64,000 nucleotides of DNA from Thermoanaerobaculia bacterium (GTDB lineage Bacteria; Acidobacteriota; Thermoanaerobaculia; Multivoradales; UBA5704). Positions 1-64,000 of the stretch are shown one piece after another (position 1 is the first letter of the stretch; each line of letters begins with the position of its first letter). The stretch covers positions 69,813-133,812 of the forward strand of contig JBGAGQ010000010.1 in assembly GCA_044226625.1 (NCBI GenBank), read 5' to 3'. The notes below the pieces were generated by a model. The model was given only the letters and a program-made list of their open reading frames with translations, was not told where the DNA came from and made no database searches. A program made the position numbers and the translations under genes.

Positions 1-43
1 GGTGAGAGGCGACATGTACCGGCGGCCTGAAAGGTCGCCGGAC

Positions 44-592
44 CTACCCCGGCTGCTTCGCTGGGGCCGGAGGATCGAGCGAGGTCGCGGGGTGGGAATG
101 GCCGCGATGGCAGGTGGTGCAGTTCACCACCGCCGGCTCCTCGTCCTTCCGCTCCGGATAGGCCGTGATCGTCTTCGACACGTCGGCCGCGAGGGCCGCC
201 ATCCGCCGTGTGATCTCTTTGTTCGGCTTCGCATCGGAGGCCCAGTCGGCGGGCGTGTGGCACTTCATGCACGTCACGCCGAGCGAGCGCGAATAGCCGA
301 ACTCCATGATCCGCAGAACGTTCTCCGCCGGAACGCCGCGGAGCAGCTTGATGTTCTTGAACACCGTCTCGGCCGGTTCCTTCTCGTGGCCCGCGATCCG
401 CGTCCGCAGATCGGCGAGCGCCGCGGCCTGATCGAACGCGATCTGTTGATGGTCCTCGATCGGCGGGGGAGCGGGGATGCCGACGGGGGCCTTCGGGGGA
501 GTCGGCGGCGCCGGGGGTTGACTCGGGGGCTGGCCGGCCGCGGCGCCGCCCAGGATCAGCGAGAGGATCGTCAAGCCGAACGCGTTTCTCAT
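44..592 (-). CDS. Exported diheme c-type cytochrome (reaction-centre cytochrome c subunit-like family)
   Basis: Signal peptide, Pro-rich linker, two CxxCH motifs (CMKCH, CTTCH), FKNIKLL and SLGVTC segments typical of the family. Confidence 0.8.
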   Translation of the reverse strand: MRNAFGLTILSLILGGAAAGQPPSQPPAPPTPPKAPVGIPAPPPIEDHQQIAFDQAAALADLRTRIAGHEKEPAETVFKNIKLLRGVPAENVLRIMEFGYSRSLGVTCMKCHTPADWASDAKPNKEITRRMAALAADVSKTITAYPERKDEEPAVVNCTTCHRGHSHPATSLDPPAPAKQPG

Positions 593-681
593 GGAGCTTC
601 TCCTTGCGACCGATGGTGCGAGCGCGTGCTCGGTTCGAGCACTCTTTTCGGTCGTCGACCCGCTCTAAGATACCCGACATC

Positions 682-2166
<1,485 letters not shown>

Positions 2167-2195
2167 CGGGCTGCTGGAGAGTTTTTAAGCAGCTT

Positions 2196-2621
2196 TTACC
2201 GCGAGCCCGCCTCGGCATCGGTCTTGGCCGCCTCGCGGGCGACCGGGTCGGCGCCCTTGAGGACTTTGATCTCGAGGAGCCGGAACGGCTGCTCCTGGTA
2301 GCTCAGTCGGATCGCCTGGCCGGCGGCGAGATCCTCGGGGCGCAGCTTTTTGCGGCCGGAGAACGCGGCCTTGTCGGCCGACTTGAGCTTGAGGCCGTCC
2401 GGCAGCACGAAGGCGAGCTCGCGCTTGTCCTCGAGCCGGATCTGCACCTCGTACCCCGGGGCCGGGCCGACGGAGAGGATCTCCCCCTTCACCCACCGGA
2501 TCTGGGCGTACGCCTCGTTGTCGAGCGTGCCGGAGGAGACGGAACCCGAGGCCAGAAGGGTGGCCGGGGCGAGAGCGGCGGCGAGTAGCAGGGCGATCGA
2601 GAACCGGGCGATGCGGCGCAT
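2196..2621 (-). CDS. Exported hypothetical protein (141 aa)
   Basis: AAGGAG upstream of ATG 2621; signal peptide MRRIARFSIALLLAAALAPA. Confidence 0.7.
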   Translation of the reverse strand: MRRIARFSIALLLAAALAPATLLASGSVSSGTLDNEAYAQIRWVKGEILSVGPAPGYEVQIRLEDKRELAFVLPDGLKLKSADKAAFSGRKKLRPEDLAAGQAIRLSYQEQPFRLLEIKVLKGADPVAREAAKTDAEAGSR

Positions 2622-2730
2622 GAGACGTCTCCTTCGGGTTCTTGGGGTCCGAGGCGGATGGTCCTTCTTCTCTCCAGTCCGTTTCCCGGACGCGGTTGGA
2701 TTTCGTCGAAACGCGCGGAACAATGGTCGC

Positions 2731-4197
2731 ATGCCCGATCACCCCGACGGCCGTGCCGGAGAGGATCGCACGGCGGCGCCGGTTGCGCTGGCCGGTCTGC
2801 TCGGCGCCGCGGCCGGCTCGGCCGGGATCTGGGCGTTCCTCTCGTTCCGGTTCCACGGCGAAAACGGCGCCGCTCCGGTCGCGATCTTTCTGTGGGCCAT
2901 CCTCGCCCTGTTCGTCATCCTAGGGGCCGGTTTCGCCTCCGCCCGCCGCCTCGCGGCGGAGCGACCGCAGCTCGCGCTCGTCCTGATTCTCGGCACCGCG
3001 GCGCTCTTCCGGCTGCTGCTCCTTCCGGCGGGGCTCGCCGCTTCCCGGGGCGCGGCGGCCGACGACCTCGCCGGTCGCGCGGTGGGCTTCGAGCGCTTCC
3101 TGCTCTACGACCAGGACGTCTGGCGCTACCTTTGGGACGGCCATCTGGTCGCCCGGGGAATCGATCCCTACGGTCGGACGCCGGAGGAGTGGGAACGGCT
3201 CACCGAAGCGGGAGACCCGCGGGCCGAGGCGATCCTCGAAGAGCCCCCGTGGCTCGACGCGTTCGACATGATCGCGTTTCGCGGCCATCGATCCGTCTAT
3301 CCTCCGCTCGCGCAGGCGGCGTTCGGCCTGTCCGCGCTCGTGGCGCCTGGCAGCGTCCTCGTCTGGAAGCTCCTGCTGCTGGTCGTCGACCTCGGCACCT
3401 GCGGGCTGCTCGCGGCGCTGCTCGCCCGGTTGGGGCGCGGCCGGTGGGAGGTGATCCTCTACGCTTGGAATCCGCTCGTTTTGAAAGAGGTCGCCGGCTC
3501 CGGGCACGTCGACGCCCTCGCGGCGCTCGGCCTCGCCGGAGCGGCGCTCGCGCTGGTCGCGGCGGACCGTTCATCCCACCCGAAAGAGCGCCGACGGGGC
3601 GAATCGCTCACGCTGGCTGCCTTGGCTTTCGCGGGCCTCGCCAAGCTCACCCCGCTCGTCGCCGCCCCGGCGTTCCTCGCGCGGATCCCGCGGCGGAGGG
3701 GGTGGATTCTCCCGGCGGCTCTGGCGGTGGGTTCCCTGCCTTTTGCGGCCGGCCTTCCGGATCTCCTCCACGGTCTCTCGGCGATGGCCGCCGAATGGCG
3801 ATTCCAAGCCGGTGGGTGGGATCTCTTCGCGGCGCTCGGCGAGTGGATCGTGCCGGGCGCGGGCCGTGGCGTCGCGACGGCGTTTGCGCTGCTCGCGACG
3901 CTCGCCCTTGGCGTCTGGATCCTTCGCGATCGGAGCGCCCTCGGAGCACTGCGGGCCGCGTACGCGATGCTGCTCGCGTTCCTCCTGCTCGGTCCGGCGG
4001 TGATGCCCTGGTACGCGGTGGGCCTCCTGCCGCTCGCGGTCGCCGTCCGCGGCCGGGCGGGGCTCGCCTTCTCGGCGCTGGGGTTCCTCTCCTACCTGGT
4101 CTACGTCGACGGGACGGAAGGGATCGCCGCGCGGGCTTTCGTCCACGCGGCGACCTGGGCGCTGCTCGCGATCGATCTCAGGCGAATCGAGGGTTGA
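2731..4197 (+). CDS. Polytopic membrane glycosyltransferase (GT-C, GT87/DUF2029-like)
   Basis: DVWRYLWDG, GIDPY, SVYPP, YAWNPL, GHVD, PWY motifs with many TM helices. Confidence 0.75.
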   Translation: MPDHPDGRAGEDRTAAPVALAGLLGAAAGSAGIWAFLSFRFHGENGAAPVAIFLWAILALFVILGAGFASARRLAAERPQLALVLILGTAALFRLLLLPAGLAASRGAAADDLAGRAVGFERFLLYDQDVWRYLWDGHLVARGIDPYGRTPEEWERLTEAGDPRAEAILEEPPWLDAFDMIAFRGHRSVYPPLAQAAFGLSALVAPGSVLVWKLLLLVVDLGTCGLLAALLARLGRGRWEVILYAWNPLVLKEVAGSGHVDALAALGLAGAALALVAADRSSHPKERRRGESLTLAALAFAGLAKLTPLVAAPAFLARIPRRRGWILPAALAVGSLPFAAGLPDLLHGLSAMAAEWRFQAGGWDLFAALGEWIVPGAGRGVATAFALLATLALGVWILRDRSALGALRAAYAMLLAFLLLGPAVMPWYAVGLLPLAVAVRGRAGLAFSALGFLSYLVYVDGTEGIAARAFVHAATWALLAIDLRRIEG

Positions 4198-4370
4198 TCT
4201 CAGATCGTCGGCGGCGGTGGGGTGCGGCCTCCGGGTGCCTGCCCGCCGCCGGGTTGATCTCAGATCGTCGGCGGCGGTGGGGTGCGGCCTCCGGGTGCCT
4301 GCCCGCCGCCGGGTTGATCTCAGATCGTCGGCGGCGGTGGAGTGCGGCCGCCGGGTGCCTGCCCGCCGCC
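4191..4370. repeat. Tandem repeat, 3 x 60 bp, internally palindromic (REP/BIME-like)
   Basis: GGGTTGATCTCAGATCGTCGGCGGCGGTGG...CCCGCCGCC at 4191, 4251 and 4311 (third copy has two substitutions). Confidence 0.9.
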
Positions 4371-4607
4371 GTCGATGGGGCCTCCGGCCGCTTCGTTGCC
4401 GCGGCGGGCTTGGAAGGAGGGCCTGGGGGCCTTCGGGGTCTTGCCGATCGGGAAGGATTTCGGACAGGAGGGACGCGCGGGGAAAGCTTGCAGGTTTTCC
4501 ATCGATAAGTCTCCTTGATCGGCGTTCGGGGCGCGGAGCCGGGGGCGTCGCGCCGGGGTGAAAACTTGCGGGATCAGTTGGGGAGATCCGATCGGAGCGC
4601 CGAAGGG

Positions 4608-7547
4608 TTAGCCGTCCGGATCGCCGAACACGACGAAACCCGCCCAGTGGCGAAGATCGCCCCGGCCGGGGCGGCCGCGCATTTCCCGCTGCGCCGCGCG
4701 GAGCGCCGTCGCGGGCGATTCGCCGCGCTCGACGAGCCCCCGGTAGAAGGCGGTCATCAGGTCGGCGGTCGTCTCGTCGTCGACCCGGTAGAGGCTTTGG
4801 ACGGACGCGCGAGCCCCCGCGATCAGAAAGCTCTGGGCGAGGCTCGCGAGCCCCTCGCCCTCGCGCTCGCGGCCGGCGCCCGTCTCGCACCCCGAAAGGA
4901 CGACGAGGTCGGCGCCGAGCCGCAGACGTTGGATCTCATAGGCCTTGAGCCGCCCCTCGCGCGGCCGGCCCTCGGCGTCGAACGCCGAGAGCGCGATCGC
5001 CGAGAGCGCCGGCCGATCCGGATCGAGCAGCGCGTGGGTCGCGAAATGCAGGTAGCGCGCGCCGGAAAAGCGGCCGGCCAGGAGCGATTCCATGTTCGCG
5101 TCGAAGCCGACCAAGGCGTGGCCGCTCCCGCCCGCGAGCGCGAGGATCGCTGCGGCTTCGCGGGCCGTTCCGGGCAGCCGCGGAAGCGCGGGGCTCCGGG
5201 AGGGCGAAGGGGATCCGGCAGTTCTCGGCAAACGTGGGTCGCCGCTCGAGTAGACCGGGTCGGCGAACACCACGAGGTCGCCGACCCGCCGCGGGCCCGA
5301 GGACCTCGACCGCGCGCCACGTAGCGCGGCGAGTGCCGCGACCGAGGGGAGGACCGCGACCTCCGCCCGCTCGACGAGAGGCTCGCCGTCGGCGAGCGGA
5401 AGGGCGGCGAACGGCACGTAGAACAGCGCCCCCTCCGGAACGAAGAGTAGGCGGCGGAGCGGCGTGCCGCCTACGGGCGCCGGCCCGCGGAACAGCAGCC
5501 GGGCGGACAGCTCCGCAAGCGCGGTCCGGGTGGCCGTTCTCGCGAGGCTCGGCTGGGGCGACGCGACGAGCGCGTGGGCGCGGCGGGCCAGCGCTTCGAG
5601 TGCCGCCCGGGGCGGGAGCGCACGGACTTCGAGCCGGTCCCCGGCGAGGCGCCAGGCGAAGCTCTCTCGCTCGCCGAGCGAGTAGGCGATCAGCTCGGTC
5701 CCGGGCGCCAGGCGGGGGAGGGCCGGAGCAGGGGACGCACCCCGGCTCGGCGGACCGAACGCCCGCCTCCGACAGGCGGCCTCGGACCGCTCGCGGGCCT
5801 CGAGCAGGCGATCGACCTCCGCGCCCGCCTCTTCGCGGGCGGCCGCCGGCGCCCGGTTGTCGGCGAGCCAGGCCGCCTTGGCGCTCGCCGCGTTGAGCGC
5901 GCGGACGGTCTCGGCGAGGCGGGTCGCTTCCTCCGGACAGCTGCCGGCGGCCGTTTCGGTCGGGCCGCGCGGAGCCTCCAACGCCTCCAGCAGACCGCGG
6001 GCGCGGCCCGTCTCGGCGAGCGCGAACGCCTCGCGTTCGAAGCCGGCGCGGGGCGCCGCACGGTGTCGCGCCATCGCGATTCCGACCGAGAGATCCCAGA
6101 GCTCGCGCCGGCTGCCGAAGAACGCGGCGGCGAGCCCGCGCGGCGCGAGGTCTCGGCGGAGCGATTCGACGATCGCGCGCGCCGCGCGCGCCGCGTCCGC
6201 CGCCGCGGTGAGATCGCCCGATCTCCATTGGGCCCGCGCGAGACCGGTCAGGGCGGCGGCCTCGGCCTCTCGGTTGGTCCCTTCGCGCGCGAGCCGCAGG
6301 GCGGGCAGGATCTGGGCGAGCGCCTCGCGCGGCCGGCCGCGCCGGGTTTCGATCCGGCAGAGCACGATGCGGCCCGAGGTCTCGCCCGCCGCGTCCCCTA
6401 GCTCCACATATCGGTCCACCGCTTGCCCTTCGATGCTCGCCGCCGCCTCGAGGTCTCCAGCCGCTTCGGCGAGTAGCCCCAGCTGACCGAGCGCGATCGC
6501 CTCGCCATGCCGGTCGCCGACCTCGCGGCCGATCGCAAGGGCCCGGTCGAGCACCTCGCGCGCCTCGCCGCGGCGCCCGGCGAGGATCAGCGATTCGCCC
6601 AGGTTGAGGAGCGCCGCGCCGAGCTCGCGGCTCCGGCCCGCGAGGTCGCGGCAGGCGGCGAGCAGATCGCGCCGCGCGGCGTCGAGGTCGCCGAGCTTGA
6701 GCCGCAACCGGCCGCGGTTGGCTAGCGTCACGCCGCGATAGGTCGAGTCGCCGATCTCGGTCCAGATCGCGAGCGCCTCGTCATAGGCGGCGAACGCCCG
6801 GTCGGAGCGATCCCGGTCGGCGAGCGCGCGGCCGAGATTGGTGAGCGAGACCCCTTGTTCGAACCGCCGGCCCGCGTGCCGTTGGATCGCGAGCGCCTCT
6901 TCGTAGCAGCGGGCCGCGGCGTCGGGGTCGCCCAGCAGCCGGTAGGCCAGGCCGAGGCCGTTCAGGGCGTCGGCGAGACCGCCGGGTGTTTCCGGGGGAG
7001 GATCCGGGGGGCCCGACATCGGCCGAGGCGGAGCTCCGCGCTCGCGGCGGAAGATCTCGACCGCCTCGGCGAACGCGCGGCGCGAGCCGGCGATGTCGCC
7101 GAGCCGCGCGAGCGTTCGGCCGAGCCGGTCGAGGGCGTCCGCGCGTCGGATCGGATCGTCGAGGGCGGAAAACTCTCCGAGCACGGCGCGGTATCCCGCG
7201 GCCGCTCGGCGTAACGTGGCCTCGCCCTCCTGCCGCCGCGCCGCCTCGGCTCGCGCGAAGCTCCATTCGGCTCGAGTTCGCCGCCGGTCGACCGCCGTCG
7301 CGGCACGGAGCGTCTCGATGCGCAGGACGTACCGGCCGGCCGGGGCGGACCGGTCGGGAGCGGTTACGGAAAACGTCATGCCTCCGCCCAGACCCCAGCC
7401 GCCGGCCGCGAGCAGGTAGATCCGCTCGATCCCCTCGCGGCCGGTGGGGCTGTCGATCGGGGGCAACCGGGTAGCCTCGATCGGGCCCCGGCCCTTGCTC
7501 AGGACCTGGAGCTCGAGATCGACCCCCCTCTGTTCGGCGGCGACCAC
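4608..7547 (-). CDS. TPR-CHAT (caspase-like) protease
   Basis: TPR repeats, then CHAT with LHFATHA (His) and VLSGCETG (Cys) and a C-terminal WAGF. The frame stays open upstream to about 7790 (GGESHRYRL and a hydrophobic Cys-rich stretch), so the true start is probably further 5'. Confidence 0.9.
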   Translation of the reverse strand: MVAAEQRGVDLELQVLSKGRGPIEATRLPPIDSPTGREGIERIYLLAAGGWGLGGGMTFSVTAPDRSAPAGRYVLRIETLRAATAVDRRRTRAEWSFARAEAARRQEGEATLRRAAAGYRAVLGEFSALDDPIRRADALDRLGRTLARLGDIAGSRRAFAEAVEIFRRERGAPPRPMSGPPDPPPETPGGLADALNGLGLAYRLLGDPDAAARCYEEALAIQRHAGRRFEQGVSLTNLGRALADRDRSDRAFAAYDEALAIWTEIGDSTYRGVTLANRGRLRLKLGDLDAARRDLLAACRDLAGRSRELGAALLNLGESLILAGRRGEAREVLDRALAIGREVGDRHGEAIALGQLGLLAEAAGDLEAAASIEGQAVDRYVELGDAAGETSGRIVLCRIETRRGRPREALAQILPALRLAREGTNREAEAAALTGLARAQWRSGDLTAAADAARAARAIVESLRRDLAPRGLAAAFFGSRRELWDLSVGIAMARHRAAPRAGFEREAFALAETGRARGLLEALEAPRGPTETAAGSCPEEATRLAETVRALNAASAKAAWLADNRAPAAAREEAGAEVDRLLEARERSEAACRRRAFGPPSRGASPAPALPRLAPGTELIAYSLGERESFAWRLAGDRLEVRALPPRAALEALARRAHALVASPQPSLARTATRTALAELSARLLFRGPAPVGGTPLRRLLFVPEGALFYVPFAALPLADGEPLVERAEVAVLPSVAALAALRGARSRSSGPRRVGDLVVFADPVYSSGDPRLPRTAGSPSPSRSPALPRLPGTAREAAAILALAGGSGHALVGFDANMESLLAGRFSGARYLHFATHALLDPDRPALSAIALSAFDAEGRPREGRLKAYEIQRLRLGADLVVLSGCETGAGREREGEGLASLAQSFLIAGARASVQSLYRVDDETTADLMTAFYRGLVERGESPATALRAAQREMRGRPGRGDLRHWAGFVVFGDPDG

Positions 7548-7789
7548 GGCGAGCTCCCCGGCGCGGAGCGCGAGCCGATAGCGGTGGGACTCGCCTCCGG
7601 CGAGCGCGCGCTCGAGCGGACCGGCGTTGCGCGGCAGGACCCGCGCGGGAACGGCAACGGACGTTCCGGACGGCGCCGCGGGGCCTCGCGCGCAGGCGCA
7701 GGCGATCCACGCGCATGCGACCGCGGCGGCCCACCGCGCCGGCGGGGGGTGAAAAGGAGCCAGGGAACCCCCTTTCGGGACGGATCGGC

Positions 7790-8647
7790 TCAGGAGTTTG
7801 TGATGTTTAGATGATACACGGCGACCGCATGGCCGTCCGCCGGATCGAGCAGACGGATCGCGATCGAGCGCGCGGAGGAGAGGGCGCGGCGGGGGATGGC
7901 GAGGGTATAGGAGTCGCCCGCGTTCTTCTCGAGCCCTGCGCCGCGCCAGAGGATCCGGCCGGAGTCGCCCGTCCCGTCCCCGGCGGCGATTTCGACCGCG
8001 ACCGGTCCCTCGGGCGCTCCGGGCGGCGCCGCGAGGACGAGAGAGAAGACCCGCGCGTCGCGAGGGAGGGCGAGGGTGGCCGCCGTCTCGGCATCTCCCC
8101 GCTCCGGCGTCGCCGAAAGATCGACGAGCGGCGCGTTCGCGGTCGGCGTGGAGAGCTCGCGGCGCAGGGCGACGTCGTCGAAGGCGAGGCCGATCGCTGC
8201 GATCAGGGCTGCCGCGGCGAGGGCGAACGGGCCACGCCGGGAGCGGAAGGTCGAGGCTTCGACCGGGGTATCGCGCGTCGCCGGCCCGACCCGTTCCATC
8301 CGCGCCGAGGCCGCCGCGTCATCCTGAGCCCGACGCACGCCGCGCCAAGCCGCCGCGATCTCGAACTCGCTCGGCGGTGGTAGGTCCGCGCCGAGCTCGC
8401 CGCGAGCCCAGAGATCGAGATCGACGAGCAGATCGCCGCATTCGCGGCAGGCGAGGAGGTGCGCGCGGATCTCGTCCGCTTCGGCCTCGGGGAGCGTCCC
8501 CGCGCGGTAGGCCGCGAGCCGCTCGGGCTCGACGTGCGCGCCGGGGACGTCGCCGCCGGACGCCGCGAAGGCCCGGATCTCGGCTTCGATCTCCGGCTCC
8601 CACGCGCCGCCTTCCGCTTCGAGATCGACCTGCCGTTCCTCGCTCAA
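7790..8647 (-). CDS. Zinc-finger (zf-HC2) transmembrane anti-sigma factor
   Basis: HLLACREC (HxxxCxxC), one TM helix, C-terminal extracytoplasmic domain; 4-bp overlap with the sigma gene. Confidence 0.85.
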   Translation of the reverse strand: MSEERQVDLEAEGGAWEPEIEAEIRAFAASGGDVPGAHVEPERLAAYRAGTLPEAEADEIRAHLLACRECGDLLVDLDLWARGELGADLPPPSEFEIAAAWRGVRRAQDDAAASARMERVGPATRDTPVEASTFRSRRGPFALAAAALIAAIGLAFDDVALRRELSTPTANAPLVDLSATPERGDAETAATLALPRDARVFSLVLAAPPGAPEGPVAVEIAAGDGTGDSGRILWRGAGLEKNAGDSYTLAIPRRALSSARSIAIRLLDPADGHAVAVYHLNITNS

Positions 8648-9333
8648 GACCGCTCCTTTGCGTTCCCGTCCACCCTCGCGCCCTCGTCGGCGAGGGCGAT
8701 GCGCAGCTTCTTCTTCGCCTGGAATAGATGCGCCTTGACCGTCTCGGCCGACCGGCCGAGCAGGAGCGCGATCTCCTGAACCGCGAGCTCCCGCTCGACC
8801 CGAAGGATCACACAGGCGCGCATCTGCTCGGGCAGCGCCGCGATCGCCGCGCGCAGGCGGGCGGCGCGCTCCCGCCGGAGCGCGAGCTCCTCGGGCGCCG
8901 GATCGGAGGAAGGCAGAACGATCGCTCGGCCCCCTTCGACATCTCCCGCGTGCCCCCCGGAGCCCGGAGGAGCCGCGTCGAGGGAGATCTCCTCGGCGTT
9001 CCGCTTGATCGTGAGCTGCCCGCGCAGCCGCTTCTTCCAGGCGTTGGTCGCGATCGCGAACACCCAGGCGTCGAAGCCCGCGTCCTCGCGAAGCGACCCG
9101 ATGCCTCGATAGATCCCGACGAGCGTCTCTTGGGTTAGATCGCCCGCGTCCTCCGGAGAAAACCCGCGGCGGGCGAAAAACGCCTGGATCGGCCGCAGGT
9201 AGAAACCGATCAGGCGGCGAAACCCCTCCTCGACGCGGACGCCCGCCCGGATCTCCGCAACGATCCGGGCGACCGCCTCCGCACGTTCCGCCGAACCGGC
9301 CGCCGGACGAGGAGGGTTGTTGGCAATACTCAA
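8644..9333 (-). CDS. ECF RNA polymerase sigma factor
   Basis: Region 2 DAGDLTQET / FDAWVFAIATN; region 4 LPEQMR...EIA...TVKAHLFQA. Confidence 0.92.
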   Translation of the reverse strand: MSIANNPPRPAAGSAERAEAVARIVAEIRAGVRVEEGFRRLIGFYLRPIQAFFARRGFSPEDAGDLTQETLVGIYRGIGSLREDAGFDAWVFAIATNAWKKRLRGQLTIKRNAEEISLDAAPPGSGGHAGDVEGGRAIVLPSSDPAPEELALRRERAARLRAAIAALPEQMRACVILRVERELAVQEIALLLGRSAETVKAHLFQAKKKLRIALADEGARVDGNAKERS

Positions 9334-9503
9334 GATGCTACCACCGCGGGTGAGCCGTGGGTCCCTCTCACTGGAGACGCCCCGACGGAGGCGGTTCCGG
9401 AACCTGCCCGGTTGTGGACTGGGGCGTCTCTACGGCCCTACGGCAGATCTGTGGCGGGGTGGTGTGCGGTCCCTTCGATCTGCCGACACAGTTCGGCCCG
9501 GGT

Positions 9504-9583
9504 CCCTCCCCCCCTTGTGGGGGGAGGTCAGGAGGGGGGGACCCCGCCACCCCCGCCAGACGCGGTACTCTTCCCCCCACAAG
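9504..9583. repeat. REP-like palindromic element
   Basis: CCTCCCCCCCTTGTGGGGGGAGG hairpin plus a complementary partial copy TTCCCCCCACAAG at 9571. Confidence 0.5.
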
Positions 9584-9621
9584 AAGCCAAGCGCGGCAGC
9601 GCGCGCTCGGGAGGTTAGACG

Positions 9622-11964
9622 ATGGAAACCCAAGTCCTCGGGGAGCGCGTCCCCAGAAACGAAGACGCCCGCCTGCTCTCCGGCCGCGCTCTGTTCATCG
9701 ACGACCTCGACCTTCCCGGCATGGCGCACGTGGCGTTCCTGCGCAGCCCGCACGCGCACGCGCGGCTCCTCTCCGTCGACACGTCCCGCGCCAAGACGCG
9801 CCCGGGGGTCTTCGCGATTTACACCGCAGAAGACCTCGGCGACTACTGGCGCCCCGGGCCGCTGCTCGTGCCGCCGCCGCCCGTTCCCGGGATGACGTTT
9901 CACGAGCGCACCCAGGTGCCGCTCGCCAAGGGCAAGGTGCGCCAGACCGGCGAGCCGATCGCCGTCGTGGTCGCCGCCTCGCGCTATCTCGCCGAGGACG
10001 CGCTCGAAGAGATCGAGGTCGAGTACGAGCCGCTCCCCGCGGTGATCGATCTCGAACGCGCGCTCGAGCCCGGCTCGGCGCTCGTCCACGAAGACGTGGG
10101 GACGAACATGGCCGCCCACGTGCCGCAGAAGAAAGGGGATTACGCGGCGGCGCGCGCCCAGGCGGACCTCGTCCTCTCGCGCCGCTTCTCCTACGACCGC
10201 GGGGCCTCGGCCGCGATCGAAAACCGCGGCGTGGTCGCCCAATGGGACGGCCGCGCCGAGCGCCTCACCGTCTGGGATACGACCCAAGCGCCGATCCCGA
10301 TCCGCAACGGTCTCGCCGCGATGCTCGGCCTGTCCGAGCACCAGGTGCGCGTGGTGGCACCGTTCATCGGCGGCGGCTTCGGGCCGAAGATCATGATGTT
10401 CTATCCGGAGGAGGTCCTGATCCCCTGGATCGCAAAGCGGCTCGAACGGCCGATCAAGTGGATCGAGGACCGCGCCGAGAATTTCCTGGCGACGACCCAG
10501 GAGCGCCTGCAGATCCACGACGCCGAGATCGCGCTCTCGAAAGACGGCCGCATCCTCGGGGTCAAGGACTCGTTCCTTCATGACACGGGCGCCTACGATC
10601 CCTACGGACTCACCGTGCCGCTCAACAGCCAGTGCACGCTGATGGGGCCGTACGACATCCCGGCCTACGACAGCGAGTTCCGCGCCGTCTTCACCAACAA
10701 GCCGATCGTCACGCCGTACCGCGGCGCCGGCCGGCAGCACGGCGTGTTCGTCATCGAGCGCCTGCTCGATCTCGCCGCGCGCGAGCTGGGGATTTCCCCG
10801 ATCGAGATCCGGCGGAAGAACTTCCTCACCCCCGACCAGTTTCCGCACGACCACGTGATCATCTATCAAGATTTCGCGCCGCTCTATTACGACAGCGGCA
10901 ACTATGCGCCGGTGCTCGACAAGGCGCTCGCGATGATCGGTTACGAAAGCTTTCGATCGGAAGAGCAGCCGCGCCTCCGCGCGGCGGGAAAGACCGCGGG
11001 GATCGGCGTCGTCGCTTACGTCGAGGGGACGGGGATCGGCCCGTTCGAAGGGTCGCGCGTCCAGGTGCAGACGAACGGCAAGGTGACCGTGGTCACCGGT
11101 GTCGGCACGCAGGGTCAAGGGCATTTCACCGTCCTCGCCCAGGTCGCGGCCGAGCAGCTGGGCGTTGCGGTCCGCGACATCGAGGTGGTAACGGGCGACA
11201 CCGACCGCTTCCACTGGGGGACCGGCACGTTCGCGAGCCGTGGCGCGGTGGTCGCGGGTAACGCCGTCCACGAGGCGGCAAAAAAGGTGCGAGAGAAGGC
11301 GATCCGCCTCGCGGCCGAGAAACTCGGCGTCGAGGAGGCCGAGATCGAGCTCGCCGAAGGCAAGGTGCGCGTCGTCGCCGACCCGGGGCACTCGATGCCT
11401 CTTTCCGAGCTCGCCTCGCTCGCGAACCCCATGCGCGGAGCGGTCAAGCCCGGCGCCGAGCCGGGCCTCGAGGCGACCGCCTATTTCGGACCCTACCGCG
11501 GAGCCACCGCGAGCGGCGTCCACGCGATGATCGTCGAGGTCGATCCCGAGACGATGCAGATCGAGGTGAAGAAATACGTCGTGGTCCACGACTGCGGCCG
11601 CGTGATCAATCCGCTCCTGGTCGACGGCCAAGTCCACGGCGGCGTGGCGCAGGGGATCGGCAACGCCTGGTACGAGCAGCTCGTCTTCGACGACAACGGC
11701 CAGCTCACCAACGCTTCGTTCATGGACTTTCTTCTTCCGACCGCCCTCGACGTCCCGCGCGTCGACGTCGGCCACGAGGAGACCGTCTCCCCCCTAAACG
11801 CCCTCGGCACGAAAGGCGCGGGAGAAGCAGGAACCATCCCCGTCGGCGCCCTCTTCGCCCAAGCTCTCGAAGACGCCCTCGCCATCCCCGGCCTCGAGAT
11901 CAACGAGATCCCGTTGAAGCCGAGCCGGTTGTGGGAGCTGGCGGAGGGTGTGAAGGGGAAGTGA
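9622..11964 (+). CDS. Xanthine dehydrogenase family molybdopterin-binding large subunit (CoxL/CutL form II-like)
   Basis: RSPHAHA, GGGFGPK, PYRGAGR active-site loop, GQGHFT, HDCG...INP...GQVHGG, KGAGEAG. Confidence 0.92.
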   Translation: METQVLGERVPRNEDARLLSGRALFIDDLDLPGMAHVAFLRSPHAHARLLSVDTSRAKTRPGVFAIYTAEDLGDYWRPGPLLVPPPPVPGMTFHERTQVPLAKGKVRQTGEPIAVVVAASRYLAEDALEEIEVEYEPLPAVIDLERALEPGSALVHEDVGTNMAAHVPQKKGDYAAARAQADLVLSRRFSYDRGASAAIENRGVVAQWDGRAERLTVWDTTQAPIPIRNGLAAMLGLSEHQVRVVAPFIGGGFGPKIMMFYPEEVLIPWIAKRLERPIKWIEDRAENFLATTQERLQIHDAEIALSKDGRILGVKDSFLHDTGAYDPYGLTVPLNSQCTLMGPYDIPAYDSEFRAVFTNKPIVTPYRGAGRQHGVFVIERLLDLAARELGISPIEIRRKNFLTPDQFPHDHVIIYQDFAPLYYDSGNYAPVLDKALAMIGYESFRSEEQPRLRAAGKTAGIGVVAYVEGTGIGPFEGSRVQVQTNGKVTVVTGVGTQGQGHFTVLAQVAAEQLGVAVRDIEVVTGDTDRFHWGTGTFASRGAVVAGNAVHEAAKKVREKAIRLAAEKLGVEEAEIELAEGKVRVVADPGHSMPLSELASLANPMRGAVKPGAEPGLEATAYFGPYRGATASGVHAMIVEVDPETMQIEVKKYVVVHDCGRVINPLLVDGQVHGGVAQGIGNAWYEQLVFDDNGQLTNASFMDFLLPTALDVPRVDVGHEETVSPLNALGTKGAGEAGTIPVGALFAQALEDALAIPGLEINEIPLKPSRLWELAEGVKGK

Positions 11965-12024
11965 GCCGCCAAACGAGTTCGGCCGGAGGAGGTTTTCGGC
12001 AAGCGCGCTAGAATCGCCGACGCA

Positions 12025-12264
12025 ATGTTCGATCCGCAAAAGGCTTTCGAAACCCATCGCGGCGAGGTCGCTCGCCTCGTCGACAGCTATCGCACGCGAT
12101 GTCTCTGGTTTCTGCGAGAGGATTTCTACCCGACCAACGCCGAGGAGGCCGTCCGCGTCCTCTCGCAAATCGAGCGCAACGCCGACCTCGAAGGGTTCCG
12201 GCGCGCGGCCCGGCTTCGCTCATGGCTCTCACCGACTTCCAGCGCACCGTCTGCCGCCTCTTAG
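12025..12264 (+). CDS. Small protein, putative antitoxin of the adjacent nucleotidyltransferase
   Basis: 79 aa, RCLWFLRED motif, overlaps the downstream gene; TAGAAT 10 nt upstream. Confidence 0.6.
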   Translation: MFDPQKAFETHRGEVARLVDSYRTRCLWFLREDFYPTNAEEAVRVLSQIERNADLEGFRRAARLRSWLSPTSSAPSAAS

Positions 12265-13034
12265 CGGCCCATCGCGTGGCGTCCGGGGAGAGCTACGTCG
12301 CGGGCGGGGTGGCGCTCAACGAATGGCTCGGCGCACCGCGGCTGTCGCGCGACGTGGACCTTTTCCACGATACGGAGAGCGCCGTCGAACGGAGCTGGAA
12401 CGAAGACCGTGCGCTCCTCGTCGAGTCGGGCTTCGCGGTCCTCCCAGTGCGGGAGCGTCCAGGGTTCGTCGAGGCGGAGGTCCAAAGGGGCGGCGCTTCG
12501 TTGCACCTCGAATGGGTACGCGACAGCAGTTTCCGCTTCTTCCCCCTCGTCGAGCATGCTGAGCTCGGCCTCACCCTCCACCCCTTCGACCTCGCGACGA
12601 ACAAGCTGCTCGCCCTGGTCGGGCGTCGCGAAGTCCGCGACTGGATCGACGTCCTCGAATGCCATGCGCGCTTGCAACATCTCGGCTACCTCGCTTGGGC
12701 CGCCTGTGGCAAAGACCCCGGCTTCTCTCCGACGACACTCATCGAACACTCGGCGCGCGGCGGAAGGTTCACGGCGCCGGAGGTGGCAAGCCTCGCCTTC
12801 GTAGGGTCCGCTCCCGATCTCGGCTCCTTCTCCCGAGCGTGGCACGCGGCGATCGAAGAGGCCCGTCAACTGGTCGCCGTCCTGCCCGCGGCGGAAGCGG
12901 GAAACTGCGTCCTCGACGCCGAGGGGAAGCTTCTACGCGTCGGGCCCGTCGGCCTCCCGGCGGCCATCTCTCGTGGAGAGGTTCGATTCCACGCCGGTAG
13001 CATCCGGGGGGCTTTTCCGACGCTGATGGCGTAA
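12222..13034 (+). CDS. AbiEii-like nucleotidyltransferase (type IV TA toxin-like)
   Basis: AGGVAL...RLSRDVDLF catalytic signature; NKLLALVGR...RDWID. Confidence 0.75.
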   Translation: MALTDFQRTVCRLLAAHRVASGESYVAGGVALNEWLGAPRLSRDVDLFHDTESAVERSWNEDRALLVESGFAVLPVRERPGFVEAEVQRGGASLHLEWVRDSSFRFFPLVEHAELGLTLHPFDLATNKLLALVGRREVRDWIDVLECHARLQHLGYLAWAACGKDPGFSPTTLIEHSARGGRFTAPEVASLAFVGSAPDLGSFSRAWHAAIEEARQLVAVLPAAEAGNCVLDAEGKLLRVGPVGLPAAISRGEVRFHAGSIRGAFPTLMA

Positions 13035-13192
13035 GACGACGACGTTGCGAACCTGGATCCCTGGGGCCGCTGACAGCTCGCCGGCGCTTCTGTCGAGCGA
13101 GGACCCAGCGAAACGTCTGCCGCCTCGTAGCGGCCGAAAAGGGCGCACCAAACACGCCTAAAGTGCGCTCAACCTTGAGCCTCTCGAAACAC

Positions 13193-13219
13193 GGCTGGCG
13201 CCTTCCGGCGCCAGCCTTT
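13193..13219. terminator. GC hairpin, probable (bidirectional) terminator
   Basis: GGCTGGCGCC-TTCC-GGCGCCAGCC perfect 10-bp stem followed by TTT on +. Confidence 0.65.
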
Positions 13220-13274
13220 GCTTCTACACCATGGAACACACTGTTTCAATCCGCGCCCCTCCGAGAGAGGCGGC
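13193..13274 (-). ncRNA. Putative crRNA-like RNA (solitary repeat, 26-nt guide, hairpin)
   Basis: 13274-13243 reads GCCGCCTCTCTCGGAGGGGCGCGGATTGAAAC, 23/32 identical to the array repeat with the stem and GGATTGAAAC end kept; guide AGTGTGTTCCATGGTGTAGAAGCAAA follows. Confidence 0.75.
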
Positions 13275-13277
13275 CAG

Positions 13278-13332
13278 TTCAGTGTATACCACGGTCTAGG
13301 GGGTTGACTTTAGCTTTGGAGACGCCGAAAAT
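13278..13332 (+). promoter_or_regulatory. TTC-PAM target of the crRNA-like guide next to a predicted sigma70 promoter
   Basis: TTC (13278-80), then AGTGTATACCACGGTCTAG matching the guide 15/19; TTGACT-N17-GAAAAT at 13304-13332. Confidence 0.6.
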
Positions 13333-13460
13333 AAATCGGCCCCGGAGGAGGACGAGTCCTCTAGGGCCGCGGAGATTCAACCGGGCCGAGGTAGGCACCA
13401 GCTGAAATCGCACAGTAGCAGTGTACCTGCCGAGGTCCTTCCAATTCAAGGAGGAGCGCG

Positions 13461-13634
13461 GTGAAAAGGCCCGACTGGGTCGTCCGGCTGCTGGTGGAGT
13501 TGCTCCGTCCTCAACTTCCCCGAAGCTGGACATTCACCCTTGGGCTCCGACGGGCGGACCGTCGGAGCCCAGGTTCTCGCGTAAACGACCTGATGCGAAA
13601 TCAAATTCAACGGAATCATCCAGCCCTGGGTTGA
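13461..13634 (+). CDS. Unannotated 57-aa mini-ORF ahead of cas3
   Basis: AAGGAGG at 13448-54, GTG AAA AGG start, TGA abutting the cas3 ATG at 13635; internal 13-bp hairpin 13541-13571. Confidence 0.4.
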   Translation: MKRPDWVVRLLVELLRPQLPRSWTFTLGLRRADRRSPGSRVNDLMRNQIQRNHPALG

Positions 13635-15824
13635 ATGCTCGTAATGCGGCCAGGCAAGTTCTACTCCCATACCCTCCTCGGTCGCCCTCAATCGGAGTGG
13701 GAGCGACTCGAAGAGCACCTGGTTCAGGTAGCCGAGAAGGCGTCCGAGTTTGCCTCGGTATTTGGAGCCTCCGAATGGGGCCATCTTGCGGGGCTGTGGC
13801 ACGACCTGGGGAAATACCGGAGATCCTTCCAGGAGTACCTCGATCGGACGGGAGCGGTCGGATTCGAGGCGACCCAAGAGCAAGCTGCGGGCCGAGTCGA
13901 TCACTCGACGGCGGGGGCGCAGGTCGCCGTCGAGCGGCTCGGTCCCTTCGGGAAGGTACTCGCCTACGTGATCGCCGGGCATCACGCGGGCTTGCCGGAC
14001 GGGCTCGGCGGACAGAGCTCCTTAGAAGCGAGACTTGCAAAAGCCGAGGTGATGGCCGACCTCGATCTGGCCGCGATACCGGGGGCGATCCTGAACGCTT
14101 CATGCCCCGGGAGCCGGCCACCTTCCCGAAATGCCGAGGAAGCGCACCTTTGGGTGCGATTCCTGTTCTCCGCGCTCGTCGACGCGGATTCCTTGGCGAC
14201 CGAAGCGTTCGTCGATCCGGAAAAGTCGCGCCTCCGTTCAACTCATCCCGAACCCGGACCGCTCTTAGAGGTTCTCGAACGACATCTTTCGGCGAAGTTC
14301 GGTGAGCCACGGACGGAAGTTCAACGCATCCGTCGCGAGATTCTCAGAGCATGTATCGAAAACGCGCAGCTATCGCCGGGCGTCTTTTCGCTTACGGTTC
14401 CCACGGGGGGAGGAAAGACCCTCTCGTCGCTCGCGTTCGCTCTTCGCCACGCAAGCCTGCACGGCCAGCGGCGAGTGATCTACGCGATTCCCTACACCAG
14501 CATCATCGAACAGACGGCCACGACCTTCCGCGAGATTTTCGGGGAGTGGGTCTTGGAGCACCATAGCAATCTGGATCCGGAGGACTCCTCGCGCGAGACC
14601 CTTCGGGGCACGTTGGCCGCAGAGAACTGGGACGCGCCGATCGTCGTCACCACCAACGTCCAGTTGTTCGAGTCCGTGTTTTCGGCGCGCAGGACCCGTT
14701 GCCGAAAGCTCCACCGCCTGGTCCGATCGGTGATCGTCCTCGACGAGGCCCAGCTCCTTCCTCCGGAGTTCCTCAAACCGATCCTTCACGTCCTTCGCGG
14801 TCTGGTGCGCGACTACGGCGCCTCGGTAGTCATCTCGACCGCGACCCGGCCGGCGCTCGATCTCGGTGAAATTCGGGAGCTGGCATCCGATCCGGCGGAT
14901 CTCGACCGACGACTCCGGCGGGTGCGCTACGAGTGGCCGAAATCGCGCGAACCGAGAACCTGGGACGAGATCGCCGACCGTCTGACGGCTCACTCGAGCG
15001 TCCTCTGCGTCGTCAACCGCCGCGACGACGCCCGGCAGTTGGTGGGCTTGTTGCCGGAGGACACGGTACATCTCTCGGCGCTGATGTGCGGAGCGCATCG
15101 CTCGGAGAAAATCGCCGAAATCAAACGGTGTTTGGCGGAACGCAGGCCTGTTCGGGTCGTCAGCACCCAGCTGGTCGAGGCCGGGGTCGATCTCGATTTT
15201 CCGGTGGTCTATCGCGCATTCGCCGGGCTGGACTCGATCGCGCAGGCCGCCGGACGCTGTAACCGCGAAGGTCGGCTGGATGGCCCTGGCCGAGTGGTTG
15301 TGTTTCACCCTCCCAAGGGCTCGCCACCCGGATTGCTCCGCAAGGCGGAGGACACCGCCGCGGAGTTGATCGGCGACCGCGCGCCGGAGTTCCTGGAGCC
15401 GGACCTGTTCACCCGCTATTTCGACCTCCTGTACCGAACCAAGGTCGACGATCTCGACAAGCACGGAATCTTGGACCTGTTGGGCAAGAACGCCCGTGCG
15501 CTCGACGTCCAGTTTCGCGAGGCGGGCGAGCGATTCCGACTGATCGAGGAATCGGGTTACCGGCCGGTCTTGGTCGCCTGGCGCGACGGCGCCGGTCTCC
15601 TCCGCGAATTTCGACGCCGAGAACCCGATCGGAGTCTGTTTCGGCGCGCACAGCGCTACGTCGTCACGTTGCCGCCGTGGCAGCTCGGAGCGCTCGAAAA
15701 GGCCGGGGCAGTTCGTGAGATCGCTCCCGGCTTCTTCGGTCAAGAACATTCGCTCCTGTACGACGAGAAGCTGGGGCTGCTTACGACCGTGCCCGAGTTT
15801 CGAGCTGAAGACCTGGTCGTATGA
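13635..15824 (+). CDS. cas3: Type I-C Cas3 HD nuclease-helicase
   Basis: HDLGK HD motif, PTGGGKT, DEAQ, TQLVEAGVD, QAAGRCNR; start 13635 or 13644. Confidence 0.97.
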   Translation: MLVMRPGKFYSHTLLGRPQSEWERLEEHLVQVAEKASEFASVFGASEWGHLAGLWHDLGKYRRSFQEYLDRTGAVGFEATQEQAAGRVDHSTAGAQVAVERLGPFGKVLAYVIAGHHAGLPDGLGGQSSLEARLAKAEVMADLDLAAIPGAILNASCPGSRPPSRNAEEAHLWVRFLFSALVDADSLATEAFVDPEKSRLRSTHPEPGPLLEVLERHLSAKFGEPRTEVQRIRREILRACIENAQLSPGVFSLTVPTGGGKTLSSLAFALRHASLHGQRRVIYAIPYTSIIEQTATTFREIFGEWVLEHHSNLDPEDSSRETLRGTLAAENWDAPIVVTTNVQLFESVFSARRTRCRKLHRLVRSVIVLDEAQLLPPEFLKPILHVLRGLVRDYGASVVISTATRPALDLGEIRELASDPADLDRRLRRVRYEWPKSREPRTWDEIADRLTAHSSVLCVVNRRDDARQLVGLLPEDTVHLSALMCGAHRSEKIAEIKRCLAERRPVRVVSTQLVEAGVDLDFPVVYRAFAGLDSIAQAAGRCNREGRLDGPGRVVVFHPPKGSPPGLLRKAEDTAAELIGDRAPEFLEPDLFTRYFDLLYRTKVDDLDKHGILDLLGKNARALDVQFREAGERFRLIEESGYRPVLVAWRDGAGLLREFRRREPDRSLFRRAQRYVVTLPPWQLGALEKAGAVREIAPGFFGQEHSLLYDEKLGLLTTVPEFRAEDLVV

Positions 15825-15857
15825 ACCGAGTGTCCGAACCAAGAAAGGACGGTGCGA

Positions 15858-16523
15858 ATGCCTCTGCATTGTCTCGAAGTCTGGGGTGACTTCGCCTGCT
15901 TTACCCGACCGGAGATGAAGGTGGAGCGCGTTAGCTATGACGTGATGACGCCCTCCGCCGCGCGTGCGATCTTCGAGGCGATCCTCTGGCGGCCCGCGAT
16001 CCGGTGGCGCATCCATCGCATCGACGTGCTGCAGCCGATCCGCTGGCTTTCGTTTCGCCGCAACGAAGTCGGCGCCGTCGTGCCCGTCGGGAGCGTCAAG
16101 AGCGCGATGAAATCAGGGACCGGGTGCCTGGCCCTGAACGTCGAGGACGAACGACAGCAACGGGCTGGTCTCCTGCTGCGCGACGTGCGGTACCGGATCT
16201 CCGCCTCGTTCTCCATGACCGGCAAGGCGGGGCCTGCGGAGACTGAAGGGAAGTTCGCCGAGATGTTTCGGCGCCGGGCTCGGAAGGGGCAGACCTTCAA
16301 CCAGCCCTACCTAGGGTGCCGCGAGTTCGCCTGCGGTTTTCGTTACGTCGAGGATCCGACCCGTGAACGCCCGCCCATTGAGGAGAGCCGACACCTCGGT
16401 TTGATGCTCTACGACCTCGATTTCTCCGACCCCGCCGAACCCAATCCCGCGTTCTTCGACGCCCGTTTGGGGCGCGGGACTCTGGAAGTCCCCGACTGGG
16501 AAAGCGCCGAGGTGCTGAGGTGA
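15858..16523 (+). CDS. cas5c: Type I-C Cas5 (Cas5c/Cas5d)
   Basis: WGDFACFTRPEMKVERVSYDVMTPSAARAIFEAILW, PYLGCREF. Confidence 0.97.
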   Translation: MPLHCLEVWGDFACFTRPEMKVERVSYDVMTPSAARAIFEAILWRPAIRWRIHRIDVLQPIRWLSFRRNEVGAVVPVGSVKSAMKSGTGCLALNVEDERQQRAGLLLRDVRYRISASFSMTGKAGPAETEGKFAEMFRRRARKGQTFNQPYLGCREFACGFRYVEDPTRERPPIEESRHLGLMLYDLDFSDPAEPNPAFFDARLGRGTLEVPDWESAEVLR

Positions 16524-18217
16524 TCCTGCAGGCGCTCTGCGACTATTACAGGCGGAAATCGTCGGACGACGAGGCCGAGGTTGCCCCACCAGGTTTTGAG
16601 CACAAGGAAATCCCCTTCGTTCTCGTGCTCGACCGAGAGGGGCGCCTGGTGCAAATCGACGACCTCCGGTCGCCCGACGGCAAAAGGGCCAAGAGACAAC
16701 TGGTCCCCCAGGCGGTCAAACGCACGGTTGGCGTGTCGGCGAATCTCCTGTGGGACAGCCTCGAATACGCCCTCGGTTACGACTCGCGGGGCCGGGCGGA
16801 GAGGGTGGCCCGGCAGCACGCCGATTTCCGGCAACGAATCGATCGGCTTCCCGGCGATGACGAGGCGCTTGCCGCGGTCAAGATTTTCCTGGCGGGCGAC
16901 CCTCTGGAAGAGACTCGGCGTGCGTCCCTGTGGCCCGAGCTCGCCGAGGGGAACCCCCTGGTGACCTTTCGACTCGCCGACGATCCCGAGCTCGTGTCGC
17001 AGCGGTCCGCCGTTCGAGGGCTGCTCACCGGCGGTGAGCCCCGCGAGGTCGAGGCCCGTTGCTCGATCACCGGTCGGCTCGACGCGATTTCGCGGCTTCA
17101 TCCTTCGATCAAGGGTGTTCGAGACGCCCAACCGACCGGCGCGAGCCTGGTTTCCTACAACGAGCCCGCTTTCCGTTCCTTCAACAAGGACCAGGGCGCG
17201 AACGCTCCCGTGGGTGAGGAGGCCGTGTTCGCTTACACGACCGCCTTGAATCACCTCTTGCGGCCGGGCTCGTCCCAACGAATCCAGCTGGGCGACGCGA
17301 CGACCGTTTTCTGGTCCGAGAAGGCGAGCGGCGGCCTCGTCGAGCGGGCCTTCACGTCCTGGTTCGACCCCCCGCGTGACGATCCGGACGCCAACGTCGA
17401 GAGCGTTCGCGCTCTCTACGAGTTTCAGCGCGGGCGACCCTTGACCGACGATGATCAGCAGCGCTTTTTCGTGCTTGGCTTGGCGCCGAACGCCGCGCGC
17501 CTGGCCGTTCGCTTTTGGCAGGTAGCGACCATTGCCGACTTGGGGCAGCGGATCTTCGAACATTTTTCCGCGCTCGAGATCGTCCTGCCTCCCAAGAGCC
17601 CTCGGTATCCCTCTCTTCCGCAACTACTCGCTTCGATCGCGGTCCAGGGCAAGCTCAAGAACGTTCCTCCTGGGCTTGCGGGCGATTGGCTCCGCTCGAT
17701 CCTGTCCGGCTCGCCGTACCCGCACACTTTGCTCGAAGCGGCGATCCGCCGTTGCCGTGCCGAACAGGCCGTGACCCCCTCCCGCGCCGCGCTGATCAAG
17801 GCATCACTCATTCGATCGTCCCACCAACGAAAGGAGAATCTCGCCGTGTCGCTCGACCTGAGCAATGTGAATCCCGGGTACCGGCTCGGGCGGTTGTTCG
17901 CCGTGTTCGAAAAGCTCCAGGAGGACGCTCAGCCAGGAATCAACGCGACGATCCGCGACCGCTACTTTGCCTCGGCTTCCAGCAATCCGCTGGTTGCGTT
18001 TTCGACCCTCAATCGATTGAAGAACCACCACCTGGCGAAACTCTCGAATCGGGGTCTCGCGGTCGTCCGCGAAAAACTGATCGGCGAGATCATGTCCGGA
18101 ATCGATGCCAAGGATCCCTTTCCCGCGCGGTTGTCGCTCGCGGACCAGGGCCGCTTCGCCGTCGGCTACTACCACCAACGCCAAGCATTTTTCGAGAAGC
18201 AAGGAGGCAACGACTAA
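16520..18217 (+). CDS. cas8c: Type I-C Cas8c/Csd1
   Basis: [41 protein letters not shown]. Confidence 0.97.
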
Positions 18218-19104
18218 TGGCCCTCGAACACCGTTATGACTTCGTTCTACTTTTCGACGTTCAAGACGGCAACCCCAACGGCGACCCGGATGCCGGAAAC
18301 CTTCCGCGGATCGATCCCGAGACCGGCGAGGGTTTGGTGACCGATGTCTGCCTGAAGCGCAAGGTGCGCAACTTCGTCGGCTTGGTCAAGGGCGAGCAGC
18401 CTCCGTTCGAGATCTACGTCAAGGAGAAGGCGGTTCTCAACCAACAGCACGAACGGGCCTACGTGGCGATCGGGAAACAAGACCTCCTCAAGAAGGCCGA
18501 CGAGAAGGACAAGAAGAGAAAGGGCGGCGACGCCGTGGACGAGGCTCGCGCCTGGATGTGCAAGAACTTTTACGACGTACGCACCTTCGGGGCGGTCATG
18601 TCCACCGGTACCAATTGCGGCCAAGTCCGCGGCCCGATCCAGATCACTTTCGGCCGTTCGGTCGCGCCGGTCGTGTCGCTCGAGCACTCGATTACCCGGA
18701 TGGCGGTCACCACCGAGAAGGAAGCCGAAGAACAGGCGGGTGACAACCGGACCATGGGCCGTAAGTTCACCGTTCCTTACGGTCTCTACCGTACTCACGG
18801 TTTCGTCTCGGCGCACCTGGCCGACCAGACGGGATTTTCGCCCGAGGATCTCGACCTTTTCTGGCAAGCGTTGACCCAGATGTTCGAGCACGATCGGTCG
18901 GCCGCTCGCGGTCAGATGGCGACCCGCAGGCTCTATGTGTTCGAGCACGCTTCGAAGCTCGGCAACGCGCCCGCCCACGCCCTGTTCGACCGCGTCTCGG
19001 TCGGATTGAGAGAGTCGGGGCGGCCGGCTCGGAGCTTCGAGGATTTCGAGGTCCGGATCGATCGCGAAGGACTGCCGGAGGGAGTGACGCTGCGCGAGAT
19101 GTAA
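18217..19104 (+). CDS. cas7c: Type I-C Cas7/Csd2
   Basis: [43 protein letters not shown]; AAGGAGG RBS and TAATG overlap. Confidence 0.97.
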
Positions 19105-19109
19105 CCGCC

Positions 19110-19839
19110 ATGTTCTCCGAAGACGACCTCCTCCCGCTCTCCGCCCTGGCAGCACTACGTGTTCTGCCCGCGGCAAAGCGCGTTGATCCACGTCGAAGGG
19201 ATCTGGCGGGACAACGTGCTCACGGTGACCGGGACGCAGCTGCATGAGCGGCTGGACGAGGCCGGAGGCGAGGCGCGGGGCGATCTCCTGGTCGCCCGCG
19301 CGCTGCCGCTTCGGAGTCTGCGGCACGGTCTCGCCGGCCGGGCGGACGCGGTGGAGCTGCATCGGCTGCCCGAGGGGGAGAGCGGAGGCGTGGCGCTTCC
19401 CGGCCGGACCGGCCGGTGGCGGCCGTTTCCGGTCGAAACCAAGCGCGGTAAACCCAAATCGCACGACGCCGACCGGGTCCAGCTCTGCGGTCAGGCGCTC
19501 TGTCTCGAAGAGATGCTCGGCACGGACGTTCCCGCGGGGGCGCTGTTCTACGGCATGCCGCGGCGTCGGGAGGAGGTCGCGTTCGACCCCCGTTTGCGCG
19601 AGGCGACCCTGACCGCGGCGCGCGCCGCACGCGAAATGATCGCTTCGGGAACGACGCCCCGGGCGGTGCGGGAGCCGAAATGCGATCGCTGCTCCCTCCT
19701 CGACCGCTGCCTTCCCAACCTCCTCGGCCGCTCTGCGAGCGGCTTTCTGGAAACCGCTCTCCGAGCGGAAAGTCAAGAAGCCGCGCTTCGAGCCGAGGGC
19801 ATCGCCGCCGCGGTACCGCGGGAAGGGGAGGGTCCATGA
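19110..19839 (+). CDS. cas4: Cas4 (apparent +1 frameshift near 19149)
   Basis: MFSEDDLLPLSAL in one frame, QHYVFCPRQ...PVETKRG...QLCGQALCLEEM...CDRCSLLDRC in the next; one extra G in CTGGCAG. Confidence 0.92.
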
Positions 19840-20940
19840 AACGCCTCGGCAACACGCTCTACGTCACCACGCCGGGCGCCTATCTGAGCAAGGACGGTGA
19901 GGCGGTCGCCGTGCGAGTCGAGGAGGAGGTACGGCTGCGGATCCCGATCCACCTGCTCGACGGCGTCGTCTGCCTGGGCGCGACCGGCGCGAGCCCGTAT
20001 CTCCTCGGCTTCTGCGGCGAGCGGGGGGTGGCGGTGTCGTTCTTGACCGAGCAGGGGCGGTTCCTCGCGCGGGTCGAAGGGCCGGTTTCGGGCAATGTCC
20101 TCCTGCGTCGGGCGCAGTACCGCGCGGCCGACGAGCCGGGGCCGGCGTGCGGCATCGTGCGCGGGATCGTCGCGGCGAAGATCGCCAATTCGCGCGCGGT
20201 GCTCCGCCGGGCGCTGCGCGACCGACCCGAGGCCGCTGGGAGCGAGGCGCTCGAATCGGCGGTTGTACGGATCGGAGCGCTGATTCCCGCTCTTGTCGGA
20301 GCGCCCTCGATCGACGTCCTGCGCGGTCTCGAGGGCCAGGCGGCGCGGATCTACTTCGAAGTCTTCGACGCCCTGATCGTTCAACAGCGCGAGGCCTTCG
20401 CCTTTCGCGGTCGAAGTCGCCGGCCGCCGCTGGATCCAATCAACGCCCTCCTCTCGTTCCTCTACGCCCTGCTCCGCCACGACACCGAGGCCGCGCTCGA
20501 AGGGGTGGGGCTCGATCCGGCGGTCGGCTTCCTCCATCGCGACCGCCCAAGCGGCCTCGGCGATCTGCAATCCGATTCCGCTCGATCCGGCGGTCGGCTT
20601 CCTCCATCGCGACCGCCCCGGCCGCCCTGGGCTCGCGCTCGATCTGATGGAGGAGCTGCGCGCCTTCCTCTGCGACCGGCTCGCTCTTTCCCTGATCAAC
20701 CTGCGTCAGGTTCGGCCGGAGGGGTTCACCGTTCGCGAGACGGGCGGCGTCGAGATGGACGAGGCGACGCGCAAGGAGGTCCTCGTCGCCTACCAGAAGC
20801 GCAAGCAGGAAGAGCTGCTCCACCCGTTCCTGCGCGAAAAGGCGCCGGCCGGCCTGCTGCCGCACCTTCAGGCCGCTCTCCTTTCCCGCCATCTGCGCGG
20901 CGACCTCGACGCCTACCCGCCGTTTTTCTGGAAAGGCTGA
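19836..20940 (+). CDS. cas1: Type I-C Cas1 (interrupted by a 70-bp insertion/duplication)
   Basis: NTLYVTT, SGNVLLRRAQY, RGLEG, RRPPLDPINALLSFLY, then LALDLMEELR...YPPFFWK in another frame; removing 70 bp gives 344 aa. Confidence 0.93.
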
Positions 20941-20952
20941 GAAGGGGGCGCC

Positions 20953-21243
20953 GTGCTCGTCCTGATCAGCTACGACGTCGCGACGACCACCCGCGAGGGG
21001 AGGCGCCGGTTGCGTCGGGTCGCCAAGACCTGTCTCGACTTCGGCCAGCGGGTGCAGAAATCCGTCTTCGAGTGCCTGGTCGACCCGACCCAGTGGGCGA
21101 TCTTTCGCAACCGTCTGCTCGCCGAGATCGAGCCCGGTGAGGACAGCCTGCGGATCTACTTTCTCGGCAAGAACTGGCGCGGTCACGTCGAGCACCACGG
21201 CGCGAAGCCCAGCCTCGACCCGGAAGGGCCGCTCGTCGCCTGA
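20953..21243 (+). CDS. cas2: Cas2
   Basis: LISYDV...RRLRRVAKTC..FGQRVQKSVFEC...DSLRIY. Confidence 0.97.
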   Translation: MLVLISYDVATTTREGRRRLRRVAKTCLDFGQRVQKSVFECLVDPTQWAIFRNRLLAEIEPGEDSLRIYFLGKNWRGHVEHHGAKPSLDPEGPLVA

Positions 21244-21729
21244 AGTGCAGGGCCGCCAACGGCCGGAAAGCTCGTCGGTTGTGCGTTGTTCTCCTGGCGA
21301 TGTGCGAGATCGTGTAGCCAGACCCCATTCGGAGGCGTCTGGAGGAGCTCCGCGACTCCGCTCTGTGCGGAGCTGGGAGAGATTGGCACAGAGCCGAGAG
21401 AGAAAAGGACATTCCGCGGATCGTCTTGTGCGGTACTTGGTCTGGTCTGTGCGAGTTCCTGGGTGAAATCCGCTTTTTCAGACCACCCCGTCCGTAATCC
21501 CTTGGAGAGATCCGCTTTCCGCTCACGGCGCTGCACAAAGTTGCGTCGACTTTGTGCGGGGTCACGGCCGTGAGGAGTTCTCGCGCTCAAGAATGGCGAA
21601 TTTTGAAACGCCACCGCACAGACATCTCTCGGATTCGCACAGAGCTTCCTCTCCGCTCGGCCTTGGGTGATAGGATCTGCACAAAGGCAGACCTCCTTTG
21701 CACAATTCGCGGTCGGAAAAGAGGTTCCG

Positions 21730-21930
21730 ATGGCCACCAATGTCGAGCTGGACGAAGAGTTGGTCGATCGCGCCCTCCGGGCGACGGGCATTCGCACCAA
21801 GCGAGACCTGATTCACGCGGGTCTTCGCACGTTGGTGCGGCTGCATGAGCAGCGCGAGGTCCGCGACCTCCGCGGCCGGCTTCGCTGGGAGGAGAGCGAG
21901 GGCGTTCCGAGCGAAAAAGAGAACGGCTGA
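21730..21930 (+). CDS. vapB: VapB-type antitoxin
   Basis: MATNVELDEELVDRAL...TKRDLIHAGLRTLV; TGATG coupling to a PIN gene. Confidence 0.85.
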   Translation: MATNVELDEELVDRALRATGIRTKRDLIHAGLRTLVRLHEQREVRDLRGRLRWEESEGVPSEKENG

Positions 21931-22334
21931 TGCGGGTCCTGGTCGATTCTTCGGTCTGGATCGCCTACTTCCGCGGTGACATGACGCCACGGACGGACCT
22001 TCTACACGAGTTGATCGGCTACGCCCCGCTGATCACCGCCGACCTGGTGCTCGCCGAGCTGCTTCGTGGTTTCCCCTCCGATGCCGAGCTGGAGCAGGTC
22101 CGCGCCGCGCTCGCGCTCTTTCCCCGCTACGAGATCGGCGGTGACGCTCTCGCCCTTGCGAGCGCTGGCCTTTCCCGGGTCCTCGCCGCCAAGCGAGCCA
22201 AGGTACCGCCGCTCGCCCAACGTCTGATCGCCACCTGGTGCATCCAGAAGAATGTGGCCCTCCTGCACGCCGATCCGAGCTACGAACCGTTCGAGCGCCA
22301 CCTTGGCTTGAAGGTTCCCGACCCGGGGCTTTGA
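21930..22334 (+). CDS. vapC: VapC PIN-domain toxin
   Basis: VLVDSSVWI, ELLRG, LIATWC, LLHAD. Confidence 0.85.
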   Translation: MRVLVDSSVWIAYFRGDMTPRTDLLHELIGYAPLITADLVLAELLRGFPSDAELEQVRAALALFPRYEIGGDALALASAGLSRVLAAKRAKVPPLAQRLIATWCIQKNVALLHADPSYEPFERHLGLKVPDPGL

Positions 22335-22586
22335 CTCTAGCTCGGGGGTGTCCGAGAAAACGATAGTTTTTTGCGGATGGCGGCGATTTCGTCCCGGACG
22401 CCTCGCCCGACGAAAGAAAGTCTCCAGAAATCTATCGTTTTCTCTGACCTCTCTGGTGTAGGGTGTCGGCGGGGCGGCTCGCTTGCTCCGTCCTCCCGAT
22501 CCGCCGCCCGGCCGACCGGGCCTCGCGGCCCATCCAGAACCGAAGAACCCGCATCGCATCCTTTCAACCCCGGAGGATGAGCTCGT

Positions 22587-22766
22587 GCGCGAACCGGAAG
22601 CGAACATCCGCCTCCCCGAGAGGTTCGCGCGGCCTATAAGTACTTTGGCGGCAGTGCCTTCCGTCGCGGAAGCTCCTCGCCGACGGTGGAATCCCTCGGC
22701 GACACACCCTGTTTCGCGCAAACCGGGTTCTAAACAATTGAAGGCAGGGGCGTTAAACTAGCCGCC
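22587..22766 (+). promoter_or_regulatory. CRISPR leader
   Basis: GCGCGAACC/GGTTCGCGC inverted motifs (22587, 22622) and an IHF-like site (22731-22743), directly before the first repeat. Confidence 0.75.
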
Positions 22767-25700
22767 GTCGCCCTCCGCGCGAGGGCGTGGATTGAAACCG
22801 CGCGAGCGCAGCACCTCGGCGAGGTTCGCGAGCGTCGCCCTCCGCGCGAGGGCGTGGATTGAAACCCAGATGGTGAGATCGCGAGCGACGAGAACAAAGT
22901 CGCCCTCCGCGCGAGGGCGTGGATTGAAACTGGTCGATCCAGTGGGGTACGCGCGACTCCCCGTGGTCGCCCTCCGCGCGAGGGCGTGGATTGAAACGCC
23001 TTTGCCGCCGGGGGCGATGCGGTCGTCGATCGGTCGCCCTCCGCGCGAGGGCGTGGATTGAAACCAGAAAGCCCAGCAGGACGTCAAGAAGGAGGTCGAC
23101 GTCGCCCTCCGCGCGAGGGCGTGGATTGAAACCAGGAGATCCCTTTCTAGGGGAATCATCCCGCCGTCGCCCTCCGCGCGAGGGCGTGGATTGAAACTGT
23201 CCTGGCACCCGCACGCTGCGCGAGGGGTGGCCGTCGCCCTCCGCGCGAGGGCGTGGATTGAAACTCGATCTCGGACCGGATCGCGGCAACTGCCTCCTCG
23301 TCGCCCTCCGCGCGAGGGCGTGGATGCGGGATTGAAACAGTTCCGCGATCGCCTGGACGAAGGCCGGTTGTCGCCTGCGCGAGGGCGTGGATTGAAACTT
23401 GTCATGCCGCCTTGCGGATGAGCAGCCAGCGTCGCCCTCCGCGCGAGGGGCGCGTGGATTGAACGCCTTCCACGCTCGTGCGCCTCGATCACATCCGTCG
23501 CCCTCCGCGCGAGTGGGCGGACTGAAACTTGATTGCCTCATTCGCTGCCGCGCGAGGCGGCCTTGTCGCCTCCGCTGCGGCGCGAGGGCGTGATTGTACC
23601 GGCTCCCATCGAAGTCATCCCCGGAAGCAAGCGTCGCCTCCTCCGCGCGAGGGCGGATTGAAACCGATGGCCCAAATGATCATGCTCGCGCCTGGTGTCG
23701 CCCCCCCGCGCGAGGGCGGATTGAAACCCTCGTCGCCGACCCCGGAACCGACGGATCAGTCGCCCGCGCGAGGGCGTGGATTGAACCACCGCCGAGTTCG
23801 GGTTCACAGCCGCCGCGCGAGGGCGTGGATTGAACTTGTAGGAGATCCCTCAGAAGCGGAGAGGGATGCCGTCGCCTTCCGCGCGAGGGCGGATTGAAAC
23901 TCGAAGACGCCGCCGAGTGCCGAGGGTGTCGGTCGCCCTCCGCGCGAGGGCGGATTGAAACACACGGAGCGTGGCTGCTGGGACGGAGGTCGCCTTCCGC
24001 GAGGGCGTGGATTGAACCGCATGTCGTGACGTTTGCCACCACCACGGTCGCCTCCGCGCGAGGGCGTGATTGAAACCCCCGCCTCACCTCTAATCAAGAA
24101 GAAAACTGCGTCGCCTCTGCGCGAGGGCGCGGATTGAAACACCCCGGAAATGTCCCACCCTTCAACTGCGCTTTGTCGCCCTCTCGCGCGAGGGCGTGAT
24201 TGAAACGCGGGCGTTCACGATTCGGGCGCTGCCAGCCACGGTCGCCCGCGCGAGGGGCGCGGATTGAAACATCGAGCATAGACGCTGATGATCACGGCTG
24301 GCATGAGTCGCCCTCTGCGCGAGGGCGTGATTGAAACCATGACGAGGAAGTGAAGTTTGCCGGTGCGGCGGTCGCCTCCGCGCGAGGGCGTGGATTGAAA
24401 TCTCGCAGAGCGCCGCCCAATGCAGTCCACGCAGGTCGCCCTCCGCGCGAGGGCGGGGATTGAACACCCTACCTGAATAGCCCAACGCCAGCGCGTGTTG
24501 CCCTCCGCGCGAGGGCGTGGATTGAAACCAGAAGCGCCTGCGCCTGCTGGACGGCGGCGGCGATGTCGCCCCTTCGCGCGAGGGCGATTGAAACGATTAT
24601 CGACGACAGCAGTTCTGGGCCGATCTGGCCGCCCCTTCGCGCGAGGGCGATTGAACGGTAACCAGCGGCGCCTCAAGGGCAGGGCGGTCGCCTCCTGCGC
24701 GAGGGCGGATTGAAACTCCTTGGCCTCAGGCGCTGGAGCCGGAATTGTATGTCGTCGCGCGAGGGCGTGGATTGAACACGCGGATCGGAGTCGACGCGAT
24801 GAAGCAACTGGTTGCCCTCCCGCGCGAGGGCGGATTGAAACTGGTGCTGACCGGCGACGTCCGCTGCTCGCTGTCGCCTCCGCGCGAGGGCGTGGATTGA
24901 AACGTCTTGCGGCCATAGGCCACAGGTTTGGTGAAACTCGTCGCCCTCCGCGCGGAGGGCGTGGATTGAAACCCAGTCCTTGCCGATTGGTCTGGCCTAC
25001 GGCGAATGGTCGCCCTCGCGCGCGAGGGCGGATTGAAAACGATGCCGTCGTGGCAATGGCCGAACGGATCGCGGTCGCCCGCGCGAGGGCGGGATTGAAA
25101 CGCCGAGATGCGCCATGACATCCAAAAGGCACAAGTCGCCTGCGCGAGGGCGTGATTGAACCCCGATGGCCGCGATGATTTCGGGGTTGGCGTCGCCTCG
25201 CGCGAGGGCGTGTGATTGGAACCTTGAATCCTGCATCTGGGGACCATTTGACGAGTCGCCCTCCTCGGCGCGAGGGCGTGGATTGAAACCTGGGGCGCGC
25301 GAGTCCATGTGCTCGAGAGCGATCGTCGCCTCGCGCGAGGGCGGATTGAAACCGTTCCTCGGCCTGCCCAGTGAAGCATTTCCGTGGTCGCCCGCGCGAG
25401 GGCGTGATTGAAATCGACCTCGGCGCGCACCGACGGCAACCAACGGTGTCGCCCTCCGCGCGAGGGCGTGATTGAAACCGCGCTGGTGGAGCGTCTAACG
25501 GGAGAAATGTCGCCCTCCGCGCGAGGCGTGGATTGAAACCCTGGACTTCTCCCGGCCGGGCGCAGGACGCGGTGGTCGCCCCTCCGCGCGAGAGGGCGAT
25601 CGAAAACCAGCTCGCTGACGCCTTGTTACACCTTGGTTCTTCCTCGCGCGAGGGCGATCAAACGGTCGACCAGGGCGCTGCTGCTGCGTCGCCTTCGGCG

Positions 25701-28700
25701 AAGAAAGCGTGATTGAAACGGATCATGAGCGACGATGATTTTGTTCGATCTGGTCGCCTCGCGCGAGGGCGTGGATTGAAACACGTGGATCCTAAGCCCG
25801 TGAAAGAAGGCGAGCGTCGCCCCCGCGCGAGGGCGTGGATTGAAACATGGTCAAGGCCAGCGAACCGAGCTGGTAACGCGCCTGCGCGAGGGCGTGGATT
25901 GAAATCATGCCCGTGCGGTCGGATGGTCAACGCAAAGTCGCCCTCCGCGCGAGGCGGGGATTGAAACACGATGGAAGTGATTCCGAGTTTTGTTTGTTTC
26001 CGTCGCCCTCTGCGCGAGGGCGGATTGAAACGAGTCGCGCTGACGCCTCGAACCTGCTTAAAATGACGAGCGTTCGCGCGAGGGCGGCGTGGATTGAAAC
26101 CGTCCCAACCGGAGAGCAGCCAGCGAAGAAGTCGCCTTCCCGCGCGAGGGCGTGGATTGAAACCGTCTCGGCATGGCGAAATACGCGGGTGGCCTCGTCG
26201 TCCTCTCGCGCGAGGGCGGACAAACTTTTCGGGTCCTGCGGCGCTATCCGCGTGGCAAAGTCGCTCTCCGCGCGAGGGCGTGATTGAAACTCGACGGTTG
26301 GGCGTAAGCGTCTCGAGCTCGGCGTCGCTCTCCGCGCAGGCGACGAAAACTAACGTGTAAAGCACGCTCGAGGCCCGCACTTCCGTCGCCCTCCGCGCGA
26401 GGGCGATTGAAACGTCTTCGACGTCGTGACGCTTCCGATTGCCATGTCGCCTCCTCTGCGCGAGAGCGTGGATTTCGTCCTGATTACCGAGGGGACTTTT
26501 GCTGGAGATATCGTCGCCCTCCGCGCGAGGGCGTGGATTGAAACGATCTGGTTTTGCTGTCAGGAATGCACGGCGGAGTGTCGCCCTCCGCGCGAGGGCG
26601 TGGATTGAAACGTATTGCAAGCTACCTGTATGCTCGAAGCTACGGTCGCCCTCCGCGCGAGGGCGTGGATTGAAACTCCGCAATCACCAAAAGAAAATCA
26701 AAAAACACCGTCGCCCTCCGCGCGAGGGCGTGGATTGAAACTCCTGTTCGGGGGCCTAATCGCCCGTCCCTACCCGTCGCCCTCCGCGCGAGGGCGTGGA
26801 TTGAAACCCCGAGACGACCGGCGTTGGCCCGTTGGTCCCTTGTCGCCCTCCGCGCGAGGGCGTGGATTGAAACTGGAACTGCCACGCTTGAAAGACCGCC
26901 CAAATGCCGTCGCCCTCCGCGCGAGGGCGTGGATTGAAACTCCGATCTCTGGCGCGACGCCACGTCGGACCTGCGCGTCGCCCTCCGCGCGAGGGCGTGG
27001 ATTGAAACTGCAGATCGGCAGGGGCCGGCCCTGCGGAGATCGTCGCCCTCCGCGCGAGGGCGTGGATTGAAACCCCTACGCCGCGGATTTGTGCTCGTGC
27101 AACCGGGTCGCCCTCCGCGCGAGGGCGTGGATTGAAACAAATCCGGCGGCTCCCCGAACGGACGGAACGACATGTCGCCCTCCGCGCGAGGGCGTGGATT
27201 GAAACATGCCGAGGGCGGCGCAGACTTCGCCGGACATCGTCGCCCTCCGCGCGAGGGCGTGGATTGAAACGCACTTTAAGCAGTGGGGAGAGTGGGGGCC
27301 CGCCGAGTCGCCCTCCGCGCGAGGGCGTGGATTGAAACGAAGGCGAGCCGGCGGGCAGGTTCAGCCCTGAGGGTCGCCCTCCGCGCGAGGGCGTGGATTG
27401 AAACGCGGATCCTAGACGCTGATGATGGCGGCCGATGAGTCGCCCTTCCGCGCGAGGGCGTGGATTGAAACGCGATCCTCGTCGACCAGGTGGCGGCCGA
27501 TGGAGTCGCCCTCCGCGCGAGGGCGTGGATTGAAACCGTTTCAAGGGCGCGCCGCTCGCCAACGGCGACCCGTCGCCCTCCGCGCGAGGGCGTGGATTGA
27601 AACCTGTTGGGCCGATCGATTACGGCCCGCGGACGATCGTCGCCCTCCGCGCGAGGGCGTGGATTGAAACCTTGCCGTCGGCCTCTGTGCCGGCGCGCTT
27701 GAGGCAGTCGCCCTCCGCGCGAGGGCGTGGATTGAAACTTCTGCACCTCCGAAACGGCGGCGGCGAACGATGTCGCTCCCCCGCGCGAGGGCGTGGATTG
27801 AAACGTCGATCAAGGCGTCGATCGGCCGAATCGGCGGAGCGTCCCCTCCGCGCGAGGGCGTGGATTGAACGGTAACCAGCGGCGCCTCAAGGGCAGGGCG
27901 GTCGCCTCCTGCGCGAGGGCGGATTGAAACTCCTTGGCCTCAGGCGCTGGAGCCGGAATTGTATGTCGTCGCGCGAGGGCGTGGATTGAACACGCGGATC
28001 GGAGTCGACGCGATGAAGCAACTGGTTGCCCTCCCGCGCGAGGGCGGATTGAAACTGGTGCTGACCGGCGACGTCCGCTGCTCGCTGTCGCCTCCGCGCG
28101 AGGGCGTGGATTGAAACGTCTTGCGGCCATAGGCCACAGGTTTGGTGAAACTCGTCGCCCTCCGCGCGGAGGGCGTGGATTGAAACCCAGTCCTTGCCGA
28201 TTGGTCTGGCCTACGGCGAATGGTCGCCCTCGCGCGCGAGGGCGGATTGAAAACGATGCCGTCGTGGCAATGGCCGAACGGATCGCGGTCGCCCGCGCGA
28301 GGGCGGGATTGAAACGCCGAGATGCGCCATGACATCCAAAAGGCACAAGTCGCCTGCGCGAGGGCGTGATTGAACCCCGATGGCCGCGATGATTTCGGGG
28401 TTGGCGTCGCCTCGCGCGAGGGCGTGTGATTGGAACCTTGAATCCTGCATCTGGGGACCATTTGACGAGTCGCCCTCCTCGGCGCGAGGGCGTGGATTGA
28501 AACCTGGGGCGCGCGAGTCCATGTGCTCGAGAGCGATCGTCGCCTCGCGCGAGGGCGGATTGAAACCGTTCCTCGGCCTGCCCAGTGAAGCATTTCCGTG
28601 GTCGCCCGCGCGAGGGCGTGATTGAAATCGACCTCGGCGCGCACCGACGGCAACCAACGGTGTCGCCCTCCGCGCGAGGGCGTGATTGAAACCGCGCTGG

Positions 28701-31700
28701 TGGAGCGTCTAACGGGAGAAATGTCGCCCTCCGCGCGAGGGCATTAGTTGAAACCTGGACTTCTCCCGGCCGGGCGTAGCGGACGCGGTGGTCGCCCTCC
28801 GCGCGAGGCGTGGATTGAAACCACAGCTCGCCGACGCTCTCGAAGAGCACCTTGGTCGCCCTCCGCGCGAGGGCGTGGATTGAAACGGTCGACCAGGGCG
28901 GCTTTGGTGCCGAGGTTGCGTCGCCCTCGCGCGAGAAAGCGTGATTGAAACGGATCATGAGCGACGACAAGATTTATCGGATTCGGTCGCCCTCCGCGCG
29001 AGGGCGTGGATTGAAACACGTGGATCCCAAGCCCCGTGAAAGAAGGCGAGAGCGTCGCCCTCCGCGCGAGGGCGTGGATTGAGAAACATGGTCAAGGCCG
29101 TAGCGAACCGAGTTGTAACTGCGCCCTCCGCGCGCGAGGCGTGGATTGAAATCATGCCGGGGTGCGGTCGGATGGTCAACGCAAAGTCGCCCTCCGCGCG
29201 AGGCGTGGATTGAAACATCGATGGAAGGATTCCGAGCTTCTCGGTTTGCTCGTCGCCCTCTGCGCGAGGGCGTGGATTGAAACGAGTCGCGCCGACTCAG
29301 ACAGTCGTCGACGAGTCGCCCTCCGCGCGGGCGGCGTGGATTGAAAACCGTCCCAAACTGGAGAGTAGCCATGGCGAAGAAGTCGCCCTCCGCGCGAGGG
29401 CGTGGATTGAAACCGTCTCGGCATGGCGAAATACGCGGGTGGCCTCGTCGTCCTCCGCGCGAGGGCGTGGATTGAAACTTTCGGGTCCTGCGCCATCCGG
29501 GGCGTGCGGCAGCGTCGCCCTCCGCGCGAGGGCGTGGATTGAAACTCGACGGGCTGGGCGTAAGCGTCTCGGAGCTCGGCGTCGCCCTCCGCGCGAGGGC
29601 GTGGAAAACTAACGTGTAGGCGACGCTCGAGGCCCGCACTTCCGTCGCCCTCCGCGCGAGGGCGTGGATTGAAACGTCTTCGACGTCGTGGACGCTTCCG
29701 ATCGCCCAGCGTCGCCCTCCGCGCGAGAGCGTGGATTGAAACCGGATACCGAGGACTTGCGAGCCCTCCAGGCGTCGCCCTCCGCGCGAGGGCGTGGATT
29801 GAAACGAAGACGGTCGCGTGGGTCGCGGTCCGGGCTGGTATGGTCGCCCTCCGCGCGAGGGCGTGGATTGAAACGGATCAGGGAAGCCCGAGAGCGCGGT
29901 CTGGTGATCGTCGCCCTCCGCGCGAGGGCGTGGATTGAAACGGGCTTGTTGTCCGTCGGGTAGACCACCGCCGCGGTCGCCCTCCGCGCGGGGCGTGGAT
30001 TAAAACTGCGAAATAGGCGTCGTTTAGCCGGTGGGCTGGCGTCGCCCTCCGCGCGAGGGCGTGGATTGAAACCAGGCGCCCGGCGCGACGCCGCCTCCTC
30101 GGCCGGGGTCGCCCTCGGCGCGAGGGCGTGGATTGAAACGCCTGATCTGTTCGCGCGGGCGACGTTTGTGCAGTCGCCCTCCGCGCGAGGGCGTGGATTG
30201 AAACCTGCTCTGCCGCGATGATCTGGAGTTGGCGGTTGTCGCCCTCCGCGCGAGGGCGTGGATTGAACGCTTCCTCGAGTTTGGGCTCAGGATGCGTCGC
30301 CCTCCGCGCACGTTGAACGAGACCAGGCGTTACGTCGCCCTCCGCGCGAGGGCGTGGATTGAAACTTTACGACGTTGAAGGTTTTGACAGCAGGTTAGTC
30401 GCCCTCCGCGCGAGGGCGTGGATTGAAAACATCTTCGCCATCGGTCTGCGCGCCCCCGTTGGCGCGTCGCCCTCCGCGCGAGGGCGTGGATTGAAACCAC
30501 GGCTGGCGACCATTGCTTCGGTACCTGCCGACGTCGCCCTCCGCGCGAGGGCGTGGATTGAAACTGACCGAACTGGCGAGGCGGGGAATGGCGACCCAAG
30601 TCGCCCTCCGCGCGAGGGCGTGGATTGAAACCTGGGAGTTCCGGCAATCCGCCGCGAGCGATTCGCGTCGCCCTCCGCGCGAGGGCGTGGATTGAAACAT
30701 CGTAGGGGCGCGTTGTCGCGGGGAGATATCGTCGCCCTCCGCGCGAGGGCGTGGATTGAAACCGGGAGATCGCTGGGCGAATGCGCGTCGGATCAGGTCG
30801 CCCTCCGCGCGAGGGCGTGGATTGAAACGTATTCCGCAGTCGACTTGCATGGACGGCCTGGTCGATCGTCGCCCTCCGCGCGAGGGCGTGGATTGAAACC
30901 TCCGGCATGCCGTCGGCTCGCGACGGCACCGTCGCCCTCCGCGCGAGGGCGTGGATTGAAAACTGCGAAATAGGCGTGCTAATCGAGCCGTTTGCACGTC
31001 GCCCTCCGCGCGAGGGCGTGGATTGAAACGCCGCGCCGAATGGCCGATCGGCGGCGGCGTGGGTGATCGTCGCCCTCCGCGCGAGGGCGTGGATTGAAAC
31101 GTCGCGGGCGTGCATTCGATGGCTGATAGCAAAGACAGCCAGGTCGCCCTCCGCGCGAGGGCGTGGATTGAAACCTTGCAGATCTCGAGTCGCCCTCCGC
31201 GCTGAAACACGTGCTCGACGACCAGGCGCACGTCGCCCTCCGCGCGAGGGCGTGGATGAAACTTCTGATGCCGGCTGATCCAGTCGGCGAGAGCCGCGTC
31301 GCCCTCCGCGCGAGGGCGTGGATTGAAACCGCGGTCTACGATGGCTCGGCGCGCAATGCGGGTCGCTTGGTCGCCCTCCGCGCGAGGGCGTGGATTGAAA
31401 CGCCGAACTTCACGGCCGGCGTTCGGCCCCCGAGCTTGTCGCCCTCCGCGCGAGGGCGTGGATTGAAACCGAACTGCCAGACGGGCCAGACCCTCCGTCG
31501 ATGTCGCCCTCCGCGCGAGGGCGTGGATTGAAAAACGCCTCGCTGGTTCGGCCCCACGTACGATCTGCGTCGCCCTCCGCGCGAGGGCGTGGATTGAAAC
31601 CGCAGCGCGGAAGAGGCATTGCCGGCCTGGAGATCGTCGCCCTCCGCGCGAGGGCGTGGATTGAAACGATCAGGTTTTGCCGTCGCGCGAGCGCTGAAAC

Positions 31701-32675
31701 AAATCCGGCGGTCCCAGACGGACGGAACGACATGTCGCCCTCCGCGCGAGGGCGTGGATTGAAACGTATGCCGAGCTACCTGCTCGCTCGGCGCTGCGAG
31801 TCGCCCTCCGCGCGAGGGCGTGGATTGAAACCCCGCGATCCGGACGCGACGTGAACCGCGTGGTCGCCCTCCGCGCGAGGGCGTGAATGTGGATTGAAAC
31901 GCGATCCTGGTGACCCAAAGTCGTCGCCCTCCGCGCGAGGGCGTGGATTGAAACGCATCCTTCGTCGATTCCAGCAATCGCACGATCACGTCGCCCTCCG
32001 CGCGAGGGCGTGGATTGAAACCCTGGTTTCGGGCGCGCCGCTCGCCAACCGCGTGGTCGCCCTCCGCGCGAGGGCGTGGATTGAAACGCTAGCCTTGCCG
32101 ATCGATTACGGGCCGCGGACGCGGTCGCCCTCCGCGCGAGGGCGTGGATTGAAACTCTCGCCCGGCCTCTGTGACCGGCGCTGATCCAGACCGTCGCCCT
32201 CCGCGCGAGGGCGTGGATTGAAACCACCTCCGAAACGGCGTCGCTGAACGCGGTCGCCCTCCGCGCGAGGGCGTGGATTGAAACGTCGATCGAGGCGTCG
32301 ATCGCGGAGCGTCGCCCTCCGCGCGAGGGCGTGGATTGAAACCCGGCCGTGAACGTCACGTTGAAAGGCATCGAAGTCGCCCTCCGCGCGAGGGCGTGGA
32401 TTGAAACTCGCCGATTCTGGTCGCGGCCACGTCGCCGCCGTCGCCCTCCGCGCGAGGGCGTGGATTGAAGGGGCGGATTGAGCGCCCCGCGGAAGGCGAA
32501 AACCGCTCGTCGCCCTCCGCGCGAGGGCGTGGATTGAAACAAGAATCCGTTGGCGAGGGATGCGGATGGAACGACATCGTCGCCCTCCGCGCGAGGGCGT
32601 GGTTGAAACTGACCCCGGCGTGCTCGTGCCGTATCGACCATTCGTCGCCCTCCGCGGGAGGGCGTGGATTGAAAC
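22767..32675 (+). CRISPR. Type I-C CRISPR array, about 150 repeats, GTCGCCCTCCGCGCGAGGGCGTGGATTGAAAC
   Basis: 32-bp repeat with a 7-bp stem, spacers about 33-37 nt; repeat count estimated from length; degenerate trailer repeat near 32710; error-rich and duplicated blocks inside. Confidence 0.99.
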
Positions 32676-32873
32676 GTGATGGACAGCCTGCTCAAGCGGG
32701 CGGGTTCGCGCTGCTCTCCGCGCGTGAGAACTTTGCTGAAGTTACCGGCGGTCGCTTTCTGCGCGACGTGTCGATGGGCCCTCAAACGAATTGGCAGCAT
32801 TCTCGGAAGCAGCCAGTGCAAGATCGAAAGGAGCGATTCGCGTCTGTAGCGCGGTGAAAGGAGACATTTCACC

Positions 32874-33845
32874 GTGCCCCCACACGATCGCTTCTTCAAA
32901 ACGCTGTTCCGGGTCTTTTTCCGCGAGCTCTTGCTATTGGTCGATCCCGGGCTGGCCTCGCGGATCTCGCCGGAGGCGCGGATCGAGTACCGCGACCAGG
33001 AGCTGCTTCCCGATTCCCCGGAGACCGAGCGCCGGGTCGTGGATCTCCTCGCGGCGATCCCGGCCGATGCCGAGGGCGACGCTTTCATGATCCACGTCGA
33101 GATCGAGCGAAGGGCCGGTCCTTCGATCGGCCGACGCCTCTGGGAGTACTCGATTCGCCTGCGGGGACGCTATCCGGAGCCGCTGATCTCCTTGGTCGTC
33201 TTCCTTCGCGGCGGTCCCGCCGGCGCCGTCTGGCAGACCCACACGGAAGGGGCGGCCGGGCATCAGGTGGCCACGTTTCGTTACCTCTCGTTCGGCCTCT
33301 CCAAGCTGCCGGCCGAGCGGCTGCTCGCCCTGCCCGTATCGCTCGCGTGGGGCCTTGCCGCCCTCGCCGACCCCGGGGAGCTCGGCCGGGCGCAAGTGAA
33401 GCTCGAGGCGCTCCGGCGGATCGCGGAGGCCACGTTGAGCGAGCGACAGAGGTTTCTCTTGGTGAATTGCGTCGAAACCTACTTACCCTTGAACGGGCGC
33501 GACGCGGAGGAGTACGCTTCCGCGATCAGTGCTCGCAAAGCTCTGGAGATTCACGCCATGCAACTGACCTGGGCCGACAAGCTCGAAGCGAAGGGATTCG
33601 TCCAAGGACGAAAGGAAGGACGGCAGGAAGGACGGGAAGAGGAAGAAGGCCGGGAAGAAGGTCTTCAAGCAGCCGCCGTGCGCCTAAGAAAGACGGTATT
33701 GCGCCTGTTGGGTCAACGGTTCGGCACCGTGCCTCCGACCGTTCGGAGGCGCTTGACCTCCCTTCGGTCCGTGGACGAGCTGACGTCGGTCGCCGATCGG
33801 ATTCTCGTCGCGCGGTCGTTCGAGGATCTAGGGCTCGGCGAATAG
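32874..33845 (+). CDS. Rpn/YhgA-like PD-(D/E)XK nuclease (putative transposase family)
   Basis: HDRFFK, VDLL, IHVEIE, C-terminal (G-x-x-E)n repeats and RFG helical tail. Confidence 0.85.
   Translation: MPPHDRFFKTLFRVFFRELLLLVDPGLASRISPEARIEYRDQELLPDSPETERRVVDLLAAIPADAEGDAFMIHVEIERRAGPSIGRRLWEYSIRLRGRYPEPLISLVVFLRGGPAGAVWQTHTEGAAGHQVATFRYLSFGLSKLPAERLLALPVSLAWGLAALADPGELGRAQVKLEALRRIAEATLSERQRFLLVNCVETYLPLNGRDAEEYASAISARKALEIHAMQLTWADKLEAKGFVQGRKEGRQEGREEEEGREEGLQAAAVRLRKTVLRLLGQRFGTVPPTVRRRLTSLRSVDELTSVADRILVARSFEDLGLGE
33558..33845 (+). CDS. Putative internally initiated small Rpn antitoxin (RpnS-like)
   Basis: GGAG 9 nt before in-frame ATG of MQLTWADKLEAKG. Confidence 0.55.
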   Translation: MQLTWADKLEAKGFVQGRKEGRQEGREEEEGREEGLQAAAVRLRKTVLRLLGQRFGTVPPTVRRRLTSLRSVDELTSVADRILVARSFEDLGLGE

Positions 33846-33962
33846 CATCACCGGGGCGAGGCCCGCTTCGGGGCCGTAGAAGGGACCGGTAAGGGGCCGA
33901 AGGGAGCATCTGGGGACGGGCGCCCTTCCGGGGGCGACCCGTGCCGGGAGTATGCTCGCGCG

Positions 33963-35060
33963 ATGATGCGGACGATGCGATCGCTCCTCTCTCGACCTGG
34001 CTTTTCCTCGCGCATCCTGCCGCGACTCACGGTGTCTGGGATCCTCAGCCTCGTCGCCGTGGCGCCGGCTTCTCCGTGTACGACTTTTTGCCTACGCGAC
34101 GCGGGCCGCGTGGTGTTCGGCAAGAACTATGACTGGACGCTCGGGCAGGGGATGCTGATCGTCAATCCGCGCGGCCTCGTGCGGACGGCGGACACGACGG
34201 ATCGGCCGGCGCGATGGACGGCGCGGTACGGCAGCGTTACGTTCAATCAGTACGGCAGAGACTTTCCTTCGGGCGGAATGAACGAGGCGGGTCTCGCGAT
34301 CGAGCTGATGTGGCTCGAAGAGAGCCGCTATCCCGCGCCGGACGCGCGTCGCACGGTCGACGTTCTGCAGTGGATCCAAAATCAGCTCGACACGCAGGCG
34401 ACGGTCGCGGGCGTGCTCGCGTCAGACGCGAAGGTCCGCATCACGTCCGGCGCGCCGATTCACTACCTCGTCGCCGACGCGACCGGCGCGGTCGCGACGG
34501 TCGAGTTCCTGGACGGACGGCTGGTCGCGCACACGGGTGCGCGCCTACCGGTCGCGGCGCTCACCAACGACACGTACGATCGCTCGCTGCGCTTCGAGCA
34601 GGATTTGAAAGGTCGTCCCGCGCCGGGCGACGAGCTGTCGCTCTCACGCTTCGCGCGCACGGCCGGCCGAGTGCGCGCCTTTAAGGCCGATCCGAAGCGG
34701 GACGCCGTCGGCTACGCTTTCGAAACGCTCGACCGAGCGGCCCAGCGCACGACGCGTTGGAGCATCGTTTACGAGCTCGATCGGAAGAAAGTGCATTTCC
34801 GCACCGGCGACCGGAGACACGTGCGCGATCTTGCGCTCTCCGATCTCGATTTTCGCTGCTCTCAACCCGTGCGTAGCCTCGATCTCGAGGCCGACCTCAG
34901 GGGGAACATCCTCGGCAAGTTGAGCGCGTATCGCCCGAGCGACAATCGGCGGCTGGTGGAGCGGTCCTATCGCGGTACGCCGTTCCTAGCGAAGACGTCG
35001 GCGGCGGAAATCGATCGCGTGGCGCGCGTGCCGGACCAGGCGACCTGCCAGGGGCAATAA
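33963..35060 (+). CDS. Exported linear amide C-N hydrolase (choloylglycine hydrolase/penicillin V acylase family)
   Basis: Signal peptide then CTTF nucleophile, GKNYDW, GMNEAGL, LTND, SRF. Confidence 0.88.
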   Translation: MMRTMRSLLSRPGFSSRILPRLTVSGILSLVAVAPASPCTTFCLRDAGRVVFGKNYDWTLGQGMLIVNPRGLVRTADTTDRPARWTARYGSVTFNQYGRDFPSGGMNEAGLAIELMWLEESRYPAPDARRTVDVLQWIQNQLDTQATVAGVLASDAKVRITSGAPIHYLVADATGAVATVEFLDGRLVAHTGARLPVAALTNDTYDRSLRFEQDLKGRPAPGDELSLSRFARTAGRVRAFKADPKRDAVGYAFETLDRAAQRTTRWSIVYELDRKKVHFRTGDRRHVRDLALSDLDFRCSQPVRSLDLEADLRGNILGKLSAYRPSDNRRLVERSYRGTPFLAKTSAAEIDRVARVPDQATCQGQ

Positions 35061-35193
35061 GCAAGAGCTTACCGAAACCGGCGGGATGGGCTTCCTTCGG
35101 CCGACTGACGCCGTTCCGCTTCACCGGTCGATTCAGGCTCGGAAACGGCAAAAACGAGCCCTGGGAAGCCTGCACCCGCGCTTGCGGGAGATT

Positions 35194-35208
35194 GCAGGCG
35201 ACGTGCCA
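35194..35208 (-). promoter_or_regulatory. Sigma54 -24/-12 motif with no obvious downstream CDS
   Basis: TGGCACGTCGCCTGC, GG-N10-GC spacing. Confidence 0.45.
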
Positions 35209-35216
35209 AGCGGGCG

Positions 35217-37139
35217 CTAGATCTGGTCCGCGAGCACGACGGTGAGCGGTCGATCTTTGCCGTCTTTCGACCGGACGGTCAGCACGACGCGGCTGCCGAC
35301 GGGATCGTTCGCGAGGCGAAGGCGAAGGTCGGAAAGCACGAGATCGGTCGCCTTCTTGCCATCGACCGAGACGATCAGCTCCTCCGCTTTCAGGCCCGCT
35401 TTCGCCGCGGGGCTCCCGGGGGTGACGTCTTTGATCCGTAGGCCGTCGGGATCGGTGAGAAGCCAGAGCCCCGCCCGGTCGTAGGCGTCCCGTTTCGCGG
35501 CGTTGCCGTTGGGTACGAGGTACATGACCTGGCGGCCGTAATCGAACGTCACGTCGAAGCGCCGGAGCAGGCCGCCGCCCACGTTGCCCGCGAGGTGGGG
35601 CTGGGCGAGCGCCCCTTTCTTCTGGAGAGAGAACCCGACCACCGGGTCGTCCATGGCGACGGAACCGGTTCCCGCGGGCCCCTCACCGAGGACGATCCGG
35701 CCCATCCGCGCGACGCGGCTGCGCGCGGCGCCGCCGACTCCCCAACCCGTCGTGGCCTCGACCGCCTTCGGATGTTTCTCGAGCAGCTTGTGCTGGGCGA
35801 CGAACGGTGCGTTCAGATCGAGCGTGGAGCGGCTGCCGGTGTCGATCGTGAAGCGACCGGGCAGGCCGTCGATCGTTCCCGCGACCTCCGGCGTTTCGCT
35901 GTCGAAGGTGAACGGAATCGCGGCCGCGTCGTGGGGTGGGGTGAAAGCGGCGGGGAGCGTGAAGGTGAGCAGGCCGCCGTCGTAGTCGATCTCGGCGACC
36001 AGACGTTTCAATAGCTCGTAGCCGATGATGCCCGATACGGGTACCCCTTCGACCCTCGACATCTCGCCGATCGGGAACACGTAGAACAGCTGGTCGCGAA
36101 AGACGAGGCCGCCGAGCCGCACCGATTCGACCTGGGCGATCGCGACGTCCTCCGATTTTTCGCCGACGCCGCGCCCTTCGAGGTTGCCGACGGTCGAAAG
36201 GCCGAGCGCCTGCGCGGTCTCCGGGGTGATCGCGTTGACGCCTCCCGTGTCGAAGAACAGGTTGAACTTGCCCTGGCCGTTGATCTCCGCCTGGACGAAG
36301 AGGTGGTTGTTCGCCATACGGAACGGCACGCTCGCCTGGGTGCGGCCGTCGGCGAGCTCGAAGTCGCCGGTCCGCTCCGCGGGAGGAGCGAAGCGCGCCT
36401 CGTCCACCGCGGCGTCGATCGCGATCGAGGTAACGGCGATCACGGTGTCGTACTTCTCGTGCCCGTTGCCGGTCCTCACGGCGAACGGCAGGCTCAGCCC
36501 TTCGACCTTGCGGTAGTCGGAGAAGCTCGTCCGCTGCGTTTCGCCGCCGACGGTTTCGATCGTGTAGTCGAGCAGCAGGGTTTTCGCGTCGAACCAGAGC
36601 TCGACCGCCCGGCCACCGTCGGGCGTGGCCAGGATGCCGAGAAAGGAGCGTCCGCTTTCCGTTCGATCGCCGAGCGAGGAGAGCTTGCCGGCACGCCGCT
36701 CCGGAAACCAATAGGCGCGCGCGGTCAGGTACGCGCGCTGGATCGCCCCGGCGTAGCTTTCGCCGGAAGTGTTCCGAATCACCTGGCCGGAGGCCTCGAC
36801 CGACCATCCGGCGGTACCGTCGAACCCGTCGCCGCCGCTTGCGGGGCCAAGCTTCCAGGCATTGCCATAGTGGCCGGACAGGGCGTCCTCGACGCTCGAG
36901 ACGGTGCCCGATAGCCCGCTCGATTCGACCCTCGCCTCGGTCGTGATCGTCCGAACGCGATCCCACGCCGCGCCGCCCGCGGCCTCCTTGGCGCGCGCCA
37001 ACAGCTCGCCCGCGTGATCGGGGACCTCGGCAGCCTTTGCGACCTCCGCGGCGGCGGGAGCGGAAGCGACGAGCAGGGCGGCGAGCAAACCGCGGAACGC
37101 GGCGCGGGCTGAAGCGAAACGGGTGGCGGGGCGGCTCAT
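35217..37139 (-). CDS. Exported tandem retropepsin-like aspartyl protease with C-terminal PDZ
   Basis: FDTGG and IDTGS motifs, GIIG, GNVG, PGSPAAKAGL PDZ; signal peptide. Confidence 0.88.
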   Translation of the reverse strand: MSRPATRFASARAAFRGLLAALLVASAPAAAEVAKAAEVPDHAGELLARAKEAAGGAAWDRVRTITTEARVESSGLSGTVSSVEDALSGHYGNAWKLGPASGGDGFDGTAGWSVEASGQVIRNTSGESYAGAIQRAYLTARAYWFPERRAGKLSSLGDRTESGRSFLGILATPDGGRAVELWFDAKTLLLDYTIETVGGETQRTSFSDYRKVEGLSLPFAVRTGNGHEKYDTVIAVTSIAIDAAVDEARFAPPAERTGDFELADGRTQASVPFRMANNHLFVQAEINGQGKFNLFFDTGGVNAITPETAQALGLSTVGNLEGRGVGEKSEDVAIAQVESVRLGGLVFRDQLFYVFPIGEMSRVEGVPVSGIIGYELLKRLVAEIDYDGGLLTFTLPAAFTPPHDAAAIPFTFDSETPEVAGTIDGLPGRFTIDTGSRSTLDLNAPFVAQHKLLEKHPKAVEATTGWGVGGAARSRVARMGRIVLGEGPAGTGSVAMDDPVVGFSLQKKGALAQPHLAGNVGGGLLRRFDVTFDYGRQVMYLVPNGNAAKRDAYDRAGLWLLTDPDGLRIKDVTPGSPAAKAGLKAEELIVSVDGKKATDLVLSDLRLRLANDPVGSRVVLTVRSKDGKDRPLTVVLADQI

Positions 37140-37396
37140 GGCGAAGCTCCTCTCTCGGCCTGTCTCCTACGCGTTGGACGGGTGGATGTTACGCCTGCCG
37201 CTGAGAGTTGGTAGGTCGCTTCTCTCGAGCTCAGTTCTGGGTGGCTCGATTCGGATTTCTGGTCTTCTCCCCGCCGCCGCTCAGAGGCATCCGCCGCTTC
37301 GGCGCGGCGGGCTCGCGGCCCCTTGTCATCCCGCACGTTCTTCGTGCCCGCCTCCGGGGAGCGGCGGCTTCGCTCCTTTCTCCTCGGGACGTGGGC

Positions 37397-37411
37397 GGGC
37401 ACCTCTCTTGC
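37397..37411 (+). promoter_or_regulatory. Sigma54 -24/-12 promoter
   Basis: GGGCACCTCTCTTGC, 80 nt upstream of ATG 37492. Confidence 0.6.
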
Positions 37412-37491
37412 GGTAGGGTCCGGGCGATCAACCGTCCAGACGCTCGTACACAGAACGCCAACCGGAACGCTTCGTTGACGGAGGTGCCCGT

Positions 37492-37944
37492 ATGATCCTG
37501 CCCGCGCCGACCTCGTACAAGAACAACCTGATCATCCCGATCGCCGTGATGCCGCCTCTGGTTCCGGGGGGCGAACCGCAGCTGGTCTGCCCGTCGTTCA
37601 TCTTGCCGCTCGGGGAATGGCTGCTGGTCTGGAACCTGGTGACGATCATCCACCCGGAGCTGTCGCGCGCGACGTTCGCCGACAAGGGGATCGTGCCGAT
37701 GCTCGGGCAGACGCCGAACTTCTCGTCTTCGTTCCAGACCTCGGATACGCAGTGGGTCTGCTCGATCTCGAACGAGTCGAAGGAGGAGGTTTCGAAGGCC
37801 TATCCGTTCTTTTACGTCGTGCGTTTCCGTTACCCGCAACCGGGCCAAGGGAACGACCTGACGGTCTTCACCTCGGAGGATCGCGCCGTCATCGATCACG
37901 ATCCGACGATCGTGGTTTCGCAGGACCCGGCCGAACCGGTCTGA
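37492..37944 (+). CDS. Hypothetical protein (150 aa, C-terminal DPTIVV motif)
   Basis: GGAGG RBS, plausible composition; no family recognised. Confidence 0.75.
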   Translation: MILPAPTSYKNNLIIPIAVMPPLVPGGEPQLVCPSFILPLGEWLLVWNLVTIIHPELSRATFADKGIVPMLGQTPNFSSSFQTSDTQWVCSISNESKEEVSKAYPFFYVVRFRYPQPGQGNDLTVFTSEDRAVIDHDPTIVVSQDPAEPV

Positions 37945-37946
37945 GT

Positions 37947-40925
37947 CTAGGCTTCGCCAGTTCGCCTCCGGGACGCGGCAACGTCGCCGGCGCCGGCGAC
38001 CCAGGGAAACTTCGGATCGTCGCGCAGGGGGTCGAACCAGGAGAAGGCGAACCAACGGGGATCGAGCCCGTGGGCCGCGGCCTGTCGGGCGTAGAAGAGC
38101 GCCGAGCCGCGGTCGCCGATCACGACGTAGACGACCGAGGCTTCAAAAGCGAGCTGGGCGTTGTCGGGGGTCAGGCGGAGCGCCTTCTGGATCGTCTCGA
38201 TCGCCCGGTCGGTATCGCCGAGGTGCGCGAGCGCCTGCGCCTCGATCGAGAGCTTCGGCCAGCTGGCGAGCGTCGCCTCGCTCGGCGCGGTGCCGAGCAA
38301 TCCTCGGTAGAGGGCGCGCGCCTCCTGGGCTCGCCCCGAGAGGGTGAGGCAGTCGGCGAGGTTCAGCGCCGCCGACGGGTCTTCGGGCGCGAGATCGAGC
38401 GCGCGGCGGAAGCTCCGCTCGGCCTCCGGGTAGCGGCGGGTGAGCAGATAGGCGAGACCGAGGTTCGAAAACGATCCGGCTTCGGGCTTCTTCGCGACCA
38501 GCGCTTCGAGAATCTCGGCCGCGCGCTCGGGCCGGTCGAGCAGCTCGATCTGGGAGAGCGTCTTCAACCCGTCGACGTTGCCCGGCGAGCGCGCGAGCAG
38601 GTCGGAGAGATGGTCGCGCGCGGCGTCCAGACGGCCGAGCCGGTACTCGGCGTTCGCGAGGATCAGAAGCGCGCGCCATGAAGGCTGGAGGCGCACCGCC
38701 TCGGTCATCCACTCGATCGCTTTCTGAGGATCGCCGCGCCGCTCGGCGAGCTGGCCGCGGCGCAGGAGCGCTCCGGCCGGATCGAGAACCGAGTACGTGT
38801 CGAGCACCTTCTGGGCCTCGTCGAGATGGCCGGCCGCGAGCTCCAGCTCGAAGCGGCTCGCGAGCGGGCGCGGGTCGTTCGGGGCGAGCTCCTGCGCTTT
38901 GCGGGCGACCGTGAGGCCGCGATCGAGATAGGACCGCTGGCCGGTCTCGGCGAAGCGGCGGCGGGCGAGCCCCGCTTCGAGCGCGTAGACCTCGATCAGT
39001 CCGGGAGCGCGAGAGCGTAGGTCGGCGAGATCGGCGAGCAGGCGATCCGGATCGTCGCCGCGCACGAGCCGCTCGCGCACCGCGAGATAGCGGGAAAAGT
39101 CCGCCTCGGTGATCGCGGTGATCGCGGTGATCGCCGCCGTGCCGAGCGGCGCGGCCGCATCGCGCGGGGGATGGTCCGGATATGCCTGGCGGATCGAAGC
39201 CCCGATCGCCTCGGCGAACAAGAGCGGGCGCGAGGGGGGAAGGTCGAGCGCGGCGCTCCAGAGCACACGTTCGTCGCGCTCGGAAAGCCGGCGAAGCCGC
39301 ACCTGGCAGAGGTCGTTCGCGCACTCGGCCTCCGCGGTGATCGCCTCCGCCGCCGCGACCGCTCGGGCGACGGCGCCGGCTCTCGGCCGATCGTGCGACG
39401 GGTCCTCGGGACGCCCTCCGCCGGCGACCGCCTTGACCTGCGACGATTCGACCGCCGCCAAACCGCGGAGCGGCGCGATCGACCGGAGGATCGCGGTCTG
39501 GAGGTTCGCGGCGATCCGGGCGCGCTCGGGCTCGGCGTCCGGTCCGGTGACTCGGGGCTCGAGGACCGCTACATACGTCGGCGGCGCGGCCGGCCGGGCG
39601 CGGAGGGTCGCGATGCGGGCACCGAAAAAGAGCGCCATCCCCGCGAGCACGATCAGCGCCGCGATTGCGACACGGAGATCGAGCCTTCGGCGGCGCGGCC
39701 GTTCCGTCTCCAAGGGCAGGCCGACGGCCGAGCTGGCCATCCCGCGCCTTTCCCTCTCTGGGGAGGTGGTACCCGGGGCCGAGCCCATCTCGTCCACGAC
39801 GGGGTGGAAGGGGGAACCGGGAAGGACGCCCGCCGCGGAGCCAACCGGGGCAACCGCCTCGAGCACGTCGAGGATCGACCGCGCGGAGGGGGGACGATCG
39901 GCCGGCGACTTGGCGAGGCAACGCTCGACGAGTGCGGCGAGGGCGGCGGGGATCTCGGGGCGGAGCGCTACGAGCGGCGCGGGCGCCTCGTGGAGGATGC
40001 GGTGGACCATTCCCGGTCGGCCGCCCTCGAACGGCAGGCGCCCGGCGAGCGTCTCGTAGAGGATCACGCCGAGCGCCCAGAGGTCGCGTGCCGGTCCGTC
40101 GGCGAGCCGATCGCCCTCGATCGTTTCGCCCCGCGGCTTGTCCGTCGGCGCGCCCCACGATTCGGGCGGCACGTAGGCGGCGGTGCCCACCGCGATCCCC
40201 CGCTCGGTGAGCGGCGCAGCATCGGCCGAGCGGGCGAGCCCGAAGTCGAGCAGCTTCAGGCGCCCGTCCGGCAGGAGCATCACGTTTTCGGGTTTGAGAT
40301 CGCGGTGGATGATCCCCACTTCATGCGCTGCCGCGAGAGCCGCGGCGAGCTGGCGGCCGACCGAGACGGCTTCCTCGACGGAGAGGCGATGGTCGGGCTC
40401 TCGGTCGATTCGGGCGGCGAGCGTCTCGCCCGGGTAGAAGGCCATCGCGAGGAAGCGCCGCCCCTCGTGCTCGCCCACCTCGTAGAGCGTGCCGACGTTC
40501 GGATGGTCTAGCGCCGCGGTCGCGCGTGCCTCGCGGCGGAAGCGCTCCTCTTCGCGCGGGGTCGGGTGGGTGGGTGCGTGGAGGAACTTGAGCGCCACCA
40601 GGCGCCCGAGGTCGAGGTCGACCGCGCGATAGACGACGCCCATCCCGCCGCGGCCGAGCGGCTCGACGATCCGAAAGTGCGAGACCTCGCGGCCGACCAT
40701 CGGGTCGCGCTCCGGGCCGTCGGGTGGTGACTCCGTTCGCATCCCCGCGCCGCCCGTTCCGTCGAGGCGTCGATCGTCGTCGCCCGGCACTGGCGCGGGT
40801 TCGGCGACGGTGGGCAAGCGCGAACCGTCGAGCGAATCGAGCGGCAGCGCGACGCCGCAGCCGACGCAGTAGGAGTCGAACTCCGAGTTGCTCGCTCGGC
40901 AGGCCGGGCAGAGGACCGCCGGCAT
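37947..40925 (-). CDS. Membrane Ser/Thr kinase with N-terminal zinc ribbon and C-terminal TPRs
   Basis: CPAC/CVGC, GRGGMG, VALK, HRDLKPEN, DFG, TM helix, TPRs; TGATG overlap with the upstream activator. Confidence 0.93.
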   Translation of the reverse strand: MPAVLCPACRASNSEFDSYCVGCGVALPLDSLDGSRLPTVAEPAPVPGDDDRRLDGTGGAGMRTESPPDGPERDPMVGREVSHFRIVEPLGRGGMGVVYRAVDLDLGRLVALKFLHAPTHPTPREEERFRREARATAALDHPNVGTLYEVGEHEGRRFLAMAFYPGETLAARIDREPDHRLSVEEAVSVGRQLAAALAAAHEVGIIHRDLKPENVMLLPDGRLKLLDFGLARSADAAPLTERGIAVGTAAYVPPESWGAPTDKPRGETIEGDRLADGPARDLWALGVILYETLAGRLPFEGGRPGMVHRILHEAPAPLVALRPEIPAALAALVERCLAKSPADRPPSARSILDVLEAVAPVGSAAGVLPGSPFHPVVDEMGSAPGTTSPERERRGMASSAVGLPLETERPRRRRLDLRVAIAALIVLAGMALFFGARIATLRARPAAPPTYVAVLEPRVTGPDAEPERARIAANLQTAILRSIAPLRGLAAVESSQVKAVAGGGRPEDPSHDRPRAGAVARAVAAAEAITAEAECANDLCQVRLRRLSERDERVLWSAALDLPPSRPLLFAEAIGASIRQAYPDHPPRDAAAPLGTAAITAITAITEADFSRYLAVRERLVRGDDPDRLLADLADLRSRAPGLIEVYALEAGLARRRFAETGQRSYLDRGLTVARKAQELAPNDPRPLASRFELELAAGHLDEAQKVLDTYSVLDPAGALLRRGQLAERRGDPQKAIEWMTEAVRLQPSWRALLILANAEYRLGRLDAARDHLSDLLARSPGNVDGLKTLSQIELLDRPERAAEILEALVAKKPEAGSFSNLGLAYLLTRRYPEAERSFRRALDLAPEDPSAALNLADCLTLSGRAQEARALYRGLLGTAPSEATLASWPKLSIEAQALAHLGDTDRAIETIQKALRLTPDNAQLAFEASVVYVVIGDRGSALFYARQAAAHGLDPRWFAFSWFDPLRDDPKFPWVAGAGDVAASRRRTGEA

Positions 40926-42442
40926 CAACTCGCCCCGGAGGCGGTTCGGTGGCGGGCGAGCAGCTTCTGCAGGTAGCTCCGGTGGAGCCCCGATTCTCGC
41001 GCCGCGCGCGAGACGTTCCCCTCCGTCCGGCGCATCAGCTCGGCGACGAAGCGGCGCTCGACCTCGGCGACGGCGGCCTCGCGCGCCTCGGCGAGGGCGG
41101 CGACCGAGAGCTCTCGGAAGACCGGTTCGGCCAGCGGCCCTTCGCCCGTCGCCTCGGCCATCTCGGGCGGCAGGTGATGCAGGTCCATCTCCGGCCCGCG
41201 GGCGAGCAGGCAGGCCCGTTCGATCGCGTGCGCCAGCTCCCGGACGTTGCCCGGGTAAGCATGGGCGAGGAGGGCGCGCTCGGCTCGGAAGGAGAAACGA
41301 GGCGTCTCGCCGGACCGCCGCCAATGAAGGCCGAGGAAGTGGTCGACGAGGAGCAGGAGATCCCCTCGGCGCTCGCGCAGCGGCGGCAGGGTCAGATCGA
41401 GCACTCGCAGGCGGAAGTAGAGATCCTCGCGGAATCGTCCCTCGCGCACCATCTGCTTCAAGTCGCGGTGAGTGGCGGCGACGATCCGCACGTCGACTCG
41501 CTCGACCTTGTCGGTGCCGAGCCGCTGGATCTCGCCGAACTGGAGGAAGCGGAGCAGTTTTGCCTGCGCTTCGAGCGCGATCTCGCCGATTTCGTCGAGG
41601 AAGAGCGTGCCGCCGTGGGCCGAGGCGAGGCGCCCGGTCCGGTCGCGCCGGGCGTCGGTGAAGGCGCCCGCGACGTGGCCGAACAGCTCGGATTCGAGCA
41701 GCATCCCCGGCAGCGCCGAACAGTGGACGACGACGAACGGCCGGCCGCGCCGGCCGCCGTTGACGTGGAGCGCCTTGGCGATCAGCTCCTTGCCGGTGCC
41801 GGTCTCGCCGAGCACGAGCACGGGCGCGTCCGCCGCGGCGACCTGGGCGACCGTTTCGAGGATGTCGATCATCCGCGGATCGCGGGTGACGATGCCGGCG
41901 AAGTCGTGCTGCGAGAAAAGGTCCCGTTCGAGCTCTCTCCGCCGGCGCTCGAGCATCTCGCGCTCGCTCGCCCGGAGCAGGAACAGGCCGGCGACCTCGG
42001 CGAGCTCGGCGAGCAGCGCGCGGCTGTCGCCGTCGAAGCCGTCCACTCGGGAGCGGTTCTCGAGGTAGAGGACGCCGTAAACCTCGCCGCCGTGACGGAG
42101 CGGAGCGACCAGGACCGAACAGGCGCCGATCAACAGAGCGCTCTCGCCCGAACGGAAGCGCTCGTCCTCGATCAGGTTCGGCAGGTAGATCCCCTTGCCG
42201 GTTTCGATCGCCTCGCGCACCAACGTCCGGCTGAACCGCCGCTCGAGGGCGGAACGCTCGGCGCGCTCGTAGCCGACGTCGAACTTCTGCCGGTACGAGC
42301 CCTCCTCACGCACGACGACGAACCCGGTCTCGGCCCCCGTCCGTTCGACGATGCGGGACAGGAGCAGCTCGGGCGCCCGCTCGTCGTCCGGCTCGGCAAG
42401 GAGGAGCTTGGCGATCTCAAACAGCTCGCGATCGAGATTCAT
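40925..42442 (-). CDS. GAF-domain sigma54-dependent transcriptional activator (Fis HTH)
   Basis: GETGTGKE, ESELFGH..GAFTDA, LFLDEIG, FREDLYFRL, PGNVREL, GNVSRAARESG. Confidence 0.95.
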   Translation of the reverse strand: MNLDRELFEIAKLLLAEPDDERAPELLLSRIVERTGAETGFVVVREEGSYRQKFDVGYERAERSALERRFSRTLVREAIETGKGIYLPNLIEDERFRSGESALLIGACSVLVAPLRHGGEVYGVLYLENRSRVDGFDGDSRALLAELAEVAGLFLLRASEREMLERRRRELERDLFSQHDFAGIVTRDPRMIDILETVAQVAAADAPVLVLGETGTGKELIAKALHVNGGRRGRPFVVVHCSALPGMLLESELFGHVAGAFTDARRDRTGRLASAHGGTLFLDEIGEIALEAQAKLLRFLQFGEIQRLGTDKVERVDVRIVAATHRDLKQMVREGRFREDLYFRLRVLDLTLPPLRERRGDLLLLVDHFLGLHWRRSGETPRFSFRAERALLAHAYPGNVRELAHAIERACLLARGPEMDLHHLPPEMAEATGEGPLAEPVFRELSVAALAEAREAAVAEVERRFVAELMRRTEGNVSRAARESGLHRSYLQKLLARHRTASGAS

Positions 42443-42622
42443 GGCCGGACCTGCCTCCGAGTGGCGGCACTGTCTCTGGGTTCAGGCGGATCTTAGTCGA
42501 ATCCGGCGGGCCCCGCTCCGTGGTGCCCTGTTTCGAGGGGGTGCCGCCCGTGGGCGGCAGGTCGGTTGCGATGACGGACGATAAGCCGTTTCGATCGAGC
42601 GACTTACGGCGGTCACTCGGGC

Positions 42623-42637
42623 TGGCACCGGGGCTGC
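42623..42637 (+). promoter_or_regulatory. Sigma54 -24/-12 promoter
   Basis: TGGCACCGGGGCTGC, about 90 nt upstream of ATG 42727. Confidence 0.6.
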
Positions 42638-42726
42638 TCTCTTCCCATGGCGTCGAAACGCTCCGCATCGTGCGGCGGCGGAAGATCCAAACGAAACCGT
42701 CCATCGAGTCACAGGAGAAGAAGGCC

Positions 42727-43125
42727 ATGGCCACCGAGACGATCAACACCGCGAAGTCCCTCGACCCTCAGCCGAACTACGAGTACTTGCAGGTGCAGGC
42801 CACGGTGAACAACTTCACCGGGTTGGAGATGAAGCTGACCGGCTCCGACCTCTCCTGGGGCAAGTGGATGAAGAGCCCGATCAACGTGCCCGCCTACGAC
42901 CAGGGCTCGTTCTCCTCGCAGGGGCGCGACTCCTCGCCGTCGGGCACGGAAGGCTGGGCGACCTGGACCCTCGGCACCGCCACGATCAAGGTCACGTTCT
43001 CCTCGCCCTTCTCCGGCTCGAACACCCAGACCATCACCTGCGATTCGAAGCAGTACGCCGTCTCGGCCAAGGGAACCGATGGCCACGTGAACAACGTGAC
43101 CTACACCATCAAGCCGGCAGCCTAG
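42727..43125 (+). CDS. Aegerolysin/Cry34-like beta-sandwich protein (132 aa)
   Basis: LSWGKW, GRDSSPSGTEG, SPFSGSN motifs; AGGAG RBS; no signal peptide. Confidence 0.75.
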   Translation: MATETINTAKSLDPQPNYEYLQVQATVNNFTGLEMKLTGSDLSWGKWMKSPINVPAYDQGSFSSQGRDSSPSGTEGWATWTLGTATIKVTFSSPFSGSNTQTITCDSKQYAVSAKGTDGHVNNVTYTIKPAA

Positions 43126-43289
43126 GTCGGCGGGAGGCCAACGATTCCACAGGGGATCCCGCCCCGACCCCGTCGTCGGGGCGTCTCCTCTTCCTCTGCC
43201 GATTCGTTGCCATCCAGAATCCCGCGTTGTCTCTCTCGCCGCCGCGCGTGCACTCCTTCCCTGTAACGGTTCCCTCAAGGAGGCTCGCC

Positions 43290-46200
43290 ATGAGCGGTCG
43301 GGTTTGCGCGTCTGTCCTTTCCCTGTCGCTGGTCTTTACGATCCCCGTTTTTGGATCTTCGGATCGAGACTTCGTGCCCTACCCGTCGCGCCTGCCGCGG
43401 GCTCAGGTGGAGGCGAGCGTTCATGCCGATGTCGGCCGCACCCTCTCGGCCTCGCACTACAGCTTGAGGTCGGGGCTCGAGGCCCGGCTCCTGGTGAGCA
43501 ACCAGGGGCCGCACCCGATGTCCGTCGAGGTCCGGCTTTTCAATCGCGCGGGATCGGCGCGCGATCTCGCGCCGATCAGGCTAGCGGCCGAGGAAGCGCG
43601 CGAGCTCAACCTGCGCGATTTCGTTCGCGCGGAATCCGCATGGGGCGAAGGAAGTCTTGAAGTCCACTATCAGGGCAAGAATCTGGAGCTCGGCGGCGTG
43701 CTGACGTCGGTTGACGCCGCCCGAAGCCTGATCTTCGACGAGGAGCTTGCCGAGACCGCGACCCAGTTCGAATCGTCGCGGCTCGAAGGGGTCTGGTGGG
43801 CGCCTTCGCCGGCCGCCGAGCTCACGTTGGCTCTCGCCAATACGACCGATCTGTCACTCGCGGTCGAGATCGATCTCTCGGGCCGGACCTCGCGGCGGGG
43901 CGGCCCCTTGGTGATCGAGCTCGCGCCGCACGCTTCGCGGGTCTTTTCGTATGCCGAGCTGCTCGGCCGGCCCGACCGCACGCTGCCGCGAATCGGTGGG
44001 ATCTCGCTCGCGCACTCCGGCGCGCCCGGCGCGCTCCTCGCTCGCGCGTTCGTCCAGGAGCCTGGCCTCGGCTATTCCGATTCGATCGAGCTCGGCGATC
44101 CCGCGCGGGCGCGGTCGTCGATCCTCGAAGGCGCGGGGCTCCGGCTCGGCCGGATCGGACGCGGACGAGGCTCGCTCAAGCCCGCGCTCGCCGTCCGGAA
44201 CGTCACCGATCGCCCGGTCGTAGTCACCGGCCGCATCCCGGTCATTACGCGCGGTGGCGAGGAAGGCGCGATCGCCCTTCCGGTGGTGCGGCTCGCGGCG
44301 CGGGAGGTCCGGGAGATCGAGCTCGCGGATCTCCTCGACCCGCGCCTGCTGCGTGGCTCGACCGCCTCGGGGCTCGAGCTGGAGTACGACGGCCCGCCCG
44401 GAAGCGTTGTGGCTCGGGCGCTCACGGTGAGCACCGGGGGAACCGACGTCTTTCGCTTGCCGTTGGTCGACGCTGCGCGAGCGAGCGCGACCGGAATCTA
44501 TCCGTTCCGCCTCGACGGCGCCCAGACCGCGCGGGTCTATATCAAGAATGCGACGGCGGAGCCTCGCGATTACACGCTCTCCATCTCCTATCCCGGCGGT
44601 TCGTATGTGCTCGGCCTGTCGACCCTGGGACCGCGCCAGACGATAGCCCTCGACCTCAAGGAGCTGCGCGATCGGCAGCTGCCGGACGTCTATGGCCATC
44701 CGATCCCGCGCGAGGTGACGGCAGGCAAGGTGCATTGGTCGATGAGAGGGGGCGCTCAACACGCGCTGATCGGGCGGATCGAGCAGGCCGACCTGGTGCA
44801 CGGCCTGAGCCTCACCGCATCGTGCGGCGCCTGCTGCCCCGACAGTCAGATCGACGCCTTCATCGACCCGGGATCGGCGAGCGGCTACACGGGCGAGACC
44901 ACGCGATTTCGGATGTACCTCGCCGAGCGTAACTGCTTCGGTAGCTACCTCCCGTGGTACCCCGTGCCGTTCTCGTTCTATTCGTCGACCAACCCGATGG
45001 TGGCGACCGTCGACAACAGTGGGCTCGCCCGTGCCGTGGGGCCGGGCACAACGCTGATCCAGACGACGGCCTACGGCGACTCTTACTCCAACTGCGCGGC
45101 AGAGGCCGCGAACGAGGAGTATTGCTGCGATGCGACGCCGGTCGCGTTCCCTTGCGAGGCCGAGTACCAGGTCACCCCGCGGATCGAAATCGAGATCGCG
45201 AAGACCCCGGCGCAGAACGACGACGTCGTTCTGCTTCAGAGTACGGTGCCGGTTCACCGCAACAAGGTCACGGCGCGAGCACGAGCGGTCGGGAATCCGA
45301 CCGAGAACGTCACCGCTGTGCTCACCAACCCCGACGGGCGCCTGCGTTTCCCCGACGTCGGAAACGCCACGGCCACTCTCACGCTCCCGGCCTCCGGAGC
45401 GTGGGTCGACTTCGAGATCTCGGGAGAGAGCGCGAGCTCGGTCAAGGACGATGCGATCGTCGAAGCCCACTGCAACTCGGCGACCGGTCCGCTCTGCGGA
45501 TCGGAGAAGATGACCGTGTTCACGTTCGATTCCGCGAGCATCCAGGTGACCGCGGTGGGGAGCTATCCGCAGCAAGCGCCGCCGGTCGGCGGTGTTTACA
45601 TCACCAGCGGACTCGAACATACGGTGAACTTCGAAGCGCAGGCGTCGATTCGGCCCTCCGGGCTCGACTGCACGGTCGCGCCGATCAAGAACTTGCGGGT
45701 CGGAGTGATGCAAAACCTTGAGGGGTCAACCTACTCTTACCGGGTGTCAGACCCAGAATTCCGCTTCACGGACGAGGCCATTCCCGGGGATACGGCTTCG
45801 TTCCCGGAAGCCGTGGAGTCGAGGCTCGTTCATCCGGCGAAATACAACGACGCAGTGCCCGGCAGCGCGCCGCTCTACGATGGCCCAGGAGCGTTCCCGG
45901 TGATCGGCGGCGCCAACTCGCAAGTTCTCCCGGGTGGTTGTGGTCAGGCGTCCCCCCCGAAGGCGACGACGTCAGATACGCCGTCCTTGGAAGGACTCTT
46001 GATTACCGTGCGGTCCTTGCGGCCGGGTACAACCGTCCAGATAGGGACCGCGAGCTATCGCAACGTCGACTGGGTGCACTTGATGGCGTCGTTCCGTACC
46101 TGGGCGGCGATCCTCGACGTAGCCACCGGCGAGCTCACTTTGGTTCGCGAAACGACCTGGAATCTCGACGTTTCCAGTAACGGTACGACTCCTCAGAAGG

Positions 46201-46322
46201 CATCGCCGTCTTCCACCTCCGGAATCGCGTCGACCCTGCCGGTGATCGATCCTCCTTACGCCTCGACGCCGGTCACGCCGCAAAGGATCCCGATCGGAAC
46301 GATGACCGTAACGAAGCACTGA
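43290..46322 (+). CDS. Large secreted beta-rich protein with Ig-like (Big_2-like) segment
   Basis: AAGGAGG RBS, signal peptide, SSTNPMVATVDNSGLARAVGPG, Cys clusters. Confidence 0.75.
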   Translation: MSGRVCASVLSLSLVFTIPVFGSSDRDFVPYPSRLPRAQVEASVHADVGRTLSASHYSLRSGLEARLLVSNQGPHPMSVEVRLFNRAGSARDLAPIRLAAEEARELNLRDFVRAESAWGEGSLEVHYQGKNLELGGVLTSVDAARSLIFDEELAETATQFESSRLEGVWWAPSPAAELTLALANTTDLSLAVEIDLSGRTSRRGGPLVIELAPHASRVFSYAELLGRPDRTLPRIGGISLAHSGAPGALLARAFVQEPGLGYSDSIELGDPARARSSILEGAGLRLGRIGRGRGSLKPALAVRNVTDRPVVVTGRIPVITRGGEEGAIALPVVRLAAREVREIELADLLDPRLLRGSTASGLELEYDGPPGSVVARALTVSTGGTDVFRLPLVDAARASATGIYPFRLDGAQTARVYIKNATAEPRDYTLSISYPGGSYVLGLSTLGPRQTIALDLKELRDRQLPDVYGHPIPREVTAGKVHWSMRGGAQHALIGRIEQADLVHGLSLTASCGACCPDSQIDAFIDPGSASGYTGETTRFRMYLAERNCFGSYLPWYPVPFSFYSSTNPMVATVDNSGLARAVGPGTTLIQTTAYGDSYSNCAAEAANEEYCCDATPVAFPCEAEYQVTPRIEIEIAKTPAQNDDVVLLQSTVPVHRNKVTARARAVGNPTENVTAVLTNPDGRLRFPDVGNATATLTLPASGAWVDFEISGESASSVKDDAIVEAHCNSATGPLCGSEKMTVFTFDSASIQVTAVGSYPQQAPPVGGVYITSGLEHTVNFEAQASIRPSGLDCTVAPIKNLRVGVMQNLEGSTYSYRVSDPEFRFTDEAIPGDTASFPEAVESRLVHPAKYNDAVPGSAPLYDGPGAFPVIGGANSQVLPGGCGQASPPKATTSDTPSLEGLLITVRSLRPGTTVQIGTASYRNVDWVHLMASFRTWAAILDVATGELTLVRETTWNLDVSSNGTTPQKASPSSTSGIASTLPVIDPPYASTPVTPQRIPIGTMTVTKH

Positions 46323-46421
46323 TCCCACCGCCGACCCTGGCGGGTTGTCCCGGCTTTCGTTCGATCGAACCGGCGATTCACTACACTCCCGACGAACGAC
46401 CACCGCGGGAGGCCGGCCGCC

Positions 46422-46958
46422 TTGAATCGAATCCCGGAAGGATCGCCGGAACATCCGGTTGATCAGCTGATGCCTTTGATCTACGAGGAGCTGCGCCGGC
46501 TCGCGGCGAAGGTCCTCGAGCGGTCGGAGGAGCGGGTGGTCCAGCCGACCAGTCTGGTGCACGAGACCTACCTCCGGTTGCTCGACCAGCGCAAGGTTGA
46601 TTGGAACGACCGCGCCCATTTCTTCCGGGTGGCGGCGCGCGTGATGCGCCGGGTGTTGGTGGACGCTTATCGGACCCGCAACGCGAAGAAGCGGGGCGGC
46701 GACGTGCGGATCACGCTGCTCGACGCGGCGGCGGATCAACCCGACGAGACGGTCGACGTCCAGGCGCTCGACGACGTGCTCTCCGAGCTCGCTCAGGCGG
46801 CTCCTGTTCAGGCCTCGATCGTCGAGCTGCGCTATTTCGCGGGCTTCACCATAGAGGAGACGGCCGTCGCGCTCGGGATCGGCTCGGCGACCGTCAAGCG
46901 CGACTGGGCGCTCGCCAAGGCGTGGATCTTCCTCCGCCTCACCGGCCGGCCGATGTAG
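46422..46958 (+). CDS. ECF sigma factor, kinase-associated (ECF43-like)
   Basis: LIYEELRRLA, QPTSLVHETYLRL, VELRYFAG, TVKRDWALAKAW. Confidence 0.92.
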   Translation: MNRIPEGSPEHPVDQLMPLIYEELRRLAAKVLERSEERVVQPTSLVHETYLRLLDQRKVDWNDRAHFFRVAARVMRRVLVDAYRTRNAKKRGGDVRITLLDAAADQPDETVDVQALDDVLSELAQAAPVQASIVELRYFAGFTIEETAVALGIGSATVKRDWALAKAWIFLRLTGRPM

Positions 46959-47021
46959 TGTGCCGGCCGGGAGCGGCCGCCCGGACGGTTCGAGCCGAGG
47001 GCGCCGAGAAAGCCGATCCGT

Positions 47022-49868
47022 ATGGACCTGGACAACTGGGAGCGGGTGCGGGAGCTGTTTCACCGCGCCCAAGAGATTCCGCGCGGCGACCGGGCGGCAT
47101 GGCTTGCCGTCGCGTGCGACGGCGAGGAGGAGATCCGCGCCCAGCTCGAAGCGTTGCTCGCCGCCTCGGATCGAGCGGGCGATTTTCTCGAAGAAGGCGT
47201 CGCCGCGGCGCTGCCGGAGATCGAGGCGCTCCGTCCGGGGGCGTTGGTCGGTAGCCGGCTCGGTCCCTACCGGCTGACCGAAGAGATCGGCCGCGGGGGG
47301 ATGGGGACGGTCTACGCCGGAGTCCGCGACGACGCGAGCTTCACGCAAGAGGTCGCGATCAAGCTCATCCGGCGCGGCATGGATACGGACGACATCCTGC
47401 GCCGCTTCCTGGTCGAGCGCCAGATTCTGGCGACGCTCGTCCACCCGAACATCGCGCGCCTCCTGGACGGCGGCTCGACGGAAGACGGCCGCCCCTATTT
47501 CGTAATGGAGAGGATCGCGGGCCGGCCGATCGTCGAGCACTGTCGCGAGCGCGGCCTCTCCCTAGAGAAGACGCTTCGTCTGTTCGTCGAGGTTGCCCGC
47601 GCGGTCCAGTTCGCTCACCAACACCTGGTGGTCCATCGGGACCTGAAGCCGGCCAACGTCCTGGTCGGCGACGACGGCGCGCCGAAGCTCCTCGACTTCG
47701 GGATCGCGAAGCTCCTGACGCCGACGGCCGTGGGAGCGACGATCGACGGAAGCCGCCCTCGGACCCCCGATTACGCGAGCCCCGAGCAGATCGCGGGCGG
47801 ACCGATCACGACGGCGACCGACGTCTTCGGGCTCGGGCTATTGCTCCACGAACTGATCGTCGGCTCGACGCCCGCGGCAGAGGGTCCGGGCCGCCCGCAC
47901 GCGCCGAGCCGCGCTCTCCGAGAAGCGGGCGCGCTGAGGCTCGCGCGGCGCGTGGCGGGCGACCTCGACACGATCGTCGGCAAGGCGCTCGAGACCGATC
48001 CGGCGCGGCGCTACGCATCGGCCGCCGACCTCGCGGACGACGTCGAGCGGTTCCTGGCGCTCCGGCCGATCGAGGCCCGCCGGCCGACCGCGGCCTATCG
48101 GCTCGGCTCGTTCGTGCGGCGGAACAAGCTAGCGTCCAGCGCGGCGGCGGCGTTGCTCGGTCTCCTCGGCGTTGCTGCTGCGCAGGCGATCGCGCTCGCC
48201 CGGGAGCGGGCGCACGTCGAGCGCGAGAGCCGCCGGGCCGAGTCGCAGCTGCGCTATCTGATCGACCTGTTCAAGGTCGCCGATCCGGAGACGAACCGGG
48301 GCGCCACGGTGACCGTGCGCGAGCTGCTCGACGCCGGGGCGCAACTCCTTCTGGACGAGCGCCGGACCCCCCTCCTTCCGGGCGCCGGCGAGAGGTTCGC
48401 CGGCCAACCGGAGAGCCGGGCCGACCTGCTCGATGCGGTGGGGGAGATCTATCTGAACCTCGGGCGCACCGAGGAATCCGCGGCGGCGCTCGAGCGATCG
48501 CTCTCGCTGCGAAGCGTAGGGGCGGATCGCGAGGGGGCCCTCGACCGGGCGCAGACCTCCTTGCTGCTCGCCTCGGTTCGCCGAGAGCAAGGGGATTTCA
48601 AGGCCGCCGAGCGCCTGCTCTCCAATACCCTGACGGTGCGCGAGCGGTACCTCGGCGGAGATTCGCTGGCGGTCGCCGAGTGCCTGGCCGAATGGGGATG
48701 GCTCGACCAACTGCGAGGCGATCCCGACGCGGCCGACCGGCATCTATCCCGCGCGATCATCATCCAGCGGCGGGCGGGTTCGGCCGGAGAGCTGGCGCTC
48801 GCCGCGAGCCTCTCGAGCCTTGCCACGGTCGAGGTCGGGCGCGAGCGCCCCGAGCGCGCCCGGATGTGGGTCGACGAATCGCGCGCAATCCACCACCGCC
48901 GGCTGGGAGACGACCATCCGCGGACCGCCACCGACCTTACGAACCTGGCCGGGCTCTACTATCGCCAGGGCCAATACGAGGAGGCGGAAAAGGCGATCCG
49001 CGAGGCGCTCGCGCTGCGGCGCCGCCTGCTCGGCGCCCGCCATCCGGAGGTGGCCGAGGCGCTCGTGAGCCTCTCGGCGGTCGAGGAGAAACGAGGCGAC
49101 CTCGCCGCCGCCGAGGCGCGGGTGCGCGAGGCGCTCGCGATCTTTCGCGCACCGAGCCTCGAGAACCACCCGTCCCTTCCTGCCGCGCTCCTGAACCTCG
49201 CGGCGATCCTCGCCAAGCGGCGGGAGTTTCCGGAAGCCGACGCGCTGCTCGATGAGGCGATCGCCGCCTACACCCGACAGGAGGGGGACGAGAGCCCCGG
49301 AATCGCTACCTGCTGGAACAACCGGGCGAAGATTCGCAAGGACGTGGGCGATTTTCAGGGTGCCGAGGCGTTGTTCCGCCGTGCGCTGTCCCGTTGGCGC
49401 GAGGCGTTCGGCGAAGAGCATCCGAAGGTAGCGCTCGCGAAGAACGGCCTCGCCGGCGCGCTCCAGGCCCAGGGGCGATTCGCCGAGGCCGAGGCCGAAT
49501 ACCGCCAGGCGCTCGCCCTGCGGCGCAAGCTGCTCGGGCCCGAGAACCCGGAGGTCGCCTTCTCCCTGGTGGGTCTCGGGGCGGTCCTGGTGCAGCAAGG
49601 CCAGGCTTCCGAGGCCGAGCCGCTTCTAGTCGAGGCGCTCGATCTCCGTCGCCGCGCGCTTCCCGCGGGCGATGCGCTGATCGGCATCGCGCAGGGGACG
49701 CTGGGCGACTGCGGCGCGGCGCTCGGCCGGCCCGCCGAAGCGCGAGCCCTCTGGCAATCGAGCGAACGGATCCTTTCGGCCGCCTGGGGAGCGGACCATC
49801 CCGAGACGCGGCGGATGCGGGAGCGGCTGGCCGCGCGGAGTCCCACGATCGTCGGCTCGCGACACTGA
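47022..49868 (+). CDS. Membrane Ser/Thr kinase with TPRs
   Basis: GRGGMG, VAIK, HRDLKPAN, DFG, YASPEQ, TM, LGxDHP-type TPRs. Confidence 0.95.
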   Translation: MDLDNWERVRELFHRAQEIPRGDRAAWLAVACDGEEEIRAQLEALLAASDRAGDFLEEGVAAALPEIEALRPGALVGSRLGPYRLTEEIGRGGMGTVYAGVRDDASFTQEVAIKLIRRGMDTDDILRRFLVERQILATLVHPNIARLLDGGSTEDGRPYFVMERIAGRPIVEHCRERGLSLEKTLRLFVEVARAVQFAHQHLVVHRDLKPANVLVGDDGAPKLLDFGIAKLLTPTAVGATIDGSRPRTPDYASPEQIAGGPITTATDVFGLGLLLHELIVGSTPAAEGPGRPHAPSRALREAGALRLARRVAGDLDTIVGKALETDPARRYASAADLADDVERFLALRPIEARRPTAAYRLGSFVRRNKLASSAAAALLGLLGVAAAQAIALARERAHVERESRRAESQLRYLIDLFKVADPETNRGATVTVRELLDAGAQLLLDERRTPLLPGAGERFAGQPESRADLLDAVGEIYLNLGRTEESAAALERSLSLRSVGADREGALDRAQTSLLLASVRREQGDFKAAERLLSNTLTVRERYLGGDSLAVAECLAEWGWLDQLRGDPDAADRHLSRAIIIQRRAGSAGELALAASLSSLATVEVGRERPERARMWVDESRAIHHRRLGDDHPRTATDLTNLAGLYYRQGQYEEAEKAIREALALRRRLLGARHPEVAEALVSLSAVEEKRGDLAAAEARVREALAIFRAPSLENHPSLPAALLNLAAILAKRREFPEADALLDEAIAAYTRQEGDESPGIATCWNNRAKIRKDVGDFQGAEALFRRALSRWREAFGEEHPKVALAKNGLAGALQAQGRFAEAEAEYRQALALRRKLLGPENPEVAFSLVGLGAVLVQQGQASEAEPLLVEALDLRRRALPAGDALIGIAQGTLGDCGAALGRPAEARALWQSSERILSAAWGADHPETRRMRERLAARSPTIVGSRH

Positions 49869-49881
49869 GCAGAGGCTCCCC

Positions 49882-49910
49882 TGATCCAAACGGGGATCCC
49901 GTTTACGCGT
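49882..49910 (+). promoter_or_regulatory. Putative ECF promoter, motif A
   Basis: TGATCCAAA-N8-CCGTTTACGCGT; near-identical copy at 50756. Confidence 0.6.
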
Positions 49911-49964
49911 CATCGAGGAGGCTCATCGACCCGGCCGGAGACCTCCGGCCATGGAGGAATCCTC

Positions 49965-50702
49965 ATGCTCAGACGTCTGCATGGGTTCGTGTCGTTTCTC
50001 GCCCTTGGATTTCTTGGTGCCGTCCCGGCGGTCGCCGGGGTGGATCTCTCCGGGCTGACCTCGATGTCGATGGTCGAAAGCCCCTCCTCCCTGCTCGGAC
50101 TCGATCTCAAAGCGCTCGAATGGGAGGTTTGCGGCGTCGCGAGCGAAACGATCCGCGGCACCGTGCTGGTGATCGCGAGCGACGGCGGCGGCAATTCGGG
50201 AGACCACAGCACGCTCGCGGTCGAAGTGGTGGGGCAGGAGGTCGGGCCGATCGCCGGAACGGTGTTCGCCTCGGTGAGGCCGGTCGATTTCGAGCTCCTG
50301 GGCGGCGCGCCGATCGTGCTGTCCTGCGGGAGCTTCAGCTACGTCGTCGTCCTCAATCGACTGGCGGTGCAGCCCATCTCGGTGCTCACGTTGGTCGCGG
50401 GCAATCCCAAGGGCACCTATGGCACCTGCGCTGGCAACCTCGCGATCGCGGCGATGCTCGTGCTCACGCGCCTTACGCCGCCTTACGAAACCTGGAGCCT
50501 GCCGCGCTCGCTCACGCTCGAGGTCGCCGGTCACTGGGCATTGTCGCTTCCAGCCCCCGGCGGGAGGAGCCCCTTGGCCCTGCTCGCCGCTCCGCTGGGG
50601 GGCCGGGTGGTGCCCTGGGCCGAGTGCTTGTCCGTCTCCGGCGAGCCCGGGACCAGCCTCTGCTTCGCGGGCGACCTTCCACTGGCGCCTCCCGTGGAGT
50701 GA
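49965..50702 (+). CDS. Secreted hypothetical protein, paralog of 55995..56831
   Basis: GGAGG RBS, signal peptide, four aligned Cys shared with the paralog. Confidence 0.75.
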   Translation: MLRRLHGFVSFLALGFLGAVPAVAGVDLSGLTSMSMVESPSSLLGLDLKALEWEVCGVASETIRGTVLVIASDGGGNSGDHSTLAVEVVGQEVGPIAGTVFASVRPVDFELLGGAPIVLSCGSFSYVVVLNRLAVQPISVLTLVAGNPKGTYGTCAGNLAIAAMLVLTRLTPPYETWSLPRSLTLEVAGHWALSLPAPGGRSPLALLAAPLGGRVVPWAECLSVSGEPGTSLCFAGDLPLAPPVE

Positions 50703-50714
50703 CGTTCCAGAGCC

Positions 50715-50747
50715 GGGAAAGGGCGGAGCGAGGCTTCGCCCTTTTTT
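50715..50747 (+). terminator. Intrinsic terminator
   Basis: AAAGGGCGGAGC-GAG-GCTTCGCCCTTTTTT. Confidence 0.75.
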
Positions 50748-50755
50748 CCCACCGC

Positions 50756-50784
50756 TGATCCAAAACGCTCTTCCGTTTCCGCGT
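50756..50784 (+). promoter_or_regulatory. Putative ECF promoter, motif A
   Basis: TGATCCAAA-N8-CCGTTTCCGCGT just after the terminator, 67 nt before ATG 50852. Confidence 0.6.
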
Positions 50785-50851
50785 AGTCGGTCGGTCCGCG
50801 GTCCAGCACCGCGGAGCGTAAGGTCACTACGCCTCAATAGGAGAGCGCCCG

Positions 50852-52042
50852 ATGGCGAAAACACGATGGTTGGCAGTCTTCCTGCTCACGATGGCGATTC
50901 CCGTCGCGAGCCACGCCGTGCCGGTTCGGCTCACCGACGGATTGGTCGGGGAGTGGCATCTACAAACGATTTACTACCCAGGCTTGGAGCTCGCGCCGGA
51001 TACGAGCGGTTTCAATCAAACCGGCCGCGTCATCGGTCCGCGGGCCTCGTCGTACGGGTGGCTGTACTCGGGCGTGAACCTGATCGGTGACAAGTACATC
51101 ACCGTCAACAACTCGCCGCGTCTGAACTTCGGCAAAGGGAGCTTCACCCTGGCGGCCTGGATTCGCATGACCGACACCACCCGCGGGATCAAGACGATCA
51201 TCGAAAATCGCGGCACCGACGGCCGCGGATACTCCTTCGCCGTCTACGGCGGCAACCAGCTCCTGCTGCAGATGGCGGACGAGACGGGCTGGCTCAACTT
51301 CCACGCCGAGGATACCTGGTCGCTCGTGCCGAACCGCTGGCATCACGTCGCGGTGAGCGTGAACCGGACCTCGTGGCCATTCAACGTCACCTTTTACGTC
51401 GATGGCTTTCGCGCGGGTCTCGACTCGCCCAAAATGGGCAACATCGACAACACCAACCTCCCCTTCCTGATCGGCGGTCACAAGGACTGGTCGGGCGCTC
51501 GCTTCAGCGATCGAATCGACGAGGTGCTGGTCTACAACCGCGCGCTGCCGATGTGGGACATCTGGGCGATCATGAATCCGGGCCGCCCGAACTACAATCC
51601 GAGCTTCTGGAACAACAACAGCAAACGGAAGCGCAAGAACAACTGCTACAACTACACCAACAACAAGGCGACCGACACCTTCGCGCAGCCGGGTCGGGCT
51701 TCGGGAGCCCAGGCTCCGTACATGAGCTGCTTCTACGTCCATCAGGCGGCGATCGCCGACGGTCTCGTGCCGGTGCCCGATTACCCGAACACCTTGCTCG
51801 ACTGGAAGAGCGGCGCGGCGCTGGTCGTGGCGCCCGGCCGCGACTATCACTGGTATCGGCTCGGAAACGACGGCACTTGGTCGCACAAGCCCGGCCAAAC
51901 CTCGGCGACGAACCGCGACAACTCGGGCAACATCATCACCGACCCCCGCACCGCGAACCGCGGCATCTACACCGATTTCTGCGGCTTCTTCATGCTCTGG
52001 TCCGACATCGCGGAAGGGTACGGTCATGAAAACATCAACTAA
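50852..52042 (+). CDS. Secreted LamG-domain protein with C-terminal Cys/His domain
   Basis: Signal peptide; FTLAAWI, WHHVAVS, IDEVLVYNRAL; then NNCYNY, QPG, DYHWYR, WSHKPG. Confidence 0.85.
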   Translation: MAKTRWLAVFLLTMAIPVASHAVPVRLTDGLVGEWHLQTIYYPGLELAPDTSGFNQTGRVIGPRASSYGWLYSGVNLIGDKYITVNNSPRLNFGKGSFTLAAWIRMTDTTRGIKTIIENRGTDGRGYSFAVYGGNQLLLQMADETGWLNFHAEDTWSLVPNRWHHVAVSVNRTSWPFNVTFYVDGFRAGLDSPKMGNIDNTNLPFLIGGHKDWSGARFSDRIDEVLVYNRALPMWDIWAIMNPGRPNYNPSFWNNNSKRKRKNNCYNYTNNKATDTFAQPGRASGAQAPYMSCFYVHQAAIADGLVPVPDYPNTLLDWKSGAALVVAPGRDYHWYRLGNDGTWSHKPGQTSATNRDNSGNIITDPRTANRGIYTDFCGFFMLWSDIAEGYGHENIN

Positions 52043-52070
52043 CGCCCCACGCGGCGCCCGGGAGAACGAA

Positions 52071-52580
52071 ATGTCGAACCAGAAGAGTTTTTCGGCGGTC
52101 CGCGTCTTGGCCCTCGTGGGGCTGCTCTGCATCGTTGCGCTGCCAGTGTCCGCGCAGAAGGGCGGGATCATCGATCCTCCGCCCACGGCGGGATTGCAGG
52201 TGACGTTCCTCATTCACTCCGGTCTCGACAACCCGACCCTTACGCTCACCGATCCGGCCCAGGTCGCCGACCTGCAACATCGCATCGAAAGCGTTCGTCT
52301 GGACGGTGCCCGCGTCGACGGGGAGGCGCCCGAGCCGGTGCTCGGCTACAACGGAATCATGATCGAGGATTCGGCCAGCCTGGATGCCGAGGACGCCGTG
52401 TTCTACGTGATCAAGGACGGTTTGCTCCGAACCGACGGCGGTCTTCCCGATGACGCCGCCGCGCGGTCGATCCAAACTGCGGGAGACGCCTGGCAGATCG
52501 AGAACGACCTGATCGCCCTCGGCCTCGCGGCGGGCGCCATCGACGAGGCGACGCTGTCGGAGATTCGCTACATCCGCTGA
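52071..52580 (+). CDS. Secreted hypothetical protein
   Basis: GGAG RBS, signal peptide, SGLDNP and LGYNG motifs. Confidence 0.75.
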   Translation: MSNQKSFSAVRVLALVGLLCIVALPVSAQKGGIIDPPPTAGLQVTFLIHSGLDNPTLTLTDPAQVADLQHRIESVRLDGARVDGEAPEPVLGYNGIMIEDSASLDAEDAVFYVIKDGLLRTDGGLPDDAAARSIQTAGDAWQIENDLIALGLAAGAIDEATLSEIRYIR

Positions 52581-52660
52581 GGACGACGAGCTCTCAGGAC
52601 GACAGTCGACGAATTGCGGCGGCGGTTCGGCTAAGCCGAGCCGCCGCCAGCGGGTGAGAA

Positions 52661-52912
52661 TCAGCGGGTGACGGAGATGTCGCTGTCGGCGGTCACCGGT
52701 TCCTGCGGACAGGCGCAACCCCCGTGCAGGCAGGTAGAGCAGGTGTTGGTGCCGCACCCGCCGCAGGCGGTCGGCCCGTTCGTGCAGGTGCCGCAGTTGG
52801 TGGCATTGCAGCTGTTGGTGGCGCCCAGCGCAAGCCCGCCGTGGGCCGCGGAGACGGCCGGCTGGGTCAGATGGCGCAGAGTCTCCTTGTGAAGCCGGAG
52901 CTTGGTCTTCAT
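52661..52912 (-). CDS. RiPP (lanthipeptide-like) precursor, 83 aa
   Basis: Leader KLRLHKETLRHL...HGG; core with 9 Cys and many Thr/Ser. Confidence 0.75.
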   Translation of the reverse strand: MKTKLRLHKETLRHLTQPAVSAAHGGLALGATNSCNATNCGTCTNGPTACGGCGTNTCSTCLHGGCACPQEPVTADSDISVTR

Positions 52913-53121
52913 GGGGATGATCCCTTCCGAGTAGTTTGGCTCGGCGCGAAATCGCCGGGCCCGTTCGAGCGGGCGGAGGTTCCTTCAACCGCTCTCAAGG
53001 GTTTCCCTACGACGTTTCCGGTTCAGCGGATGAGCGCGAGCGGAAGGTTTGTTGCACAACAGAATCGTAGCGCTACAAATTGGTTGCGTATCGCGACTTC
53101 GGGCCCAAGTTAGGCGCGCGG

Positions 53122-54558
53122 TCAGCCTCGAGATGCAGTCAAAGCTTCGTCCATCGCCGTGCGGAGGTCGTTCAATCCCGCCTCGATCCGATCCCGGTGC
53201 GTACGGAACGACAGCACGCAGATCCGGATCGCGAAGGTCCCGTGGAGGTCGGTGCCCGAGAGGTACACCCGCCCTCTGGCGTTGATCCGTTCGAGGAGGG
53301 TTCGGTTCCATGCGTTCAGTGCTTCGCCTTCGACGCCCGGGGGACGATGACGGAAGGCGACGACGGAGAGCTGGGGCTCGGCGAGGATCTCGATGTCCGG
53401 GATCGCGCGCAGCTCTTCGGTTGCGTACCGAGTGAGCGCGAGCTTTTCTTCGAGGGCGGCGCGGAAGGCCTGGACGCCGTGGAGTTGGAGGGCGAGCCAG
53501 AGCCTCAAGCCTCGGAACGGCTTCGAGAGCTCCGGGCTGATCTCGCAGAAGTCGACGAGGTCGGGGTCGCTCTGGAGATTCGGCATGTAGGCGGCGCCCA
53601 CCGCGTGGGCGCGGCGGAGCGCTTCGCCGTCGCGGACCAGGAGGGCACCGAGGCCGTAGGGGAGGAAGAGCCCTTTGTGCGGATCGATCGCGAGCGAGTC
53701 GGCCCGCTCGATGCCGCGGAGAGCGGTCTTTCCATAATGGGTGAGCAGGAAGCAGGCGCCGTAGGCGCCGTCGACGTGAAGCCAGAGCCGCTCGCGCTCG
53801 GCGAGGTCGGCGAGATCAGCGAGCGGATCCACCGCGCCGGTGTTGGTGGTTCCCGCGCTCCCGACGAGAAGGAACGGCGTGAGGCCCACCGCGCGGTCCG
53901 CGGCGATTCGCTCGGCCACGATGTCGGGGCGCATCCGGTAGAGCGGATCGGTCGGGATCTCGCGCACCCGGTCGGGGGGAAAGCCCGCGAGAAGGGCCGC
54001 TTTCACCATCGAATGATGGACCTGGTCGGAGGCGTAGATCGTCCCCGAGAGGAAGTTCTCCGGCAGCCGCTCGCGGCGGGCGACGACCAGGGCGCTCCAG
54101 TTCGCGAGCGAGCCGCCGCTCGTGAAGAAGCCGCGCGCGGCCTTGGGGAATCCGGCGATCGAAGCGAGCCAGGCGAGGGCGTCCGCTTCGAGCTGGGCGA
54201 GCGCAGGGGCCGCGGCGAAAACTCCCGTGTAGCGGTTCGCCGTGTCGGCGATCAGGTCGGCAAGCGCCGCGGCGAACAGCCCGCCGCCGGGGATGTAGGC
54301 GAGGTAGCCGGGGCCGGCGGTGTTGAAGGTCTTCGGGATCGCCCGCTCGAACAGGAGATCGAGGATCTCCTCGAACGGCCGGCCGGCCTCCGGCATGGGC
54401 CCCGAGATTGCGCGGGCGAGATCGATCGCTCCGGCGACATCCGCGCTCGGTTGGTCGGGGAGAGACTCCAGGTGAGGCACGACGCGCGCCATCGCCGCCT
54501 CGACGAGGAGCCGCATCTCGTCGCCCGTGGGCTCGAGCGGATGGGGAGTGAGGGCCAT
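53122..54558 (-). CDS. Group II PLP-dependent (aromatic) amino acid decarboxylase
   Basis: TSGGSLAN, HHSMVKA, AGTTNTGAVD, LHVDGAYG, DPHK. Confidence 0.92.
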   Translation of the reverse strand: MALTPHPLEPTGDEMRLLVEAAMARVVPHLESLPDQPSADVAGAIDLARAISGPMPEAGRPFEEILDLLFERAIPKTFNTAGPGYLAYIPGGGLFAAALADLIADTANRYTGVFAAAPALAQLEADALAWLASIAGFPKAARGFFTSGGSLANWSALVVARRERLPENFLSGTIYASDQVHHSMVKAALLAGFPPDRVREIPTDPLYRMRPDIVAERIAADRAVGLTPFLLVGSAGTTNTGAVDPLADLADLAERERLWLHVDGAYGACFLLTHYGKTALRGIERADSLAIDPHKGLFLPYGLGALLVRDGEALRRAHAVGAAYMPNLQSDPDLVDFCEISPELSKPFRGLRLWLALQLHGVQAFRAALEEKLALTRYATEELRAIPDIEILAEPQLSVVAFRHRPPGVEGEALNAWNRTLLERINARGRVYLSGTDLHGTFAIRICVLSFRTHRDRIEAGLNDLRTAMDEALTASRG

Positions 54559-54567
54559 ACTCGAGAG

Positions 54568-54945
54568 TTAGTTCGCGGCCGGTGGGTCGACCGCTTTTTC
54601 GAGCAGCGCCTCGAACGGCACGATCTGGAGAGCGCCCTCGTGCGTTGCCGCGAGCACCACGCCCGGCGCACGGCCGGCGAGGTGCGCTTCAAGGAAGCGC
54701 GAGGCGCAAAGGCACCAGCGGTCGCCCGGCTGGAGGCCGGGAAAGCCGAATTCCGCCACGGGAGTGGTGAGGTCGTTGCCGCGTTCTGCCGAAAACGCGA
54801 GGAATTCTTCGGTTACGAGCGCGCAGACGGTGTGCGAACCGCGATCTTCCGGCCCCGTGTTGCAGCAGCCGTCGCGATAGAAACCGGTGAGGGGGGCGAG
54901 CGAGCAGTCTTCCAAGGGGCCGCCGACGACGTTTTTTGCGGGCAT
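54568..54945 (-). CDS. DUF2237 family protein
   Basis: TGFYRDGCC, HTVCA, GNDLTTP, GDRWCLCA. Confidence 0.92.
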   Translation of the reverse strand: MPAKNVVGGPLEDCSLAPLTGFYRDGCCNTGPEDRGSHTVCALVTEEFLAFSAERGNDLTTPVAEFGFPGLQPGDRWCLCASRFLEAHLAGRAPGVVLAATHEGALQIVPFEALLEKAVDPPAAN

Positions 54946-54998
54946 GCGGGTACCTCCTACGGCGCGGAGAGCGTATCCTTTTTGGCAGGAGGTGTCTC

Positions 54999-55397
54999 AT
55001 GCGGGAATCGTCCGTTGCGTTCGAAGCCGAGGCCAAAACCCCGTTCGCCGAAACCGTCGAAGCGTGCCGTAAAGCGCTCGCGCGGGAGGGGTTCGGCGTG
55101 CTCACCGAGATCGACGTCCAGGCGACGCTCAAGAAGAAGCTAGACGTCGATCGCGAGCCCTATCTGATCCTGGGAGCTTGCCATCCCCCCTCGGCGCACC
55201 GCGCCCTTTCGGCCGAGCCGGCGGTGGGGGTGCTGCTGCCCTGCAACGTCACAGTCTCGAGCGAAGGGGGCAAGACCATCGTCCGCGCCATGAACCCCAA
55301 GGCGGCGATGGGCATCCTCGCGAATCCGGAGGTCGAAACCGTCGCCGAAGAGGTAGCCGCCGCGCTCTCGCGCGTGGTGCAGGAGGTCGAGGGGTAA
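54999..55397 (+). CDS. DUF302 family protein
   Basis: GFGVLTEIDVQATLKKKL, ILGACHP, LLPCNV; AGGAGG RBS. Confidence 0.92.
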   Translation: MRESSVAFEAEAKTPFAETVEACRKALAREGFGVLTEIDVQATLKKKLDVDREPYLILGACHPPSAHRALSAEPAVGVLLPCNVTVSSEGGKTIVRAMNPKAAMGILANPEVETVAEEVAAALSRVVQEVEG

Positions 55398-55459
55398 GCA
55401 GGACGCCGCGGCCACCGCTTCTGCGGCGGCCGCGTCGAACCAGGATGGAAGTCGTTGCT

Positions 55460-55636
55460 CTACCAGCAGACGCTCACGTCGAGCGAGCAGATGCACTGCG
55501 ACAAGAGGGACTGGTCGCAGGCGCAACTCTGCTTCGCGCTCGGCGGGTAGGCGCCGTCGGCGAGCGCCACGGCGTCGTGCGCCAGGCGTTGGATCGTCTC
55601 GGCGTGCAAGGCGAGTTTCTTGGCTTTCTTCTGCAT
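55460..55636 (-). CDS. RiPP-like precursor, 58 aa
   Basis: AAGGAG RBS; MQKKAKKLALHAETIQRL...DGA / YPPSAKQSCACDQSLLSQCICSLDVSVCW. Confidence 0.72.
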   Translation of the reverse strand: MQKKAKKLALHAETIQRLAHDAVALADGAYPPSAKQSCACDQSLLSQCICSLDVSVCW

Positions 55637-55662
55637 GTCGATCTCCTTAGGGAAAGCCCGGT

Positions 55663-55818
55663 TCAACAAACGAGGCAGAGGGACACCACGTCGGTGACCA
55701 TGGTGCAGGCGAAGTAGAAGGTCGGCGGCGCCGCGCCTTCGACCTTCGCCGTTTCCGGGCCGGCGAGACGACGGAGCGTTTCGCTGTTCAGGTTCAGTTT
55801 TTTGCTGCGCTTCTCCAT
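55663..55818 (-). CDS. RiPP-like precursor, 51 aa
   Basis: GGAGG RBS; MEKRSKKLNLNSETLRRL...VEGA / APPTFYFACTMVTDVVSLCLVC. Confidence 0.72.
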   Translation of the reverse strand: MEKRSKKLNLNSETLRRLAGPETAKVEGAAPPTFYFACTMVTDVVSLCLVC

Positions 55819-55932
55819 GGTGTTTCCTCCATCGGGGTGCCGACATTGGCACGGCGGTCCGACCGGCTGGCGCTGGGCCCGCTGCCATCGATTCGGCACG
55901 GCGCTCGGCGTTTGATACCGGTCTGAGAGAGG

Positions 55933-55960
55933 AAGCGGAAAATCGGAGAAAACGGGCTCA
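55933..55960 (-). promoter_or_regulatory. Putative ECF promoter, motif B
   Basis: TGAGCCCG-N11-TTTCCGCTT upstream of the precursor pair; same motif at 56877. Confidence 0.6.
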
Positions 55961-55994
55961 CGCGCCGAGCAGGCCGGCGAGTGCCCGGGAAATT

Positions 55995-56831
55995 TCAAAT
56001 GTCTCCTCCGTCGGGCTCGGCATCGGCCGCCTCGGACTCCAGGCAGAGCCCACCCCCGCGGGAAACCTCGGCGACACAGCGGGGTTCCGGAATCCAATCG
56101 CCGCCTTGCCCACGGGCGAACAACAGAAGGTTGCTCTCTCCCTTCGGCATCTTGGAGCCCGAGGGGGCGAGGACCCACGGAGCGGCGAGGTTCAGCGCGA
56201 TCGGGAAGGGGATCGAGCGAGTCGGACCCCCTCCGGCCGCGGTCAACCGCAGCACCGCCGCCACGAAAAGCATGCCGCGGGAGCTGCCGGTTCGCGGGGA
56301 GAGAGGATCTTCGACCAGCACGATGTCGGAACTGGGTTGGGTAGTGCCGGGATCGAGCTCCAGGCGGTAGTTCCAGAGGCCGCATGAGGTGGGATAGGGG
56401 GTGGCGCCGACGAGGGCGAGACCGACCGGTTCGAGGCTCACCGGCACCTCGGCGCCGAGGTGGGCATGGCGCAGGACCCGGACCTCGAAACGGCGAAGGC
56501 CCGAGCCGCCTCCGTCCCCCTGGACGACGATGCCGCCCGCGAGATGAGTCGGCGGCAACGCGCCGCACAGCTCCAGCTCCAGGAGGCGGGGGTCCACCTT
56601 GAGCTCCGAAGTATCCGGGCCGGCGATGCGGAGCGAGACGGCTCCGGGATCGATTCCGCTCTCCGATCCGTGGGCGAAGAGCGCGTTCGGCAGCCCGACG
56701 AGGCACGCGATCGCCGCGACGAGATGAAGACCTGCGATCGACGCGATCGAAGGAATGGGGAGCCGGGCCAGGGTTCGGGGGGCGACGGGCGGGGTGGCAA
56801 GCTGCGGAGCCGAGCGAGACGCGTGGGTCAT
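55995..56831 (-). CDS. Secreted hypothetical protein, paralog of 49965..50702
   Basis: AGGAGG RBS, hydrophobic N-terminus, shared motifs (ELCG, TSCG, QPSS, APWVL, LCL). Confidence 0.75.
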   Translation of the reverse strand: MTHASRSAPQLATPPVAPRTLARLPIPSIASIAGLHLVAAIACLVGLPNALFAHGSESGIDPGAVSLRIAGPDTSELKVDPRLLELELCGALPPTHLAGGIVVQGDGGGSGLRRFEVRVLRHAHLGAEVPVSLEPVGLALVGATPYPTSCGLWNYRLELDPGTTQPSSDIVLVEDPLSPRTGSSRGMLFVAAVLRLTAAGGGPTRSIPFPIALNLAAPWVLAPSGSKMPKGESNLLLFARGQGGDWIPEPRCVAEVSRGGGLCLESEAADAEPDGGDI

Positions 56832-56876
56832 CGAAAATCCTCCTGTGTGGCGCGTGAGCCGAAGGCGCGAGAAAAC

Positions 56877-56904
56877 AAGCGGAAACCTTCGGATTTCGGG
56901 CTCA
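56877..56904 (-). promoter_or_regulatory. Putative ECF promoter, motif B
   Basis: TGAGCCCG-N11-TTTCCGCTT, 45 nt before ATG 56831. Confidence 0.6.
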
Positions 56905-56933
56905 CCGGTGGCCGCGGTTTTCGGGGTCGACCT

Positions 56934-59840
56934 CTATCTCTCGATGCGGTCCGGCGTTCCGGCTCCTCGGCGCGCGGCGAGCCGGTCGAGGCGTTGCATG
57001 CGCCGCTCGGCACGCAGGGTGTCGGCGTGCTCCGCGCCGCGCAGCGCGCGGATTCGATCGAGGCTCGCCGCTAGTAGCGGCCGGGCCTCCGAGAGCTGGC
57101 CCCGTTCGGCCAGGCAGGCGCCGAGGGCGTTCTCCACCAGGGCGATCCCGATGTGTCCCGGCGGCAGGCCGGCGACGCGGATCGCGAGAGCCCGGCGCAG
57201 CAGCGGCTCCGCCTCGTCCGGCCGGCCGCGGGCCACCAGTACGTTGCCCAGGCCGACCCGCGGCGTCGCGAGATCGACGTGGTCGGCGGGGAGTCGTCGG
57301 TCGCGGATCGCGAGCGCCTCGCGGTAGTTCCTTTCGGCTTCGGTGAGCTCTCCGCGGCGCTCGACCAGGGAGCCGAGCGTGACGAGAGAGACCGCGAGAT
57401 CGAGCGGTGGCGTCTCTGGCGACCGGCGGCGAATCGCGAGCGCCTCGCGGGCCAGCCGTTCGGCGCCCGCCGGGTCTCCCAGGTCTCGACGCGCGAGCGC
57501 CATCTGGTTCAGGCCGACGGCGACGTTCGGGTGGTCGGGGCCGTAAAGCGCCTTCAGAGCGGAGAGCGCCTCCTCATACAGGGGTTCCGCTTCGGCCGGG
57601 CGGCCGGCGGCCTGGAGCGCCGCGGCGAGGTTGTTGAGTGCGGTGGGCAGTTGAGGGGAGCGGCCTCCAGCAGCCCGCCGTTCGAGCGCGACCGCCTCGC
57701 GGTGCGAGGCCTCCGCCTCCGCGAGCAGGCCGAGCGCCATTTGCGCCGCGCCAAGATCGCTCCAGTTGCTCGCGATCTCCGGATGATCGGGCGGCAGCAG
57801 GCGGAGGCGAAGCTGGAGCGCTTCGCGCAGCAACCGCTCTGCCGTGGCGTAGCGCCCTTGGCCGTAGAAGGTACGGCCGAGGCTCGCGAGGTCTTCGGCC
57901 GCGAGCGGATGATCGGATCCGAGCTCCTTTCGGCGCAGCTCGCGGGCCTCGGCGAACAGCGCTTCGGCGGCCCGCAGGCGATTTCGGTCGAGCTCCACCG
58001 CGGCGAGGTGGGAGAGCGCCTCGGCGAGGTCGAGCGGCCGAGGGGGCCGAACGGCGCGGAAGGTCGCGACGGCCTGACCCAGCTCCGTCGCTGCGCGACC
58101 GATACGGCCCTCGGAAAGGTGGAGCAGGCCGAGGGCGTTCAGACACTCAGCCGCCTCCCAGGAATTGGCGCCTCGGAGCGGGCGGCGCAGGGCGAGCGCC
58201 TCCGCGAGACGCTCGCCGCTCGCGGCAAAGTCCCCCTCCTCGCGTAGCACGTGCCCGAGCGCGAGAAGCGTCTCGGCCCGAGCGAGAGCGGCGTGGTCCT
58301 CCCCTCCCGCCGGCCGGAGGGCGAGCGAGGTTTCGAGGCTCGATCGCGCCTCGGCGAGCGCGCCGAGGTTCCGGTAGACCACGCCGATCGCTTGGAGCAA
58401 GTCGGCACGCGTTTCAGGCTGACGGGCGAGCGCACGGAGGCTTGCTGGCAGCCAGCGGGGCGTGCGGGTGGGCTGCGTGGTGAGGAGGACGCTCCCGCGG
58501 TCGAGGATCTCCCGCGCGGTGATGGCTTCGCCTCGGCTCTGGCCAGGATCGGCGATCGCGAAGATGTCGGTGAGAAAGCCGGAGAGCGCCGCGGCCCGGC
58601 GTAGCTCCGCTTCTGCCCGGTCGCGGTCCCGGGCCGCGGCATATCCCTGCGCGAGGGCCGTAGCCACCAGAATGACGATCGCGAGCGAGGCCGCCGCGGC
58701 GAGTTTGTGCCGACGCATCGCACGGCCCAGCCGGTAGGTGAGCGTGGGACGCCGGGCGAGGACGGGGCGCCGTTCGAGGTGTCGCGCGAGGTCGTCGGCC
58801 AGCTCGTCGACCGAGCCGTAGCGACGGGCGGGTTCCGCTTCGAGCGCCTTGCCGACGATCGCTTCGAGATCGCCCGCGAGCGCTCGCGCGAGGCGGTTTC
58901 GATCGGGCGCGGCGAGGTCGTCCCGGAATTCGCGTGCGGCGCGGGAGAGCGCTGCGGCTGGAGTGCCGAGGGCTCGCGCGGCGGTGGACGGATCGCACCC
59001 CGCGAGCAGCTCGAACAGCAGAGCCCCGAGACCGTAGACGTCGGTCGCCGTGGTGATCGCCCCTCCGGCCAACTGCTCCGGGCTCGCGTAGTCGGGCGTG
59101 TGCGGCTGCCGGCCGGGCAGGGTGGCGCCGGAGTCGTCCGCGGTCAAGAGCTTCGCGATGCCGAAATCGATCACCTTGGGCACGCCCGCCTCGTCGACCA
59201 GGACGTTCGACGGCTTCAGATCGCGATGGACCACGAGGTTCCGGTGGGCCTGAGCGACCCCCGCGCAGACCGCGAGCACCAGCCGCAGCCGAGCTTCGAT
59301 CCCGAGACCGCGCTCTCGGCAGTAGCGCGTGATCGGCAGGCCCTCGATCCGTTCGAGCACGAAATAGGGACGGCCGTCGACGGTCGAACCGCCGTCGAGC
59401 AGACGGGCGACGTTCGGATGGGCGAGCCCGGCGAGGATCTGCCGCTCATGCTCGAAACGGCGCAGGATTTCCTCGGTGTCGAGGCCGCGCTTGACCAGCT
59501 TGATCGCGACCTCCTGCGCAAAGCCCCCCTCGTCGCGGCGGGCGAGGTAGACGGCCGCCATTCCCCCGCGGCCGAGCTCCCGGACGACGCGGTACGGCCC
59601 GATCCGCAGGCCTTCAACGGCCGTCTGCAGATCGCGGCCGGCCTCCGCGATCGCCGCGCGCGTCCCGTCCTCGAACGCCGCGGCCGCCGATTCGTGCGCG
59701 GCGATCAGGGCCAGCACCCGTTCGAGCAGGTCGGCGTCGCCCGCCGCGGCCTCGGCGCAGAAATCCTTGCGCCGCGCGGTGGGCTGGTCGAGGGCGCCGT
59801 GGAAGATCTCCTTGAGCCGCCGGAAGCGCTCAGCCTCCAT
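56934..59840 (-). CDS. Membrane Ser/Thr kinase with TPRs
   Basis: GRGGMA, VAIK, HRDLKPSN, DFG, YASPEQ, TM, DHP-type TPRs; paralog of 47022. Confidence 0.95.
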   Translation of the reverse strand: MEAERFRRLKEIFHGALDQPTARRKDFCAEAAAGDADLLERVLALIAAHESAAAAFEDGTRAAIAEAGRDLQTAVEGLRIGPYRVVRELGRGGMAAVYLARRDEGGFAQEVAIKLVKRGLDTEEILRRFEHERQILAGLAHPNVARLLDGGSTVDGRPYFVLERIEGLPITRYCRERGLGIEARLRLVLAVCAGVAQAHRNLVVHRDLKPSNVLVDEAGVPKVIDFGIAKLLTADDSGATLPGRQPHTPDYASPEQLAGGAITTATDVYGLGALLFELLAGCDPSTAARALGTPAAALSRAAREFRDDLAAPDRNRLARALAGDLEAIVGKALEAEPARRYGSVDELADDLARHLERRPVLARRPTLTYRLGRAMRRHKLAAAASLAIVILVATALAQGYAAARDRDRAEAELRRAAALSGFLTDIFAIADPGQSRGEAITAREILDRGSVLLTTQPTRTPRWLPASLRALARQPETRADLLQAIGVVYRNLGALAEARSSLETSLALRPAGGEDHAALARAETLLALGHVLREEGDFAASGERLAEALALRRPLRGANSWEAAECLNALGLLHLSEGRIGRAATELGQAVATFRAVRPPRPLDLAEALSHLAAVELDRNRLRAAEALFAEARELRRKELGSDHPLAAEDLASLGRTFYGQGRYATAERLLREALQLRLRLLPPDHPEIASNWSDLGAAQMALGLLAEAEASHREAVALERRAAGGRSPQLPTALNNLAAALQAAGRPAEAEPLYEEALSALKALYGPDHPNVAVGLNQMALARRDLGDPAGAERLAREALAIRRRSPETPPLDLAVSLVTLGSLVERRGELTEAERNYREALAIRDRRLPADHVDLATPRVGLGNVLVARGRPDEAEPLLRRALAIRVAGLPPGHIGIALVENALGACLAERGQLSEARPLLAASLDRIRALRGAEHADTLRAERRMQRLDRLAARRGAGTPDRIER

Positions 59841-60378
59841 CGCCCGATCCGGTTCCGGAGATCTCCACCGCCAGCCAGGCTTTCGCCATCGCCCAGTCGC
59901 GCTTGACCGTGGCGGGGGAAATGCCGAGCGCGTCAGCCGCCTCTTCGACGGTCATGCCGGCGAAGAACCGAAGCTCGACGATCCGCGCCTGCTGCGGATC
60001 GAGCGCCTCCAGCCGGCACAGCGCTCCCTCCAGGGCGAGTAGGTCGACGCCGGCCGACGGCGCCACGGCGAGCGAATCGGTGAGGGTGACACGAAGGTCC
60101 GAGCCGCCCCGTTTTTGGGCCTGGCGCTGGCGGTGGTGGTCGACGAGGACACGGCGCATCGTTTGGGCCGCGAGCCGAAAGAAGTGGCTGCGATCGTTCC
60201 AGGCGAGCCGGCGCTGTTCGGACAGCCGTAGATAGGCCTCGTGTACCAGGCTGGTCGGATGGATCGTGTCCCTCGCCTCGCCGCGTAGATAACGACCGGC
60301 GAGCCATCGCAGCTCGTCGTAGATCAGGGGGAGGAGGCGGTCGACGGAAGGATTGCCCCGGGCGGGGGTCTCGGGCAT
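59830..60378 (-). CDS. ECF sigma factor, kinase-associated (ECF43-like)
   Basis: [43 protein letters not shown]. Confidence 0.93.
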
Positions 60379-60516
60379 GGGGAAAGTCTAACGCCGGCAA
60401 GCGTGGGTGGCCGTGGGCCTGCCGCAGATGGCGGCCAGGCCGCCGTGGGCGGCCGAGCCGTCGGGAGCCGTCGGCATGGACCTCCCCTCCGCCGTTCCCA
60501 TAGAATCTCGCGTTCT

Positions 60517-61830
60517 ATGACCGAAAAACTGCCTTTCCCCGAGTATCGCGAGCTGAAGGAATACGTCGGCCAGCGGGTAGAGATCAAGGGCTGGATCGAC
60601 AACAAGCGTTCGAGCGGCAAGATCGCCTTCCTGCAGATCCGGCTCGACGGCCGGACCGTGCAGGCGGTGGCCGGACGGAACGACGTCGACGAAGAGACCT
60701 GGGCCGACATCGAAAGGGTGACCCAGGAGTCGACCGTCCGCGTCGTCGGCACCGTGAAGGAGGACAAGCGCTCTCCGAGCGGGGTCGAGATCCAGATGAC
60801 CGGATTTTCGATCCTCCATCTGACGGACGAATACCCGATCACGCCCAAGGAGCACGGCACGGCGTTCCTGATGGAGCACCGGCACCTCTGGCTGCGGTCC
60901 TCCCGGCAGCGCGCGGCGCTCCGCGTGCGGAGCGAGGTCGAGCAGGCGATCCGCGACTTCTTCTACACCCGGGATTTCACGCTGATCGACTCGCCGATCC
61001 TCACGCCTGCGGCGTGCGAGGGGACCTCGACGCTGTTCGAGACCGACTATTTCGGCGACAAGGCGTTTCTCTCGCAGTCGGGCCAGCTCTACCTCGAACC
61101 GGCCGCGGCGGCGCTCGGCAAGGTCTACTGTTTCGGGCCGACGTTCCGCGCCGAGAAGTCGAAGACGCGCCGCCATCTGATGGAGTTCTGGATGGTCGAG
61201 CCCGAGGTGGCGTTCCTCGAGTTCGACGGGCTCACAGAGCTCGCGGGCGAATTCGTGGGCTATCTCGTCGGCCGCGTGCTCGAGCGGCGGCGTGAAGAGT
61301 TGAAGGTCCTCGAACGCGATATCGCGAAGCTCGAGAAGATCGTCCCGCCGTTCCCGCGCATCAGCTACACCCGCGCGGTCGAGATCCTGAACGAGCAGGG
61401 GAACCCGATCGTCTGGGGCGACGACTTCGGCGGCGACGAGGAGACGATCCTCGCGAGCCAGTTCGAGCAACCGGTGATCGTCACCGACTTTCCGGCGGCG
61501 TTCAAGGCGTTCTACATGCAGCCGTCGCCGAACCCCGAGCCGGGGCGCGAGACGGTGCTCGGCATGGACCTCCTTGCGCCCGAGGGGTACGGCGAGATCA
61601 TCGGCGGCAGCCAGCGCATCCACGACCACGACCTGCTGATGTCGCGGATCAAGCAGCACGACCTGCCGGTCGAGGCGTTCCAGTGGTACCTCGACGTCCG
61701 CCGCTTCGGAGGTTACCCTCACAGCGGCTTCGGCATGGGCATCGAGCGCTTCGTCGCCTGGATGTGCGGCCTGCCGCACCTGCGGGAGACGATTCCGTAT
61801 CCTCGGATGCTGTACAAGATCTACCCGTAG
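60517..61830 (+). CDS. asnS: Asparagine--tRNA ligase
   Basis: OB-fold N-terminus, [60 protein letters not shown]. Confidence 0.96.
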
Positions 61831-61915
61831 GAGGAGGCCGCCTCCGGGCGGCCGTTCCGCTGTTCTGACCCGGAAATACGTCTCCAAAATCTTGCGGATG
61901 GGGCTTAGTAGTTCG

Positions 61916-63385
61916 TCAGTCGCCCAGCGAAGCGACCCGATTGTCGCCAGCAACGGTAAGAGTATCAACAATTCTGTGCCACGCGTCCCGCAATGGCGGC
62001 GACACGACATGCGGTCGCATGCGCTCAAGCCAACCCGGGAGTAGAAAGCTGTGATTCGCAATTCGCTCGGGATTGGCCTGCACCAGAAATTCGATCCATG
62101 GCAGCCCGACCTCCGCCTGCCGTTCCGAAGGTATACGGTCCAAAAGCTGGACCAGCGCATCGAGGGGCCTTGAATAGCCGGCGGCGAGAGGAAGCCATCG
62201 TTTGATCTGGGATGTTAAGGCGACCGGGTCTTCCCACGGAATTGAATCGCCTTCAAACTCCCGATGTAGGTATCCGAGCTCATACGAAGGCGTTGGAATA
62301 ACCGCGGCGAGCGGATCCTGTGCGTAGTGGCGGTCGTTTCTCGGGCAGGCACCTGACTCTACAAGATGCAAGACTCGCTCAAGCACTGCCGGCCAGACCT
62401 CGCGAGCGGCGGTGGCGCGTCTCTTCGTCTCCTCACCCACCGCGGCCAGCGCGTGAAGAAATTCACCGAGTAGGCGCGGCTTGTCGGCATAGGCATCGAG
62501 GTGAGAGAAGAGGATAGAGCTGTCACCCGTTGCCGCAATCTCTAGGACGGCCCTGGCCGCCGCAGCGGCATCATCGGAGCTATGGTTGTAACCGTGCTTG
62601 TAGTCGCACATGCCGCGCCGGTGCGCTGCGAGGAGGACTTTGAGCAGGTCATAGGCGTTGGTCCGACAGCAGGCGCTCGACACAGCAGCGGCTGCGGTCC
62701 CTCGAATCGAAGCGCTCAATCGAGGCACGTTTACACGGTCGCACGCCGCTTGCGGTAGGTCTGATGCTACCGGTCCGTCAATATGAATAGTTTGATTGCG
62801 TTGCTGTTGTGAATCCCATGGACCGATGAGGCAGTCGCGCGCGATGTCTTCAATGGTAGCTAGTGCGACGACATGGTGACACCTTTCAACGGTGGTGTCG
62901 CAAGGGGTCTCCCAGAGCGAGTCGAAGCCACGAGCGAGAAACAGCCGCGCCTCGTTGGCGCCTGCCTTGATGATCCACCGAATAGCTCTAGCTATCGCTT
63001 CCTCGTCAATGCCTTCCGTAGCCAGCTGCTCCCTTAGGCCACTTGCACTAGGCATCAAGAGCAGGGGCAGAGCGCGTGCCGCGGACCGGTCTACTCCAGA
63101 TCCGAAAACGGAATAGTCAGCCTCGAACGCCCCCTGGTCAGCGAGGATGTTGAGAAGGGCAACAAGAACGCCCGCCGCCCAGGTTAAATCATCCTTCGAC
63201 ACCTCGATGCCATCACGTAAGTTTGCTTCGAGAGCAGCGGCTGCGATGGCAGCTGGCGCATCGAAAGGACGATCGGGGCCCGCCTGTGGAGGGTCGTTTG
63301 CGAGGTCTCTGGCCACAGCGAGGTCAGCCAATAGCTCGGCGCGCAGGATAGGTGCTCGCTTGGCGATATGGTCGTACCGGTCAGA
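61916..63385 (-). pseudogene. 3' part (about 490 codons) of a large lower-GC gene interrupted by IS66
   Basis: Long helical-looking open frame with lower GC than the flanks; its 5' portion in the ORF track runs over IS sequence. Confidence 0.65.
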
Positions 63386-63483
63386 GTAACGAAACATGAG
63401 TCTGAATGGTACCTCCTCGCCCTGCCCCGTCTTTCCCGTGAACACGACCTCTGGCAGCGTCGCCGACCGAGAGGAGGAAGGCG

Positions 63484-63819
63484 ATGGAAGAATTGCTGGC
63501 GGAGTTTCGACGGGGAGCAGGTTTGCGTCCGAGAGTTGCGTTCCATCGGGATTTGCGTGAGCTGGCTTGCCAGTACGCGCGCGAAGCGGCGGCTCATGGT
63601 GTGAGCCTTCACCGAATCGCGGTGACGCTCGGGATCCATGACAAGACGCTGCAACGCTGGCTTGAAGGGAAGTCGGCGCCGAAGAGTGAGGCGCTCGTGC
63701 GGGAGGTCCGGGTCGTCCAGGAGCCTCGCTCCACCCCCGTACTCGTGACGCCCTCCGGCCTGCGCGTCGAAGGTCTCTCGATTCCCGAGATCGTGGTCTT
63801 GCTGGAGGCGTTGCGTTGA
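63484..63819 (+). CDS. tnpA: IS66 TnpA-like HTH accessory protein
   Basis: IAVTLGIHDKTLQRW HTH; LVTPSGLRVEGL; overlaps tnpB. Confidence 0.75.
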   Translation: MEELLAEFRRGAGLRPRVAFHRDLRELACQYAREAAAHGVSLHRIAVTLGIHDKTLQRWLEGKSAPKSEALVREVRVVQEPRSTPVLVTPSGLRVEGLSIPEIVVLLEALR

Positions 63820-64000
63820 TCGGGCTCGGTCGCGCGGGCCGGGTCTTCGCGCACACGGCACCTGCGGATCTGCGCAACGGATTTGACGGTCTGGCCGCTC
63901 TGGTCGTCGAACGCCTCGGGGCCGAGGCGACGAGCGGCGATCTCTACCTCTTCGTCAACCGCGACCGGACGCGGACCAAGATCCTGTGGTGGGACGGCAC
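63816..64000 (+). CDS. tnpB: IS66 TnpB (Orf2) accessory protein, partial
   Basis: PADLRNGFDGL...GDLYLFVNRDRTRTKILWWDG. Confidence 0.92.
   Translation, partial: MIGLGRAGRVFAHTAPADLRNGFDGLAALVVERLGAEATSGDLYLFVNRDRTRTKILWWDG

Follow-up and report, generated by a model that had tools for sequence, protein, structure and literature searches.

A candidate crRNA-like regulator facing the cas-side promoter of a type I-C CRISPR locus in a Thermoanaerobaculia bacterium

Self-control of a CRISPR system by a crRNA-like RNA is a mechanism already described in several CRISPR systems. CreR RNAs autorepress Cas expression in types I-B, I-E and V-A, and creA-like elements have also been found by hand in type I-C loci (Figure S7 of 10.1101/2023.03.10.532045). 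In type I-C, solitary repeat units give rise to RNAs of 48-50 nt, as determined by small-RNA sequencing, which carry an 11-nt handle cut by Cas5c and terminate within the loop of a 3' hairpin (10.1101/2024.12.27.630466). Guide and target of these units agree along 16 bp, position 6 being mismatched; the PAM is TTC and the target is located by a -35 box. Reporters were repressed approximately 21-fold with Cascade, an effect that was restored by compensatory mutation (10.1101/2024.12.27.630466). The units published so far in that work repress the defence genes Nezha, Gabija and "CRISIS", which are carried as cargo between cas3 and cas5c (10.1101/2024.12.27.630466). The main text of the survey by Shmakov et al. 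makes no mention of type I-C (0 occurrences) and highlights types I-B, I-D, I-E, I-F1 and V-A (PMC10120712), and the supplementary tables of that survey may list I-C cases. Type I-C is also among the systems whose regulators are mimicked by phages (10.1101/2024.10.29.618823).

Here we describe a solitary repeat unit upstream of cas3 in a 64,000-nucleotide stretch of DNA from a Thermoanaerobaculia bacterium (hereafter the window), which has a G+C content of 68%. The minus strand from 13274 to 13193 probably encodes a regulatory RNA that resembles a crRNA, is of the CreR/crlRNA kind and belongs to the adjacent type I-C system. This reading of the sequence is supported by the anatomy of the unit, by a non-random match between its guide and a nearby target, by loci in which the two co-vary, and by published experiments on the same design. 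The initial annotation had proposed such a regulator aimed at the cas-side promoter, and the statistics, the covariation and the preprint on this design all lend support to its proposal.

The effector set of the type I-C system is complete, with genes that appear intact (Table 1), and the gap of 27 nt between cas3 and cas5c holds no cargo gene. Downstream of cas7c are cas4, cas1 and cas2, followed by a VapC gene. A handle scan revealed no second array in the 6.6-Mb genome, making this the sole array-bearing CRISPR locus found. The cas1 gene is frameshifted and many of the array repeats are degenerate, and thus the locus may be partly decaying.

At its core, the unit consists of a diverged type I-C repeat, which we term psiR. 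It is the sole repeat-like match outside the array at 10 or fewer mismatches; a match at 4039 has 11 mismatches and no handle. The last 10 nt of psiR are the same as those of the array repeat, including the conserved 7 nt TTGAAAC at the 3' end, and the 11-nt handle carries a single change, from T to C at its first base. Nucleotides 1-21 fold into an 8-bp stem (-12.1 kcal/mol) that ends directly 5' of this handle. Sequence comparison with the array repeat and the position of the array start at 22767 thus agree with the initial annotation, which had described a lone, diverged repeat approximately 9.5 kb from the array and on the opposite strand, with 23/32 identity, a retained stem and a retained GGATTGAAAC end, followed by a 26-nt guide and a 10-bp hairpin. 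No Rfam family matched at psiR, and the array repeats themselves gave only sub-threshold matches to CRISPR-DR9.

Two pairs of the psiR stem differ on both sides from the local array repeat. However, psiR is closer to the natural repeat type of another I-C locus, L029, to which it is identical at 27/32 positions and from whose stem it differs only by one G-U pair. These seemingly compensatory changes may therefore have been inherited rather than evolved in place, and we dropped them as proof of selection on psiR. The closeness to the L029 repeat type fits with a mismatch between the modules of the locus: relative to same-genus genomes, cas4, cas1 and cas2 are 78-91% identical, whereas cas3, cas5c, cas8c and cas7c are only 27-48% identical.

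The psiR unit of L044, a genome of the same genus, has a 3' hairpin that agrees with the present one at 22/23 positions. Read on the plus strand, the hairpin of the window also has the score of a terminator-like site. If the 3' end of the RNA lies in the hairpin loop, the mature RNA is predicted to be 48-51 nt long (11 + 26 + 10 + 1 to 4). Together with the published I-C design, this predicted length would place the element with the CreR/crlRNA regulators.

Table 1 Features of the psiR unit, its target and the surrounding type I-C locus. Coordinates are positions in the window.
Feature	Coordinates	Strand	Remarks
AbiEii-like gene	12099-13034		Upstream of cas3
3' hairpin, 10 bp, GGCTGGCGCC-GGAA-GGCGCCAGCC	13193-13216	minus	Directly 3' of the guide
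Spacer-like guide, 26 nt, AGTGTGTTCCATGGTGTAGAAGCAAA	13217-13242	minus	Positions 1-19 (13242-13224) matched to the target
psiR (diverged type I-C repeat), GCCGCCTCTCTCGGAGGGGCGCGGATTGAAAC	13243-13274	minus	23/32 identity to the array repeat GTCGCCCTCCGCGCGAGGGCGTGGATTGAAAC
psiR 5' handle (putative), CGGATTGAAAC	13253-13243	minus	Last 11 nt of psiR
PAM, TTC	13278-13280	plus	Directly 5' of the target
Target (protospacer-sense strand), AGTGTATACCACGGTCTAG	13281-13299	plus	Matches guide positions 1-19 at 15/19
Promoter-like site, TTGACT-17-GAAAAT	13304-13332	plus	Starts 4 nt after the target; -35 box 13304-13309
5' hairpin of the predicted cas-side transcript	13339-13367	plus	Fold
Mini-ORF, 57 aa, GTG start	13461-13634	plus	AAGGAGG at 13448-13454; stop abuts the cas3 ATG
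Leader hairpin, then TTCTCGCGT	13542-13582	plus	By eye
cas3	13635-15824	plus	Cas3 HD and helicase domains (NCBIfam)
cas5c	15852-16523	plus	NCBIfam Cas5c, 196 bits; full-length versus TIGR01876
cas8c	16520-18217	plus	NCBIfam Cas8c, 538 bits
cas7c	about 18229-19104	plus	NCBIfam Cas7c, 420 bits
Cognate CRISPR array, very long, repeat GTCGCCCTCCGCGCGAGGGCGTGGATTGAAAC	22767-32675	plus	

The match between guide and target begins at the first base after the handle on the guide side and at the first base after TTC, the type I-C PAM (10.1101/2024.12.27.630466), on the target side, at a guide-to-site distance of 39 nt. A consensus promoter scan of positions 12900-13800 returned TTGACT-17-GAAAAT as the sole promoter-like site, with an average of 0.1 sites in shuffled sequences. 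These features had largely been noted in the initial annotation, and both the 15/19 match preceded by TTC, with mismatches at positions 6, 8, 12 and 16, and the end of the target 4 nt before the promoter were recovered from the sequence and the scan. Its further suggestion that the psiR RNA probably has its own promoter inside the target found no support in the scan of the same region, in which the minus strand upstream of psiR gave no sigma-70-like promoter, and inspection of the sequence found no acceptable -35 partner for the TACACT in the target (or for TATACA).

Several comparisons bear on whether such a match could be fortuitous. The target is the best non-self match to the guide on either strand of the 64-kb window. 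Across the whole genome (6.6 Mb, 13.2 million positions), two non-self sites match at 14 of the 16 non-flipped positions, and only the target in the window has a TTC. When the guide was shuffled, a TTC site of equal quality within 500 nt was reached by none of 20,000 shuffled guides, and even a 12/16 match was reached by only 14 of 20,000. As the sole such TTC site in the genome, and one that no shuffled guide equalled, the match is excluded as a product of chance.

Position 8 counts as part of the seed in type I-E, and thus the binding of Cascade may be weak with positions 8 and 16 mismatched. However, 8 of the 15 elements compared below likewise have one or two mismatched positions in the stretch from 7 to 11.

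We found no near-identical locus, with best Cas3 identities of 52% in genome contigs and 46% in metagenome contigs, and of approximately 50% across 300 genomes of the order. Therefore, we examined the I-C loci of related genomes and public contigs instead, in a survey of 49 loci consisting of the window and 48 others. A scan for solitary handles gave 20 matches outside the window, of which two were array-edge repeats and were dropped, leaving 18 solitary psiR candidates. A guide was scored as matching when a site flanked by TT[CT] within 500 nt agreed with it at 9 or more of the 10 guide positions 1-5 and 7-11. Such a site was found for 12 of the 18 candidates, compared with 17 of 2,700 mock guides taken from these loci. 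The counts in this survey exceed the number of independent cases, since the loci are related to one another and three (L080-L082) had been retrieved via the mini-ORF described below. Two further candidates reached 8/10, with 13/16 overall, and four were without a match: L024, L080, and L045 and L051, which have poor handles. The psiR unit of L080 reaches 7/10 at a TTC site unless a 1-nt bulge is allowed, and was counted as a miss. In L024, from a Nitrospirae MAG (Cas3 identity 51%), a solitary repeat is located at a distance of 0.8 kb from cas3, on the upstream side, with no PAM-flanked seed match; a 13-nt inverted repeat without a PAM was all that was observed there.

Guide and target vary among the I-C loci, yet co-vary within each locus. 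For example, the guide CCACAT-TGTGT of L064 faces the target CCACAA-TGTGT, and the guide CGACGT-TGGGT of L066 faces CGACGA-TGGGT, whereas in L035, L036 and L080-L082 the openings are TGG, GGG, AGT, TGT or AGG, each common to guide and target. The guide-target covariation in related I-C loci, which the initial annotation had put forward as a way of checking its proposal, thus gave a positive result. A profile over 15 elements supports the five-base pairing rhythm of Cascade: positions 13-17, which played no part in site selection, match 9, 8, 9, 7 and 8 times, positions 6, 12 and 18 only 2, 5 and 3 times, and positions 19-24 between 2 and 6 times. In 5 of the 15 elements the target is on the guide's own strand, in direct rather than inverted orientation, so that what is conserved is not the ability of the two arms to form a hairpin in the RNA. 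The 3' hairpin is present in all nine psiR units that were folded, starting 23-33 nt past the handle (approximately 45 nt in L034), whatever gene stands beyond it.

In some of the relatives, the promoter targeted by psiR is followed by a gene for a DUF3800 protein (L040) or by genes with an NYN domain (L030 and L033), an arrangement that resembles the published cargo layout. The L031-type loci have a promoter-like TTCCCA-17-TAGCAT on the strand of psiR, and the target overlaps with it.

The targeted promoter in the window is followed by a mini-ORF, which stands directly 5' of the first effector gene. Its conserved core, WVVRLLVELLRPQLPRSW, was found in six other genomes from the same family as the window. 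Leave-one-out profiles run against 11,803 reading frames always returned the left-out member as the top new match (E = 0.005 for the window copy, and 5e-9, 9e-8 and 5e-4). A whole-genome profile search of 92 genomes of the family and 300 of the order gave seven strong matches, which were kept apart from weak ones (E of 8e-4 or worse, in 12 genomes; also G248). All seven genomes belong to one family and carry their copies in I-C leaders behind a psiR target; three of the matches, which were outside the profile set, are located 0.57-0.7 kb downstream of cas3, behind psiR. Differences between copies fall 71 times at the third codon position versus 44 and 38 times at the others, and the codon of one serine is AGC in some copies but TCG in another. 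The recurrent core, the leave-one-out hits and the third-codon-position bias are evidence, at the level of sequence, that the mini-ORF is real. The leader that contains it is structured: visual inspection of the leaders of L035, L036 and L080-L082 showed hairpins of the form GCCCC..GGGGC, similar to that at the 5' end of the predicted cas-side transcript, and the motif TTCTCGCGT with its hairpin was also seen by eye directly 5' of cas5c in same-genus loci.

We tentatively raise the possibility that psiR, the repressed promoter and a conserved, structured leader with a mini-ORF of 25-57 aa form a three-part module that has not been described before, in which the peptide would be a small toxin or an arrest/leader peptide. 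The core of the module's mini-ORF reads FT[IV]RFL.E.LR..WPRS, and the ORF, which is placed directly 5' of the first effector gene, often stops right past it. If this possibility is true, a toxin under CRISPR repression would make Cascade indispensable, whereas an arrest/leader peptide would add a translational layer to the control of effector expression. Of all the parts of this locus, the mini-ORF module is the one most likely to be new.

A scheme for the action of the psiR RNA can be outlined from these elements. Cas5c is predicted to cut the precursor at the base of the psiR stem, and the product would consist of the 11-nt handle CGGAUUGAAAC, the 26-nt guide and the 3' hairpin. This RNA would be loaded into a Cascade of Cas5c, Cas8c and Cas7c, and the complex would recognise the TTC upstream of the target, with the guide pairing to the minus strand along target positions 1-19, positions 6 and 12 being among the mismatches. 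Such short and incomplete pairing would not recruit Cas3, and Cascade would thus remain in place as a roadblock by the -35 box, lowering transcription of the leader, the mini-ORF and cas3-cas5c-cas8c-cas7c. Since Cascade would be repressing its own genes, the loop would be one of negative feedback, which would open when Cascade is scarce, inhibited or filled by crRNAs from the array, the latter competing with the regulator for Cascade. That the loop senses crRNA load or anti-CRISPRs is suggested by analogy only.

The same RNA could act with a different pay-off. In a safeguard of the CreTA/CrePA type, the psiR RNA would be an antitoxin, the silenced promoter would chiefly drive a toxic or growth-arresting mini-ORF, and loss or inhibition of Cascade would punish the cell. 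Safeguards of both types, CreTA and CrePA, are on record (PMC12737573). In favour of this reading, the cistron nearest to the targeted promoter is the mini-ORF, which has a strong AAGGAGG; in addition to its codon bias and serine switch, its peptide is conserved in seven genomes, in which every copy follows a psiR target within an I-C locus. However, it has neither a Pfam family nor a usable match in the ESM Atlas, it lacks the tandem rare arginine codons that characterise CreT alongside a strong ribosome-binding site (a single AGG is present, at codon 3), and the copy in L044 has no ATG, GTG or TTG after its ribosome-binding site. Co-transcription with cas3 fits a leader function equally well. 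We consider a safeguard unlikely here; it overlaps with autorepression of the cas operon, as the RNA mechanism is the same in both.

Two other explanations would dispense with Cascade or with an effect on the cas genes. It is quite improbable, in our estimation, that psiR is merely a decaying stray repeat from recombination and that the inverted repeat serves another purpose, for example as the operator of a dimeric protein or as a stem in an RNA. Such a relic would not be expected to have a match that begins exactly past the handle on one side and exactly past TTC on the other, nor to keep the PAM and the 5-nt pairing blocks in related loci despite sequence change, and both the direct targets (5/15) and the 3' hairpin recurring in 9/9 folded units irrespective of the gene beyond argue against it. 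It would, on the other hand, account for the inverted repeat that guide and target form around psiR, in which the minus-strand RNA pairs at 17/19 when G-U is included, and for the terminator score of the hairpin at 13193-13216, which could serve the AbiEii-like gene; many solitary repeat units are, moreover, probably spurious according to Shmakov et al. (PMC10120712). A role for the psiR RNA as a Cascade decoy against array crRNAs, or in shutting off only its own promoter, with little effect on cas, is very unlikely, even though a psiR promoter would have its place where the target is, 7-25 nt upstream of psiR and on the other strand, and the L031-type target overlaps a promoter-like sequence on the psiR strand. 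Apart from the cas-side promoter, which is 4 nt away from the target, the region gave no promoter-like site, and an I-C target by a -35 box was strongly repressed in experiments (10.1101/2024.12.27.630466). We therefore retain a crRNA-like regulator of the cas-side promoter as the preferred reading.

Self-repression of cas genes by a degenerate crRNA would keep a costly and potentially self-damaging immunity low yet ready, with the repressed genes rising once Cascade is titrated or inhibited. Our findings indicate that I-C systems of one high-G+C bacterial order apply the design of a single repeat plus hairpin to their own effector operon. The related loci provide natural guide and target variants that bear on the mismatch tolerance of Cascade as a repressor, and the conserved mini-ORF downstream of the target may encode a new accessory component.

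How, then, does this unit compare with known systems? Phage RNA anti-CRISPRs (the solitary repeats Racr/Cracr) are encoded by viruses or plasmids and mimic a repeat or regulator of the host, whereas the unit in the window is part of a chromosomal cas locus, with an AbiEii-like gene on one side and cas3 on the other, and a scan of viral contigs for the handle plus guide seed gave 0 matches. As in the survey of Shmakov et al., a repeat-like sequence located by cas3, in an intergenic stretch of the cas locus, has a spacer that matches the cas promoter region (PMC10120712). With CreA of the Haloarcula hispanica type I-B CreTA, the unit would have in common a degenerate crRNA bound by Cascade, partial pairing and the silencing of a neighbouring promoter; the partner of CreA is the CreT toxin RNA, whereas the only candidate for such a partner in the window is the conserved mini-ORF (PMC12737573).

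The closest relatives are the I-C crlRNAs and CreR. With the former, the unit shares a single psiR, a stem before an 11-nt handle, a TTC PAM, a mismatch at position 6, a target by the -35 box and a 3' hairpin in place of a second repeat, and its predicted length of 48-51 nt compares with 48-50 nt measured (10.1101/2024.12.27.630466). The crlRNA units are located after the cargo genes and before cas5c and repress the cargo promoter (10.1101/2024.12.27.630466), whereas the unit in the window, known from its sequence, is upstream of cas3 and divergent from it, faces a promoter that leads into the cas genes, and has the mini-ORF as its sole cargo candidate. With CreR, it shares a degenerate repeat with a handle, a PAM-flanked partial match at the effector promoter and the logic of autorepression, but CreR elements are mini-arrays with two psiR and the present one has a single psiR plus a hairpin (10.1101/2023.03.10.532045). 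The CreR cases tested are of types I-B, I-E and V-A, the I-C reporters were directed only at cargo promoters (Nezha and Gabija), and the available text of the two preprints contains no tested I-C case of cas autorepression (10.1101/2024.12.27.630466; 10.1101/2023.03.10.532045). What sets the present unit apart is its position upstream of and divergent from cas3, where it appears to unite the logic of CreR with the single-repeat-plus-hairpin build of type I-C.

The two functional parts of the type I-C locus differ markedly in how closely they resemble those of the same genus. Compared with the five same-genus loci (L039 and L042-L045), cas4, cas1 and cas2 share 78-91% identity, whereas cas3, cas5c, cas8c and cas7c share only 27-48%. 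Judged from these sequence comparisons, the effector module seems to have had a history separate from that of the adaptation module. In addition, psiR, the solitary diverged repeat that begins the putative crRNA-like regulator, matches the repeat type found at a different locus more closely (27/32) than it does the local array repeat. The Cas3 closest to that of the window (51%) is encoded in a Nitrospirae MAG (L024), where a solitary repeat lies directly 3' of a reading frame with a Cas1-like C-terminal tail and a 13-nt inverted repeat adjoins a TATATAA box. A PAM-flanked seed match was sought for this L024 repeat and none was found.

Between the psiR target and the first effector gene lies a mini-ORF, found in 7 genomes of a single taxonomic family, with the conserved core FT[IV]RFL.E.LR..WPRS and belonging to no known protein family. 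Four of these seven ORFs end with a stop codon immediately after the core. In the cas3-cas5c spacers of three same-genus loci (L042, L043 and L045) a GGGACCGCCGGCG..CCTCGCCGGCGTTTTT hairpin element occurs repeatedly, and a hairpin with a TTCTCGCGT motif stands immediately ahead of cas5c; the latter combination is also present in the window, ahead of cas3. Separately, a 60-nt unit is repeated in the window in 3.0 tandem copies (98% identity) within a G+C-rich region.

Compared with a same-genus Cas1, the cas1 of the window is broken across two reading frames: its C-terminal 128 aa lie in a different frame from the N-terminal part. Either the gene is genuinely frameshifted or the assembly is wrong at this point. 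The CRISPR array is very long (~150 repeat units), with indels or substitutions in many units and a ~2 kb block duplicated internally at 87% identity. Between cas2 and the array, a VapC toxin gene and a possible small partner ORF upstream of it (span 21667-22334) occupy the usual site of the array leader. A second toxin-like gene, encoding an AbiEii-like nucleotidyltransferase (Pfam E = 7e-8), is immediately upstream of the psiR unit, and could also be terminated by the hairpin listed below.

Positions of features in the window and in compared type I-C loci
Feature	Locus	Position
60-nt tandem repeat	window	4191-4371
AbiEii-like gene	window	12099-13034
Hairpin after AbiEii-like gene	window	13193-13216
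Mini-ORF	window	13461-13634
Mini-ORF	L044	7465-7536
Mini-ORF	L035	510-593
Mini-ORF	L036	1398-1475
Mini-ORF	L080-L082	
Hairpin and motif	window	13542-13582
cas3, cas5c, cas8c, cas7c	window	13635-19104
cas4, cas1, cas2	window	19159-21243
cas1 break	window	~20549-20554
Possible partner ORF	window	21667-21930
VapC gene	window	21930-22334
CRISPR array	window	22767-32675
Duplicated block	window	~24175-26150 and 27373-29400
Region of solitary repeat and inverted repeat	L024	3127-3300
DUF3800 gene	L040	7232-7987
NYN-domain gene	L030	13899-14558 (-)
NYN-domain gene	L033	13953-14570 (-)

Downstream of psiR-targeted promoters in related loci lie a DUF3800 gene (L040) and NYN-domain genes (L030 and L033). 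These genes are candidates for CRISPR-supervised cargo, and the 2024 preprint on type I-C crRNA-like RNAs that repress cargo defence genes (10.1101/2024.12.27.630466) mentions neither kind in its main text.

Follow-up and report, generated by a model that had tools for sequence, protein, structure and literature searches.

What does the DNA between a promoter, apparently targeted by a CRISPR RNA-like guide, and the cas3 gene that it serves contribute to a type I-C CRISPR-Cas locus? In a Thermoanaerobaculia bacterium this interval (positions 13337 to 13634 of the 64,000-nt stretch of DNA that was analysed, hereafter the window) holds a Shine-Dalgarno (SD) motif, a small open reading frame and a perfect hairpin. 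An earlier note on this DNA had read it either as a CreT-like RNA or peptide toxin, repressed by Cascade and making the cas locus addictive, or as a leader ORF by which the translation of cas3 is coupled or attenuated. Both readings were examined here by computation, together with the guide on which they depend.

The cas locus and its surroundings

The assembly, of an organism known from a bioreactor metagenome alone, amounts to 6.6 Mb in 133 contigs, with 67.7% G+C. Three genes around the interval were named with Pfam:

9622-11964, upstream of the cas operon: molybdopterin-enzyme (MoCoBD) gene
12099-13034, upstream of the cas operon: AbiEii-like nucleotidyltransferase gene
13635-15824, plus strand: cas3 (HD nuclease and helicase; HD, DEAD and Cas3 C-terminal domains), with which the type I-C operon begins

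Besides the Cas3 domains, Pfam recognized Cas5d, Csd1 (cas8c, E 4e-174), Cas7, Cas4 and Cas1 among the operon's products; it gave no match for cas2, which is named from its position. The CRISPR array (22767-32675) has 76 repeats with at most 3 mismatches from the consensus. Two of its parts, 24175-26474 and 27373-29737, are 87% identical over about 2.4 kb and contain many repeats with small indels; this self-similarity reflects a true duplication that has since diverged, or else an error of assembly. When the array spacers (120 spacer starts) were compared with 12000-22700, only chance-level matches of 9 to 19 nt were present among the matches listed. The contigs of run X1, the probable source of this DNA, cover the interval before cas3 and agree with 12900-14500 with 0 differences; those of runs X3-X5 do not cover 13170-13763.

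The AbiEii-like gene adjoins the enzyme gene, and no partner gene is apparent upstream of it. Among seven genomes of the same genus, two have a near full-length match to it and two a fragment only (G001, G007); the likeness to the two full-length counterparts ends near 12925, short of the gene end. A 31-nt direct repeat, 90% identical, lies once inside this gene (12239-12269) and once after it (13105-13135). Farther away in the window, a 60-nt unit occurs three times in tandem at 4191-4371, in copies that are 98% alike, and a CyVA-1 RNA motif at 35090-35169 on the minus strand scores 46.2 bits, its gathering score being 41.4. Among the 61 tRNA genes of the assembly is one for tRNA-Sec.

A crRNA-like guide directed at the cas promoter

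Divergently from cas3, the following elements were found between the AbiEii-like gene and the interval:

13193-13274, minus strand: solitary-repeat crRNA-like gene, divergent from cas3, made of repeat, spacer-like segment and hairpin
13243-13274, minus strand: degenerate CRISPR repeat, 22 of 32 positions identical to the array repeat (manual count), the last 10 nt identical
13217-13242, minus strand: 26-nt spacer-like segment of the crRNA-like RNA, matching the plus strand from 13281
13193-13216, minus strand: GC-rich hairpin of 10 bp, at which the crRNA-like RNA is predicted to have its 3' end (from folding, and from an equivalent in relatives)
13278-13304, plus strand: TTC PAM (13278-13280) with a partial protospacer, target of the crRNA-like RNA
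13304-13332, plus strand: sigma-70-like promoter (TTGACT, 17 nt, GAAAAT), from which the transcript is predicted to start near 13339, at the base of a 5' stem-loop

The degenerate repeat is the only one outside the array, and among 104 matches to the 10-nt handle end it is the single one on the minus strand. Compared with CRISPR-DR9 it scores 17.6 bits, below the threshold, and its repeat hairpin is kept. The locus therefore has what is expected of a CreR gene, a repeat-like sequence outside the array that retains the 5' handle, and it also has a PAM-flanked partial spacer match at a cas promoter. The spacer-like segment matches the target from 13281 at 9 of 10 seed positions and at 15 of the 20 positions counted, with mismatches that include positions 6 and 12. 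In the whole 6.6-Mb genome, 13281 is the sole site that combines TTC with at least 9 of 10 seed matches; one of 500 shuffles of the neighbourhood reached the score of the target, and none did so with TTC. The target runs into the -35 box of the promoter at 13304; no other promoter-like site was seen in 12900-13900, where shuffles lead one to expect 0.1. The view of the earlier note that the promoter upstream is the guide's target thus appears well founded, on a match that is PAM-flanked, partial and unique in the genome. Since the promoter is targeted in this way, its transcript is plausibly repressed by Cascade.

On the minus strand a TG-extended -10-like box, seen by eye at about 13285-13293, falls within the guide target. 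Because of this position, the guide may also repress its own promoter. The hairpin at 13193-13216, read on the plus strand, is also a terminator-like site after the AbiEii-like gene, and an unrelated contig of 8.7 kb in run X1 has it as well (window 13190-13220), save for one difference. The hairpin at 13541, inside the interval, was considered together with 13601-13611 as a second, decayed crRNA-like gene; no PAM-flanked target was found for it, and the idea was dropped.

Elements of this kind have precedents. In the accessible part of one report, solitary repeat units of type I-C systems give rise to crRNA-like RNAs that have an 11-nt 5' handle, a hairpin at the 3' end and a TTC PAM (10.1101/2024.12.27.630466), and, in the sections available of two others, creA-like elements, type I-C included, target cas promoters and are often toxin-less (10.1101/2023.03.10.532045; PMC10120712).

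The guide in relatives

In 300 genomes of the order, Cas3 found a match in 54, the window's own genome included, and the best relatives were 50-52% identical. Four further loci in genome contigs and one in metagenome contigs were no closer. Among 33 Cas3-homologue loci, four (L025, L026, L034 and L036), all from the family of the window, have on the opposite strand a hairpin, about 26-28 nt and a handle, 74-103 nt before cas3. In all four, a site flanked by TTC or TTT matches the seed at 9-10 of 10 positions, as counted without a shuffle control; it starts at most 15 nt from the first cas3 codon and covers a -10-like box. Just past the guide, L025, L026 and L034 also have small divergent genes that by eye resemble toxin-antitoxin pairs.

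In these relatives the guide thus hits the core promoter of cas3 directly, without a long leader, and for this reason the guide of the window looks like CreR-type self-repression of the cas genes rather than like the antitoxin of a CreTA module. From the guide handle to cas3 the distance is 392 nt in the window, versus 74-103 nt in the four relatives, and the extra 300 nt or so are the leader in question. No long leader or obvious SD was seen before cas3 in the relatives, and none of the 33 loci has a small SD-led ORF that abuts cas3. In two of the 33, an upstream gene of full size runs beyond the projected first codon of cas3 by 1-6 nt before it ends, which indicates that coupling of cas3 to an upstream frame occurs in the group.

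Anatomy of the leader

Checking the sequence, folding it and reading its frames recovered every element that the earlier note had described between promoter and cas3:

13337-13369, plus strand: 5' stem-loop of the predicted transcript (-22.3 kcal/mol, z -2.7; 2 of 200 shuffles as good)
13448-13454, plus strand: AAGGAGG, SD-like motif, 6 nt ahead of the GTG at 13461
13461-13634, plus strand: upstream ORF (uORF) of 57 sense codons, starting with GTG, then AAA and AGG, and ending with TGA at 13632-13634
13541-13571, plus strand: perfect hairpin of 13 bp around a 5-nt loop, within codons 27-37 of the ORF and not followed by a U-tract

From the predicted transcription start, we infer that 13337-13634 is the 5' leader, about 296 nt long, of the mRNA of the cas3-led type I-C operon. 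The TGA abuts, in frame, the cas3 ATG at 13635, and no SD-like motif is present in the 30 nt that precede this ATG. An alternative ATG at 13644 would give Cas3 an N-terminus of a length nearer to that of its relatives; if cas3 starts there, the uORF stop lies 9 nt upstream and does not abut. Within the same operon, the cas7 ATG at 18217 is preceded by the same AAGGAGG heptamer.

The 13-bp hairpin lengthens to 15 pairs at 13539-13573 (-33.1 kcal/mol, z -5.6; 0 of 200 shuffles as good). It is the main reason why the whole leader folds better than shuffled sequences (z -4.6, 0 of 100), the share of the 5' stem-loop being smaller. For the SD core GGAGGA, pairing with UCCUUC at 13436-13441 is predicted, and its probability of being unpaired is 0.3. 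A search with Rfam over 13000-13800 gave nothing at threshold.

How far the leader departs from chance

The 6.6-Mb genome has no more than 86 perfect hairpins of 13 bp or longer, and about 0.004 are expected per 298 nt. Given this rarity and the shuffles, the 13-bp hairpin is clearly non-random. A T-rich tail follows 58 of 189 long perfect hairpins in this genome.

The AAGGAGG motif is present at 1016 sites on both strands of the genome, 15 of them in the window, so that about 0.02 are expected per 298 nt of one strand. A start codon lies 4-10 nt downstream at only 234 of these sites, and an ORF of at least 100 residues follows 149 of them, as compared with 8-11% when six scrambled motifs are taken instead. 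The genome makes weak use of SDs, and AAGGAGG is a weak predictor of gene starts. The arrangement of an SD with a small ORF whose stop falls where a long coding ORF begins was not enriched for AAGGAGG, with 5 loci for 1016 sites; four scrambled motifs used as controls gave 4-16 loci per 1248-2375 sites. For the SD together with its ORF, the departure from chance is suggestive only.

The upstream frame does not look coding

Codon usage of the uORF looks non-coding. Its GC3 is 0.586, versus 0.75-0.80 for the cas genes and 0.89 for the enzyme gene nearby. On a CAI-like index it scores 0.334; of the 43 in-frame cas segments, two score as low or lower, as do 1% of 1200 segments taken from long genomic ORFs, and the value stands at the 30th percentile of stop-free out-of-frame segments. 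None of the other frames of the leader is coding-like.

The peptide belongs to no family in Pfam. A six-frame search of the 300 genomes gave a best E of 6e-4, away from any cas3; a weak match that recurred is to a 97-residue frame, which at the one locus read lies antisense to a long conserved gene that, from its sequence, we take to be purL-like. Among 5.8 billion proteins, of which lengths of 31-100 were considered, the peptide shared no words with any. The conservation search that the earlier note had called for thus came back empty for the SD and the 13-bp hairpin in related genomes, plasmids and phages, and for the peptide in related genomes and among proteins of 31-100 residues.

Two other explanations of the frame were tried and rejected. 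As a remnant of an upstream gene, it gave noise only against the genes that precede cas3 in relatives. Read-through of its TGA as selenocysteine into cas3 was considered, tRNA-Sec being present in the assembly, but no stable hairpin follows the TGA (13575-13660, z +0.65) and no Cas3 relative has the N-terminal extension.

Origin of the leader

No match to the leader DNA was found in 61 related genomes, then in the 300 of the order, except for the 39-nt 5' hairpin, nor in plasmid and phage collections. In this exception, 13338-13376 is 87% identical to a hairpin of genome G056 (L003, 1501-1537), 18 nt after the stop codon of an orthologous MoCoBD gene, whose own identity is 75% across 1449 nt. 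In G056 Cas3 found no match, and comparison of its downstream flank with the window gave noise only.

In three genomes of the same genus the same MoCoBD gene has, no more than about 2 kb away, a cas3 of only about 43% identity, and in two of the three an AbiEii gene or fragment lies between them. In both genomes that were read, the DNA between this gene or fragment and cas3 differs. Such differing DNA before cas3 at a shared site points to a variable defence island. The leader itself looks like a lineage-specific junction or recombination mosaic, and not like a conserved RNA or protein gene.

What the leader may do

The reading that we favour, tentatively and at somewhat below an even chance, is that the SD-led uORF hands ribosomes to the SD-less cas3 start by termination-reinitiation; both its translation and the coupling are deduced from the anatomy. 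Guide-loaded Cascade would occupy 13281-13306 and block the promoter at its -35 region. With Cascade scarce or busy, the operon mRNA would be made with its long leader, and ribosomes would load at AAGGAGG/GUG, translate the 57 codons, melting the 13-bp hairpin, terminate at the UGA at 13632-13634 and re-initiate at the adjacent, SD-less cas3 AUG. Translation of cas3, and possibly protection of the leader from premature termination, would then depend on the uORF. A leader ORF that couples or attenuates, the second proposal of the earlier note, fits this anatomy of a strong SD, a TGA that abuts an ATG and a cas3 without SD. A strong SD 6 nt from a GUG should load ribosomes, selected or not; these would stop at a UGA beside the SD-less cas3 AUG, and it is for this reason that coupling is preferred. 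A uORF stop that abuts the start of a main gene devoid of ribosome binding site is what coupling calls for, and a uORF kept in relatives, which coupling would also lead one to expect, was found at 0 of the 33 Cas3-homologue loci. This lack of conservation counts against coupling, as do the non-coding codon usage, the lack of genome-wide enrichment and the mostly paired SD core. A helix between 13372-13386 and 13623-13640, predicted to bury the cas3 AUG (pair probabilities 0.83-0.95), was discarded: equally good pairing arises in 190 of 1000 shuffles and in 25 of 57 other stretches of sequence, so it is not better than chance and was dropped as evidence.

Nearly as likely as coupling, and to be taken seriously although we would not bet on it, is an inert leader, a mosaic left by rearrangements of the defence island, in which ORF, SD-like motif and hairpins are unselected and cas3 is translated independently of an SD, CreR-type control remaining in place. 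Much of the above agrees with it: the leader is unique to this genome, its codon usage looks non-coding, the SD-uORF-gene arrangement is not enriched genome-wide, and the cas3 genes of relatives do without a long leader or obvious SD. So does the comparison of loci, in which other cas3 genes (about 43%) stand near the same MoCoBD gene with different DNA in between, and in which 13338-13376 resembles the 3' flank of that gene in G056, a genome with no Cas3 match. An inert leader sits less well with a perfect 13-bp hairpin of which the 6.6-Mb genome has at most 86, and with 57 open codons that end exactly at the cas3 ATG, improbable by a rough estimate; moreover, a strong, well-spaced SD on a transcribed RNA is expected to load ribosomes anyway. 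The same very stable and rare hairpin could instead make the leader an attenuator, which would stop or pause most transcripts before cas3, translation of the uORF setting the read-through and keeping Cas3 low. Lying within a translated frame, the hairpin would be melted by ribosomes, and, as far as the available text of the report goes, translated uORFs shape premature termination in another high-GC bacterium (10.1101/2022.06.01.494293). Yet the hairpin lacks a U-tract, whereas 58 of the 189 long perfect hairpins have a T-rich tail, no alternative, anti-terminator pairing better than chance was found, and the leader is not conserved; attenuation is therefore unlikely in our view.

A toxin, the first proposal of the earlier note, would be either an RNA from about 13339 to the hairpin at 13541-13571, dependent on translation for its toxicity, or a toxic 57-residue peptide, silenced by the guide and making Cascade addictive. 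We regard it as very improbable. The strong SD, the GUG start, the GC-rich downstream hairpin and the guide-targeted promoter do recall CreT. According to the portions seen of the descriptions of CreT RNAs, a strong SD and an AUG or GUG open an ORF of 4-6 codons in which two rare or proline codons in a row come directly after the start, a stable hairpin follows, and the consecutive pair of special codons is essential in the characterised cases (PMC8501985; 10.64898/2026.06.02.729485). In the leader the strong SD and the start are there, but the ORF has 57 codons in place of 4-6, and no two consecutive rare (AGA, AUA) or proline codons follow its start. As for the stable hairpin, a very stable one is present, 80 nt after the start and within the ORF. 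Codons 2 and 3 are AAA, which makes up 20% of Lys codons in the genome, and AGG. The count of AGG usage that the earlier note had asked for upheld the rarity of this codon (3.5 per 1000; 3.6% of Arg codons), but not a scarcity of its tRNA: the assembly has two genes for tRNA-Arg(CCU) and one for tRNA-Arg(UCU), although, with 5.5% contamination, one copy may be foreign. A longer ORF that opens with rare codons might also work, to judge from the part of the discussion of PMC8501985 that was available, and a protein toxin under CreA control, the 103-residue CreP, exists according to what could be consulted of its report (10.1101/2024.01.05.574328). Against this, neither leader nor peptide is conserved, relatives share the guide without such an element, and termination at a hairpin without a U-tract is doubtful; because no promoter-like site lies between hairpin and cas3, the same transcript must also feed cas3. 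The toxin reading is thus not supported, the length of the ORF, its AAA-AGG, the tRNAs and the missing conservation all speaking against it, and the mini-ORF, real as a sequence, bears no sign of being a toxin.

A CreR/CreTA module fused into one transcript was given an equally slight chance. In it, one guide-controlled promoter would make a composite RNA whose first 235 nt, with SD, GUG, early AGG and stable hairpin, would serve as a translation-dependent toxin like CreT or as a ribosome trap, cas3 and Cascade being encoded in the rest. Were Cascade lost or inhibited, growth arrest and a burst of cas expression would set in together. No such fusion is described in the parts that we could compare of the CreTA and creA-like literature.

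Significance

The solid result is, on the sequence evidence, a further type I-C case of a solitary-repeat guide RNA that would repress cas, present in several uncultured relatives. It is useful for cataloguing and was to be expected given recent work. The leader is at present a single-genome oddity without conservation, and it matters only if the uORF gates cas3 translation or is toxic. If either were true, a translational layer would be added to the RNA-guided autoregulation of cas genes.

Comparison with known systems

Translational coupling by termination-reinitiation at overlapping or abutting stop and start codons is an established principle. Bacterial regulatory uORFs with translational coupling are described, in the text accessible to us, in PMC13285730 and PMC8092293. 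With such uORFs the leader shares a ribosome binding site of its own, a stop that abuts the main start and a main gene without SD. It differs from them in that it is not conserved and has no better-than-chance structure at the cas3 start. A keyword search of the literature, not exhaustive, found no uORF before cas3.

The CreT RNAs of H. hispanica, H. hubeiense and P. aeruginosa resemble the leader in their strong SD, start codon, GC-rich downstream hairpin and guide-targeted promoter. CreT is a separate small RNA, whereas the element described here is joined to the cas3 mRNA; it has 57 codons, no codon pair, a hairpin within the ORF and no relatives that we could find.

The guide itself resembles CreR and other regulatory crRNA-like RNAs, from mini-arrays or solitary repeat units, that repress cas promoters. 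The target lies here about 350 nt before cas3, with the long leader between them, whereas the guide sites of the four relatives, and of published cases as far as the available texts describe them, adjoin the cas promoter; the spacer-like segment ahead of the 3' hairpin is also only 26 nt long. The resemblance extends to a degenerate repeat outside the array, a divergent orientation and a PAM-flanked partial match at a cas promoter, including, in what is accessible of the CreR descriptions, mismatches at positions 6 and 12.
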